Part shown: piece by piece, positions 1 to 38,572 of the stretch
How the letters are laid out: every line of letters starts with the position of its first letter
How positions within the stretch are numbered: position 1 is the stretch's first letter
From: a virus
Virus genome (UHGV): UHGV-0071757
Length of the DNA stretch: 38,572 nucleotides
Reading direction: 5' to 3' (one strand)
Position numbers and translations under genes: made by a program
Notes under the pieces: model-generated
Told to the model about the DNA's origin: nothing
Databases searched by the model: none
What the model saw: only the letters and a program-made list of their open reading frames with translations

Positions 1-10318: not shown

Positions 10319-11019
10319 TGGCTGATTCGAATCTCAACACCCCTGTTATTGTGCAGGCGACGCGGCTCGATACATCAATCCTTCCACGCAATATATTCAG
10401 CCAGTCTTACCTGCTGTATGTCATTAATCAGGGGGCTGATGTCGGCGCAATTGCCGGGAAAGCAAATCAGGCTGGTCAGGGCGCTTACGATGCTCAGGTG
10501 AAAAACGATGAACAGGATGTCGAACTGGCTGACCACGATGCAAGAATCACCGCAAACACAAAAGCGATAAATCTCCTTGAGGTCAGGTTAACAACCGCCG
10601 AAGGGAAGATAGTTGTACTGCGTAGCGATGTTGATTACTTGCTGGATGAGGTTATCGATATTCAGGCGCATCTGGTCACTGTTGACCAAAGACTGGATGG
10701 CGTAGAAAGCGATATATCTGACATTAAGAGTGATTACGTATCGAAAACCGTAACAGAATCGCAGTCTCTTGCGTCACCGCTGGATGTAAAAACATCATAT
10801 TCAGTTGATGGAATTCAGGTCGTTGGAGCAAGGCAGACCGGATGGACAGCGGCCACAGGCACACCACTTCTTGGCTCATTCAACGCTAACCAGTCATACA
10901 CGGTCGGCACTACGTACACACAATCCGAAGTCGCAGCTATCGCTACAGGTTTGGAGCAGGCGCGGCAGCGTATTCTGGCGCTTGAAACAGCACTTAGATT
11001 ACATGGGCTGATTGACTGA
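10318..11019 (+). CDS. tail needle protein (P22 gp26-like)
   Basis: Start taken at the internal ATG 10318 ([25 protein letters not shown]...), giving 233 aa and a TAATG overlap with gp10. Strong resemblance to P22 gp26 N- and C-termini. The 10216 start in the ORF track is an upstream in-frame extension. Confidence 0.85.
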
Positions 11020-11474
11020 TGATTACATTCAAACCAACGCGAAACATCGACCTGATCGAAGCAGTAGGAAATCACCCTGACATCATCGCCGGGAGCAACA
11101 ACGGTGATGGATACGACTACAAACCTGATTGCCGTTACTTTGAGGTGAACGTGCACGGTCAGTTTGGCGGCATTGTTTACTATCAGGAGATTCAGCCGCT
11201 TACATTCGATTGCCACGCCATGTACCTGCCAGAGATTCGCGGCTTCAGCAAGGAAATAGGGCTGGCGTTCTGGCGATACATTCTGACTAACACCACCGTT
11301 CAGTGCGTCACATCGTTCGCCGCACGCAAATTCCGCCACGGTCAGATGTACTGCGCAATGATTGGCCTTAAGCGTGTAGGAACCATCAAGAAATACTTCA
11401 AAGGCGTGGATGACGTGACTTTTTACAGCGCCACACGCGAAGAACTAATCGACTTCCTGAATCACGGGAGATAG
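11019..11474 (+). CDS. head/tail stabilisation protein (P22 gp14-like)
   Basis: 151 aa directly after the tail needle, with a TGATGA overlap. Conserved position. Confidence 0.7.
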   Translation: MITFKPTRNIDLIEAVGNHPDIIAGSNNGDGYDYKPDCRYFEVNVHGQFGGIVYYQEIQPLTFDCHAMYLPEIRGFSKEIGLAFWRYILTNTTVQCVTSFAARKFRHGQMYCAMIGLKRVGTIKKYFKGVDDVTFYSATREELIDFLNHGR

Positions 11475-11476
11475 CC

Positions 11477-12169
11477 ATGTTATATGCATTTAAGCTGGGC
11501 AGAAAACTGCGCGGCGAGGAACCTTATTGCCCTGAAAAAGGCGGGAAAGGTGGCAGTTCTGATAAAAGTGCAAAGTATGCCGCAGAAGCTCAGAAGTATG
11601 CCGCAGACCTGCAAAATAAGCAGTTCAACACCATCATGAACAACCTGAAGCCGTTTACTCCTCTGGCTGATAAGTATCTCGGCAGCCTCGAGAACTTATC
11701 GTCTCTGGAAGGGCAAGGTCAGGCGCTTAACCAGTATTACAACTCTCAGCAGTATAAAGATCTTGCTGGTCAGGCTCGCTATCAGAGTCTGGCGGCAGCG
11801 GAAGCAACAGGTGGATTGGGTTCCACCGCAACCAGTAATCAGTTAGCAACAATCGCACCAACGCTTGGTCAGCAATGGCTATCTGGACAAATGAACAATT
11901 ACAACAACCTGGCAAATATCGGTCTTGGCGCTCTTCAGGGACAGGCAAACGCCGGGCAAACATATGCCAACAACATGAGTCAGATTTCGCAGCAAAGCGC
12001 AGCACTGGCGGCGGCAAACGCCAACCGACCGTCAGCATTGCAGCAGGGTGTTAGTGGTGCTGCATCCGGTGCGCTTTTGGGTGGTGGCATAGCCAGTGCT
12101 CTCGAGCTATCAACTCCGTGGGGGGCTGGTATTGGTGCTGGTCTTGGTCTGCTTGGTTCACTGTTTTAA
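11477..12169 (+). CDS. ejection (internal head) protein, P22 gp7-like
   Basis: 230 aa with a Gly/Ala-rich C-terminus. Position and size as P22 gp7. Confidence 0.75.
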   Translation: MLYAFKLGRKLRGEEPYCPEKGGKGGSSDKSAKYAAEAQKYAADLQNKQFNTIMNNLKPFTPLADKYLGSLENLSSLEGQGQALNQYYNSQQYKDLAGQARYQSLAAAEATGGLGSTATSNQLATIAPTLGQQWLSGQMNNYNNLANIGLGALQGQANAGQTYANNMSQISQQSAALAAANANRPSALQQGVSGAASGALLGGGIASALELSTPWGAGIGAGLGLLGSLF

Positions 12170-12179
12170 GGGTTAATCA

Positions 12180-13595
12180 ATGGCTACGTGGCAACAGGGT
12201 ATTAATTCTGGTGGTTTTCTGGCTGGCATTGGTACGCAAAATGAGAATGCACCAAAGGCAAGCGACATTAACGCAACGCTTGGTCTGATTCGCGAAAACA
12301 ATGAACTGGCTCGATCAGGTGCAAATAACGTTGGTCTGACCGCGTTACGTGGTCTGGCTGGAGTTGCTGATATTTACAATCAGGAACAGCAACAGAAAGC
12401 GATTAGTGCGTTCAATAAGGTTCATGCTGATGCATGGGCTTCTGGTGATCCATCGGGACTATTTAAGTTTGCCCAGGAAAATCCAGCGTTTGTTGCACAG
12501 GCACAACAGGCGTTTTCCGGTCTTAATGATCAGCAACGCAACGATATGGGCGATTTAGCCATGAGGGCTAACGTAGCTCTTTCTCAGGGACCGGAAGCCT
12601 ACAGTAAATTCATTACTGACAACAAGGACAGGTTAAATCGCGTTGGTGCTAATGCTGACTGGATGATTCAGACAGGTATCCAGAATCCAGAGCAGCTATC
12701 ACACATGCTGACTACTATGTCTCTCGGTGCACTTGGGCCAGAAAAGGCGTTTGCTGTTCAGGACAAGATGGCTGGTCGTGAAATTGACCGAGGCAGACTG
12801 GCAGAGACAATCCGCAGCAATCAGGCTGGAGAAGCACTTCAGGCGAGAGGCCAAAACCTTTCCTATCAGTCAGCAATGACTGGGCACAATATCGCAGCAC
12901 AACGTTTGGCTCTGGATCAGCAAGAGTTCGGGTTTAAGATGCAGCAAGCGCAGGAAAAGGCTCAGCAGTTGATTAGCGAAGCACCTAAGCTGTCAGTAAA
13001 CATGGAAAAAGGCATCGAGACGGCTGTAAACAATGCCACAGCATCATCAAACTCAGCCAATTCTATGAGTGCGCTTGCTCAACAGTTCAGAGCAGAAAAA
13101 CCAACGACAGGTTTGTTCGGTAACGCACAGAACATGTTCGCAAAACTTACCGGAAGCGATACGACATTGCGTGATTTGCGCATTCGCCAAAATGCCCTTG
13201 TTAACAGTCAGGTTCTTAAATTCCTACCTCCCGGCCCCGCAACGGATAAAGACGTTGAGATCGTTCGTCAGGGTGCACCAACTGACATGGATAACCCTGA
13301 GACGGTCGCAAGATGGCTTGATGCTATGGCAAACCTTGAGCGACGAAACGCGCAGTTTAATGAGTTTAAAGCCGAGTGGATGAGCGCGAATGGCAACCCT
13401 GGACAATCGCGTAATGGCGGTCAGATATTGGGGTTGGATGTTAAAAAAGGTGAATCATTGGGGAGTGCCGTTAAGCGGTATATGTCAATGAATACTGACG
13501 CAGCGCCAGCACAAGATTCGACACCTTCAGGAGAACCACGGAATCAGGTTGGATCATATACCTCAAAATCAGGCATTCAATTTACGGTGGAATGA
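12180..13595 (+). CDS. ejection protein, P22 gp20-like
   Basis: 471 aa, the same length as P22 gp20. Conserved order. Confidence 0.75.
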
Positions 13596-15433
13596 TGAAA
13601 GTAACTGCAAACGGTAAGACATTTACCTTTCCTGATGGTACGAGCACCGAAGATATTGGCACCGCCATTGATGAGTATTTTGCTGGTCAGGCTGTTCAGC
13701 AACAAACAGCTAATCAGGCCAATAATGCACCAACACGGGAAGAACCATCATTGATGCAACAAGCTGGCGATTGGCTTACTGGTAGTCAAAGTGCAGGGCA
13801 AATTGCAGAACAGGCTGGTCGTGGTCTGGTAAACATACCATTTGACGTATTGCAGGGCGGCGCAAGTCTGATTAATGCAATCAGTCAGGGGCTTGGTGGA
13901 CCCAAGGTTTTGGATGATGTTTATCGTCCAGTAGACAGACCGACAGACCCCTACGCGCAAGCCGGTGAAACAATTGGTGGGTATTTAGTTCCAGGAGTTG
14001 GAACAGCAGGAAGCATGGCTATTGGATCACTGGCAGAGGCAGCAAATCAGAAAGGCGATTTCGCACAAAATGCAGCTAAAAATGCCGGAGTTAACCTTGC
14101 CGCTCAGGGTGTTCTTTCCGCAGCAGCAAAGGGAATAGGGCGTGGAATAACGGCTATAAAAGGTGATATTGCGCCAGAAGTGGCGAAGAAAATTGCCACA
14201 TCAGAATCTATGGGCGTGACACCAATGACATCTGATGTTATCCCGCCGAAAAATGCTTTCACTCGCGGCCTTACTCAGGATGCCGAGGGGGCTTTGCTCG
14301 GGACAGGCTCAAAGCGAGCGGAGCAATATGCAACGCGTAGTAAGCTGGTAAGCAATTATTTTGACCGTTTTGGTGAGTACAACCCTGATGACGTGGTGAA
14401 ATCTCTGACCACCACGTTAAGGGGGCGGAAGGATGCCGCTGGCGCTGTTATCAATGACGTCACCAATAAAATGGGTAATGCCGCAGTTGATACCACAAAT
14501 ACCATGAATGCTCTGAATACAGCGATCGCAAGACAGGAACGGCTTGGGACGTCTGCCAATCAAAGCCTGCTTACATCCTTGCGTAACCTACGTGAAGAAT
14601 TAGCAGACCCTGCAACTGATTTGGATGTTACGTTTGATCTCTTGCGTCAGCACAGAACAGCATTTAGATCTAATGTTCAGGGAGATGCTATGGTCTTCCC
14701 CAACCAGGCAAAAGCAGCTACCAATATGGTAGAGAATGCAATGTCAAAAGACCTTCGTAACGCAGTTGCTAAAAACCTCGGTGCATCAGACGCAGCAAAA
14801 TACCTTAAAGCAAATTCCGATTATGCAAACGTTTATAATAAGGTGCTTAATAAAAACATTGCTAACAAGCTCAACAAGGCAAGCAGTGAAGCCAGTCCTG
14901 AACTTATAAATACCGTTGTATTAAGCAGAAAACCATCTGACGTGAAACGAATCTGGAGCGCATTGGATGATAAAGGGAAAGATGCTATGCGTGCAGCTTA
15001 CGTCAGCAAAATAGCGGAAAAGGCTGGTGACTCTCCAGCCAAGTTCATCACTGAAGTTAATAAGCTGAAATCTCAGTCAGGCGGTGAAATTTACAACACT
15101 ATTTTTTCTGGAAAGCACATGAAAGAGCTTGATGCTCTTCATGAAGTTCTACAGCAAACAGCAAGGTCAGACACCGCAAATGTAGTAACTCAGACGGGGC
15201 AATCGCAAGCCAACAGGATAAGGACGATTGGCGCAACTGCGACTCTTGGCGTATCAATGGGGCTTGAGGCTGGTTTCGGTGCAATGATGCGCTTGTATGA
15301 GTCCAAAGCAGCAAGGAATGCTCTCTTACGTTTGGCAAACACCAAAGCAGGAACGCCAGCCTATGAAAGAGCGTTGAGTAACGCTGCAAATGCCATCAGG
15401 CCGCTGCTTGCTACTGAGGCAACACAGCAGTAA
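13592..15433 (+). CDS. ejection protein, P22 gp16-like
   Basis: 613 aa, overlapping gp20 (ATGA). Size and order as P22 gp16. Confidence 0.75.
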
Positions 15434-15457
15434 CGTATGGGGAATGGGATTCAATCG

Positions 15458-15847
15458 TTAACATTTTCTTTTTACTTTTCCAACAAAAGCTTTGGTTGAA
15501 TCCATATTCCCATAACCAGAAATGGTTTTCGACATTAAAACTGTTCCATTAGGATGTATTACCCATGAGTCGATAACTCGTTGAGTTTCGCCATTCGCGC
15601 CGATTCCAATGATGGAGTTTTTAGACAATGCTTTGTAAGCCATGCCGCCCGCATCCGTCCCAGAATATGTGATACTGGCATCTTCACCGTTTGTCTTAAT
15701 GATGAATGTTCCACTAAAACCATCTTCTTCCGGTTGAAAATTATTTCGTTCTGAATAGCTTATTCCGTGCATATCGCCAACGACCCAGCACTCTGCTGTA
15801 GCCCCAAAAGATATGAATAAGAACATAGCAGCAAGAACTTTCTTCAC
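15458..15847 (-). CDS. secreted small protein (moron at sieA/immI position)
   Basis: 129 aa with GTG start, preceded by a strong SD (AAGGAGG). N-terminal signal peptide MKKVLAAMFLFISFGATA. Opposite strand to the late operon. Confidence 0.6.
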   Translation of the reverse strand: MKKVLAAMFLFISFGATAECWVVGDMHGISYSERNNFQPEEDGFSGTFIIKTNGEDASITYSGTDAGGMAYKALSKNSIIGIGANGETQRVIDSWVIHPNGTVLMSKTISGYGNMDSTKAFVGKVKRKC

Positions 15848-15952
15848 ACCAACCTCCTTAGTTTTGAGCAGGATACCATGAAAAAAGTAAACATCTTTTG
15901 CCTACTTCACATTTGAATGTTTTGTCATTAGGATGTTTCCGGTTTTTTAAAT

Positions 15953-16384
15953 ATGGAAATTGATATGAAGAGGATTATTAGCGTCGTTGCTGGCGCTATC
16001 ATGTTATCTGGGTGCGCAACTATTGTTGGTGATGAAACGCAACTTGTGCAAGTGAACAGCAATCCTTCCGGTGCGAGCTTTAAGGTAAAAGACGAATCAG
16101 GCGTGATTGTTGCGCAAGGTAAGACCCCGCAAGGAGTAACTCTTGCCAAGTCAGATGGTAGTTATTTTGGCAAAAAGAGCTACCAGATCACTATGGAGAA
16201 GGATGGGTACGAACCAGTTACCCTGCCAATCAAAGCCAATGCTAATGGTTGGTATATTGGTGGAAACCTTGTGTTTGGTGGGTTAATTGGTTGGCTTGCT
16301 GTAGATCCATTTAATGGTGGGATGTATACCTTGAAGCCTAAAGAGGCAAATGCATCCCTTATACCGTCCACAAAGCACGACTAA
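15953..16384 (+). CDS. lipoprotein (moron), possibly PEGA-like
   Basis: 143 aa. Lipobox AIMLSGC after a signal sequence (a likelier start is the ATG at 15965). Divergent from the secreted-protein gene. Confidence 0.6.
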   Translation: MEIDMKRIISVVAGAIMLSGCATIVGDETQLVQVNSNPSGASFKVKDESGVIVAQGKTPQGVTLAKSDGSYFGKKSYQITMEKDGYEPVTLPIKANANGWYIGGNLVFGGLIGWLAVDPFNGGMYTLKPKEANASLIPSTKHD

Positions 16385-16400
16385 TAAATGGAACCCACCA

Positions 16401-16652
16401 TCAGGTGGGTTTTTTGTACAAATCCTTCAGCGTATCAAACACCATCTTCTTAACAAGTTCGGACTGCTCATCAGCGATGCGTTCCGCATCGTCTCGATAG
16501 CCTGAAATTTTGGATGGCTTTGATACAGCATCAGTCACTATCTGAACTAATTCTGAATTAAGAGAGCGGCCATTGGATTTGGCTCGCTGTTTTAGTTTTT
16601 CCTTTAATTCGTAAGGTAGCCGCAGATTAAATTGCGGGTCATCTCTTCCCAT
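16401..16652 (-). CDS. mnt: Mnt-type ribbon-helix-helix repressor
   Basis: 83 aa. Arc/Mnt signature DDPQFNLRLPYELKEKLKQRAKSNGRSLNSELVQIV and C-terminus resemble P22 Mnt as I recall it. Confidence 0.85.
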   Translation of the reverse strand: MGRDDPQFNLRLPYELKEKLKQRAKSNGRSLNSELVQIVTDAVSKPSKISGYRDDAERIADEQSELVKKMVFDTLKDLYKKPT

Positions 16653-16715
16653 TCTTGATGCCTCGCTTTTGTGAGTGGATCGGCATCTTATTATCTGCTG
16701 GTTGCATCCTCAATA

Positions 16716-16730
16716 AGACCACAGTGGTCT
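16716..16730. promoter_or_regulatory. putative Mnt operator (palindrome AGACCACaGTGGTCT)
   Basis: Perfect 7-1-7 palindrome about 64 bp upstream of the mnt start, between mnt and the tailspike gene. Confidence 0.4.
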
Positions 16731-16798
16731 CTTTGTTTGATTAATAATACATCACTGTGGCAATGCTGCGGCGATTCCTTGTATCTGGAGCAAATTAA

Positions 16799-19744
16799 AT
16801 GACAGACATTACAGCCAATGTTGTAGTGAGTATGCCTTCGCAACTCTTCACTATGGCGCGTTCTTTTAAAGCCGTAGCCAATGGCAAAATTTATATCGGT
16901 AAAATTGACACTGACCCGGTAAATCCTGAAAACCAGATTCAGGTTTATGTAGAGAACGAAGACGGTTCTCACATTCCTGTTTCGCAACCAATAATCATTA
17001 ACGCTGCTGGATATCCGGTATATAACGGACAGATTGCCAAATTCGTAACCGTGCAAGGCCATTCTATGGCTGTTTATGATGCGTATGGTACACAGCAGTT
17101 CTATTTTCCGAATGTGCTGAAGTATGATCCTGATCAGTTACGACAGCAATTAGAAGACCCAGATGGAGCGAATAAATACCCAAAACTTCAGATAGCAAGA
17201 TGGAGAGACAGTTATGATGTAAGAGGTTGGGGGGCTATTGGTGATGGTGTTCATGATGATACATCAGCTCTATCAGAATTACTTTCTGTTGCAACAGGTG
17301 GTGAAAAGATAGATGGGCGAGGGCTTACTTTTAAAGTATCAACTCTTCCAGATGTCAGTCGATTTAAAAATGCTCGTTTTTTATTTGAGAGAATACCGGG
17401 TCAGCCTCTTTTTTATGCTTCTGAAGATTTTATCCAAGGAGAGTTATTTAAAATTACAGATACACCGTGGTACAACGCCTGGACGCAGGATAAAACGTTT
17501 GTATATGACAATGTCATCTATGCGCCTTTTATGGCTGGAGACCGCCATGGTGTAAATAACCTCCATGTTGCATGGGTTCGCTCAGGAGATGACGGGAAGA
17601 CCTGGACAACGCCGGAATGGCTTACAGATTTACATGAAAACTATCCCACAGTTAACTATCACTGCATGAGTATGGGGGTTGTCAGAAATCGCCTTTTTGC
17701 TGTAATTGAGACGCGGACCGTGAGCGGAAATAAACTGCAGGTTGCAGAGTTGTGGGATCGCCCAATGAGTCGCAGCCTTCGCGTTTATGGTGGTATAACG
17801 AAAGCAGCAAATCAGCAAGTCGCTTATATTCGCATTACTGATCACGGATTATTTGCTGGTGATTTTGTCAACTTCTCAAACTCTGGTGTTACAGGTGTTA
17901 CCGGGAATATGACGGTGACTACTGTCATTGATAAAAATACTTTTACAGTTACGACGCAAAATACCCAGGATGTGGATCAGAATAACGAGGGTAGATACTG
18001 GAGTTTTGGTACATCATTTCACTCGTCACCATGGAGAAAAACCAGTCTTGGAACTATTCCTTCTTTTGTTGACGGAAGCACTCCTGTTACTGAGATTCAC
18101 AGTTTTGCGACGATTAGCGATAACAGTTTTGCTGTTGGCTACCATAATGGTGATATTGATCCACGCGAGCTTGGGATACTCTATTTCTCTGATGCTTTCG
18201 GTTCTCCTGGTAGCTTTGTTCGCAGACGCATACCTGTAGAATATGAGGCGAATGCATCTGAGCCATGTGTAAAATATTATGATGGCATTCTGTATCTGAC
18301 GACCAGGGGGACATTAAGTACTCAACCCGGTAGTTCATTGCACAGAAGCTCTGATTTAGGTACATCATGGAATTCTCTTCGCTTCCCAAATAATGTTCAT
18401 CACTCAAACCTTCCTTTTGCCAAAGTTGGCGATGAGCTGATTATTTTTGGCAGTGAGCGCGCATTTGGTGAGTGGGAAGGAGGAGAACCTGATAACCGTT
18501 ATGCAGGAAATTATCCAAGAACATTTATGACCAGAGTTAACGTCAATGAGTGGAGTCTGGATAATGTAGAGTGGGTTAATGTTACTGATCAGATTTATCA
18601 GGGCGGAATAGTTAACTCTGCGGTTGGTGTTGGTTCAGTTTGTATCAAAGACAACTGGCTGTACTACATTTTCGGTGGGGAAGACTTTCTAAACCCATGG
18701 AGCATAGGGGATAACAACAGAAAATATCCTTATGTTCACGATGGTCACCCGGCTGATTTGTATTGTTTCAGGGTGAAAATTAAACAGGAAGAATTTGTTT
18801 CAAGGGATTTTGTCTACGGAGCCACTCCTAACAGAACGCTTCCTACTTTTATGTCGACGTCAGGCGTGAGGACGGTTCCTGTACCCGTTGATTTCACAGA
18901 TGATGTTGCCGTCCAGTCACTGACTGTCCATGCCGGTACATCAGGACAAGTTCGCGCGGAAGTCAAACTTGAGGGTAATTACGCCATTATTGCGAAGAAA
19001 GTACCGTCTGATGATGTTACCGCTCAGAGATTAATCGTTAGCGGCGGTGAAACAACGTCTTCAGCAGATGGCGCAATGATAACGTTGCATGGTTCCGGAA
19101 GCAGTACTCCACGTCGCGCGGTATATAACGCACTCGAACATCTTTTTGAGAACGGAGATGTTAAACCTTATCTTGATAATGTAAATGCTCTTGGTGGTCC
19201 GGGAAACAGGTTCTCGACAGTTTATCTTGGCTCCAATCCTGTGGTTACCAGTGACGGAACATTAAAGACAGAGGCGGTCTCTCCTGACGAAGCATTGCTG
19301 GATGCCTGGGGTGACGTCAGGTATATCGCTTATAAATGGCTGAACGCTGTCGCTATAAAGGGGGAAGAAGGGGCGAGGATACATCATGGTGTAATCGCGC
19401 AGCAACTTCGTGATGTTCTTATTTCTCACGGACTCATGGAAGAAGAAAGCACAACATGCCGCTATGCCTTTCTTTGCTATGACGATTATCCCGCAGTATA
19501 TGATGACGTCATTACTGGCCAAAGGGAAATACCGCTGACTGATAATGACGGGAGCATCATTGTTGATGAGGATGATAATCCAGTGATGGTAATGGAAGAC
19601 ATCATTGAGCGCGTTGAAATAACGCCAGCAGGATCTAGATGGGGGGTCAGACCTGATCTCTTATTCTATATCGAGGCGGCATGGCAGCGCAGAGAAATAG
19701 AAAGAATAAAAGCTAGGTTAGACTTAATAGAAGGGAAGCACTAA
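16799..19744 (+). CDS. tailspike: P22-like head-binding domain + sialidase-like (endosialidase) domain + C-terminal intramolecular chaperone domain
   Basis: 981 aa. N-terminus [11 protein letters not shown]...[21 protein letters not shown] like P22 gp9. Two Asp-box motifs ([16 protein letters not shown]). C-terminal ~150 aa resemble autoproteolytic chaperone domains of endosialidases and tail fibres. Confidence 0.85.
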
Positions 19745-19897
19745 ATGTTTCGTTGGCGTCAAAAATATGAACTGCTCACATAAAGAAGTAAGTACATTGG
19801 CAAAAAACATTGACGTCAACGAAATTAAATATAAAAATTTAAATGCTTTTTAATGACAAGAAAAGTAACTAGTGGTAAAATAACGTAGGATACTAAT

Positions 19898-20639
19898 ATG
19901 TCAAGACTCAAGACTCAAGACTCAAGACTCAAGACTCAAGACTCAAGACTCAAGACTCAAGACTCAAGACTCAAGACTCAAGACTCAAGACTCGTTTTCC
20001 GTTGATGATAATGGGTCAGGTAATATTTTTGTATGTGGAGATCTTGTAAATAGCAAAGAGAATAAAGTTCAGTTCAATGGAAACAATAACAAACTTATTA
20101 TAGAAGATGATGTTGAGTGTCGATGGCTTACCGTAATATTTAGGGGTGATAATAATTACGTAAGAATACATAAAAACAGTAAGATTAAAGGTGATATTGT
20201 CGCAACAAAAGGTTCAAAAGTTATTATCGGTAGAAGAACGACAATAGGTGCAGGTTTTGAAGTCGTCACTGATAAGTGCAATGTTACAATTGGCCATGAC
20301 TGCATGATAGCAAGAGATGTTATTTTGCGTGCATCAGATGGGCATCCTATATTTGATATTCATAGCAAAAAAAGGATTAATTGGGCAAAAGATATCATTA
20401 TATCTAGTTACGTATGGGTAGGGAGAAATGTCTCTATAATGAAAGGGGTATCTGTTGGAAGCGGATCTGTCATTGGGTATGGGAGTATTGTAACTAAAGA
20501 TGTGCCATCTATGTGTGCAGCAGCCGGTAATCCAGCAAAAATAATAAAAAGAAATATAATATGGGCAAGAACGGATAAAGCGGAGCTAATTAGTGATGAC
20601 AAGAGATGCTCCAGCTATCATGCGAAGCTCACGCAATAA
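19898..20639 (+). CDS. neuO: phase-variable polysialic acid O-acetyltransferase NeuO-like; out of frame (OFF) in this sequence
   Basis: ATG 19898 is followed by 13 AAGACTC heptads encoding RLKTQDS repeats. The ATG frame stops at TGA 20003-20005. The hexapeptide-repeat acyltransferase body (frame ending 20639) lies in a different frame from the ATG. Confidence 0.85.
19903..19993 (+). repeat. (AAGACTC)x13 heptanucleotide tandem repeat
   Basis: Counted directly: 91 nt, 13 perfect 7-nt units starting 5 nt after the neuO ATG. Confidence 0.95.
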
Positions 20640-20700
20640 ATATAAAACATCATGCAGACATATTACCAATATTAATATAAGGTAATAAAAATATAATTTA

Positions 20701-20727
20701 CAAAAAAGCCCGTTGGAAGCGACGGGC
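20701..20727 (-). terminator. hairpin terminator oriented for minus-strand transcripts
   Basis: gcccgt/acgggc stem. The U-tract is only on the minus-strand reading (plus strand has an A-tract 5' of the stem). Confidence 0.4.
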
Positions 20728-21016
20728 ATTAACCGCGGTAATGGATAAATTATTAATGTTTTTAGATTGTGAACGATATCATATTGTGCGGAAGTAGTGA
20801 AGTAACCATGTAAAATGATTGTTTCATAGCCTATGAGACACACAAGGCTTTGTGCTCTTCTGTGGATGTGTGGCTACATGTTTGAAGATCGTTGTGCCGT
20901 ATTTGTGACATACACATGGCAACATCATGCCTCAACTTTCTGTTTGTGCCATCAACTATAGATTAGTGAATGCGGTTAATGCTTGCTAAAACAGATAGTT
21001 ATGATTGGTGCTACAG

Positions 21017-21062
21017 ATTCGTAATGCGAAGGTCGTAGGTTCGACTCCTATTATCGGCACCA
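21017..21062 (+). other. att site: 3' 46 nt of a tRNA-Thr(CGU) (thrW-type) gene, partial, not a functional tRNA
   Basis: attcgtaatgcgaaggtcgtaggttcgactcctattatcggcacca has anticodon loop CGT, T-arm and acceptor 3' strand plus CCA. The 5' acceptor strand needed for a complete tRNA is absent upstream. Confidence 0.8.
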
Positions 21063-21567
21063 TTCTAATGTCTCCCCAAGTCTACTCAAGTATTTAAAAA
21101 CCTCTTATAATCCGCATGTTAGCGCCCCTTTTAGTCTTTTGACGTCTACTTAAGTACCCCAAAATCTACAGTCAATTGGGGGTACTTTTGGGGGTATTTG
21201 CTGTTCGGTTTAGTGGAGGTACCCCCAAGTGAAACTCAATGCCCGTCAAATAGACACTGCCAAGCCAAAAGAGAAGGCTTACAAGCTGGCTGATGGTGGT
21301 GGTCTGTATCTCCTGGTAAAACCTAGTGGAGGAAAATATTGGCGCTTCAAGTATCGTGTAGCTGGTAAAGAGAAGCTGTTAGCACTAGGTGTGTATCCTG
21401 AAGTTACCTTGGCTGATGCTCGTGCAAAACGTGAAGAAGCTAAAAGGGGTATCGCTGGGGGTATCGATCCGATGGAAGCGAAACGAGAGGAAAAGATTGC
21501 CCGGGAAACGCAGTTAAACAACACCTTCAAAGATATTGCCCTTGAGTGGCACAGCAGCAAATTAAAA
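21047..21567 (+). repeat. direct repeat copy A (att core + int promoter + first ~112 codons of int)
   Basis: About 90% identical by eye to 38013-38519. Contains GGGGGTACTTTTGGGGGTAT-type motifs. Confidence 0.85.
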
Positions 21568-22443
21568 AAATGGTCTGCTGGTTATGCTTCAGACATCCTC
21601 GAAGCCTTCAACAAAGATGTGTTCCCTTACATTGGCAAAAAACCAATCGCCGAAATCAAACCACTTGAACTGCTGAATGTGCTGCGGCGCATCGAGGGGC
21701 GCGGTGCTACCGAAAAAGCCAAAAAAGTGAGGCAGCGATGCGGGGAAGTTTTCCGCTATGCAATTGTCACTGGACGTGCTGAGTATAACCCTGCACCGGA
21801 TCTCACCAGCGCGATGCAAGGTCATGAATCTAATCATTATCCTTTCCTCACAGCCAAAGAATTACCTGATTTTTTCAAGGCATTGTCCAGTTACTCAGGA
21901 AGTGCATTGGTTGTTATGGCGGCTCGTCTACTGATTATCACCGGTTTGCGGACTGGCGAACTGCGCGGTGCATTATGGGATGAAATCGATCTCAACAAGG
22001 CTATCTGGGAGATACCTGCTTCACGGATGAAAATGCGTCGCCCTCATGTGGTGCCTTTGTCTAAGCAGGCTCTTTCGCTTATTGGGCAGATTAAAGAATT
22101 AACTGGCAATTATCCGCTTATGTTTCCCGGCCGTAATGATCCAAGGAAAACAATGAGCGAGGCTAGCATAAACCAAGTATTTAAACGCATCGGCTATAAC
22201 GGAAAGGTTACTGGTCATGGATTCCGGCACACCATGAGCACCATTTTGCATGAGCAGGGCTATAACACCGCGTGGATAGAGACACAGCTTGCACACGTCG
22301 ATAAAAACTCAATTCGTGGCACATACAACCATGCGCAATATCTGGATGGTCGCCGGGAGATGCTCCAGTGGTATGCCGACTATATGGATTCGCTCGAGCA
22401 TGGCGGTAACGTGGTGCATGGCAAGTTCGGAAAATGTGGATGA
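21229..22443 (+). CDS. int: P4-family tyrosine integrase
   Basis: 404 aa, GTG start. N-terminal arm-binding-type domain (GGGLYLLVKPSGGKYWRFKYR) and C-terminal catalytic residues (HGFRHT ... RGTYNHAQY). Directly downstream of the tRNA fragment. Confidence 0.9.
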   Translation: MKLNARQIDTAKPKEKAYKLADGGGLYLLVKPSGGKYWRFKYRVAGKEKLLALGVYPEVTLADARAKREEAKRGIAGGIDPMEAKREEKIARETQLNNTFKDIALEWHSSKLKKWSAGYASDILEAFNKDVFPYIGKKPIAEIKPLELLNVLRRIEGRGATEKAKKVRQRCGEVFRYAIVTGRAEYNPAPDLTSAMQGHESNHYPFLTAKELPDFFKALSSYSGSALVVMAARLLIITGLRTGELRGALWDEIDLNKAIWEIPASRMKMRRPHVVPLSKQALSLIGQIKELTGNYPLMFPGRNDPRKTMSEASINQVFKRIGYNGKVTGHGFRHTMSTILHEQGYNTAWIETQLAHVDKNSIRGTYNHAQYLDGRREMLQWYADYMDSLEHGGNVVHGKFGKCG

Positions 22444-22565
22444 CTGGTTGCGTATACAGTAGTAGACTTTGAGCGACGAAAGAAAAGGCTGTGTCTAGGG
22501 TCGCTCCCGAAAATCCGTACACCTCGACGGACTGGTACAGCCACTACAGTAGAGGACGCTGAGGT

Positions 22566-23369
22566 GTGCGTATGATTGATATTCATGCCGAATTAAACGA
22601 ATACAAAAAAGATTTTATTTCTTTACGTGAATTTCTTGAGGTCGTGCTTAAGGTCGCTGGTGATGATTATGATGTTTCAGATGTCATAACTTGGATACTC
22701 AGGAGAATAAGCGGAGAACATATCCGCCTGTACACAGTAAATGAATTTAAGCTGTTGGAATCTTTTTGTAACCCGTATCGGGATGAATTTGATTATGATG
22801 TTCTTTATAGAAATCTGAATGCGGTTCGGAAACGTGGTTGTTTACCTGGTGAGAGGGATGAAAATGGTTTTCTGGTGTCCGGTTATTGGGAAGATCCCGA
22901 ATTTGAGAACATTGGATTTATAAGGGGTGAAATTTTCGCAATTTTTCCCGATGTCCTTGACGCGTTAACGAAGCTGGAAGGCGCTAACTCTTCTGAAAAT
23001 GACGAGGCACAAGGACGCGATATTGAAAAGAAAGAGTTGCGTACAGAGGATGATTTATTATCCCAAATCGCAATGCTGGAAAAAGAAAACGCAGAGTTAA
23101 GGGCAAGGATAGAGCAGTTAGAGCAAGAGCGCCCGATACACTTATATAAATACTGGGATAAAGACCCATTAGCTAAGGCTATTGAGATTAGAAACAGAGA
23201 GTGGGCCAATTACGATCCAGAAAATGATTTTGCCACCAGGGGAAATCAAGAAGCGATAACCAGGGAGCTTAAGCAGTGGGGGGCAAGTAATGCACTTGCA
23301 ACGCTCATAGAGAGGACTGCCTGCCCTATTAACCGAGACAACAGCCAAAAGAACGCAAAGCCGGATTAA
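22566..23369 (+). CDS. hypothetical protein with coiled-coil segment
   Basis: 267-aa ORF (ATG at 22572 is better placed after GAGGTG). Coiled-coil LLSQIAMLEKENAELRARIEQLEQE. No recognisable catalytic motif. Confidence 0.55.
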   Translation: MRMIDIHAELNEYKKDFISLREFLEVVLKVAGDDYDVSDVITWILRRISGEHIRLYTVNEFKLLESFCNPYRDEFDYDVLYRNLNAVRKRGCLPGERDENGFLVSGYWEDPEFENIGFIRGEIFAIFPDVLDALTKLEGANSSENDEAQGRDIEKKELRTEDDLLSQIAMLEKENAELRARIEQLEQERPIHLYKYWDKDPLAKAIEIRNREWANYDPENDFATRGNQEAITRELKQWGASNALATLIERTACPINRDNSQKNAKPD

Positions 23370-23383
23370 CGCACCATACCGCA

Positions 23384-23530
23384 TACCCTGAGGGTGATTT
23401 ACTGTTACCCTGAGGGTATTTTTTTATCTTCCCCGTCAATTTTACCATCACCCTTAGGGTAGATTTCCTCCCGATTACCATCACCCTTAGGGTTAATTTC
23501 CTTCCGGTAACCATTAGGCCTGAGGGTATG
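23384..23530. repeat. five copies of ACCCT(G/T)AGGGT-type motif upstream of alpA
   Basis: Copies at about 23384, 23406, 23450, 23483 and 23517 in the intergenic region. Likely protein-binding sites. Confidence 0.6.
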
Positions 23531-23596
23531 AAAATATTCGTTATTTCTGTGCCAGGATTACCTCGTCAAATTGAGTAGACGTTATGAGGTAAATAT

Positions 23597-23794
23597 ATGT
23601 CAAATACGCTTATTCGTTTAACAGAAGTTCAGCGTAGAACTGGATATAGCAAGGCATGGATTTATCGCCTTATGGGGCAAGGTAAATTTCCTGCATCAGT
23701 TAAAATTGGCTCGCGAGCTATTGCTTTCGTTGAGAGTGAAATTGACGAGTGGATTAATCAGCGTATTGCGGAATCACGCGGAACAGCTACCTGA
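23597..23794 (+). CDS. alpA: AlpA-family transcriptional regulator (excisionase-like HTH)
   Basis: 65 aa. LTEVQRRTGYSKAWIYRLMGQGKFPASVKIGSRAIAFVESEIDEWI is the AlpA/Vis-type signature. SD GAGGT upstream. Confidence 0.8.
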   Translation: MSNTLIRLTEVQRRTGYSKAWIYRLMGQGKFPASVKIGSRAIAFVESEIDEWINQRIAESRGTAT

Positions 23795-23871
23795 TTAAAT
23801 GGCTACGGGGCTATTGCCCCCAGCTATCCACCAGCAAATAAAAGTAACTTAATTCGATAGCAGGAGTTTTT

Positions 23872-24672
23872 ATGAAATTTCCAAAAACGCCCGTACAGGG
23901 GCGGGGCTTCGTTCGGCCTGAAAACCAGAATCTGCAAAATTTCGGCGAAATTATCCCGATTATTTCCGGCGTTATTGGCGGGAGTGAAACCACTATTGTT
24001 AGCGCCAGAGCGTTACATAAGGCGTTAGGTGTAGGGCGCGTTTTCCGTTCGTGGATCAAGGGGCGCATTGAAGAATACGGGTTCACGGAAGGCGTGGATT
24101 ATGAGGTTGTTGAATATTTGAGCCGACCCGATCCGGTGAGCGCAAAATCTCGCCAGCAAACCGCTCTTGAGTACATCATCACAGTGAACATGGCGAAAGA
24201 ACTGGCGATGGTCGAACGTACCGAACAGGGCCGCGCCGTTCGCCAGTACTTTATCAAATGCGAGGAGGAGCTACACAAGGTAGCGCCAGTGCGTTCCGCA
24301 GCGTTACGCCGGGAACTGAAAGCCCGTATCTCCGTTGCCAGCTACTTTAAGCCGATGTGTGCCGCGCTGGAGGCGTACCGGGCTGAACTGGGTAAAAACA
24401 CACTCCAGCACCACTACACCACGGAAGCCAATATGCTGGCGCGTATCGTGCTGGGTGGCATGACTGCAAAACAGTGGACGCAGGCGAACGGCATCACAGG
24501 CGAACCACGCGACCACATGAGCACGTTGCAGCTTGAGCACCTTTCTTACCTTGAGCAGAGCAATATCACGCTGATTGAGTTAGGCCTGGACTACCACCAG
24601 CGGAAAGCTGAATTAATTCGTCTTTCGCAGCGTTGGTTAGCCCGTCGCATGGAGGAAAACAGCCATGTGTAA
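23872..24672 (+). CDS. AntA-like antirepressor-domain protein
   Basis: 266 aa. Motif ARALHKALGVGRVFRSWIKGRIEEYGFTEGVDYEV resembles the AntA/AntB N-terminal domain as I recall it. Confidence 0.55.
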   Translation: MKFPKTPVQGRGFVRPENQNLQNFGEIIPIISGVIGGSETTIVSARALHKALGVGRVFRSWIKGRIEEYGFTEGVDYEVVEYLSRPDPVSAKSRQQTALEYIITVNMAKELAMVERTEQGRAVRQYFIKCEEELHKVAPVRSAALRRELKARISVASYFKPMCAALEAYRAELGKNTLQHHYTTEANMLARIVLGGMTAKQWTQANGITGEPRDHMSTLQLEHLSYLEQSNITLIELGLDYHQRKAELIRLSQRWLARRMEENSHV

Positions 24673-25344
24673 CGCTCTGACCGTTACAAAAAGAGAAAGC
24701 GCCCCGTTGCCGGAGCGCCTTTGTGAACGAATAGCCTACTGCGCCATATTGCTTACTGTCTACGAGGCAGATTATAGCGTTGTGGTCGCACAGAGTGAAG
24801 GCGCTGATCACCGTTACTACAGCACGCCAGAAATGCAGAATATTTTGCTGCAAAATGTCGTTGGTCACGCTGTCCGGAAAGCAAAAAATTTTGCTGGTGG
24901 CGCGACTGATGCGATTTTGTCAGGTCGCAAGGTGATGATCAATCTGATGTCTAATTTCGTTCTGGATAAAACAAAGGCGACCGCAGAGGGCCACCAGTGG
25001 GAAAGCTACACACTTGAACACATCGCCAACAATGCCAGATTTGCGGCTGGTGGGCAATGTGATCAGTGTGTTGGCTTGCTGGTGGGCTATTCCTGCTCTT
25101 TAACATTGCCATGCCGCGATGTTTTCCAGGTATGCGACCCCATTTTTGTGCGCCTGTACTCTTTAAGGAATTTCTCAAGGATAAACGCACAGGGCGCGAA
25201 TCTGTCTGACTCATATTCGTACGTTATCTTTCTGCGCTGTCTTTTCCGTGCCGGTGATGGTGTATTGGTCGATTCTTTGTTGGTCATTCTGTGTACCTGT
25301 AAAGCAATGCGCCGGAGTTCCTCACACCACGGCGATGATAGTTA

Positions 25345-25650
25345 TTATTCTGATTCTTTGGCCTTGCGGCGCTGGAGTTCTTCACGTGCGACGGTGACGA
25401 GCTGCCCGATCTCCTCGACAGCTTTGACTCCGATTTTTTCCACCTGCGCCAGTGCATTGAGCGAAGAAACCAGGGGATTTTCTCCGCTTCCTTCTGCCTG
25501 GCGGCGGGCGATCTCACCACGCATGGCGGTTACTATGAATCCGGCGTTGCTTTCGCCGTCCAGTTTTACGGATTCCATGCCTTCAAAAGCATCATGTGGG
25601 ATACGAATTGAAATCTGTTTTGATTTGTCGTTGATAGTGTTTTTTGCCAT
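25345..25650 (-). CDS. putative ribbon-helix-helix transcriptional repressor
   Basis: Start taken at the ATG with SD TAGGAGA 7 nt upstream (MAKNTINDKSKQISIRIPHDAFEGMESVKL...). Beta-strand/helix pattern typical of RHH, helical C-terminus. Divergent from the downstream operon. Confidence 0.6.
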   Translation of the reverse strand: MAKNTINDKSKQISIRIPHDAFEGMESVKLDGESNAGFIVTAMRGEIARRQAEGSGENPLVSSLNALAQVEKIGVKAVEEIGQLVTVAREELQRRKAKESE

Positions 25651-25672
25651 GTGCATTCTCCTAAACAAAAGA

Positions 25673-25748
25673 TGTGATTCAGTATACACAAAAAAGAATC
25701 ACAAAAAATACTTGACCTGTGATTCAGTTAAATTTAATTTAAATCACA
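25673..25748. promoter_or_regulatory. two palindromic operators (TGTGATTCAG-N-GAATCACA) in a divergent promoter region
   Basis: O1 25673-25702 and O2 25719-25748, with a TTGACC -35-like hexamer between them. Located between the RHH gene and the 25838 operon. Confidence 0.55.
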
Positions 25749-25837
25749 CCTCAGTAAGAGGATATAAACGACAACGCCCCGAACTGTTTGCGGCAGTAGC
25801 GGGGCGTCTAACCAAACCGTTAAATGAGGTAACGATT

Positions 25838-26203
25838 ATGGCTGGGGCACAGCATACCCAAACTCACCCTAAATTTATATACACCTTCTTGGCGGTGCAC
25901 CGTGATTGCATGGCTGACGGTAAAAACACTGTTCATGTAGCCGCCGATACGCTGGTTGATGCCTGCGAGATGCTCAATGACATGGGCTATATCTCGGCAA
26001 CATGGAAAGGGCGCGAAGAAAACACGTTGTTTATTCAGAAATGCGAAAACAATTTTATCTGGCGTTTTATCGCCCTGAGTACGGCACAACCGCGCGTGAT
26101 TCACATCGAGGCCACCAGCGAACAGGAAGCACGCCAGCAATCTCCTGATGGCTGCGTGATGGTATTCGCTGCCCGTATTCGCCAGGAGGTGGAGCATGTG
26201 TAA
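25838..26203 (+). CDS. hypothetical protein (first gene of replication/regulatory operon)
   Basis: ATG 25838 with GAGG SD 8 nt upstream, 121 aa. It is the in-frame 3' part of the 512-aa ORF in the track. Confidence 0.55.
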   Translation: MAGAQHTQTHPKFIYTFLAVHRDCMADGKNTVHVAADTLVDACEMLNDMGYISATWKGREENTLFIQKCENNFIWRFIALSTAQPRVIHIEATSEQEARQQSPDGCVMVFAARIRQEVEHV

Positions 26204-26420
26204 TGCAACATGGCCTGATGCAGCGGTAGACGCTATCAAAACGCTGATGGATTCACTTATTGAGATTTCTGCTATCGCTGGTGTGGCGCATAAACACGCA
26301 GCCAGAGAATCAGAATGCATCTCCCATTATTTAGCATTTGTGCAGCTGAAAGCCGATCAGGCACTGGATAAGGCCGGAAAAATTATCATGGCTGATGTAC
26401 AGGAGGTGCACCATGCATAA
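26196..26420 (+). CDS. hypothetical small protein
   Basis: 74 aa. Start overlaps the upstream stop (ATGTGTAA). Confidence 0.45.
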   Translation: MCNATWPDAAVDAIKTLMDSLIEISAIAGVAHKHAARESECISHYLAFVQLKADQALDKAGKIIMADVQEVHHA

Positions 26421-26778
26421 CCTGTCAATTTCTGACCTTAACAGCATTCAGTTTGACGAGATATTTTCCGGGCAGCTACTGGTCAACGTGGAGAATGGAC
26501 GCGTGGTAAGTAATTATCACCTGCCGGATGGTGCAATTGCCGGAAGCGTTGAAGCATTGCTGGAACTGGCGGAACGTGCGCGACTGATTAAGCCGTCAAC
26601 GTGCCATCACGATGATGATCTGCATTTTACCGGGTGTATGGTGAGTCACTACGAAAACGGCGTTGAAGTATCCTGCGAACGTCTGCGTGATGATTGCTGT
26701 TTCGGCACACTGCCGGAATTTATCGAATTGCTGACCAGTTGCGGTTATCAGGTCATTCAGGGGGGTAAACATGCGTGA
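26413..26778 (+). CDS. hypothetical protein
   Basis: ATG 26413 with AGGAGG 7 nt upstream. Overlaps the previous stop (ATGCATAA). Confidence 0.55.
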   Translation: MHNLSISDLNSIQFDEIFSGQLLVNVENGRVVSNYHLPDGAIAGSVEALLELAERARLIKPSTCHHDDDLHFTGCMVSHYENGVEVSCERLRDDCCFGTLPEFIELLTSCGYQVIQGGKHA

Positions 26779-27004
26779 TGATCGTTTTAATTCCCTGAAA
26801 CAGGAGTTTGATGGCGCACCGGAAGATACATCGGGCGCATTGTTGAGCATTGCTGACATGATGAAAGCTGCATATTTTCTTATCAATACCATTGGCTACA
26901 AGTCAGAGGGTGAAATGATTCTTAGTATTGCGTCGGACTATGCTGAATATGTGGCAGAGACGCGTTACAGAAGAAAATCTCTGGAGGATGTAAGCCATGC
27001 ATAA
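26771..27004 (+). CDS. hypothetical small protein
   Basis: 77 aa. Start overlaps the upstream stop, suggesting translational coupling. Confidence 0.5.
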   Translation: MRDDRFNSLKQEFDGAPEDTSGALLSIADMMKAAYFLINTIGYKSEGEMILSIASDYAEYVAETRYRRKSLEDVSHA

Positions 27005-27197
27005 TCATGAAGCGCATGTACCCGTAGTGCTTAATGTGCCAGATGATTTCACCGGACGCGTGCTGGTTTACCTTGATAAAGAAAAAGTGAAATCACAATG
27101 CCGACTGAAAAGTAATGAGATTGTGGGTTCTCCTGAATTTTTTTCTGAACTCTGTATTCGTGCAGAAATAAAACCGGAACTGCTGACAGGAAAATAA
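26997..27197 (+). CDS. hypothetical small protein
   Basis: 66 aa. Start overlaps the upstream stop (ATGCATAA). Confidence 0.45.
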   Translation: MHNHEAHVPVVLNVPDDFTGRVLVYLDKEKVKSQCRLKSNEIVGSPEFFSELCIRAEIKPELLTGK

Positions 27198-27201
27198 AAC
27201 C

Positions 27202-27492
27202 ATGAAAAGGAAAAATTCTGGCTTTACTGCCAGCGGTCTCTCTCGGCCTGAAATCAGACACGGAGATATTTACCGCGACACCAGACGTGGGGGACGAGTG
27301 GTTATTCGTCACGTTACGCCAGGCAATATCACCTACCGCCGTGAGGCTTACGAATATGACTGCGTAATGCCGCGCCGTCAGTTTGAGCGTGATTTTATTC
27401 TGGTGGAAAACAAACAACAGGCAGTGGCGAGACGTGCAGCCACGAATATTAAAAAAATCCGGGCAATGTTGGTTGCGGGAGGTAAGAAGTGA
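27202..27492 (+). CDS. small basic protein, possibly DUF4222-like
   Basis: 96 aa. RGGRVVIRHVTPGNITYRREAYEYDCVMPRRQFERDFILV resembles small proteins found upstream of primases in P4-like islands (recall, low confidence). Confidence 0.5.
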   Translation: MKRKNSGFTASGLSRPEIRHGDIYRDTRRGGRVVIRHVTPGNITYRREAYEYDCVMPRRQFERDFILVENKQQAVARRAATNIKKIRAMLVAGGKK

Positions 27493-29294
27493 AAAACGCA
27501 CCGAATTTAAAATATCAGCCGAAGGATAAATTCACCGAGGTAATCATTTTTGCCGGGACGGATGCTTACGCCCATGCTCAACACTGGATTGAAAGCGAAG
27601 GACGAAAACACGGCGATAACGTGCCTCCTGTTTACCTGGGGCCAAAGCAACTGGCAGACCTGGCGAATATCCGCATTGTCGACGATGAACGCCGCTTTGC
27701 GCGTGTCTATCTCGCGGGGGAGATAGAGCCAATCCAGATCAATGCTATTGCTGAAAAGCTGGCGCTGGCTGGTGTACAGGACGCGAAATTATACAAAGGT
27801 ATCACCGACCGGGAGCCGGAAAACTGGCGCGACTACCTGCAACGGATCCGCGAACAGGCAGAGAGTGGGGAAGTTTCAGCGATGAAATTAGCCACAAAAA
27901 ATATTGACCTATCCAGGCCAGCACTAAATCAGATGGGAGCCAGCCAGAGAGGGGAAGTGTTACTTGAATATTATGGAAGAGCACTGGCTATAAATGATGA
28001 TTCTGATGTAGTTCACCATTACAACGGAATTGTCTGGGTGCCTGTATCTGATAAGGAACTCCAGCGGTCTATGGCGAAGATTTTTATTGATGCTGGAATC
28101 AGTTATTCGCAAAACGCCATTAAATTTGCCGTAGACACAATGAAATTGAGCCTGCCTGTTATGGGCGGGGCAGACAGGAATCTTATTGGATTCAGTAACG
28201 GGGTATTTGATACCCGGACGGGAAATTTTCGGGAGCATAACAAAAATGACTGGTTGTTAAATGCCAGTGAATTACCGTTCAGCCCACCAGCAGAGGGGGA
28301 AACGCTGGCAACACATGCGCCGAATTTCTGGAAGTGGCTGCGTCGTTCGGTGGCAGATAATGATCGTAAAGCTGATCGCGTACTGGCGGCATTATTCATG
28401 GTGCTGGCGAACCGGTACGACTGGCAGTTATTCCTTGAGGTAACAGGCCCAGGCGGAAGCGGTAAAAGTGTGATGGCTGAGATTTGTACCATGCTGGCGG
28501 GTAAGGCCAACACAGTATCGGCAAGCATGAAGGCTCTGGAAGACGCAAGGGAACGCGCGTTAGTAGTTGGCTTTTCGCTGATTATCATGCCGGATATGAC
28601 TCGCTACGCTGGCGATGGTGCAGGAATTAAGGCAATTACTGGCGGCGACAAGGTGGCAATTGATCCGAAACATAAAGCCCCCTACTCCACACGTATTCCG
28701 GCAGTAGTGCTTGCGGTAAACAATAACGCCATGTCATTCAGTGACCGAAGCGGGGGGATCTCGCGTCGTAGGGTGATATTTAATTTCTCTGAGGTCGTAC
28801 CGGAGAACGAACGCGATCCCATGCTGGCGGAAAAGATAGAAGGCGAACTGGCGGTAGTGATTCGCCATTTGCTAACACGATTTACCGACCAGGACGAAGC
28901 TAAAAGACTACTTTATGAGCAGCAAAAATCAGAAGAAGCGCTGTTGATAAAGCGCGAAGGTGATTCACTGGTGGACTTTTGCGGCTATCTGATGTCGTTG
29001 GTTAAATGTGAAGGAATGATGGTGGGCAATGCGGAAATAGTGCCATTTAGCCCGAGGCGATACCTGTATCATGCTTATTTAGCCTATATGTCAGCGCATG
29101 GCCTGGGAAAACCAGTATCACTGACACGCTTTGGTACTGATATGCCAGGAGCTATGGCGGAATACGGAAAGGAGTATAAGCGGGCTAAATGCACTAAAGG
29201 CCCGGATAAAGGGCGAGTGATAACAAATGTTCTGTTAGATGATGATGCTGATGGCTGGTTGCCAGCAGCTACAGGGATTAACGACAGAACATAA
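27489..29294 (+). CDS. primase/helicase-like replication protein (D5-N/P4-alpha C-terminal type, P-loop NTPase)
   Basis: 601 aa. Walker A TGPGGSGKS preceded by a region resembling D5_N/primase C-terminal domains. Followed immediately by the iteron array. Confidence 0.75.
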   Translation: MKNAPNLKYQPKDKFTEVIIFAGTDAYAHAQHWIESEGRKHGDNVPPVYLGPKQLADLANIRIVDDERRFARVYLAGEIEPIQINAIAEKLALAGVQDAKLYKGITDREPENWRDYLQRIREQAESGEVSAMKLATKNIDLSRPALNQMGASQRGEVLLEYYGRALAINDDSDVVHHYNGIVWVPVSDKELQRSMAKIFIDAGISYSQNAIKFAVDTMKLSLPVMGGADRNLIGFSNGVFDTRTGNFREHNKNDWLLNASELPFSPPAEGETLATHAPNFWKWLRRSVADNDRKADRVLAALFMVLANRYDWQLFLEVTGPGGSGKSVMAEICTMLAGKANTVSASMKALEDARERALVVGFSLIIMPDMTRYAGDGAGIKAITGGDKVAIDPKHKAPYSTRIPAVVLAVNNNAMSFSDRSGGISRRRVIFNFSEVVPENERDPMLAEKIEGELAVVIRHLLTRFTDQDEAKRLLYEQQKSEEALLIKREGDSLVDFCGYLMSLVKCEGMMVGNAEIVPFSPRRYLYHAYLAYMSAHGLGKPVSLTRFGTDMPGAMAEYGKEYKRAKCTKGPDKGRVITNVLLDDDADGWLPAATGINDRT

Positions 29295-29319
29295 TACGAA
29301 ATTTATAAGCTGAAACGTA

Positions 29320-29660
29320 AAGGTAGACGGTTGGTAGACAGATTCACTTAACCCTCTACCAACCATCTACCAATTAATATTTTGAATTATAAAGATATTT
29401 TCAATGTGGTAGAGAGGTAGACAGTTATTTCTATATTCCTAAACCACGGGGGGTATATAAAAAACAGATAGTTAAGGGGGCATTTTTTAAATTTCTCTTT
29501 TAACTGTCTACACTGTCTACCATTTAGTAAAAATCATTAATTATCAATGTATTAATGCGGTAGACCGTTGGTAGACAGTTTGCAGATTGTTTTTTTGTTA
29601 TGTGTTAATAACATTAAATAAATCAATCAATTATATCGGTAGACAGTTGGTAGACAGTTG
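29320..29660. repeat. putative island replication origin: ~12 GGTAGAC(N)G iterons in both orientations with AT-rich spacers
   Basis: Copies at about 29322, 29333, 29354(rc), 29364(rc), 29408, 29416, 29505(rc), 29514(rc), 29558, 29568, 29637 and 29648. AT-rich stretches lie between clusters. Confidence 0.6.
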
Positions 29661-29665
29661 TAACG

Positions 29666-30208
29666 ATGGGGCAAAGCATGACTAAGCTGACCATTAACAG
29701 AAAACCAAAAGGTATTTACGGCACGCCGCAGAAAACGACGCAGGCGGCACAGGAGCAGGATAAAACCACATCGGCGCATAAAGTGATGCCCGGTAACCAG
29801 AAAGCGCAGCAGAAGCCTACAGGGGCGACACCGTGGCGGCATATGACCAAACGCCAGCGCAAAAACCGCAGGCGCGTTAACCGCCTCACTGAGTTGTGGC
29901 CTGACTTATTCAGCCGGGAAGCACTGAAGCCGCTTAAGGTGGGGATATTCGACGACCTGATGCAGGATCTCGCCGTCAGGGGGCTGGCATTCGGGCCAGG
30001 GGCATTGCGTGCGACGCTGGCATCTTATGCGCAGTGTCCGCGCTATTACCGCGCCTTAATGGCTGGTGGGGTACGCTACGACCTGAAAGGCCAGCCGTGC
30101 GGCGAGGTGACACCACAGGAACAACAGGACGCAGAAACGCGGCTGGTGGCGCTGAATGAGAAGCGCAAACGCCAGCGCCGGGCAGCAAAGGAGACAATAG
30201 GCGCATGA
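29666..30208 (+). CDS. ProQ/FinO-family RNA-binding protein
   Basis: 180 aa. LTELWPDLFSREALKPLKVGIFDDLMQDL...RYDLKGQPCGEV matches the FinO/ProQ N-terminal domain pattern. Basic N- and C-terminal tails. Confidence 0.7.
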   Translation: MGQSMTKLTINRKPKGIYGTPQKTTQAAQEQDKTTSAHKVMPGNQKAQQKPTGATPWRHMTKRQRKNRRRVNRLTELWPDLFSREALKPLKVGIFDDLMQDLAVRGLAFGPGALRATLASYAQCPRYYRALMAGGVRYDLKGQPCGEVTPQEQQDAETRLVALNEKRKRQRRAAKETIGA

Positions 30209-30492
30209 TTCACGACAGCAAAGCGGAAGCACTGGAAGCGCGTGGTCTGTACCGGAGAGCGGCGGCGCGGTGGGCTGAGGTCATCATGCTGGCGAATGAT
30301 GACAAGGCACGGGAACAGGCGGCAAAACGTCGCGCGGAATGTATCCACAAGGCAGCACGCCCACCAGCAAGGCAGGATAATTTCGGGGAGATGCGCGAAA
30401 CCATCAGCCGGGCACATGCCGGGATGGGATTACATCAGCCCAATGGTGAGGCATTCAGGAAATACCAAAAAAAGAACAATTGTAGTCAGTAA
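30205..30492 (+). CDS. PerC-family transcriptional regulator
   Basis: 95 aa. SKAEALEARGLYRRAAARWAEVIMLANDDKAREQAAKRRAECI resembles PerC-type activators. Overlaps the upstream stop. Confidence 0.65.
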   Translation: MIHDSKAEALEARGLYRRAAARWAEVIMLANDDKAREQAAKRRAECIHKAARPPARQDNFGEMRETISRAHAGMGLHQPNGEAFRKYQKKNNCSQ

Positions 30493-30626
30493 CAGAGGAT
30501 GGGATTCTCTTGGTTTTTTGTTGATGCTTTCTGAGGAAATCTACTACGTTGCTGAGCAGATGAATATTCAATTGCATCTGGGTTCCTGATAAGATTAATC
30601 TGAATATTTTCATTTGGAATAGGGAT

Positions 30627-31769
30627 ATGAATAAAACTTTAATTGCAACATTAGTCGGTATAGTAATGTTAACCGGATGTGGGCCAGAAGAGTTAACTCC
30701 AGAACAGAAACAGGAAGTAGCTGCTCTTAAAGCTGAACTGTCGCAAACGGAAGGTGAAATATCAGCAGCTAAGGAAGTTGACCAGCAGTTTTCTGGTGGG
30801 TTGATAAAAAATCTGACAACAGCAAGACTGGAAATATTAGGAACTAATAAAGCGCTTTTGGAACAGCGTATTAATGCTATTGAATCAGGTGCCAAAATTG
30901 ATGTTGTTGTATCTGGAGTAAAACCTGATCCTGAGCTTGCGGCTTCAATTAAAACTGAAATTGACAGCTTAGATGCAAAAATCAACGAAGCCAAAGCTGA
31001 TGCTCGTCAGTATAGTGGTGGTCTGATAAAGGTACTAAAATTATCTACTGTTGCCACTGAAGAGCAGACCATGGCAATGTTGCAGCAAAAGTACCTCACA
31101 GCCAAGTATGGCCTCGCTGAAGTTAAGCTGGCATCAGTACAAGCTAATGACGCAAAAAACAGTACTGAAACGGAAGTAACAGCCAAAAATTCCCAAGAGC
31201 AACTTCCTTTACTCCCGCCAGCGGATGGTCCGTTTGGCTTAGAAGCCGGTCTTACACAGAAAAACATCGAAGATATGATCGGTGCTAAGCTCAAGCCACT
31301 ACCAGACAGTGTGAATCTGTATACTTCTGATAAATTACCGAAGCAAAACGCAGATTTTGAAATGTATGGTTTGCTGATCTCCCCGAAAGCTGGTTTATGT
31401 CAAATACGGGCTTTAGGAAAAAATATTGATACTGATAGCTATGGATTGGCTCTTAAATCCAAGTTTGAAGAATTGAGTAATTCTTTAAGTTCTCTGTATG
31501 GAAAGGCTGATACTACAGACTTTTTGCTGGCTGGTTCAATTTGGAAAGATCCTCAGGACTGGATGAGGGGGCTAAACAAAAAAGAACGCTTCTTATCTGC
31601 TACATGGAAGGGAACAAAAGAAATACCATTAAAAAACAATATTGATACTATATCTATTGAGGCCAGAGCGAACAATTCCACTCAGGGATATGTCTATCTG
31701 CAGTACTCATTTACAAATGACGAAATTTGTCAGGCAGAAATTGAAGGGGCGAAAAAAAGTTCCCTTTAA
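30627..31769 (+). CDS. lipoprotein with internal repeat, unknown function
   Basis: 380 aa. Signal peptide plus lipobox VMLTGCG. Duplicated (Q/R)Q(F/Y)SGGLIK segments. Strong terminator downstream. Confidence 0.7.
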   Translation: MNKTLIATLVGIVMLTGCGPEELTPEQKQEVAALKAELSQTEGEISAAKEVDQQFSGGLIKNLTTARLEILGTNKALLEQRINAIESGAKIDVVVSGVKPDPELAASIKTEIDSLDAKINEAKADARQYSGGLIKVLKLSTVATEEQTMAMLQQKYLTAKYGLAEVKLASVQANDAKNSTETEVTAKNSQEQLPLLPPADGPFGLEAGLTQKNIEDMIGAKLKPLPDSVNLYTSDKLPKQNADFEMYGLLISPKAGLCQIRALGKNIDTDSYGLALKSKFEELSNSLSSLYGKADTTDFLLAGSIWKDPQDWMRGLNKKERFLSATWKGTKEIPLKNNIDTISIEARANNSTQGYVYLQYSFTNDEICQAEIEGAKKSSL

Positions 31770-31780
31770 ACAATCCGTGC

Positions 31781-31806
31781 AAAGCCCCTTAGTAAGGGGC
31801 TTTTAT
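31781..31806 (+). terminator. rho-independent terminator
   Basis: agcccctt/aaggggct stem followed by TTTT. Confidence 0.7.
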
Positions 31807-31833
31807 ATATTAATGTTCAACGTGGGGGATTAG

Positions 31834-32157
31834 ATGAAAGATAATCTAGCAAAACTAATTGAAAATACTTTAAAAGATATTCTATTAGCTAATGCTGCTC
31901 TAACATTCATTTTTGCAATACCAATGGCTATTATCAGTAGGCATGGGATGGGCATCACAATCTGGTTTATAACTGTGCTCATTGCACCTGCTCTGTGTGC
32001 AGTAGGTGCATGGCTTGTATCTCGAACATCCGGCCATGCTGAGGAGTTCTTTCATCGTCGGTGGGCTAAGCGAATTTATGTTTTTTATACTCTTGCGGCT
32101 GCCGAGTTTTTGCTTGTGTACTCAATCGCGCAAATAATGAAAAATCTGATGAAATAA
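31834..32157 (+). CDS. small inner-membrane protein
   Basis: 107 aa with 2-3 predicted TM segments (LLANAALTFIFAIPMAII, ITIWFITVLIAPALCAVGAWLV). SD GGGGGA upstream. Confidence 0.55.
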   Translation: MKDNLAKLIENTLKDILLANAALTFIFAIPMAIISRHGMGITIWFITVLIAPALCAVGAWLVSRTSGHAEEFFHRRWAKRIYVFYTLAAAEFLLVYSIAQIMKNLMK

Positions 32158-32445
32158 TTAACAAGTTATTATCATGGAGCTTGTGGCTGTTAACCTGCAG
32201 TGAGGCGACAATCGTGTATTTATAAAAACTTCCCCTTTTCACTCCCCGCAGCTTCTTCTGCTATTGCCTTTATGTTTGCATGCACCAACATCTGCCATAC
32301 CTTTGCAGAAAAATCAGAGCATTCAGTGCCGAAGGTTGGTTTATTGATGCTTTTCGTTTCATTTATTGCAATTGTCTCTGGTATCATTTCAATTTGTGCA
32401 ATAATTGCAATAATTGCAATTATTGTCATTCAGAAGGGATCATCA

Positions 32446-32612
32446 TGAAAAATCACGGAGTAAAGCCAGTTTTACTTTCCCGGAGGCAGATCGAAGCCCT
32501 GCAACGCATCCAGGACGAAGAGCGTCAGAAATCTGTGCTTGGTGTGGCACCGTCGATTCATGTTATCGCTCGGCAACTGATGGATAAGGCACTTAAAGAG
32601 GTGAGACTGTGA
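32446..32612 (+). CDS. hypothetical small protein (possible DNA-binding/antitoxin-like)
   Basis: Taken from the internal ATG 32446 of the 32280-32612 ORF, with AAGGG upstream, giving 55 aa. Basic helical segment SRRQIEALQRIQDEERQ. Confidence 0.4.
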
Positions 32613-32881
32613 AATTAAATATCAGAGTGGATAAACGCCAGCTATGGCAGAAAAAAGAGAACAGCGAGGCATTCAGGGCGTTGCTGGTGGAAAATCTTCA
32701 GCATCGGTTCAGTGGAGAGTTGCCTGATGCTCTAGGGAAGAAACTGGAATCCCTGACGGTGGAAATTGGCGATTATGGCTTTGTTGATGTTGAAAGCACG
32801 ACTGCCAACACAGAAATCGTAAAACAGGTCGTCAATGATGTAATGAAAACCACGCTTAGCCAGCCATCCTGGCGCAACTGA
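32609..32881 (+). CDS. hypothetical protein
   Basis: 90 aa, GTG start overlapping the upstream stop (GTGA). Followed by a hairpin. Confidence 0.5.
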   Translation: MKLNIRVDKRQLWQKKENSEAFRALLVENLQHRFSGELPDALGKKLESLTVEIGDYGFVDVESTTANTEIVKQVVNDVMKTTLSQPSWRN

Positions 32882-32886
32882 ATCAG

Positions 32887-32912
32887 TAAGGGGCGGTTAT
32901 TGCCCCTTTCCT
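32887..32912 (+). terminator. putative terminator hairpin
   Basis: aaggggc/gcccctt stem. The U-tract is weak (tttcc). Confidence 0.45.
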
Positions 32913-32962
32913 CCATACCCACAACGCATTCCCTTTCCGCATGAAATTATTTTTTATCGTAT

Positions 32963-33508
32963 ATGCATGAGGTGAGCTACATGTTGATGAGTAAAGCCGA
33001 ATACGCCAAATACAAAGGCGTAAGCCGCCAGACAGTTTACGACTGGCTCGAGAAAGGCGAAGTGGTCATGTCCGGTAAAAAAATTGATGTGGAAGCGACA
33101 GAGCAGCGGAACAGCCCACCAGCACAGGGGAAAGACACCATTTCTGAAATGTGGCCAGAAAGAACGCTGGAAATGACATGGGGCGAGTTCTGGAAAGCAG
33201 TTAAGGCCAGAGACGGTAAAATTCCTGCGCCAGTAACGGACGAGGGCATACAGCAGCGTGTGCTGTATGCAGCCGGGGAATTAGGCTGGGAAGTGCACTT
33301 TCTTGATGATGGTGCTATCTGCCTTGAGGATGATGAAGGGCAGCATTACTTTGAAAAATACAATTTGCGAGGTAATGCCAGGCTGGCAATTCGTATGCTG
33401 CGTTGCGAACTCTGCTATGTTGCAGGTGATTATCCCGATGAACCGGAATCATGGAGTGAAGCCGGGTTAAACGCCCTGGCTGAGTGGGAAAAATCAGACC
33501 ATCAATGA
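32963..33508 (+). CDS. helix-turn-helix DNA-binding protein
   Basis: 181 aa (a likelier start is ATG 32981 after GAGG). N-terminal HTH SKAEYAKYKGVSRQTVYDWLEKGEV. Ends 3 nt before the repeat region. Confidence 0.65.
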   Translation: MHEVSYMLMSKAEYAKYKGVSRQTVYDWLEKGEVVMSGKKIDVEATEQRNSPPAQGKDTISEMWPERTLEMTWGEFWKAVKARDGKIPAPVTDEGIQQRVLYAAGELGWEVHFLDDGAICLEDDEGQHYFEKYNLRGNARLAIRMLRCELCYVAGDYPDEPESWSEAGLNALAEWEKSDHQ

Positions 33509-33510
33509 CA

Positions 33511-33810
33511 TCAAAAAGTGTCAAGTTGAGCAGCTTGCCAGCTTGCCAGCTTGCCAGCTTGCCAGCTTGCCAGCTTGCCAGCTTGCCAGGTTGACACTTT
33601 ACACTCTGAACGCGAAAAAGTGTCAACCTCGCTGTAAGCCCCGCAATTACTGGGTTTGTGCCAGATTTACCACGTCAAAAAGCCGAAAAAACCGCGAAAA
33701 ATGTCAAGTTGCCATGCTTAGAAATGCTAAGGTTTTTCGCGAAAAAGTGTCAAGTGTGTCAACCTGCGATATTAAGATTTATTAAGGTCTTAAGCCGGAA
33801 AGTGTCAACC
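33511..33810. promoter_or_regulatory. array of dispersed (A)AAGTGTCAA(G/C) motifs (about 7 copies, one inverted)
   Basis: Motif copies near 33517, 33590(rc), 33619, 33700 (variant ATGTCAAG), 33746, 33755 and 33801, several with a CGCGAAAAA prefix. Confidence 0.6.
33531..33586. repeat. (CAGCTTGC)x7 octanucleotide tandem repeat
   Basis: Counted directly: 7 perfect 8-nt units (56 nt), flanked by inverted half-sites AGTGTCAA (33516-33523) and TTGACACT (33591-33598). Confidence 0.95.
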
Positions 33811-33929
33811 AGCCCCCTAAGATTTCCTAAGGTGTGATTGGACGTGCTGTACCCTTCTTGTCGCAATGTGGATGAATGACTATAGTGCTGGTAGCTTTGA
33901 CAGCAGAATCAGATTACTGAAGGAAATGT

Positions 33930-34514
33930 GTGATGAGTTTTTTTAGTCTTTATGGGAAAGAACTATTTTCTTTTTTTATAACGATTTTAACATGGATACT
34001 GAATAACAGATTTAAAAGCAAGGCAAAGTTATCCTATGGTTATCAGCATGGATTTACTTTTCTTCTCAATGAACCCTTACGGAATGCCAATGGTGAGGTA
34101 ATATCTAATTCACAGTTGGTGTATACACGATCTATTATTCTTGTTAATGAAGGGCGAGAAAGTGCTACTAATATCTCATTGGTTTTTAACTATAAGCCAA
34201 TGCATATTAATTTTTGGCCTGTCCACCATTTTGAAGAAAATATTGAACAGGATGGTCGCTATATTATCAAGTTTGAAAGCCTTGCACCTGGTGAGTCTAT
34301 TCAATGTGAAATATTATCAATAAATAGAGAAGTTCCAAGTATTCTATCGATAAGATCTAAAGAGTGTGTGGCTGAGCCAGTGAATATCGTGATGCAAAAA
34401 TCGATTAGTAATATTGCCTTACGTTGCTATCAATTATTAATACTTCTTGGAACTGGCACATTAACATATTTAATTATCGTTATTCTGCAATGGTTAGTCA
34501 CTAAAACGGGATAA
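33930..34514 (+). CDS. AT-rich membrane-anchored protein, unknown function
   Basis: 194 aa. N-terminal TM (LFSFFITILTWIL) and C-terminal TM (LLILLGTGTLTYLIIVILQWLV). Markedly AT-rich codon usage by eye. Confidence 0.6.
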   Translation: MMSFFSLYGKELFSFFITILTWILNNRFKSKAKLSYGYQHGFTFLLNEPLRNANGEVISNSQLVYTRSIILVNEGRESATNISLVFNYKPMHINFWPVHHFEENIEQDGRYIIKFESLAPGESIQCEILSINREVPSILSIRSKECVAEPVNIVMQKSISNIALRCYQLLILLGTGTLTYLIIVILQWLVTKTG

Positions 34515-34536
34515 TCCATTGTATTGAACTTATTAA

Positions 34537-34746
34537 TTGGATATGAGTGCTGATAGGAAACCTATGACCATCACCGAAGCCGATATGCTGGAGATGATCC
34601 GCAGCATTGCCGGAATCAAACAACCAGCAAGCAAAATTAACAGGTGTTCAGCGCCTGTTTCCGTTGTGCTGCAACAGGAACGCCACCAGCGGCGGGAAAA
34701 CGAAAAGGCGTACCAATGGACGAAGCCAAACAAGTTACGGCGTTAA
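34537..34746 (+). CDS. hypothetical small protein (uncertain)
   Basis: 69-aa ORF followed by a good terminator. No motif. Confidence 0.35.
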   Translation: MDMSADRKPMTITEADMLEMIRSIAGIKQPASKINRCSAPVSVVLQQERHQRRENEKAYQWTKPNKLRR

Positions 34747-34752
34747 TTAGGG

Positions 34753-34778
34753 ATGCGGGCTGGGATAGCCCGCATTTT
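34753..34778 (+). terminator. rho-independent terminator (possibly bidirectional)
   Basis: atgcgggct/agcccgcat stem followed by TTTTG. Lies between convergent ORFs. Confidence 0.6.
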
Positions 34779-34780
34779 GC

Positions 34781-35038
34781 TCACAGCTTGTTATAAATTT
34801 TTCCAGCGAAGTCATGAACCGCCTGAGGAATATCCGACGGCGTACCTAGCATTGTTGGCGCATCGGAAACAAAGAACATGATCGCTTCTTTGATTTCTTT
34901 GAAAGATGGGGTAGGGGTAATGCGCTTGAGATTTGAAACAGCCCGTCGGAACTCCGCCGTATCCATTGGATGCCTGCTAAACCACGTTGGACTAGAAGCC
35001 CAACATTTTACTGCTTCTTTCACCTTAGTGTTCATCAT
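34781..35038 (-). CDS. hypothetical small protein
   Basis: 85 aa, tandem ATG start with SD AAGGAAAA upstream on the minus strand. Confidence 0.5.
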   Translation of the reverse strand: MMNTKVKEAVKCWASSPTWFSRHPMDTAEFRRAVSNLKRITPTPSFKEIKEAIMFFVSDAPTMLGTPSDIPQAVHDFAGKIYNKL

Positions 35039-35640
35039 TTTTCCTTTTGCTTATTACCATACAAAGCATGTGGAAAGAGAAGATTAACATGGAAAATATG
35101 GGGTTGGTGAGCAAATGGTACTGGTAGCCCGTCGACATCTATCAGCATGATGATGTGAGGCCGTATCAGTGGCGGAAACCGAACAGGCTGCGACGGTGAG
35201 CGGGGCGTTATAGTAAGCCAACAGCCAAGCCAAACATTAAGCCTAAGGGTAGGGCTTTTTTGTGGCTGGTGGCGTAATGCCAACATTTTTACATGATGTT
35301 TTGAGGTATTATCTGCATGTTCGTGGTGAGGAACCACCAGAACTGATGAGCTTTTGTTTATGCATGTACTGCATGAAAACTGTCCTATAAAGTGGGGGGT
35401 AGGTGTGCTGAGGAGAACATTGTGAGCTACGCCAAATTAAATTGTGTCGGGGGTGAACAAGTTTCTTGATAGGTGTCAGTAGGCACCTATAGTTATAGGC
35501 TTCTTCAATTTTGTGTGCACAATATTTTGTATTGATTGGGGATAGGGTTGCACGCAAAATTAAAAAATGTATATTTATTAACGTGTATTTGATAATTTTT
35601 AAATAAAATATTTCTCTATGTTTATCATAAAAGGTTTTTT

Positions 35641-37239
35641 ATGAGCGTGGCAATAAAAACAATGACACCAGTGTCATATTCTATAAAAGTTGATGCGATT
35701 AAGAAAAGATTGTCATATTTTAGTGATGTTTCTTTTTTGAGAAATTTTTATGAACACTTCCAAAAAGTAAGGGATGTCGAGGTGGGTATTGTTTCCAATT
35801 TCCCTTGGTGTTGCTATCTGGCAATGAAATGGAAGTTTTGCATGAAGGAAAAAAAGCCTGCAAAAGAAATGAGTAAAAATGATTTTGTTGATATTATCAA
35901 CTTAATCTATAACTTGCAACTAGAAGCATCTAATTTAATCGTTGATGATAAAGTTATGCTAAGCCTTAGACGAATGGTGATAAATCAGTTGCTTTATCAA
36001 TCAACTGATAAATTTAATGCCAATTCATTAACAAGACAGTATATTTGGTATTGCTTGAATGATGAATCATATTATAAAGATAAGTTTTTAGAATGTACTG
36101 GTTTACATTTGGAAAACTATTACAAAATGGCATGTTATTTTACCGCTATTTCATGTATTAATCCTGATATAGAATCAGAGGTTATTCCATTTAAACACTT
36201 GATAATAAACTTGGTTCCGATATTTGGTCCGGAACAAGTGAAAAGATTTTTGGAATTAACATGCTTAAAAATTGATGGTGTGAGAGATTTTATTGCCCCA
36301 TATAAATTGGATAAAAACATTACCGCTGAGTATTATGAAGATACACCATTCCTCAGTAAACCAATGTTTTTAGATGGCGATGGTGTAGTGATATTATGCA
36401 AAAGAATCATGAAGTCAGGGTTTGTCAACCTAGTTCCAGAATTGTTCAAGCAGGTCTATAAGGAATCTTATAAAGAAAAATTTGGTAAGACGATGGAACT
36501 TTATATTTCTCGCTTTCTTGATAAGTACAATTATAACTTTAAGACTGAAAGGGAGGTTAAGAGGATTTATAGTGATAATGCAATAAAAAATTGCAAGTCC
36601 GTAGATTTTGTTATTTCAGAGGGAGATTCAATAGTTTATATTGACTCGAAGGCAATAGAGCCTGCAAAGTTCGTTAAAACATCTAATAATGCTCAGTTGC
36701 TAAAGGAAAGGTTGAATAAGAGTTTTATTAAAGGGATTTATCAAGGTCAGGAATGTGCTTTTAACTTAAATAAAATAGAGATGAGAAAACCATCTTCGAA
36801 AGATTCAATGTTAATTGTGGTGCATCGGGATCATCATATATCAAATGCAATGGTTGTGCAGGATTTTATTAACCCTGATTTATCAACTGAGTTATCTGAA
36901 AAATATCATAGTATCCCCATTGATCTAAAAAGAATTTACTATATAACAATTGATGAGTTCGAATTATTACTTATGATGTGTAAACAGAAAGAACTATCTA
37001 TTAATGAGTTTATTGATATGTGTGTGGAAAAAGATTCATTCCCTCATACTCAGAAGTCTAATCTAAGCATGCACATATATGAATTTGCACCAGAGGGTAT
37101 TGATGATGATCAATTGATTGTAAAAGGAAGAGACTTACTGATTGATGATGTTATTGAAAATATGAAAGAGAGTGCATCAAAATGGTCTGGGAAAGTTGAT
37201 ATGTATCTTAAAATAAAAGATTATATTTTTAATTGGTAA
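35641..37239 (+). CDS. orphan 532-aa protein, possible PD-(D/E)xK-like nuclease motif; candidate defence/accessory protein
   Basis: Long ORF with strongly AT-rich codon usage, its own AT-rich upstream region and a strong terminator. Segment SVDFVISEGDSIVYIDSKA fits a beta-hairpin D ... (D/E)xK pattern. No other recognisable motif. Confidence 0.7.
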   Translation: MSVAIKTMTPVSYSIKVDAIKKRLSYFSDVSFLRNFYEHFQKVRDVEVGIVSNFPWCCYLAMKWKFCMKEKKPAKEMSKNDFVDIINLIYNLQLEASNLIVDDKVMLSLRRMVINQLLYQSTDKFNANSLTRQYIWYCLNDESYYKDKFLECTGLHLENYYKMACYFTAISCINPDIESEVIPFKHLIINLVPIFGPEQVKRFLELTCLKIDGVRDFIAPYKLDKNITAEYYEDTPFLSKPMFLDGDGVVILCKRIMKSGFVNLVPELFKQVYKESYKEKFGKTMELYISRFLDKYNYNFKTEREVKRIYSDNAIKNCKSVDFVISEGDSIVYIDSKAIEPAKFVKTSNNAQLLKERLNKSFIKGIYQGQECAFNLNKIEMRKPSSKDSMLIVVHRDHHISNAMVVQDFINPDLSTELSEKYHSIPIDLKRIYYITIDEFELLLMMCKQKELSINEFIDMCVEKDSFPHTQKSNLSMHIYEFAPEGIDDDQLIVKGRDLLIDDVIENMKESASKWSGKVDMYLKIKDYIFNW

Positions 37240-37243
37240 TTAA

Positions 37244-37275
37244 GCAAGGGTGTTATTATCAACACCCTTGCTCAT
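37244..37275 (+). terminator. rho-independent terminator
   Basis: 11-bp stem gcaagggtgtt/aacacccttgc with a 6-nt loop. Confidence 0.65.
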
Positions 37276-38012
37276 AGTCTTACAATATTAAATGTTGTGT
37301 TTTTTATTTATATATTTTATTGCCCATCAAGCTATTAATTCATCTCGTTGTTTGAGATAGGTTGAGCATTTGTATTTTTTTATCAATTTTATCTGTATGA
37401 GCTTAAGCAGCTTCAATAATATCTGCGTTAAATTACGCTTCATTCAGAGACGTGCTTGCTATTGACATGTAATCCATGTGCAACAAGATTCCTGCCATAA
37501 CTTATGCGTTTCAGATCCGAATCATGGACTGCTTTAAGTCATTTTTGTAGGGAAAACATGTTCACATGTCAGCACTGATTTGTTTCATCATATCCACTAT
37601 CTCGAATTTCTGTGTCGATAGATGAATGCAGACGGAAATATGTGAATTTTGTGCACGCTCTGCTATTAAGCGAAAACGAGCGTGGATATATCAACTAATA
37701 ATTGCCCTCATTAACATAGGTGGTGGCGGGTATAATCTCTGTAACCCAGTTGTTCGTGACTACCCACCTCGTCAAATTTTCACACCCGCGAAATGAAAAA
37801 TACTTCACGCTAGTGGTTATCCTTGGGCATCCACCAGCCCTTCATCATTGCCTGCCGGTGAGGCTGAGGCTCGAAGAAAAAGAGTGCTAGATAGTCGATT
37901 TTTGCCTGGTTTGGGATAAGGGAAAATTTATTGGGGGTACTTTTGGGGGTATCTATAAAAATGAAATATGAAAATATCATTAAATATCAATGTATTTTTT
38001 GTTTATGTTTTG

Positions 38013-38029
38013 TTCCTATTATCGCACCA
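38013..38029 (+). other. second att core: 16 nt matching the tRNA-Thr 3' end (tcctattatcg-cacca)
   Basis: Matches 21047-21062 with a 1-nt deletion, then continues into the duplicated int promoter region. Confidence 0.75.
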
Positions 38030-38519
38030 TTCTAACGTCTCCCCAAGTCTACTCAAGTATTTAAAAACCTCTTATAATCAGTATATTAATGCCCCTTTTA
38101 GTCTTTTGACGTCTATTTAAGTACCCCAAACTCTACAAGCAATTGAGGGGATTTGCTGTTCAGTTTAGTGGAGATACCCCCAAGTGAAACTCAATGCCCG
38201 TCAAATAGACACTGCCAAGCCAAAAGAGAAGGCTTACAAGCTGGCTGATGGTGGTGGTCTGTATCTCCTGGTAAAACCTAGTGGAGGAAAATATTGGCGC
38301 TTCAAGTATCGTGTAGCTGGTAAAGAGAAGCTGTTAGCACTAGGTGTGTATCCTGAAGTTACCTTGGCTGATGCTCGTGCAAAACGTGAAGAAGCTAAAA
38401 GGGGTATCGCTGGGGGTATCGATCCGATGGAAGCGAAACGAGAGGAAAAGATTGCCCGGGAAACGCAGTTAAACAACACCTTCAAAGATATTGCCCTTGA
38501 GTGGCACAGTAACAAATTA
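38013..38519 (+). repeat. direct repeat copy B (att core + int promoter + int 5' end)
   Basis: Aligns by eye with 21047-21567, with a ~12-nt deletion in the GGGGTAC motif region and scattered mismatches. Confidence 0.85.
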
Positions 38520-38522
38520 TAA
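38184..38522 (+). pseudogene. truncated P4-family integrase (N-terminal 112 codons only)
   Basis: Identical to int residues 1-109, then diverges (HSNKL-stop) into unrelated AT-rich sequence. No catalytic domain. Confidence 0.8.
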
Positions 38523-38572
38523 TCACAATAATAGTGTATATAATTATACATTGTATGCTTGGTAATCATATA

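What the first reader, a model, noticed from the sequence alone, without database searches (positions are those of the whole stretch)
30627..32157. Cargo module 1: repeat-containing lipoprotein plus small membrane protein
After the regulators, the first cargo genes encode a 380-aa lipoprotein (lipobox LTGC) whose N-terminal half has two copies of a (Q/R)Q(F/Y)SGGLIK-containing segment, and a 107-aa multi-TM protein, separated by a strong terminator. These envelope proteins have no obvious role in island maintenance and could act in phage exclusion or surface modification.
Basis: inference. Interest (0 to 1): 0.4.

Follow-up and report, generated by a model that had tools for sequence, protein, structure and literature searches.

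The report
Moron-type envelope lipoprotein in a phage satellite
Both genes are real: the first encodes an uncharacterised two-domain outer-membrane lipoprotein with its own promoter and terminator that travels among satellites, prophages and chromosomes, so it is an ordinary kind of mobile accessory gene whose function, possibly blocking incoming phages in the periplasm, is untested.

Summary
ORF 30627-31769 encodes a 380-aa lipoprotein (lipobox LTGC, Gly at +2). Its N-half is an internal duplication carrying QQFSGGLIK and RQYSGGLIK. A 10-bp-stem terminator follows, then a 107-aa three-TM protein.

The element is a ~17-kb PICI-like satellite at thrW, next to a P22-like prophage.

The lipoprotein gene behaves as a moron. 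It is AT-rich (40% GC against 56-59% upstream). It keeps a conserved ~65-nt promoter-bearing leader and a terminator in unrelated contexts: after the primase in several satellite lineages, beside the tape-measure gene or tail genes of prophages, and as a chromosomal orphan.

In E. coli both genes lie in the conserved backbone, upstream of the variable defence hotspot (GapS1 here).

Function is unknown. My best guess is a prophage-state periplasmic protection factor, meaning entry exclusion or toxin neutralisation. It is a new member of a known kind, of moderate interest.

The parts
30567..30595 (+). Predicted sigma-70 promoter of the lipoprotein cassette: -35-like TTCAAT (30567-30572), 17-nt spacer ending in TG (30587-30588), -10 TAAGAT (30590-30595)
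   Evidence: Read from the sequence. The generic scan did not list it because the -35 matches only 3 of 6 positions. Support comes from conservation. The last 42 nt before the ATG are 71-86% identical in 8 loci with unrelated surroundings, and identity falls to background (16-34%) beyond -66. A TGnTAGGAT/TAAGAT element and a -35-like hexamer at 17-nt spacing are kept. Function is inferred, not shown.
30592..30601 (.). 10-bp perfect palindrome AGATTAATCT overlapping the -10 and +1 region. Most homologous cassettes have GGATTAATCC, so both halves are changed here.
   Evidence: Alignment of upstream regions. Possibly an operator. This is a single-lineage double change, so the evidence is weak.
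30627..31769 (+). 380-aa lipoprotein gene (stop codon included)
   Evidence: ORF. 318 homologous clusters. dN/dS 0.05. No family hit in Pfam, NCBIfam, PHROGs or PADLOC.
30627..30680 (+). Signal peptide plus lipobox L-T-G-C (Cys18 codon at 30678-30680). Gly at +2 predicts outer-membrane sorting.
   Evidence: Sequence. Invariant G17, C18, G19 and P20 in alignment A1. The sorting prediction follows the established Lol-avoidance rule (Asp at +2 retains a lipoprotein in the inner membrane) and comes from my own knowledge.
30699..30887 (+). N-domain repeat 1: helical hairpin, aa 25-87, with QQFSGGLIK at the turn
   Evidence: AF2 model: H25-53 and H59-87. Internal repeat E = 2e-7.
30930..31109 (+). 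N-domain repeat 2: helical hairpin, aa 102-161, with RQYSGGLIK at the turn
   Evidence: AF2 model: H102-126 and H133-161. Repeat alignment. This module occurs fused to other C-domains elsewhere.
31110..31214 (+). Variable, predicted-disordered linker, aa 162-196
   Evidence: pLDDT 21-45. It is the least conserved stretch in A1.
31215..31766 (+). C-terminal alpha/beta domain, aa 197-380, with motifs GPFGL, GLC, GSIW, ER-L--W, GY and N--C. The Cys258/Cys368 pair is invariant in the lipoprotein family (A1) and at least 90% conserved in the standalone set (A3).
31781..31803 (+). Intrinsic terminator of the lipoprotein cassette
   Evidence: 10-pair stem with 5 GC pairs and a T-rich tail. A hairpin plus T-run follows the homologous gene in most other contexts, with a different sequence each time.
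31834..32157 (+). 107-aa predicted three-TM inner-membrane protein. It is a lineage-restricted companion gene.
   Evidence: ORF. Only 17 homologous clusters. It lies directly after the lipoprotein gene wherever found. dN/dS 0.16. The Yokenella copy has in-frame stops. GC is 38.9%, like the lipoprotein gene.

Best explanation
**Shown.**
- The 380-aa gene is a self-contained moron cassette, consisting of promoter-bearing leader, gene and terminator. It lies inside a ~17-kb PICI-like satellite integrated at thrW.
- It encodes a two-module lipoprotein. The lipid-anchored N-module is two helical hairpins tipped by (F/Y)SGGLIK. A ~35-residue flexible linker joins it to a ~185-residue alpha/beta C-domain with a conserved cysteine pair.
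- The same cassette is found in several satellite lineages, in the tail modules of temperate phages, and as chromosomal orphans.
- The C-domain alone is also a secreted cargo protein of filamentous prophages and integrase-bearing islands.
- The 107-aa three-TM protein is a lineage-specific add-on that sits behind the lipoprotein gene.

**Inferred.**
- The protein is made constitutively from the quiescent element, anchored in the inner leaflet of the outer membrane, and works in the periplasm.
- The anchor and spacer position the C-domain near the peptidoglycan or inner-membrane face. There it binds a conserved host envelope component.
- This protects the carrier cell from things that must cross the periplasm. 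Most likely these are the genome-ejection apparatus of superinfecting phages (superinfection exclusion at a post-adsorption step). Alternatively they are periplasm-delivered toxins.

The confidence value given (0.4) applies to the whole statement, mechanism included. I would put about 0.75 on 'moron-type accessory periplasmic lipoprotein expressed in the carried state'. I would put about 0.3-0.35 on 'its role is phage exclusion'.
For: **Moron hallmarks** (as defined in PMC3594210).
- GC is 40.1% (GC3 31.8%), against 58.6% and 55.6% for ProQ and PerC just upstream and 47-50% downstream.
- There is a strong terminator, and terminators follow the gene in most other contexts.
- The leader from -1 to -42 is 71-86% identical in 8 unrelated contexts and at background beyond -66. 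It contains a TGn-extended -10.

**Mobility.** The gene was found in these settings:
- directly after DUF927, D5 or DUF5906 primases in islands of E. coli, E. ruysiae, Enterobacter, Pantoea and a MAG (L009), and in primase-bearing islands of Tatumella and Lonsdalea with a small ORF between;
- next to the tape-measure gene in Xenorhabdus, Pantoea and Proteus prophages;
- after baseplate and tail-fibre genes of another prophage;
- as an orphan in Rouxiella, and between der and the M4 protease gene in an Enterobacter MAG.
- It is absent from the related thrW PICI EcCIMP1.

**Periplasmic action.**
- The lipobox is followed by invariant Gly-Pro.
- Standalone C-domains carry Sec signal peptides cleaved just before GPFGL.
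- A Klebsiella phage 2b relative is a lipoprotein with Asp at +2, encoded just upstream of its tape-measure gene.
- The cysteine pair is conserved.

**MGE cargo character of the C-domain.** It sits in the post-zot slot of V. cholerae filamentous prophages, and beside DUF3800, restriction-modification or KAP-NTPase genes in islands.

**Precedents, from the literature rather than tested here.** HK97 gp15 is a tail-operon moron that blocks genome entry, and Cor is another prophage-expressed protein that blocks infection, via FhuA (PMC3594210). That Cor and Llp are outer-membrane lipoproteins is my own knowledge.
Against: - There is no functional data and no detectable homology to any characterised exclusion protein. 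PADLOC and PHROG annotation give nothing.
- Very strong purifying selection (dN/dS 0.05) and deep conservation of motifs across Proteobacteria are not what is usually seen for proteins that contact fast-evolving phage parts. This fits a host target, but it fits a housekeeping-like envelope role equally well.
- Tail-region morons also include virulence or fitness genes such as lom, so location is not specific to exclusion.
- Orphan chromosomal copies that persist without any phage or satellite suggest a benefit independent of the element.
- The promoter is predicted only.
- Outer-membrane sorting follows a rule of thumb.
Confidence: 0.4

Rival explanations
1. It is a host-fitness or virulence conversion factor unrelated to phages. 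The lipoprotein alters envelope physiology, for example stress tolerance, serum resistance, adhesion, or peptidoglycan or outer-membrane homeostasis. It is carried by mobile elements because it benefits the bacterium, as lambda Bor or Lom do.
For: - It has moron architecture and is carried on prophages and satellites, as Bor and Lom are (PMC3594210).
- Orphan and remnant copies are retained in chromosomes after the element is gone.
- dN/dS of 0.05 and deep motif conservation point to a conserved host partner.
- The lipid anchor, spacer and globular head resemble outer-membrane lipoproteins that reach periplasmic partners.
Against: - There is no similarity to Bor/Iss, Lom/Ail, LpoB (17 bits against a cut-off of 110) or any annotated envelope family.
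- Its frequent neighbours are anti-phage genes such as GapS1, AAA+DUF4435, KAP NTPase, restriction-modification and DUF3800.
- Four phage or prophage copies sit next to the tape-measure gene.
Confidence: 0.27
2. It is a periplasmic immunity-type protein. The C-domain neutralises a periplasm-delivered antibacterial toxin, such as a T6SS, Rhs/CDI or colicin-type effector. The gene spreads as an orphan immunity gene on mobile elements.
For: - One alternative head on the same N-scaffold is a VasI (T6SS-associated) domain.
- The Pseudomonas MAG copy lies about 3 kb from a Tli3 T6SS immunity gene.
- Cor sets a precedent: it blocks FhuA and also protects against colicin M.
Against: - No toxin or effector gene is adjacent in any of the contexts whose neighbours were examined.
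- Immunity proteins usually diversify with their toxins, whereas this family is strongly conserved.
Confidence: 0.13
3. It is a satellite life-cycle function. The lipoprotein, with or without the 107-aa membrane protein, acts during helper-phage induction. It might modulate lysis timing, act like a spanin, or keep released particles from re-adsorbing to debris, as T5 Llp does.
For: - It holds a fixed position right after the primase/ori module in several satellite lineages and within the conserved backbone of the E. coli islands.
- It has the same orientation as the satellite operon.
- A terS-like HTH protein lies downstream (phrog_57, E = 2.2e-6).
Against: - The same cassette, with its own leader and terminator, occurs in prophages, as a chromosomal orphan and in remnant islands.
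- A strong terminator isolates it from downstream genes.
- The related, experimentally mobilised PICI EcCIMP1 lacks it.
- There is no similarity to spanins, holins or packaging proteins.
Confidence: 0.1

Closest known systems
HK97 gp15 moron (superinfection exclusion; Cumby et al. 2012, reviewed in PMC3594210)
   Same: It is an independent transcription unit with atypical GC, inserted in an otherwise conserved operon. Four phage or prophage copies of the present family sit next to the tape-measure gene, and in three of them between the tail-chaperone region and the tape-measure gene, as gp15 does. It is an envelope protein presumed to be expressed from the repressed element. It also has non-phage chromosomal homologues.
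   Different: gp15 is a small inner-membrane protein of the YebO family. Here the product is a 380-aa two-domain outer-membrane-type lipoprotein with no sequence relation to it. Exclusion activity has not been shown here.
Cor (phi80/N15/HK022) and Llp (T5) exclusion lipoproteins
   Same: They are phage-borne outer-membrane lipoproteins made to protect the carrier cell. They act on a conserved host component (FhuA), which would fit the strong purifying selection seen here.
   Different: Cor and Llp are about 60-80 residues with a single domain. No sequence, PHROG or Pfam relation was found. No target is known here.
Ltp of Streptococcus phage TP-J34 (PMC3952083 abstract; the domain layout and tape-measure target are from my own knowledge)
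   Same: It is a lipid-anchored exclusion protein with a spacer and tandemly repeated helical modules, reported to target the incoming tape-measure protein.
   Different: It comes from a Gram-positive host and is surface-exposed, and its repeats are HTH-like. No homology was detected. The repeats here form the anchor-proximal half, and a separate globular head is present.
Lambda Bor/Iss and Lom (lysogenic-conversion envelope proteins)
   Same: They are prophage morons that encode outer-membrane proteins or lipoproteins benefiting the host independently of phage biology.
   Different: There is no homology, and size and architecture are very different.
Periplasmic T6SS/Rhs immunity proteins (RhsI1, PDB 6xtd_B) and DcrB/PsbP/Mog1-like alpha/beta sandwiches

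Membership tests
Bacterial (Braun-type) lipoprotein | Signal peptide with positive n-region, hydrophobic core and lipobox [LVI][ASTVI][GAS]C | tested here: met
   The N-terminus reads MNK-TLIATLVGIVM-LTG-C18. Cys18 is invariant in 22 homologues.
Bacterial (Braun-type) lipoprotein | Outer-membrane sorting, meaning no Asp at +2 | tested here: met
   Gly19-Pro20 is invariant. This is a rule-based prediction only. Acylation and localisation cannot be tested with these tools.
Moron (Juhala/Hendrix definition, PMC3594210) | GC content differs from surrounding genes | tested here: met
   40.1% for the lipoprotein gene and 38.9% for TM107, against 56-59% upstream and 47-50% downstream.
Moron (Juhala/Hendrix definition, PMC3594210) | Own terminator | tested here: met
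   10-bp stem plus T-rich tail at 31781-31803. Terminators follow the gene in most other contexts.
Moron (Juhala/Hendrix definition, PMC3594210) | Own promoter, active in the repressed element | tested here: inconclusive
   A conserved leader with TGnTA(A/G)GAT and a -35-like hexamer travels with the gene. Activity and timing of expression were not testable.
Moron (Juhala/Hendrix definition, PMC3594210) | Present or absent among otherwise related elements, and found in unrelated elements | tested here: met
   Absent from EcCIMP1. Present in satellites with three primase types, in sipho- and myo-type prophages, and as orphans.
PICI/satellite packaging or interference proteins (TerS, Rpp, Ppi, Cpm) | Sequence homology to these families | tested here: not met
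   No Pfam, NCBIfam or PHROG hit for either protein. The terS-like hit belongs to the separate 181-aa protein at 32963-33508.
Known anti-phage defence systems (PADLOC-DB v2) | Match to a defence-protein HMM | tested here: not met
   No hit for either protein. The database dates from 2023, so newer systems are not covered.
LpoB (penicillin-binding protein activator) | Score above the NCBIfam cut-off over the LpoB domain | tested here: not met
   17.4 bits against a cut-off of 110.55, and only residues 3-71, which cover the signal peptide and the start of the protein.
T6SS/Rhs periplasmic immunity proteins | Clear fold or sequence membership | tested here: inconclusive
T6SS/Rhs periplasmic immunity proteins | Adjacent cognate effector gene | tested here: not met
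   No effector gene next to the gene in any context whose neighbours were examined. One locus has a Tli3 immunity gene about 3 kb away.

The most novel reading that the evidence does not exclude
The lipoprotein may reveal a large, unannotated system of modular periplasmic guard proteins. A conserved double-hairpin (SGGLIK) lipoprotein scaffold would display interchangeable head domains: GPFGL/GSIW, VasI-like (phrog_1848), and at least two others. These heads also circulate as free secreted proteins on temperate, filamentous and satellite elements. Together they would form a new class of envelope-level anti-phage or anti-toxin defence, acting on conserved host entry machinery rather than on nucleic acids.
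Probability: 0.2. Interest if true: 0.65.

Novelty: new member of a known kind. Interest (0 to 1): 0.38.

Why it matters
- Both domains of this protein are invisible to Pfam, NCBIfam, PHROG annotation and PADLOC. Yet the profile finds 2869 representative clusters at 50% identity, and the loci examined were repeatedly on mobile elements.
- If the family is an envelope-level exclusion or immunity factor, it would add a widespread defence layer that is not nucleic-acid-based. It is carried by satellites and prophages of clinically important Enterobacterales, including E. coli O104:H4/55989, Klebsiella and Enterobacter. That would bear on phage-therapy host range.
- If it is instead a fitness factor, it is a common lysogenic-conversion gene worth annotating.
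- Either way, the result refines the map of this PICI lineage. The backbone runs to about 33768 and contains a fixed moron. The true variable defence hotspot lies beyond it.

Tried and rejected
- **Family scans.** Pfam, NCBIfam, PHROGs and PADLOC gave nothing for either protein. The weak LpoB and SA0632 hits cover only the signal peptide and the first residues of the mature protein.
- **Isolated phages.** tblastn against 50,697 phage records found no match for the full protein or the C-domain, even at E <= 1. Only a distant standalone member, P0192, found Klebsiella phage 2b.
- **AFDB search.** Foldseek against AFDB50 was unavailable.
- **Solved structures.** Profile searches of PDB sequences with A1 and A3 found only designed coiled coils or noise.
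- **VasI link.** hhalign of the C-domain profile against the VasI-like head of P0184 showed no relation (probability 0.2). The heads are therefore truly alternative domains.
- **EcCIMP1.** I tested whether this lipoprotein could explain the unexplained superinfection immunity of the related thrW PICI EcCIMP1 (PMC11773190). EcCIMP1 does not carry the gene, so that link is rejected.
- **Literature.** Searches for the protein accession and for PICI, lipoprotein and exclusion terms found no description of this protein. The VasI search was uninformative.
- **Obligate-pair idea.** An obligate two-gene lipoprotein-plus-membrane-protein system is rejected because of the 318 versus 17 cluster counts and the many lipoprotein-only contexts.
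Full report

Yes. The window has ORF 30627..31769 (+, 380 aa) and ORF 31834..32157 (+, 107 aa).

- The first begins MNKTLIATLVGIVMLTGC, a textbook lipoprotein signal peptide with lipobox L-T-G-C. In an alignment of 22 homologues (60-100% identity), Cys18 and the following Gly-Pro are invariant.
- QQFSGGLIK (aa 53-61) and RQYSGGLIK (aa 127-135) belong to a genuine internal duplication, with 33% identity over 51 residues and pairwise E = 2e-7.
- A 10-pair hairpin followed by a T-rich tail lies at 31781-31803, between the two genes.
- The 107-aa product has three hydrophobic spans.
- Both genes are under purifying selection against their Klebsiella counterparts: dN/dS is 0.05 for the lipoprotein and 0.16 for the membrane protein.

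**2. Where it sits**

- Window 1 to about 20,000 is the late region of a P22-like prophage. It has a P22 portal, a stabilisation protein and an endosialidase tailspike at 16799-19744.
- The att core TCCTATTATC occurs exactly twice, at 21046-21055 and 38014-38023. It is the same core reported for the thrW PICI EcCIMP1 (PMC11773190).
- Between the two cores lies a ~17-kb island, in this order:
  - integrase (21229-22443) and AntA (23872-24672);
  - DUF4222 (27202-27492) and a P4/D5-type primase (27489-29294);
  - an iteron-rich intergenic region;
  - ProQ/FinO and PerC;
  - the two genes in question;
  - small ORFs and a 181-aa HTH protein with weak small-terminase similarity;
  - a 194-aa protein and GapS1 (NCBIfam E = 6e-132).
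- A second integrase gene begins at 38184, so elements are stacked in tandem at thrW.
- This layout, integrase then antirepressor/AlpA-type region then primase then PerC, is that of Gram-negative PICIs (PMC6092414, PMC11773190).

**3. Backbone or variable cargo?**

- In E. coli, 113 of 5426 complete genomes carry the lipoprotein/TM segment at 95% identity or better, including O104:H4 and 55989.
- In strain 55989 the block ProQ-PerC-lipoprotein-TM-small ORFs-181-aa protein is identical or nearly so. The primase is a different type (DUF927), and the terminal cargo is AAA ATPase + DUF4435 instead of GapS1.
- Only 6 genomes share at least 80% of 27489-38100. Many share only up to about 33768.
- In other hosts the same block is followed by SEFIR-like or ORC/CDC6-like genes.

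So in this island lineage the two genes belong to the conserved part. The variable defence hotspot starts downstream of them.

**4. The lipoprotein gene is nevertheless an autonomous, mobile cassette**

*Composition.* The lipoprotein gene is 40.1% GC and TM107 is 38.9%. ProQ and PerC are 58.6% and 55.6%, and the genes after them are 47-50%.

*Terminator.* A terminator follows the gene here and in most other contexts, with unrelated stem sequences.

*Leader.* The 42 nt before the start codon are 71-86% identical in eight loci whose surroundings are otherwise unrelated, while identity beyond -66 is at background. This leader holds a TGn-extended -10 (TAAGAT here, TAGGAT elsewhere) and a -35-like hexamer at 17-nt spacing. 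In the window these span 30567-30595.

*Contexts.* Among species-representative genomes and other assemblies, the gene is found in these settings:
- immediately after the primase of islands with three different primase types, in E. ruysiae, Enterobacter hormaechei, Pantoea and a MAG (L009), and in primase-bearing islands of Tatumella and Lonsdalea with a small ORF between;
- in lambdoid prophages next to the tape-measure gene, in Xenorhabdus, Pantoea gossypiicola and Proteus;
- after baseplate and tail-fibre genes of another prophage;
- in IS-riddled remnants at thrW in Klebsiella;
- as a single-gene orphan in Rouxiella, and between der and an M4 protease gene in an Enterobacter MAG, the very site where related strains carry a full island.

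The experimentally studied thrW PICI EcCIMP1 lacks the gene.

Three of the four criteria of a moron, as summarised in PMC3594210, are therefore met. The fourth, promoter activity, is supported only by conservation.

**5. What the protein is**

*Structure.* AlphaFold2 on the family alignment gives two helical hairpins (H25-53/H59-87 and H102-126/H133-161) with the SGGLIK motifs at the turns, then a disordered linker (aa 161-194), then a compact alpha/beta domain. Modelled alone, the C-domain reaches pLDDT 83.7 and pTM 0.80.

*Family size.* An exhaustive profile search finds 2869 representative clusters at E <= 1e-3 and shows that the halves are independent modules.

*The C-domain as a free protein.* It exists as ~195-aa proteins whose Sec signal peptide is cleaved right before the conserved GPFGL. 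The motifs GLC, GSIW, ER-L--W, GY and N--C and a cysteine pair are conserved.

*The N-module as a scaffold.* It is always a lipoprotein and is fused elsewhere to at least four other heads:
- a VasI-like domain (PF11319, which matches phrog_1848 at E = 6e-25);
- a 'DYQDY...RAIKG...SILY-DG-RRDF' domain;
- two small beta-rich domains.

*Annotation.* None of these proteins has a Pfam domain or an informative name.

*Contexts of the free C-domain*:
- the cargo slot after zot in V. cholerae filamentous prophages next to rtxA;
- an integrase/AlpA/polB island beside DUF3800 in Shewanella;
- an integrase plus restriction-modification island;
- a KAP-NTPase/IS region in Herminiimonas.

*Phage relatives.*
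- A remote relative in temperate Klebsiella phage 2b is an unannotated lipoprotein with Asp at +2, directly upstream of the tape-measure gene. It is linked to the family through phrog_28385.
- The Xenorhabdus prophage carries a secreted protein that, by eye, resembles the VasI-like head, in the same moron cluster as the lipoprotein.

*Fold comparisons give no firm assignment.*
- The best BFVD match is a 'lipoprotein' of Erwinia phage Midgardsormr38, with E = 1.7e-6 and TM 0.61-0.64.

**6. The 107-aa membrane protein**

- It has only 17 homologous clusters.
- Wherever examined, it lies immediately after a lipoprotein gene of the closest clade: E. coli, E. ruysiae, Klebsiella, the three P0122-bearing assemblies, and Yokenella.
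- It diverges faster than the lipoprotein: 67-71% against 88% identity in Klebsiella.
- It is a pseudogene in Yokenella.
- It shares the AT-rich composition.

It is best seen as a lineage-restricted passenger, or an optional partner, of the cassette. It is not part of an obligate two-gene system.

**7. How it most likely works**

*Shown:* a self-contained, horizontally mobile cassette encoding a lipid-anchored, periplasm-facing, two-module protein under strong purifying selection.

*Inferred:*
- It is expressed constitutively from the quiescent element and sorted to the outer membrane, because Gly rather than Asp is at +2.
- The hairpin module and ~35-residue linker hold the C-domain in the periplasm.
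- The domain works whether it is free, inner-membrane-anchored or outer-membrane-anchored. Its target must therefore be periplasmic.
- Its slow evolution points to a conserved host component rather than a phage protein.

*Best guess:* the carriers are temperate phages (often right beside the tape-measure gene), filamentous phages and satellites, and the neighbours are frequently anti-phage genes. On that basis I favour a protective role at the entry step, in the manner of HK97 gp15, Cor/Llp or Ltp. I put this at about 0.3-0.35.

*Rivals:*
- a phage-independent envelope fitness factor (about 0.27);
- an immunity-type neutraliser of periplasmic toxins (about 0.13);
- a satellite life-cycle function (about 0.1).

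None of these is excluded by the data.

**8. Novelty and verdict**

The kind of thing, a moron-encoded envelope lipoprotein on a prophage or satellite, is well known. The protein family and its modular scaffold-plus-head organisation are undescribed as far as the libraries and literature searched here show.

I rate it a new member of a known kind, with moderate interest (0.38). Its 'cargo' reading is right in spirit, but the genes are a fixed moron in the island backbone rather than variable cargo. The proposed exclusion function remains to be tested.

Noticed in passing
window 1-20000, 21046-21055, 38014-38023, 38184-38522: Three elements are stacked at thrW. The first is a P22-like prophage late region with an endosialidase (K1-type) tailspike at 16799-19744. 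The second is the ~17-kb satellite, bounded by the att core TCCTATTATC. The third begins with a second integrase gene whose first 112 codons are 98% identical to the integrase of the E. coli 55989 island (L001), preceded by a repeat of the int-upstream region. The neighbouring P22-like prophage could be the helper, as Kapi1 is for EcCIMP1.
   Followed up: partly
window 35641-37239 and 33930-34514: A GapS1-family anti-phage protein (NCBIfam E = 6e-132) and an AT-rich 194-aa protein occupy the terminal variable hotspot. Related islands carry AAA+DUF4435, SEFIR-like or ORC/CDC6-like genes there. PADLOC v2 did not recognise GapS1.
   Followed up: partly
window 32963-33508: A 181-aa protein has an N-terminal HTH_17/excisionase-like motif and a weak small-terminase match (phrog_57, E = 2.2e-6). 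It is conserved in all related islands and is a candidate packaging-redirection protein.
   Followed up: no
window 33531-33593: A perfect-looking tandem array (CAGCTTGC) x 7.9 lies just downstream of the terS-like gene. Its role is unknown. It could be a pac or recognition site, or a slippage-prone tract.
   Followed up: no
window 29350-29660: GGTAGACAGTT iterons occur in both orientations in the 370-bp gap after the primase gene. This is the position where PICI replication origins are described (PMC6092414).
   Followed up: no
window 30592-30601: The palindrome AGATTAATCT overlaps the predicted -10 and +1 of the lipoprotein gene. Most homologous cassettes have GGATTAATCC, so the two half-sites changed together. 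It could be an operator for an unknown dimeric regulator.
   Followed up: no
L030 (Xenorhabdus koppenhoeferi prophage) 8226-11134: A four-gene moron cluster lies between the tape-measure and gpM genes. It comprises a secreted protein that by eye resembles the VasI-like head, a 2-TM zinc-ribbon protein, a small secreted Cys-rich protein, and the lipoprotein. Two of the alternative head families thus co-occur in one prophage.
   Followed up: partly
L029 (Enterobacter hormaechei) 1653-21140: Two near-identical int-AlpA-Bro-Ash-primase islands lie in tandem at the der locus. The first carries the lipoprotein, so tandem satellite arrays are not unique to the window.
   Followed up: no
window 32200-32448: Between TM107 and the 55-aa ORF there are overlapping small ORFs on both strands. 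RefSeq annotates a 66-aa minus-strand CDS here in strain 55989. The region also contains a (TGCAATAAT) x 3 repeat at 32397-32425. Coding status is unclear.
   Followed up: no

Follow-up and report, generated by a model that had tools for sequence, protein, structure and literature searches.

Approximately positions 21047-38060 of the window, by which we mean the whole stretch of 38,572 nucleotides analysed here, are a 17-kb phage satellite of the PICI type, integrated at thrW. It lies in tandem with a CUS-3/HK620-like prophage; in two complete genomes, APEC E123 and K56-43-un, the island stands alone at thrW. A partial 3' end of thrW is found at 21033-21062, and an att flank is common to positions 21070 and 38037. 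A P4-type tyrosine integrase (21229-22443, + strand) marks the left end of the island, and the arm-type motif of the integrase, TTGGGGGTACTTTTGGGGGTAT, occurs at 21175 and at 37930. The further content comprises an int-alpA RNA, an HTH regulator, an AntA/Bro protein, Icd-like, PerC and ProQ genes and a D5_N/DUF5906 primase-helicase gene (27489-29294). Just 3' of the latter lies the probable replication origin (29317-29660) with GGTAGAC(A/G)GTT iterons around AT-rich stretches, a motif unlike the sites described below. Several features by which PICIs are recognized are present: an end integrase at an att site, an AlpA-type regulator, a primase with an adjacent origin and a size within 10-20 kb. 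Structural or lysis genes were not found in the island. An Rfam scan of the island (E ≤ 1) returned the int-alpA RNA only.

The last conserved core gene encodes a two-domain protein with a helix-turn-helix (32981-33508, + strand). The earlier note had started this gene at 32963; the likelier start is 32981 (MLMSKAEY..., 175 aa), which agrees with RefSeq and with every homologue. It is followed, beyond the array discussed below, by a cargo ORF of 194 aa (33930-34514, + strand), membrane-like and without a family, by a conserved ORF of 60 aa (34564-34746, + strand; ending in YQWTKPNKLRR and the stop codon) without a family match, which accompanies the right-end HTH-array module in six genera, and by the anti-phage cargo gene GapS1 (35641-37239, + strand; NCBIfam NF047931, E = 6e-132, and RefSeq annotation).

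In the structural model of the 175-aa protein, residues 1-45 form a winged helix of the MerR/Xis/TerS type and residues 46-56 a disordered linker, followed by an alpha/beta domain at the C terminus. Residues V14, S15, R16, Q17, T18 and Y20 of the recognition region are invariant, even at 35% overall identity. The N-terminal fold class includes Xis, lambda TerS, RppC, Cox and BldC, proteins that bind repeat arrays; as modelled, the fold would fit an excisionase or a Cox-type regulator equally well. Sequence and profile searches of the PDB gave no match to Rpp, Nu1 or a solved TerS, and Foldseek against viral structures gave generic HTH/excisionase matches only (E > 0.08). The C-terminal domain matched nothing known in these searches, nor did it contain a recognisable oligomerisation or TerL-binding domain. 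By tblastn the family was absent from 50,697 INPHARED phage records and 72,556 PLSDB plasmids. A search of genome contigs with the single protein returned three loci only, and PADLOC (2023 library, which returned no match for GapS1 either) gave nothing significant for the protein or the scanned neighbours.

An array of short sites, here called A-sites, begins 6 nt past the stop codon of this gene (33506-33508). A-site 1 (AAAGTGTCAAG, 33515-33525, + strand) is the left arm of an inverted pair. The right arm is A-site 2 (AAAGTGTCAAC, 33590-33600, - strand), which together with an adjoining GTGTAAA variant (33598-33604) reads TTGACACTTTACAC on the + strand (33590-33604). Between them lies the octamer tract (CAGCTTGC)x7 at 33531-33586, for which TRF reported 33531-33593, period 8, 7.9 copies and 98% matches. 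Both the seven perfect units and their inverted bracketing by the heptamer AAAGTGTCAA, described in the earlier note, are confirmed. The tract does not, however, start 3 nt after the stop codon as had been stated; the actual gap is 22 nt. Past the inverted pair follow A-site 3 (AAAGTGTCAAC, 33617-33627, + strand), a non-repeat segment, GCTGTAAGCCCCGCAATTACTGGG (33632-33655), that is conserved across satellite clades, and A-site 4 (AAAATGTCAAG, 33698-33708, + strand), degenerate here and perfect in E. ruysiae. A second motif, the B doublet, then appears 14-15 nt past an A-site (GCTTAG-AAAT-GCTAAGG, 33716-33732, + strand). Between this first doublet and A-site 5 lies a palindrome, TTTTTCGCGAAAAA (33733-33746), the place of which is taken by TTTTTTGCGCAAAAA in the Enterobacter locus L010. 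A-sites 5 and 6 overlap, 9 nt apart (AAAGTGTCAAGTGTGTCAAC, 33744-33763, + strand; single sites at 33744-33754 and 33756-33762), and are followed by B doublet 2 (ATTAAG-ATTT-ATTAAGG, 33771-33787, + strand), by A-site 7 (AAAGTGTCAAC, 33799-33809, + strand), the last of the array, and by B doublet 3 (CCTAAG-ATTT-CCTAAGG, 33816-33832, + strand). Five more GTGTCAA copies had been announced after the tract; four are exact and the fifth reads ATGTCAA. In the 300 bp past the stop codon the layout is therefore an inverted pair first and mostly direct copies thereafter, with A-site spacings of 102, 81, 46, 9 and 46 nt and mixed orientation.

Chance falls far short of explaining this clustering. Of the seven exact GTGTCAA heptamers in the 38.6-kb window, six are crowded into 291 bp; allowing up to one mismatch, the 11-mer had 8 matches against 1.7 expected, a number reached in 0 of 100 shuffles, and the enrichment from 10 nt before to 400 nt after the stop codon had a binomial p of 2.5e-11. 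From 400 sites in 72 unique arrays the family consensus is AAAGTGTMAASY (12 bp), and bases that flank the search pattern, and hence were not selected by it, are conserved as well (AAA 79-92%, S 92%, Y 94%). In several genera the A-sites alternate with the doubled hexamer nnTAAS-AWWT-nnTAAS, and the module of A-site and B doublet recurs in arrays of Yersinia, Enterobacter and Serratia.

Gene and array travel together. Among 88 loci in Enterobacterales with a homologue of the HTH protein, 79 carry the array, directly 3' of the 175-aa winged-helix gene, and enrichment past the stop codon was found in E. coli, E. ruysiae, Pantoea, Klebsiella, Enterobacter, Serratia and Yersinia (p from 2e-3 to 1e-12). 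The array always sits at the border between the island core and the defence cargo or attR. Downstream of the same module the cargo is swapped between islands in all genera and homology breaks right after the array, which therefore belongs to the conserved core and to no particular cargo gene. From this co-occurrence the HTH gene and the array appear to be cognate: the winged-helix protein would bind the A-sites, and its flexible linker may let it tolerate their varied spacing and orientation.

What such a protein-bound array might do was considered in several ways. The array does not represent integrase arm or excisionase sites of attP, as it lies about 4.2 kb from attR (we applied a limit of about 150 bp) and the arm motif differs. 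It is not an iteron-type origin either, being not regularly phased, and the canonical candidate is the one at 29317-29660. More broadly, the array could serve to maintain the excised replicon, be it as an additional origin or a cis-acting replication region, or as a centromere-like partition site to which the HTH protein would bind. Like parS of P1 (with ParB) and sopC of F (with SopB), the sites begin just past the gene of their presumed protein, and two motif classes are interleaved; the heptamer and hexamer grammar recalls boxes A and B of P1 parS. The non-repeat segment at 33632-33655 also gave a 23/25 match beside the RepFIB iterons of P1-like plasmids and phage-plasmids, but at E = 4 this is chance level; it was the sole match of the one-unit array to phages by blastn (E ≤ 10). 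No ParA-type partition ATPase is annotated in the island, the protein family is absent from the plasmid and phage records searched, a canonical origin with another iteron lies 3' of the primase gene, and the irregular site spacing is unlike that of iteron arrays. A maintenance role is improbable in our view.

The array could also be a recombination boundary at which defence cassettes are exchanged, with small duplications left as scars. Homology between islands with different cargo indeed breaks at about 33810-33835, right past the last A-site and around B doublet 3, the cargo downstream of the module differs in all genera, and duplications of 8-10 bp recur in the array. Breakpoints at the edges of conserved blocks are, however, expected from homologous recombination alone, and, apart from its integrase, whose arm sites differ, no dedicated recombinase is present in the E. 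coli island. Cargo was found inserted beyond the 60-aa gene as well, and therefore an exchange boundary at the array would not be unique. We consider this explanation quite improbable.

The octamer tract itself has a short history. In its one-unit form the spacer of the first inverted pair is 17 nt long (GTTGAG-CAGCTTGC-CAG), and the CAG microhomology flanking the octamer made a first duplication possible. Through the expansion the start-to-start distance between the arms grew from 25 to 73 bp. The palindrome formed by the pair is capable of hairpin formation, with -12.2 kcal/mol (z -4.6) in the one-unit form and -23.2 kcal/mol (z -2.5) in the seven-unit form. Of the 73 E. coli genomes in which the octamer was sized, among 163 carriers, at least 70 have a single unit, and the same holds for E. 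ruysiae and for every more distant relative in IMG/VR. Multi-unit alleles have 7, 5, 5, 5, 3+1, 3, 3, 2, 2, 2 and 2 units and are restricted to the window's own sub-lineage; at nine multi-unit loci compared with the window, the HTH protein was identical in eight and differed by one residue in the ninth. In a scan of metagenomes a single contig with more than one unit was found; it has 5. In sister lineages the spacer was swapped for unrelated sequence, the length being constant at 17 nt. Since the number of units varies among islands that are otherwise near-identical in DNA, the tract mutates faster than its flanks, and other tandem duplications of 8-10 bp are present within the array. The octamer is thus a recent, slippage-prone expansion of a single 8-bp piece in the spacer of the first pair.

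The earlier note had taken the tract for a candidate phase-variable switch of the AT-rich cargo and had named an invariant repeat number among populations and strains as one of the grounds for abandoning it. Counting showed that it varies, and the proposal therefore does not fall on that ground. In such a switch, or in a volume control of the same kind, bound sites or -35 hexamers would change their spacing and helical phase through slippage, and expression of the downstream cargo would change with them. That islands otherwise near-identical have 1, 2, 3, 3+1, 5 or 7 units, and that a step of 8 bp shifts the helical phase, would suit this idea, and intergenic repeat tracts that modulate expression are known, such as the TAAA repeat of nadA and the 7-mer of hmw. 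With these contingency loci, and with neuO of the window, the tract shares a perfect short-unit repeat whose number differs between close relatives. Theirs, however, are long in most carriers and lie in a promoter, 5' region or ORF, whereas the octamer is single-copy in nearly all carriers and lies outside any ORF, 3' of a gene and between predicted protein-binding sites. Its nearest promoter-like sequence on the + strand, the only one on that strand (TTGTCG-17-TATAGT, 33858-33886), lies about 270 nt further on, ahead of the 194-aa ORF and already within the part that is specific to the cargo, and is a consensus match only; the next start codon is 344 nt away. A consensus-based search found no -10 element at a usable distance from any TTGACA of the array and no promoter spanning the tract, and the two promoter-like matches of the region compare with 1.9 expected from shuffles. 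Of the marks of a contingency locus we thus found the varying unit number, but neither a placement relevant to expression, as judged by promoter consensus, nor a long tract kept across carriers. The spacer sequence is moreover replaceable at constant length, and the 5-unit copy of K56-43-un belongs to a decaying island with a frameshifted primase. An evolved switch is therefore unsupported and, in our estimate, very improbable; it is more likely that replication slippage at a palindrome occupied by protein gave rise to the tract as a by-product, neutral or with a mild tuning effect, than that a switch was selected. The case calls for caution, as a perfect seven-unit repeat can be a young, lineage-restricted product of slippage and not an evolved contingency locus. 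The tract is nevertheless a useful fast-evolving marker for the island lineage.

A transcriptional role of the array as a whole deserves separate consideration. A regulator of the Cox, Apl or BldC kind could autoregulate its gene, terminate or insulate core transcription, or control the 60-aa gene and the cargo, with the inverted pair doubling as terminator of the HTH gene. The fold class, which takes in Cox, BldC and MerR-type regulators, is in line with this, as is the stable one-unit hairpin directly past the stop codon. In arrays of the L052 type, the pair and an inner complement followed by TTTT resemble an intrinsic terminator; this terminator-like form is not conserved, however, and in Klebsiella and Pantoea the stems measure 7 bp and the loops are long. 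Similarly, a promoter-like site on the - strand of the array (TTGACA-18-TAGCAT) is not conserved in Enterobacter. Cargo follows closely on the array in every genus, and a decayed Serratia island (L014) has kept the HTH gene beside defence genes, its array being lost, but the same array precedes differing cargo in different islands, and the cargo genes have promoter-like sites of their own. An array of 300-700 bp with 7 to more than 10 sites would also be excessive for a simple operator, and the shared 17-mer described in the following would be left unexplained. Transcriptional control is a possibility that we regard as rather doubtful.

This 17-mer, CAGATACGAAACCGATA, is contained in the array of Klebsiella satellites embedded in their helper prophages. 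Of 49 helper prophage loci without a satellite, 35 contain it as well, in the same strand orientation; there it lies 265 nt into terS (phrog_370, E = 1e-100), directly upstream of terL. In the Klebsiella branch the satellite array has the allele form CA-NNN-ACGAAACCGATA, and the corresponding 11-mer of the helper terS, ACGAAACCGAT, constitutes a candidate pac core. None of 2000 shuffles of the 164-nt array reached a match of 17 nt, and Klebsiella satellite and helper have no further DNA in common except captured baseplate genes. Across 42 helper terS alleles the stretch around it is variable, and the 15-nt window at this spot, with 1 variable column against a mean of 6.2, is among the few that are conserved. 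The 17-mer includes ACGAAAC, which recurs in many arrays, so that the match could in part stem from the grammar of the arrays themselves.

For the array of E. coli no such helper match was found in the CUS-3-like prophage next to it; the words that the two share are 10-12-mers, no more than expected by chance. Within the CUS-3-like terS, a 13/14 match on the opposite strand has a post hoc p of about 0.05 and was not relied on. In IMG/VR, the 17-mer of the E. coli spacer, TTGAGCAGCTTGCCAGG, was found in satellites and in five unrelated singletons, scattered chance matches in our view, and the spacer of the sister lineage, TCAGGCCGTCCGCCGGG, in one phage family (in a gene that is terL-like by translation, on the opposite strand) and in singletons, again probably by chance. 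A lambda-type cosN was not found in the island; the one match in the window is at chance level and lies outside the island. Neither the DUF5681 protein of the satellite nor the HTH protein showed similarity to the helper TerS, which itself lacks a DUF5681 match.

Taken together, the evidence favours what the earlier note had offered as a fallback, a packaging site bound by the HTH protein, though its function we infer. We tentatively propose a packaging-recognition array of the satellite, bound by its own HTH protein, with the octamer having arisen recently by slippage between the arms of the first pair; this may be correct, but our confidence in it stops short of even. The complex of protein and array would mark satellite DNA for the terminase of the helper phage, forming a recognition module of the pac or cosB kind with a logic analogous to that of Rpp-cosB in EcCICFT073, and the Klebsiella array would enclose a copy of the candidate pac core from the helper terS. 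The helpers are likely headful (pac) phages. A more specific version is conceivable but uncertain: a pac-type module new to science, in which a winged-helix adaptor on an array of AAAGTGTMAASY sites, arranged around a short copy of the helper pac core taken from terS, steers the terminase of a headful helper to satellite DNA, the octamer spacer being the helper-specific slot in the E. coli lineage. If this were true, slippage of the octamer in the spacer would retune or disable helper recognition. The match of 17 nt to a conserved spot in the helper terS makes the packaging idea directly testable.

Among the relatives considered, induction and transfer by a helper phage are shown only for EcCIMP1, a thrW PICI mobilised by phage vB_EcoP_Kapi1 (Pick et al. 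2025, PMC11773190), with which the island shares the integration site, the att core, the integrase family, AlpA, AntA, Icd-like and PerC genes and the neighbouring vat island. EcCIMP1 differs in having captured genes for P22-type ejection proteins and in lacking the HTH gene and the array (checked in strain MP1); its mobilisation without this module speaks against the packaging reading, as does the loss of the array from the Serratia island L014, which has kept the HTH gene. The study on EcCIMP1 describes the packaging mechanism of such PICIs as unknown (PMC11773190). These elements are common in pathogenic and commensal E. coli and carry defence cargo such as GapS1, ApeA, AbiV, OLD-family proteins and KAP NTPases. 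Found in at least six genera and placed exactly at the edge of the cargo hotspot, the conserved pair of protein and array is a concrete candidate for the cis-site and the specificity factor that their packaging would require. Helper-embedded PICIs have been described by Tommasini, Mageeney and Williams 2023 (PMC10111431). The Klebsiella elements L005-L008 resemble them in lying inside the capsid gene of the helper prophage, in their captured late genes and in doubled arm-type motifs that flank attP. The doubled motif of that paper (PMC10111431) is TGTATTGC, where the island has GGGGGTA, both being arm sites distinct from the A-sites; the paper files HTH_17 proteins under integration and, in the passages searched, leaves the array unmentioned. 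A literature search for the heptamer itself gave nothing informative.

Among packaging systems, the obvious comparison is Rpp-cosB of the E. coli PICI EcCICFT073 (Fillol-Salom et al. 2019, PMC6739421). The predicted N-terminal domain of the HTH protein is, as in Rpp, a TerS-like winged helix, but the protein has no sequence similarity to RppA, RppB or RppC, and its C-terminal domain is alpha/beta in the model and not a coiled coil, RppC being described with three helices. The sites differ as well, since those of the island are 12-mers in an array downstream of the gene, and neither cosN nor cosQ was found. With lambda gpNu1 and its cosB (R3-I1-R2-R1) the island shares a winged helix that would read several repeated sites in mixed orientation, although, in contrast to Nu1/TerS, the satellite HTH protein was not a terminase subunit by any test we ran. 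The Klebsiella helper, finally, can be compared with phages of the P22 type: pac of P22 lies inside gene 3 (terS), and the candidate site of the helper is likewise found within terS, some 265 nt into the gene.

The gene of a winged-helix (HTH) protein and the array of GTGTCAA-type sites (A-sites) 3' of its stop codon are rated here as a putative satellite packaging or redirection module of previously undescribed form; we found no published description of it. The initial 20.6 kb of the window are a CUS-3/HK620-like P22-type prophage, and a second element, some 17 kb long, begins with a partial thrW 3' end (21033-21062) at the prophage-satellite junction. This island carries a P4-type integrase gene (21229-22443), an int-alpA RNA between it and the next gene (22488-22555; Rfam, 45.5 bits, gathering score 35.8), AntA/Bro and Icd-like genes, a D5_N/DUF5906 primase-helicase gene (27489-29294), ProQ/FinO, PerC and lipoprotein genes, the HTH gene with its array, and AT-rich cargo including anti-phage gapS1 (35641-37239; NCBIfam E = 6e-132). 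Directly 3' of the primase-helicase gene, at least ten GGTAGAC(A/G)GTT iterons in both orientations surround AT-rich DNA (29317-29660), a probable PICI replication origin. A doubled motif, TTGGGGGTACTTTTGGGGGTAT, close to each end of the island (21175-21196, 37930-37951), probably represents integrase arm-type sites. The same island also stands alone at thrW in APEC E123 and K56-43-un.

As the earlier note had described, a seven-unit octamer tract lies between inverted sites: seven perfect CAGCTTGC units (33531-33586) separate AAAGTGTCAAG (33515-33525, plus strand) from AAAGTGTCAAC (33590-33600, minus strand). The tract begins 22 nt past the stop codon (33506-33508), not 3 nt as first stated, and the gene, formerly drawn from 32963, most likely starts at 32981 and encodes 175 aa. 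Further copies follow at 33617, 33698 (degenerate), 33744, 33756 and 33799, with a GTGTAAA variant at 33598 on the minus strand. Six of the seven exact heptamers of the 38.6-kb window fall inside 291 bp, the 11-mer enrichment exceeds all 100 shuffles, and site enrichment over the 410 bp that follow the stop codon has a binomial p = 2.5e-11. The array was rejected as a replication origin, the iterons after the primase-helicase gene being separate, and as att arm sites, whose motif differs and lies at the island ends.

The HTH family has 103 members in E. coli, Citrobacter, Pantoea, Serratia, Rouxiella, Klebsiella, Raoultella, Yersinia and Enterobacter, and had no match in the phage and plasmid collections. 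At the N terminus, the first 41 residues hardly vary, even where overall identity is 35%. In 79 of 88 homologue loci the gene is followed by an array of three or more sites, in a shared layout: a plus-strand A-site at or just past the stop codon, a minus-strand one 25-35 nt on, and then mostly direct copies. The consensus, AAAGTGTMAASY (400 sites, 72 distinct arrays), contains conserved bases also beyond the pattern searched. The arrays of E. coli, Yersinia, Enterobacter and Serratia also have a doubled hexamer, nnTAAS-AWWT-nnTAAS, 14-15 nt past an A-site (window: 33716-33732, 33771-33787, 33816-33832); its halves agree inside each doublet and differ between doublets (GC, AT and CC in the window; GG, AG and GA in Serratia, L013 10680-11030). 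After the array, a 60-62-aa ORF ending ...ERHRQR..YQW(K/R)KPxxxRR is conserved in six genera (window 34564-34746; L006 10864-11052; L013 11070-11258; L016 10906-11094; L003 from 10800; L015 around 14.7 kb), sometimes with cargo in between; a family search returned no match for it. In a Serratia fonticola remnant by fis (L014 10001-14068), which lacks array, integrase and primase, the HTH gene is directly followed by ApeA, AbiV, DUF4238 and HNH genes.

Satellite arrays from several clades conserve the segment GCTGTAAGCCCCGCAATTACTGGG (window 33632-33655), which agrees with P1-like phage-plasmids at 23 of 25 positions (L204 1501-1525), between a GATC cluster and the RepFIB iterons, a match that may be due to chance since its E value is 4. 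A maintenance site ranks second among four rivals to the packaging role.

The unit number varies among related strains. Read directly or taken from match length, it is seven in the window; five in K56-43-un, an IMG/VR island (L021) and metagenome contig OKQB01000873; three plus one variant in L023; three in L020 and L022; two in APEC E123, L018 and, via match length only, CI5; two imperfect in L019; and one in strain 537-20, E. ruysiae and all more distant relatives. Of 5426 complete E. coli genomes, 163 contain the region; matches solely downstream of the tract excluded, 73 genomes among the matches listed were sized, with exactly one unit in 66, more than one in three, and poorly fitting lengths in four (H85-H88). 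In the nine multi-unit loci compared (window included, CI5 and the metagenome contig outside), the HTH protein is identical to that of the window in eight and one residue off in APEC E123. The one-unit form reads GTGTCAA-GTTGAG-CAGCTTGC-CAG-GTTGACAC, where CAG on either side of CTTGC supplies microhomology for the initial 8-bp duplication. In sister lineages the spacer is likewise 17 nt long but unrelated in sequence (GTCAGGCCGTCCGCCGG, GTCAGGACGCCCACTGG, GTCAGCCCGTCCGCTGG). The allele series, the single unit in most relatives and the replaced spacers thus mark the tract, on sequence comparison, as hypermutable, young and lineage-restricted, and as no conserved feature of the locus. It arose by slippage in the spacer that parts the two arms of the first inverted pair, moves those arms from 25 to 73 bp apart and lengthens a hairpin-capable palindrome (−12.2 to −23.2 kcal/mol). 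Each doubled hexamer (B doublet) looks like a 10-bp unit repeated 1.6 times in tandem, and the E. ruysiae and Yersinia arrays hold one additional 10-bp unit, GTTAAGGTTT; such 8-10-bp duplications suggest that the array region is generally slippage-prone. In the K56-43-un island (L009 8608-10414, 7167-7322), with its five units, the primase gene is frameshifted and the icd-like gene truncated, so at least one expanded allele resides in a decaying island. Other short tandem repeats of the island are TGCAATAAT x3.2 and a 33-bp unit x2.2 (32397-32425 and 23442-23514). The neuO-type slippage tract mentioned earlier is a perfect TCAAGAC heptamer tract (x13.3, 19901-19993) adjoining the tailspike end of the prophage.

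Despite this variation, a phase-variable switch for the cargo, as proposed in the earlier note, is unsupported and is the weakest of the rivals. The tract lies 3' of the gene and outside any ORF; the promoter scan gave a single plus-strand site (33858-33886), in cargo-specific DNA about 270 nt downstream of the tract, and one minus-strand site, within the array, a total equal to the shuffle expectation for the region. As read from the sequence, no TTGACA hexamer of the array is paired with a workable −10 element 16-18 nt away. A Cox/BldC-like transcriptional role of the protein is the best supported rival. Islands with a common array also differ in cargo: among those examined, GapS1, ApeA with AbiV, an OLD-family protein or Abi_2 lies downstream of the module, and a KAP NTPase adjoins the HTH gene in the Enterobacter island. 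Homology ends at about 33810-33835; that the array is a cargo-exchange boundary ranks third among the rivals.

The packaging role draws on Klebsiella, where the satellites lie inside a prophage capsid gene, the helper-embedded PICI configuration. Among 80 loci of the helper prophage family, gathered via a capsid fragment, satellite-free helpers contain no A-site clusters, and share with the satellite right end only captured baseplate genes (66-84% to the helper copies) and one exact 17-mer, CAGATACGAAACCGATA. Diverged baseplate genes (Dit-like, Pam3_gp18, E217_gp41-like, Apex) lie just upstream of the HTH gene in Klebsiella, Serratia and Enterobacter (L005 6501-9695; L013 6816-9932; L016 8448-9899) and are captured late genes. 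Of 49 helper loci, compared as a pool rather than satellite by satellite, 35 carry the 17-mer, on the same strand as in the array. There it falls 265 nt inside the small terminase gene (phrog_370, E = 1e-100; in helper L099, 3418-4194, motif 3683-3699), which immediately precedes terL. When the 164-nt array was put through 2000 dinucleotide shuffles, no 17-nt match arose; a caveat is that ACGAAAC recurs in many arrays. Among 42 helper terS alleles, 15-nt windows over the site show a single variable column, where the mean is 6.2, and ACGAAACCGAT is essentially invariant while the surrounding third codon positions mostly vary, which suggests a cis-acting site within terS. A pac site in terS with a satellite copy would look like this.

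The expanding E. coli spacer is the positional counterpart of the Klebsiella interval with the 17-mer. We found no helper match for it, so a packaging function for the window itself would rest on analogy with the Klebsiella branch. Our preferred, though tentative, reading, held at somewhat below an even chance, is that the winged-helix protein assembles a protein-DNA complex on the A-sites, which would flag satellite DNA to the terminase of the helper.

Membership of the Rpp family, the packaging-redirection proteins of other PICIs, was rejected on three counts: sequence homology, the fold of the C-terminal domain and the anatomy of cos. For helper-embedded PICIs, one paper classes HTH_17 proteins under integration and reports a doubled TGTATTGC motif, to which TTGGGGGTACTTTTGGGGGTAT is analogous but different in sequence (PMC10111431). 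EcCIMP1, a PICI experimentally mobilised by phage vB_EcoP_Kapi1, belongs to a type whose packaging mechanism was called unknown (PMC11773190). It has site, att core and integrase family in common with the window's island, but lacks the HTH gene and array; by this comparison the pair is an exchangeable right-hand module rather than a universal PICI part.

What the first reader, a model, noticed from the sequence alone, without database searches (positions are those of the whole stretch)
33930..34514. AT-rich two-TM membrane protein at the start of the low-GC cargo block
A 194-aa ORF with codon usage far more AT-rich (by eye) than the island backbone. It has an N-terminal TM helix, a ~140-aa soluble middle and a C-terminal TM/hydrophobic tail. 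Small membrane proteins of foreign base composition on satellites are often abortive-infection effectors or exclusion proteins. It may function alone or with the downstream 532-aa gene.
Basis: inference. Interest (0 to 1): 0.5.

Follow-up and report, generated by a model that had tools for sequence, protein, structure and literature searches.

The report
Unannotated membrane-anchored beta-sandwich moron gene
A small, AT-rich gene near the end of an E. coli phage satellite encodes a membrane protein from a large family that nobody has named; the family hops on its own between phages and satellites, often lands next to anti-phage genes, and is therefore a credible but untested candidate for a new one-gene phage-exclusion factor.

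Summary
ORF 33930-34514 is real (probable start ATG 33933, 193 aa), under purifying selection (dN/dS 0.09-0.18). Its GC is 32.6% (GC3 26%), below every equal-sized stretch of the satellite backbone (46.7 +/- 4.8%). It has an N-terminal and a C-terminal hydrophobic helix around a nine-strand beta-sandwich (AlphaFold2 pLDDT 96.7).

It lies in a 17-kb EcCIMP1-like satellite (PICI) bounded by thrW att cores at 21046 and 38014. It is a discrete 728-bp insertion (33836-34563) carrying a promoter-like site. It is not contiguous with the second low-GC gene.

That 532-aa gene is GapS1, a published single-protein defence. The two genes assort independently in E. coli: both 5, target only 10, GapS1 only at least 1.

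The protein belongs to a large unannotated family (591 clusters at 50% identity, nearly all about 190 aa). It has no Pfam, PADLOC, PHROG, NCBIfam or PDB match. Charge bias puts the beta-sandwich in the cytoplasm.

Members occur singly, with no conserved partner, in PICIs, P2-like phages, an inovirus prophage, a T7-like contig and as orphans. They often sit beside defence genes (GapS1, bSEFIR, AbiGi, SngA, PDC candidates).

Best reading: a stand-alone anti-phage exclusion or abortive-infection moron. This is inferred and untested.

The parts
33836..34563 (+). 728-bp low-GC cassette (promoter-like site, ribosome-binding site, ORF, 49-nt tail). It is inserted between the PICI iteron region and the 60-aa gene shared with related elements.
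   Evidence: BLASTN against the empty-site PICI of E. coli FDAARGOS_1058 (L050): window 32981-33835 and 34564-34690 are only 9 nt apart there. The annotation of that locus shows HTH gene, then 59-aa gene, with no gene between.
33858..33886 (+). Sigma-70-like promoter candidate (TTGTCG, 17 nt, TATAGT) inside the cassette, about 45 nt upstream of the start codon.
   Evidence: Consensus scan, 9 of 12 matches. The number of such sites in the region is not above the shuffle expectation, so this is only a candidate.
33920..33925 (+). Ribosome-binding site AAGGAA, 7 nt before ATG 33933.
   Evidence: Read from the sequence. The RefSeq CDS start agrees.
33933..34514 (+). Coding sequence: 193 aa plus stop (194 aa if the GTG at 33930 is used).
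   Evidence: dN/dS 0.09-0.18.
33936..34010 (+). N-terminal helix (residues 2-26; hydrophobic core about 11-25). Predicted reverse signal-anchor, with the N terminus outside.
   Evidence: AlphaFold2 helix 2-26. Hydropathy and charge bias: family-wide, the N tail is net acidic and 2.9 K+R follow the helix.
34029..34355 (+). Nine-strand beta-sandwich (residues 33-141). Predicted cytoplasmic. Holds the family motifs NxGR(72-75), FN..P(85-89), N.WP(93-96), DGR(107-109), LAP(117-119), LP(134-135).
34410..34508 (+). C-terminal helix (residues 160-192; hydrophobic core about 167-188) with invariant Gly173 and conserved Tyr179 and Gln186. Predicted tail anchor.
   Evidence: Invariant columns.
33510..33835 (.). 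Context: PICI iteron region directly upstream of the cassette. 8-bp tandem CAGCTTGC, about 8.5 copies (33531-33600), and at least 7 copies of AAAGTGTCAA in both orientations.
   Evidence: The empty-site relative has a single copy of the 8-mer.
34564..34746 (+). Context: 60-aa gene shared with related PICIs (51% GC), directly downstream. It is present in relatives with and without the target.
35641..37239 (+). Context: GapS1, a known single-protein PD-(D/E)xK anti-phage system. It is a separate cargo insertion.
   Evidence: NCBIfam NF047931 at 440.7 bits, cutoff 320. RefSeq gene name gapS1. Paper 10.1101/2023.03.28.534373.
21046..21055 (+). Context: attL core TCCTATTATC of the PICI. It lies inside a stretch at 21017-21062 that matches the last 46 nt of thrW as I recall that tRNA sequence.
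   Evidence: The same core is reported for EcCIMP1 (PMC11773190).
38014..38023 (+). Context: attR core of the PICI. The element is therefore 21046-38023, about 17.0 kb.
   Evidence: 2 matches against 0.06 expected.

Best explanation
The gene is a self-contained, horizontally mobile 'moron': one ORF, apparently with its own promoter. Temperate phages and satellites carry it near their att-proximal ends or in accessory modules.

Proposed structure. The product is an inner-membrane protein. An N-terminal reverse signal-anchor helix and a C-terminal tail-anchor helix pin a roughly 110-residue CBM2/Ig-like beta-sandwich to the cytoplasmic face of the membrane (N terminus out, C terminus out).

Proposed function. 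It is a stand-alone anti-phage factor that protects the cell carrying the element. The beta-sandwich would be the recognition module, binding a phage protein or the cytoplasmic face of a host inner-membrane complex that phages need. The helix pair, with its invariant Gly173, would be the oligomerising or effector module.

Proposed outcome. Either infection is aborted by membrane permeabilisation (slightly favoured), or genome entry or early development is blocked without cell death.

What is shown: the gene is real, it is a discrete cassette, it is independent of GapS1, the family is large, the fold is confidently predicted, members are carried on mobile elements, neighbours are variable, and defence genes recur nearby.

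What is inferred: the topology (from charge bias), expression in the integrated state, and the whole anti-phage function and mechanism.
For: 1. Discrete 728-bp insertion carrying a promoter-like site, against an otherwise syntenic PICI.
2. Rare accessory gene, in 15 of 5426 E. coli genomes, yet under purifying selection.
3. Large family of constant size and architecture: 591 clusters at E<=1e-3 and 351 at E<=1e-10.
4. Carried by at least four kinds of mobile element, plus orphans:
   - EcCIMP1-like PICIs in E. coli and Citrobacter.
   - A TerS-type PICI in Hafnia, as the last gene before fis/dusB.
   - P2-like phages, downstream of the conserved ~550-aa late-region gene and near the integrase, i.e. 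near the end of the prophage.
   - An inovirus prophage, next to an SNase gene and a Gp49/HTH (HigBA-like) pair.
   - A T7-like contig.
   - A small resolvase element.
   - Orphans beside mug.
5. No conserved partner: 164 metagenomic neighbours fall into 143 clusters.
6. Immediate neighbours are repeatedly known or candidate defence genes:
   - GapS1.
   - bSEFIR, twice and independently.
   - AbiGi plus PDC-S31, PDC-S15 and PDC-S49.
   - SngA and PDC-S60.
7. In this PICI lineage the slot just downstream swaps between GapS1, bSEFIR, a DUF4747 pair and nothing, so this end of the element is a cargo hotspot.
8. Topology: K+R near the helices is 4.65 on the domain side against 1.48 in the tails, with the domain side higher in 95% of 94 members. 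The N tail is net acidic.
9. Invariant Gly and conserved polar residues in helix 2.
Against: - There is no homology to any characterised defence, exclusion or abortive-infection protein. PADLOC, Pfam, PHROGs, NCBIfam and PDB sequences give nothing for the query or for 94 members.
- Fold matches are generic beta-sandwiches, mostly extracytoplasmic carbohydrate-binding or adhesin domains. This sits uneasily with a cytoplasmic location.
- In the broader metagenomic sample only 3 of 143 non-redundant neighbours are strong defence hits, with about 5 weaker ones. The association there is modest, and no matched background rate was computed.
- Cargo slots of mobile elements also carry non-defence genes.
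- The promoter call is a consensus match no more frequent than in shuffled sequence.
[quoted passage not shown] It cannot be credited to this gene, because strain MP1 lacks it.
Confidence: 0.42

Rival explanations
1. It is an exclusion protein of the opposite topology (N terminus in, C terminus in). The CBM2/Ig-like beta-sandwich is displayed in the periplasm, held by two membrane anchors. There it binds peptidoglycan, LPS or capsule precursors, a host receptor, or an incoming phage tail or ejection protein, and blocks genome delivery in the manner of classical superinfection exclusion.
For: All structural neighbours are extracytoplasmic binding modules: CBM2 cellulose- or chitin-binding domains, pilins, adhesins, integrin and TRAP-beta domains. 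The close homologues keep two cysteines, C125 and C145. The gene is placed near the att-proximal end of the mobile elements where their borders could be seen, as conversion and exclusion morons often are (my general knowledge).
Against: Three to four K/R residues and almost no acidic residues lie within 12 residues after helix 1, and about two before helix 2. The 10-residue N tail is net acidic and the C tail is nearly uncharged. This holds in 95% of 94 members. Such charges directly after a signal-anchor normally prevent export of the following domain (established positive-inside rule). The cysteines are not conserved across the wider family.
Confidence: 0.15
2. It is not an anti-phage gene. 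It is a lysogenic-conversion or fitness cargo that alters envelope physiology, stress tolerance or host interaction, or a membrane scaffold used by the mobile elements themselves. Its neighbours are defence genes only because all cargo accumulates in the same slots.
For: There is no homology to any defence protein. Many contexts have no recognisable defence gene nearby. PICI and prophage cargo slots also carry virulence and regulatory genes, for example PerC in EcCIMP1 (PMC11773190). The beta-sandwich has no catalytic signature, and its conserved residues are mostly turn-forming G, P, N and D.
Against: A role in a mobile-element life cycle is hard to reconcile with carriage by elements as different as P2-like myoviruses, inoviruses, a T7-like phage and PICIs, and with orphan chromosomal copies. 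Known or candidate defence genes recur as direct neighbours in unrelated taxa.
Confidence: 0.3
3. It is the membrane partner of the downstream 532-aa GapS1 gene, forming a two-gene system.
For: Both genes are low-GC, on the same strand, and 1.1 kb apart at the same end of the satellite.
Against: GapS1 protects when expressed alone, and E. coli homologues were validated (10.1101/2023.03.28.534373). In complete E. coli genomes the two genes assort independently: both 5, target only 10, GapS1 only at least 1. They are separate insertions divided by 1.05 kb of 45.7% GC sequence that includes the 60-aa gene shared with related PICIs. None of the non-E. coli contexts whose neighbours were annotated has GapS1 next to a family member, and a BLASTP of the window's GapS1 against the 164 metagenomic neighbours found nothing.
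Confidence: 0.03
4. It is a toxin, addiction or immunity determinant: a membrane toxin that stabilises the element, or an orphan immunity protein against a membrane-targeting toxin.
For: It is a small membrane protein on mobile elements. One homologue lies beside a HigB/HigA-like pair and a nuclease. One orphan lies beside hcp.
Against: No conserved adjacent antitoxin, toxin or effector gene in about 90 contexts. The gene persists as a single orphan in chromosomes.
Confidence: 0.07

Closest known systems
Cap15 (CBASS two-TM beta-barrel membrane effector; Duncan-Lowey et al. 2021, cited from my own knowledge and in PMC9122126)
   Same: About 200 aa. Two membrane helices plus one small all-beta cytoplasmic domain. 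Belongs to the class of defence proteins in which a soluble beta domain controls a membrane-disrupting helix pair.
   Different: In Cap15 both helices are N-terminal, and the beta-barrel binds a cyclic nucleotide made by an adjacent CD-NTase. Here the helices flank the domain, no cyclase or other partner is conserved, and no PADLOC model of any kind matches.
Prophage superinfection-exclusion inner-membrane morons (HK97 gp15, T4 Imm, P22 SieA, lambda/P22 SieB)
   Same: A small inner-membrane protein encoded as an AT-rich single-gene moron of a temperate element, dispensable for that element, and placed near its att-proximal end.
   Different: No sequence similarity. Pfam, which to my recollection includes a SieB model, gives no hit. 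The architecture differs (TM, beta-sandwich, TM, with the domain predicted cytoplasmic). No phenotype is known.
GapS1 / GAPS1 (the neighbouring gene)
   Same: Cargo of the same PICI end, with the same low GC. A single-gene system.
   Different: GapS1 is a soluble 532-aa PD-(D/E)xK protein triggered by a capsid protein. It is unrelated in sequence, inserted separately, and assorts independently of the target.
CBM2 / Ig-like beta-sandwich domains (e.g. Cellulomonas fimi CBM2 1exg/6qfs; C. cellulovorans EngD 3ndy; PitA 7w6b; TTHA1873 7wrk)
   Different: Only 7-13% identity. No profile match. Those domains are secreted and lack flanking membrane helices.
Transmembrane proteins of the three-gene TIR system of P2-like phage AC1 (Rousset et al. 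2022; filed in DefenseFinder as Rst_2TM_1TM_TIR as I recall)
   Same: A membrane protein in a hotspot of a P2-like phage or satellite. In one PICI the target is followed two genes later by a TIR/SEFIR protein.
   Different: That TIR protein is bSEFIR, a single-gene system (PADLOC 378.8 bits). No PADLOC model matches the target or 94 relatives. The target usually occurs without any TIR gene.

Membership tests
Any curated protein family (Pfam-A, NCBIfam, PHROGs) | A significant profile-HMM match. | tested here: not met
   No hit for the query in Pfam, PHROGs or NCBIfam. Of 94 diverse members, none has a meaningful Pfam hit; there is one spurious CM2 match at E = 0.004.
Known or candidate anti-phage systems in PADLOC-DB v2.0.0 | A match to a component model of a defence system. 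| tested here: not met
   No hit for the query or for 94 members at E <= 0.01. Newer DefenseFinder and PADLOC releases could not be queried.
GapS1 system | The target is required by, or consistently linked to, the GapS1 gene. | tested here: not met
   Independent assortment in E. coli PICIs. GapS1 acts alone.
Superinfection-exclusion or abortive-infection membrane proteins (functional class) | Reduces infection by other phages when expressed. | not testable with these tools
   Needs phage challenge assays. Only contextual evidence is available.
Superinfection-exclusion or abortive-infection membrane proteins (functional class) | An integral inner-membrane protein encoded as dispensable cargo of a temperate element. 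| tested here: met
   Two hydrophobic helices predicted by hydropathy and AlphaFold2. Presence/absence polymorphism in syntenic PICIs. Carried by phages and satellites.
Cap15-like two-TM beta-barrel effectors | Two N-terminal TM helices followed by a nucleotide-binding beta-barrel, encoded in a CD-NTase operon. | tested here: not met
   The helices flank the beta domain. There is no conserved neighbour and no cyclase was identified among the annotated neighbours. There is no PADLOC hit.
EcCIMP1-like PICI (the element carrying the gene) | Integration at thrW with core TCCTATTATC. Gene set of integrase, AlpA-type regulator, primase and PerC. No structural or lysis genes. | tested here: met
   The core occurs at 21046 and 38014. 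A stretch at 21017-21062 matches the last 46 nt of thrW as I recall that sequence. Integrase, P4-type primase, ProQ and PerC are present. In E. coli strains K56-43-un (99.9% identical to window 33500-37500) and MP1 the truncated integrase that begins at window 38184 is followed by MarR and vat; those two genes lie beyond the window. The AlpA gene was seen only in the RefSeq annotation of the near-identical strain, as 'helix-turn-helix transcriptional regulator'. Mobilisation by a helper phage was not tested.
CBM2 / CARDB-type beta-sandwich superfamily | Fold similarity plus detectable sequence-profile relatedness. | tested here: inconclusive

The most novel reading that the evidence does not exclude
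The gene founds a new, widespread family of single-gene anti-phage proteins. Its architecture has not been described for defence: a cytoplasmic beta-sandwich sensor stapled to the inner membrane by one helix at each end. The family would be spread as a free-standing moron by PICIs, P2-like, filamentous and T7-like phages.
Probability: 0.3. Interest if true: 0.7.

Novelty: new variant of a known kind. Interest (0 to 1): 0.55.

Why it matters
If the gene protects against phages, it would add a very compact one-gene defence or exclusion family of about 190 aa and 0.7 kb. No current annotation resource recognises it: Pfam, NCBIfam, PHROGs and PADLOC all miss it.

The family is already abundant: at least 591 clusters at 50% identity, across Gamma- and Betaproteobacteria and many soil, freshwater and marine metagenomes.

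Its unusual predicted topology would give a new model for how a membrane effector is coupled to a sensor: both ends in the membrane and the beta domain inside the cell.

The clean presence/absence polymorphism in otherwise identical PICIs makes the question directly testable with natural isogenic-like pairs.

If it is not a defence gene, it is still one of the more widespread unannotated moron families, and it marks a cargo slot in EcCIMP1-like PICIs.

Tried and rejected
- **Profile libraries.** Pfam, PADLOC and PHROGs on the target and nine neighbours, NCBIfam on the target and nine window proteins, and Pfam and PADLOC on 94 family members. Nothing for the target.
- **PDB sequence profile search**. 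Nothing.
- **Conserved partner gene.** Searched among neighbours of 23 genomic or viral loci and 67 metagenomic loci. None found. The 59-86-aa downstream gene is specific to the PICI lineage and is present without the target.
- **GapS1 partnership.** Rejected on distribution and on the literature.
- **The TIR system with transmembrane partners from the P2-like phage hotspot.** The Citrobacter TIR neighbour is bSEFIR, a single-gene system.
- **EcCIMP1's published superinfection immunity.** Strain MP1 lacks the gene.
- **Cleavable signal peptide or lipoprotein.** The n-region has no net positive charge, a cluster of K/R follows the hydrophobic core, and there is no lipobox (sequence).
- **Literature search** by protein accession numbers. 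No paper.
- **Rfam scan** of 33300-38572. No RNA family.
- **The search for related loci** with the broad alignments failed for lack of a conserved stretch. A hand-made degenerate DNA motif replaced it.

Full report
**1. The observation**

ORF 33930-34514 (+) exists. RefSeq annotates the same gene in near-identical E. coli chromosomes from the ATG at 33933 (193 aa, WP_000007757.1). An AAGGAA ribosome-binding site lies seven bases upstream.

Its GC content is 0.326 and GC3 is 0.263. Windows of 582 nt across the satellite backbone (21046-33929) average 0.467 +/- 0.048 and never fall below 0.359 (profile).

The gene is under purifying selection. dN/dS is 0.18 against the 94%-identical E. coli variant, 0.09 against Citrobacter and 0.12 against Hafnia.

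Hydropathy shows a hydrophobic segment at each end. AlphaFold2 gives helix 2-26, a nine-strand beta-sandwich 33-141 and helix 160-192. pLDDT is 82.9 with 12 sequences and 96.7 (pTM 0.81) with 94 sequences.

**2. Where the gene sits**

The 10-bp core TCCTATTATC occurs exactly twice, at 21046 and 38014, against 0.06 expected. This is the att core reported for the phage-inducible chromosomal island EcCIMP1, which integrates in tRNA-Thr between proA and yagU, next to a MarR-vat island (PMC11773190).

The first copy lies inside a stretch (21017-21062) that matches the last 46 nt of thrW as I recall that tRNA sequence. In the near-identical strain K56-43-un a complete tRNA-Thr sits about 170 nt upstream of the same integrase.

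Between the cores lie:
- an integrase (21229-22443);
- an antirepressor-like gene;
- a P4-type primase (27489-29294);
- ProQ/FinO and PerC genes;
- a helix-turn-helix protein with weak small-terminase and excisionase similarity (32963-33508).

No structural genes are present. After the second core comes a truncated integrase. In strains K56-43-un and MP1 it is followed by MarR and vat, which lie beyond the window. The 'island backbone' is therefore a 17.0-kb EcCIMP1-like PICI, and the target lies 3.5-4.1 kb from its attR.

**3. The gene is a discrete cassette, not the start of one block**

A related PICI in E. coli FDAARGOS_1058 aligns to window 32981-33835 and then, nine bases later, to 34564-34690. 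Its annotation shows the HTH gene followed directly by the 59-aa gene.

The target therefore lies in a 728-bp insertion (33836-34563). The insertion also holds a TTGTCG-17-TATAGT promoter-like site at 33858-33886. That site is a consensus match only, and such sites are not enriched in the region.

Downstream come 1.05 kb of 45.7% GC with a 60-aa gene shared with related PICIs. After that comes the second low-GC gene.

**4. The 532-aa neighbour is GapS1 and is independent**

The 532-aa product scores 440.7 bits against NCBIfam antiphage_GapS1 (cutoff 320) and is named gapS1 in RefSeq. GAPS1 is a single PD-(D/E)xK protein. It protects alone, is triggered by a capsid protein, and has validated E. 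coli homologues (10.1101/2023.03.28.534373).

Among 5426 complete E. coli genomes the target is present in 15:
- 5 also carry GapS1;
- 10 do not;
- strain EC23-1020 has GapS1 in the same PICI lineage without the target;
- many relatives have neither.

In the same downstream slot other relatives carry bSEFIR (Citrobacter; PADLOC 378.8 bits), a DUF4747 pair, or nothing. That end of the element behaves as a cargo hotspot with two separate slots.

**5. The family**

A word-indexed search found only 14 close clusters in Enterobacterales. An exhaustive profile search found 591 representative clusters at E <= 1e-3, and 351 at E <= 1e-10. Nearly all are 180-205 aa and match end to end.

No Pfam, PADLOC, PHROG, NCBIfam or PDB sequence match exists for the query or for 94 diverse members.

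Invariant or near-invariant positions are N72, G74, P89, P96, P135 and G173. Family motifs are NxGR, FN..P, N.WP, DGR, LAP and LP, plus G173, Y179 and Q186 in the second helix.

**6. Topology**

Over 94 members, the 12 residues after helix 1 carry 2.86 K+R and 0.16 D+E. The 12 residues before helix 2 carry 1.79 K+R and 0.17 D+E. The roughly 10-residue N tail carries 0.72 K+R and 1.76 D+E, and the C tail carries 0.76 K+R. The domain side exceeds the tails in 95% of members.

By the positive-inside rule the beta-sandwich is cytoplasmic and both short tails face the periplasm. That would make helix 1 a reverse signal-anchor and helix 2 a tail anchor.

This is a prediction. It conflicts mildly with the extracytoplasmic nature of the structural neighbours, so the opposite topology is kept as a rival.

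**7. Genomic contexts of relatives**

- **Hafnia:** the gene is the last one of a different, TerS-carrying PICI, just before fis/dusB.
- **P2-like phages:** in Yersinia phage vB_YenM_324 and a Pantoea P2-like plasmid-prophage it lies downstream of the conserved ~550-aa late-region gene. In the Pantoea record it lies between that gene and the integrase, i.e. near the att-proximal end. Other P2-like contigs place it beside PDC-S49 (a KAP NTPase) or a DUF6338 protein.
- **Inovirus prophage:** it sits in the divergent accessory module with an SNase-domain gene and a Gp49/HTH (HigBA-like) pair.
- **T7-like contig:** one member lies on the opposite strand between the RNA polymerase and SSB genes.
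- **Resolvase element:** one member follows a small resolvase.
- **Orphans:** Serratia and an Enterobacteriaceae isolate carry single copies beside mug. The Enterobacteriaceae isolate and a Yersinia massiliensis locus keep short remnants of P2-like sequence.
- **Other taxa:** in Pandoraea it lies between AbiGi and PDC-S31, in Dyella beside PDC-S15 (FRG domain), and in Methylotenera beside an integrase.

A degenerate DNA motif recovered 82 metagenomic loci, and 72 of the 80 scanned encode a family ORF. Their 164 nearest neighbours fall into 143 clusters with no recurrent partner. The gene's GC is below that of its flanks in 42 of 46 loci, by 6.5 points on average.

Among the 143 representatives PADLOC finds strong hits to SngA, bSEFIR and PDC-S60. 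It finds weaker hits to HNH/PtuB, type I REase, pVip, PDC-M01B and PDC-M69A.

**8. Interpretation**

The evidence shows a stand-alone, highly mobile, AT-rich moron encoding a membrane-anchored beta-sandwich protein. Many kinds of temperate element carry it, and it is repeatedly placed in slots that also receive defence systems.

I take the most likely function to be protection against other phages (confidence about 0.4). I slightly prefer a sensor-coupled membrane effector (abortive infection) over a block of genome entry. The reasons are the predicted cytoplasmic sensor-like domain and the invariant glycine with polar residues in helix 2.

Nothing here demonstrates that function. There is no homology to a characterised protein. 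The association in the broad metagenomic sample is modest and lacks a matched background. Cargo slots also hold non-defence genes.

The rivals are: a periplasmic-domain exclusion protein; a non-defence conversion or fitness factor; a toxin or immunity determinant; and a GapS1 partner, which is effectively excluded.

**9. Novelty and score**

Small membrane morons that exclude phages are a known kind. This family, its architecture and its distribution are not described in any library or paper I could search. I rate it a new variant of a known kind, with interest 0.55. The phage challenge, topology mapping and cargo-matched defence score listed under next steps would settle the question.

Noticed in passing
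window 1-20700: This is the late region of a P22-like prophage: large terminase 2484-3896, portal 3890-6025, coat 6935-8206, ejection proteins 12180-15433, tailspike 16799-19744. It lies in tandem directly upstream of the PICI attL. EcCIMP1's helper phage Kapi1 carries a podovirus-type name (vB_EcoP) and, as I recall, is P22-like, so this may be a helper and its satellite side by side at thrW.
   Followed up: partly
window 21017-21062 and 38014-38023: A stretch matching the last 46 nt of thrW (as I recall the tRNA sequence) at the PICI left end, and a second copy of the att core TCCTATTATC at the right end. Together they define the PICI as 21046-38023 (17.0 kb). ARAGORN finds no complete tRNA in the window, which fits an intact thrW lying beyond the prophage.
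   Followed up: yes
window 33510-33835: An iteron-like region downstream of the HTH gene. It has the 8-bp tandem CAGCTTGC in about 8.5 copies, flanked by inverted AAAGTGTCAA, and at least 7 copies of AAAGTGTCAA(C/G) in both orientations. It is probably the PICI origin or packaging site. The tandem copy number varies between strains; FDAARGOS_1058 has one copy.
   Followed up: partly
window 35641-37239: The 532-aa gene is GapS1, a known single-protein PD-(D/E)xK anti-phage system (GC 0.308). Relatives carry bSEFIR, a DUF4747 plus 199-aa pair, or nothing in the same slot, so this is a defence hotspot at the attR end of EcCIMP1-like PICIs. The DUF4747 pair has no PADLOC hit.
   Followed up: yes
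window 34691-35142: A second indel of 452 bp relative to related PICIs. It holds an antisense 85-aa ORF (34781-35038) and changes the C terminus of the 60-aa gene. Its function is unknown.
   Followed up: no
window 30627-32157: Another low-GC pair (GC 0.40 and 0.39, GC3 about 0.32): a 380-aa protein with a lipobox-type N terminus (LTGC), and a 107-aa hydrophobic protein. Both are present in some relatives of this PICI lineage (L004, L013) and absent from others (L006, L009). They may be a further accessory module.
   Followed up: no
window 32963-33508: A 181-aa HTH protein with weak similarity to small terminase subunits and excisionases, directly upstream of the iterons. It could be a packaging-redirection (Rpp-like) or replication-initiation factor of the PICI.
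   Followed up: no
L054 (metagenomic contig SRR23595544_1943577), 1745-2329: A distant family member lies on the opposite strand inside a T7-like phage contig, between the RNA polymerase and the SSB and endonuclease I genes. This is an unusual place for a moron.
   Followed up: no
L012 8001-8582 (Serratia) and L035 8001-8582 (Enterobacteriaceae RIT714): Orphan copies of the gene sit at the same chromosomal spot, next to mug and upstream of rpoD-dnaG, in two genera. The RIT714 copy keeps a short fragment shared with P2-like phage contexts, which suggests decayed prophage ends.
   Followed up: partly

Follow-up and report, generated by a model that had tools for sequence, protein, structure and literature searches.

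The accessory gene at the distal end of the island described here, found in a 38,572-nt stretch of viral DNA (UHGV virus genome UHGV-0071757; hereafter the window), is by its sequence a known gene of the published GapS1/GAPS1 family of anti-phage nucleases and not a new system, and the findings as a whole are very probably best explained by GapS1 being carried as an accessory gene in the final cargo slot of a phage-satellite-like island at tRNA-Thr. The gapS1 product matched the NCBIfam model NF047931 ("antiphage GapS1") with 440.7 bits (E = 6e-132), 120 bits above the cutoff of 320, and the match extended over residues 20–478 of the protein and positions 1–455 of the 455-position profile. A 100%-identical gene is named gapS1 in RefSeq (WP_001526660.1). 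BLASTP comparison with Vibrio parahaemolyticus GapS1 proteins gave 26% identity over 435 aa with P0207 (E = 5e-55) and 22% identity over about 530 aa, that is full length, with P0220 (E = 9e-44), in agreement with the 24–29% published for the E. coli homologs. These comparison proteins are named GapS1, were picked by D and K at positions 313 and 328, and stand in for the founder protein WP_005477165.1. The family comprises 1,229 clusters at 50% identity; a word-indexed search, when repeated with alignment, returned the same 46 proteins, and an exhaustive profile search reached the wider family.

An initial annotation of this DNA had presented the gene as an orphan and as a candidate for a previously undescribed single-gene defence system. 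Its proposal of a single-gene anti-phage protein was borne out, both by GapS1 family membership and by the protection reported for a near-identical allele, EGQ2075554.1. Its claim of novelty is refuted by the NCBIfam assignment, the RefSeq name, the published family (with genetics and a trigger; Mahata et al.) and the fact that this near-identical allele has already been tested, and we give next to no credence to the gene being undescribed, even though Pfam yielded no family above threshold (TPD and DUF4143 sub-threshold only), PADLOC v2.0.0 returned 0 matches, the matching PHROG 14259 is listed with unknown function and many database copies of the protein are still labelled "hypothetical protein". 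The PADLOC result is due to the date of that database, and the PADLOC check recommended initially would wrongly have suggested novelty; a gene missed by PADLOC v2.0.0 or Pfam is not thereby shown to be an orphan. DefenseFinder would have decided the question, since it already reports GAPS1 (PMC13153251). The BFVD viral structure library contained no match to the product at E ≤ 0.001. The discovery value of the gene is therefore small, the family being published and annotated by the NCBI pipeline and DefenseFinder, and a near-identical allele being known to protect.

The window gene is, by the sequence compared, an allele of EGQ2075554.1: its first 380 nt (126 codons) are identical to the published clone at 379 of 380 positions, the single mismatch corresponding to V83I. 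For the other 406 codons we infer a similar near-identity, because the 90% cluster to which the alleles belong is tight (alleles 1–8 residues apart); at least 99% identity is expected overall, the clone probably being the V83I/N159S/R308K allele known as P0003. EGQ2075554.1 is one of three cloned E. coli GAPS1 homologs and protected against diverse coliphages, its plating profile having been recorded on 74 of them (Mahata et al., bioRxiv 10.1101/2023.03.28.534373). In the same preprint, the founder of the family is GAPS1 (GapS1) of the V. parahaemolyticus island VPaI-6 (WP_005477165.1), defence by which was abolished by the substitutions D313A and K328A; its trigger is the T7 capsid protein gp10, expression of the capsid protein alone leading to arrest and single amino-acid changes in it sufficing for escape; and its activation results in a bacteriostatic growth arrest with viability kept, not in death (bioRxiv 10.1101/2023.03.28.534373). 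Moreover, the preprint describes a native E. coli homolog in strain ZH142-A as active from its own chromosomal locus, with growth arrest at high MOI, and places GAPS1 homologs in 3.5% of RefSeq genomes, widely outside Gamma-Mobile-Trio (GMT) islands (bioRxiv 10.1101/2023.03.28.534373). Location in a GMT island is the source of the name GAPS1 and is not a requirement of the family.

The motif that had drawn attention initially, SVDFVISEGDSIVYIDSKA, is present at residues 320–338 of the product (not 318–336, as first given), and its reading as a D...(D/E)xK nuclease core was confirmed by the invariance of D322 and K337 and by the AlphaFold fold. The AF2 model (pLDDT 88.6, pTM 0.88) displayed an alpha-beta-beta-beta-alpha-beta topology around the motif and contained the elements that define the PD-(D/E)xK superfamily, namely a core in which an acidic residue of the first helix is combined with an Asp where the second strand begins and with (D/E)xK in the third strand. 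Among 178 full-length family members over which conservation was counted, D322 and K337 were invariant (178/178 each), position 335 was always D (132/178) or E (46/178), and position 286 was E in 171 (96%) and Q in 6. The V. parahaemolyticus members have D at 313 and K at 328 in the columns of D322 and K337, and these are the positions mutated in the paper. Judged from conservation and from the model, E286, D322 and D335-x-K337 are a genuine PD-(D/E)xK active site, and the catalytic tetrad is intact. The closest folds to the nuclease domain were FokI/BspD6I-type cleavage domains and the Upx and Can2 defence nucleases; HindIII and Bse634I were further strong structural neighbours, and viral cap-snatching endonucleases were among the weak Foldseek matches. 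When the family profile was compared with PDB sequences, nothing relevant (9wuf included) was found at E ≤ 10, only chance EF-hand matches.

The large N-terminal region suspected to precede the nuclease motif was also found, as an all-helical part of the model (Table 1); in keeping with what Mahata et al. discuss, it may be regarded as a putative phage-protein sensor or regulatory domain. Q116 and P241 are 100% invariant in the family, and P55, W56, R110, Q120, R132 and F149 are conserved in at least 90% of its members. The C-terminal 82 residues are less conserved, and the NCBIfam profile stops at residue 478. Neither an RNA-binding nor a DNA-recognition domain was detected in the product by Pfam or NCBIfam.

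Table 1. Coordinates of gapS1, its domains and flanking signals, and the carrier island in the window.
Feature	Position	Strand	Description or basis
gapS1 CDS	35641..37239	+	ATG start; 532 aa plus stop; GapS1/GAPS1-family single-protein anti-phage system
N-terminal all-helical region, aa 1–274	35641..36462	+	AF2 helices 10–273, pLDDT mostly >85
PD-(D/E)xK nuclease domain, about aa 275–450	36463..36990	+	
E286 codon	36496..36498	+	acidic residue on first core helix (model helix 275–295)
D322 codon	36604..36606	+	catalytic Asp; D313 of Vibrio GAPS1 (same alignment column)
D335-S336-K337 codons	36643..36651	+	active-site (D/E)xK; K337 = K328 of Vibrio GAPS1
C-terminal helical region, aa 451–532	36991..37236	+	AF2 helices 454–530, pLDDT 74–92
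Intergenic region 5' of gapS1	35039..35640	.	602 bp; divergent neighbour gene on opposite strand
Best sigma-70-like promoter match (candidate only)	35466..35493	+	TTGATA-16-TATAGT, 10/12 positions
Perfect hairpin	37243..37272	+	12-bp stem, 6-nt loop; begins 4 nt past gapS1 stop
Second, AT-rich hairpin with trailing GUGUUUUUUAUUU (probable terminator)	37281..37312	+	8-bp stem, hairpin 37281–37299; centroid structure
Satellite-like integrative island, gapS1 last gene	21065..38014	+	17 kb; gene content and E123 comparison
attL, partial 3' half of tRNA-Thr (47 nt) ending CCTATTATCGGCACCATT	21018..21064	+	exact pattern match, 0 expected by chance
attR, CCTATTATCGCACCATT	38015..38031	+	one G shorter than attL; sequence; same junction in APEC E123
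Tyrosine integrase gene	21229–22443		
int-alpA RNA	22488–22555		Rfam, 45.5 bits against 35.8
D5-type primase-helicase gene	27489–29294		601 aa
Iterons next to primase gene	29322–29660		
P22-type coat protein gene of adjacent CUS-3-like prophage	6935–8206		

The start and stop of gapS1 are the same in the RefSeq annotation of identical genomes and in the published expression clone. The initial annotation had placed the start correctly and the end at 37275, which takes in the downstream hairpin. The GC content of the CDS is 0.308 (GC3 0.291), matching the earlier estimate of about 30%, whereas the remainder of the island has 0.461 and the window as a whole 0.454. Upstream of the gene the intergenic GC content falls towards the start codon: it is 0.40 for the whole region, 0.338 over the final 300 bp, in line with the AT-rich region of about 300 bp described before, and 0.208 over the final 100 bp; in identical RefSeq islands no features are annotated between the neighbour gene and gapS1. 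The sequence AAAGG lies 6 nt 5' of the ATG. Sigma-70-like sites upstream of gapS1 were not enriched (17 versus 14.0 ± 3.4 expected from shuffles), and the best promoter match is therefore no evidence of function. Downstream, the fold of positions 37230–37320 (91 nt) reached -23.7 kcal/mol (z = -4.48 against shuffles). The hairpin that had been put forward as an 11-bp-stem terminator exists, but its stem is longer by one base pair, a U-tract directly 3' of it is absent, and a consensus terminator scan called neither of the two hairpins 3' of the gene; on the basis of the folding model, it is probably the second hairpin, together with its trailing tract, that forms the intrinsic terminator proper. 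The view of gapS1 as a self-contained unit held: it stands alone without a partner gene, its neighbour is distant and divergent, the hairpin/terminator follows it and nothing is annotated between it and attR. It is also, as claimed, the largest accessory (cargo) gene, the largest gene of the island being that of the D5-type primase.

By its gene content, the carrier element is a phage-satellite-like island. It was classed as such because it encodes an integrase, an int-alpA RNA, an Ant-type antirepressor (AntA), an Icd-like protein, a D5-type primase and a terS-like HTH protein (a weak match, PHROG 57, E = 2e-6), and it displays the features of a satellite carrier, that is an integrase with att repeats, the int-alpA RNA, a primase with iterons and a length within the usual range of about 10–18 kb. 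A ProQ/FinO gene and several ORFs of 100–380 aa without family are also present. The island is ~99% identical to the thrW island of APEC E123, the alignment running to position 38035, and attL matches the 3' end of that strain's intact tRNA-Thr letter for letter. In the annotation of identical islands there is no GMT trio, which places this gapS1 outside a GMT island. The setting is that of an ExPEC/APEC-type E. coli, with a P22-like prophage specific for K1 and the vat toxin island as neighbours of the satellite-like element. A 512-aa ORF at 24665–26203 was rejected as a large gene; only its last 50–70 residues matched (Icd-like repressor), and RefSeq annotates a short gene only. A second, tandem island from position 38184 was likewise discarded, since the ORF ends after 112 aa and is annotated as a truncated integrase remnant before the vat island (K56-43-un, IMT5155).

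In line with its initial placement as cargo at the distal end of a satellite island, gapS1 is the last gene before attR. The slot is variable, and sister islands exchange the whole gene for other cargo: an Old-family nuclease occupies it in EC11 (PADLOC E = 2e-62), and DUF4747 together with a partner gene in APEC IMT5155. The gene is rare: 6 carriers were counted among 5,426 complete genomes of E. coli. Its alleles over at least 263 contigs differ by few, conservative substitutions only. Such rarity, together with a foreign base composition, is characteristic of defence genes carried by mobile elements. For phage satellites, both P4-like ones and PICIs, Rousset and colleagues and Fillol-Salom and colleagues reportedly described defence hotspots in 2022. 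The window island resembles them in having an accessory slot by the att site, a conserved backbone and alternative defence cargo, and differs from P4 in having no psu/delta/sid set.

Compared with known systems, GapS1 of the window is most like Vibrio GAPS1: both are single proteins of ~530 aa, homologous over their full length, with a helical N-terminal region followed by PD-(D/E)xK and with the same spacing of 15 residues between the invariant Asp and Lys (KSVDFVISEGDSIVYIDSKAIEP in the window protein, KVADFLIREGDRCILVDAKAIEP in V. parahaemolyticus). They differ in sequence (about 22–26% identity) and in carrier, an integrase/primase island at tRNA-Thr versus a GMT island. Upx (PDB 9wuf) is likewise a single-protein anti-phage nuclease, with dual PD-(D/E)xK domains, and senses the phage terminase (PMC13099982, PMC13601566). 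However, Upx is a 1,212-aa protein in which a regulatory middle domain accompanies two nuclease domains (NTD, CTD), whereas the window protein has 532 aa and one nuclease domain; the reported interactors of Upx are terminase and gp16, not capsid; and the resemblance is structural only (query-normalised TM-score 0.31), sequence similarity being undetectable, so that the window protein falls outside the Upx family. The cleavage domains of N.BspD6I (2ewf), the R.BspD6I small subunit (2p14) and FokI (2fok) are 10–14% identical to GapS1. Unlike these type IIS enzymes, GapS1 has no homologous DNA-recognition domain and no nearby methyltransferase, and the trigger in its family is a phage protein. 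In fact, no methyltransferase is annotated anywhere in identical islands, which sets gapS1 apart from type II/IIS restriction-modification.

These findings suggest a model in which the 532-aa protein would be produced constitutively, in small amounts, from the AT-rich promoter region of its gene, and in which the helical N-terminal part would hold the nuclease domain in the C-terminal half inactive. Upon infection GapS1 would recognise a structural protein made late by the phage (in the published case, the major capsid protein), and the nuclease would be released to cleave nucleic acid, so that growth stops; the outcome would be dormancy, not lysis, and the phage would fail to complete its cycle. 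Triggering by capsid is extended to the window allele by analogy with the Vibrio founder, and the sensor specificity may differ between the two; trigger and outcome come from a Vibrio protein that is ~26% identical. From the closest folds, the presumed substrate is DNA. GapS1 could instead be a PD-(D/E)xK phosphodiesterase directed at RNA or tRNA whose action stops translation in a reversible way, a possibility we take seriously but consider somewhat doubtful. Can2, which acts on DNA and RNA, is among the structural neighbours, as are the cap-snatching endonucleases among the weak matches, and the bacteriostasis of the founder without loss of viability is easier to square with RNA damage than with cleavage of the chromosome; for this phenotype, RNA is no worse a candidate target than DNA. 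Mahata et al. themselves deliberately speak of a "phosphodiesterase" and name no target for it (bioRxiv 10.1101/2023.03.28.534373). Against this, the strongest neighbours (N.BspD6I, FokI, Upx, HindIII and Bse634I) are dsDNA or ssDNA nucleases, and the domain searches provided no sign of RNA binding.

Action on DNA sequence or modification, as by a solitary type IIS/FokI-like restriction endonuclease or an island-stabilising addiction module, is very improbable. The likeness to restriction enzymes is limited to a generic catalytic core at the low identity given above, and neither a recognisable DNA-recognition domain nor, in any annotated island, an adjoining methyltransferase or antitoxin gene was found. 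Escape from the founder through single capsid changes and arrest by capsid alone are not the behaviour of a restriction system, and EGQ2075554.1 has already been cloned without a methylase and without toxicity (bioRxiv 10.1101/2023.03.28.534373). We also think it unlikely that gapS1, although intact, is silent in its native strain, through xenogeneic silencing or as decaying passenger DNA, and has no share in the resistance of that strain. The GC content of 0.31, and of 0.21 in the leader, is as low as is typical of H-NS-bound DNA, promoter-like sites are no commoner than in shuffled sequence, and other island genes are frameshifted in some strains (e.g. the primase gene in K56-43-un). The ORF, however, is of full length, it has kept the catalytic tetrad and every residue that is invariant in the family, the few substitutions among its alleles are conservative, and a different native homolog, that of ZH142-A, is active at its chromosomal locus.

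Under the preferred reading of GapS1 as satellite-borne defence cargo, the adjacent CUS-3-like prophage is a plausible helper for the satellite. One could then imagine that a satellite-borne GapS1 would spare the P22-type coat of this prophage and fire on the capsids of competing phages, an idea to which we assign little probability; if true, the satellite would protect its own helper-host partnership by means of a capsid sensor. The family residue map (E/D/(D/E)xK, Q116 and P241) could guide mutagenesis directed at the substrate that is cut and at capsid-driven release. That a satellite-like island at thrW of ExPEC/APEC-type E. coli carries gapS1 in a variable slot for defence cargo is useful context for the family, distant copies of which were found by tblastn in Klebsiella prophages.

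The 532-aa protein encoded by gapS1 matched the NCBIfam profile NF047931 ("antiphage_GapS1") over the whole profile with 440.7 bits (E=6e-132; curated cutoff 320 bits), and the gene belongs to a family that is already known, has a name and has been characterised by experiment. Judged by Pfam (no match above threshold), PADLOC v2.0.0 (no match) and PHROGs (a family without assigned function) alone, the protein would look like an orphan, but NCBIfam says otherwise; DefenseFinder in current use reports GAPS1, whereas PADLOC v2.0.0 does not (PMC13153251). Identical gapS1 DNA was present in 6 of 5,426 complete E. coli genomes, and RefSeq labels it "gapS1: GapS1 family protein" (WP_001526660.1) in four of the six; the exact protein was found on 263 contigs in public data (271 sequences in its 90% cluster). 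An exhaustive profile search returned 1,229 clusters at E<=1e-3 and 428 at E<=1e-30 (clusters at 50% identity), nearly all of them 500-540 aa long and matching end to end. By BLASTP, the window protein was 26% identical to V. parahaemolyticus GapS1 over 435 aa (E=5e-55) and 22% identical to a second V. parahaemolyticus GapS1 over its full length (E=9e-44), consistent with the 24-29% given by Mahata et al. A distant copy was matched in a Klebsiella prophage, and this copy has independently been described as GAPS1-like (PMC12774648).

The founder of the family, GAPS1, is a single protein from the V. parahaemolyticus island VPaI-6 with a PD-(D/E)xK domain toward its C-terminus, and its D313A and K328A variants lose protection against T7 (Mahata et al., 10.1101/2023.03.28.534373). 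In the same study, T7 escape mutants carried the substitutions E183A, I217T and V247A in the capsid protein gp10, T7 re-engineered with I217T or V247A also escaped, and gp10 alone arrested the growth of GAPS1-positive cells while viability was kept, so that the cells became dormant and did not commit suicide. Homologs occur in ~3.5% of RefSeq genomes (78% of homologs in K. pneumoniae); three cloned E. coli homologs (EGQ2075554.1, EJP5250929.1 and WP_152927281.1) protected E. coli against diverse coliphages, and deletion of a fourth, native to ZH142-A, showed protection from the chromosomal locus (Mahata et al., 10.1101/2023.03.28.534373). The synthesised EGQ2075554.1 insert is given in their Supplementary Table S3, and within the 380 nt of coding sequence compared (window 35641-36020) it differed at one position, G247A (V83I), a common allelic variant within the window protein's 90% cluster, indicating that, over this portion, gapS1 is an allele of the experimentally validated homolog. 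The initial annotation had put forward an orphan, previously undescribed system; this is refuted by NF047931, the RefSeq naming and the work of Mahata et al., since the family is published and an allele that is in effect the same has been tested. Its functional reasoning, an anti-phage defence nuclease, was sound.

The proposed nuclease core was likewise borne out. The motif SVDFVISEGDSIVYIDSKA occupies residues 320-338, a shift of two from the original numbering, and across 178 aligned full-length members D322 and K337 were invariant (178/178), position 335 was always acidic (D in 132, E in 46), E286 was E in 171 and the D-to-K spacing was 15 residues in 149. Two residues of the N-terminal region, Q116 and P241, were invariant too, and Q368 was 98% conserved. 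In eight representatives the Asp is precisely residue 313 and the Lys residue 328; two of the eight head clusters of V. parahaemolyticus proteins that bear the name GapS1, and the catalytic segments differ very little (KVADFLIREGDRCILVDAKAIEP in the window protein, KSVDFVISEGDSIVYIDSKAIEP in V. parahaemolyticus GapS1). A confident AlphaFold2 model (34 homologs, mean pLDDT 88.6, pTM 0.88) was all-helical at residues 10-273, followed by a predicted core whose order of helices and strands is that of the PD-(D/E)xK topology (see table), so that the invariant catalytic tetrad is intact on a nuclease fold. The GapS1 profile gave no match at all against PDB sequences.

Coliphage protection is established for the near-identical allele EGQ2075554.1 (Mahata et al., 10.1101/2023.03.28.534373), while dependence on the Asp and the Lys, triggering by the capsid protein and bacteriostatic arrest were seen only in the 26%-identical founder. 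By analogy, the window allele would be capsid-triggered, its helical N-terminal region, with Q116 and P241, may be a sensor or autoinhibitory module, and its substrate is presumably DNA. RNA is a live alternative target because GapS1 activation is non-lethal and Mahata et al. reported no target for GAPS1. A functional and structural analogue, and not a family relative, is Upx, a 1,212-aa single-protein defence nuclease with two PD-(D/E)xK domains against one in GapS1, whose autoinhibition is lifted by a phage protein and which recognises phage terminases (PMC13099982, PMC13601566). Substrate, trigger specificity of this allele and its relation to the capsid of the neighbouring prophage are matters for the family as a whole, and no oddity of the window sequence raises them.

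Features of the window and predicted core elements of the GapS1 protein (aa, AlphaFold2 model)
Feature	Position	Strand	Remark
P22 coat protein of prophage	6935-8206		
Endosialidase tailspike of prophage	16799-19744		P22 head-binding domain; End_beta_propel E=8e-233
attL-side partial tRNA-Thr	21018-21064		47 nt; separates prophage from 17-kb island
int-alpA RNA	22488-22555		just 3' of island integrase; Rfam RF02996, 45.5 bits (gathering score 35.8)
Iteron-like direct repeats	29322-29660		core GGTAGACAGTT, several copies; immediately downstream of D5-type primase-helicase gene
Upstream neighbour of gapS1	34781-35038	-	602 bp intergenic to gapS1
Candidate sigma-70-like promoter	35466-35493	+	best match, TTGATA-16-TATAGT
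gapS1	35641-37239	+	ATG start, 532 aa
Perfect hairpin	37243-37272	+	12-bp stem, 6-nt loop; begins 4 bases past gapS1 stop
AT-rich 8-bp hairpin and U-tract	37281-37312	+	downstream of 12-bp-stem hairpin
Island right border	38015-38031		CCTATTATCGCACCATT
P4-type integrase remnant	38184-38522		112 aa, Arm DNA-binding domain only; window's end, past attR
Core helix	aa 275-295		carries E286
Core strand	aa 300-302		
Core helix	aa 303-312		
Core strand	aa 323-327		directly past D322
Core strand	aa 330-337		carries D335, K337
Core helix	aa 362-379		
Core strand	aa 389-394		

The gene stands alone, and its ORF, AT-richness, AT-rich upstream region and downstream hairpin were confirmed with small corrections. 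GC was 0.308 in the coding sequence (GC3 0.291), 0.461 in the rest of the island and 0.454 in the window, and only 0.208 in the final 100 bp of the upstream intergenic DNA. Promoter-like sites in this AT-rich stretch were not enriched (17 versus 14.0 +/- 3.4 in shuffles), and a gapS1 promoter there is therefore plausible rather than demonstrated. As for the claimed terminator, the hairpin stood (folding z = -4.5 versus shuffles for the 91-nt region) with a stem of 12 bp, and a consensus terminator scan called neither hairpin.

The cargo location of gapS1 is mobile and compositionally foreign, as the last gene of an island coding for a tyrosine integrase, an AntA antirepressor, a D5-type primase-helicase, ProQ/FinO, an Icd-like gene, a weakly terS-like HTH protein, PerC (annotation of the identical RefSeq island) and several ORFs without known function. 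The island was ~99% identical to one standing alone at thrW in APEC E123. We call it satellite-like; no helper exploitation genes were identified in it. The int-alpA RNA motif is typical of P4/PICI-type integrative elements, and the iteron-like repeats are probably the replication origin. Between the replication module and gapS1, ORFs 30627-31769 (380 aa) and 33930-34514 (194 aa, hydrophobic at both termini) had no match in Pfam, PHROGs or PADLOC. An intergenic perfect tandem octamer, (CAGCTTGC)x7 at 33531-33586, has inverted flanks (GTGTCAA...TTGACAC), and precisely at this point the alignment to the APEC E123 island, elsewhere 99% identical, is interrupted, which indicates a copy number differing between strains; the octamers may act as a phase switch or bind proteins as an array, or may be a variable-number repeat. 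An open frame of 512 codons (24665-26203), unannotated in identical RefSeq islands, matched only in its last 50-70 residues (Icd-like/transcriptional repressor, PHROGs 6196 and 1743) and the remainder resembled low-complexity nonsense. Probably the frame, 5' of a short real icd-like gene, is accidental, though its length is unusual for chance.

The right-end sequence of the island occurred without gapS1 in 13 further E. coli genomes, and the proposal of a defence-cargo slot gained support from them. EC11 holds an Old-family ATP-dependent nuclease instead (PADLOC Old, E=2e-62), and APEC IMT5155 (locus L003, 5375-6867) a DUF4747 protein (297 aa) with a 199-aa partner, neither of which matched PADLOC v2.0.0. 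With GapS1 and the Old-family nuclease as the other occupants of the slot, the DUF4747 protein and its partner are candidates for a defence system.

In tandem with the island at the tRNA-Thr att site lies a P22-like prophage, whose late region (1 to ~21017) includes genes for terminase, P22 portal (E=6e-179), scaffold protein and P22 coat (E=6e-142). The endosialidase tailspike with its P22 head-binding domain marks it, by sequence, as a CUS-3-like phage specific for the K1 capsule. This phage may be the helper of the island, and its coat protein would be an obvious one to set against capsid-sensing GapS1. Over its length, the integrase remnant shared 99% identity with the beginning of the island integrase (21229-), and in K56-43-un and APEC IMT5155 the same remnant precedes the MarR/vat vacuolating-autotransporter island; the thrW locus is therefore an array in which prophage, satellite and decayed pathogenicity island stand in tandem. 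The prophage further carries a phase-variable gene (19898-20639). Behind its ATG at 19898 the heptad AAGACTC is repeated 13 times in tandem (19903-19993), and the body that comes next encodes a hexapeptide-repeat acetyltransferase (Pfam Hexapep, E=4e-11); the gene resembles that for NeuO, the K1-capsule O-acetyltransferase of prophage CUS-3 (Deszo et al. 2005). The 13 heptads put the ATG out of frame with the body, so the sequence of the window corresponds to the OFF phase.
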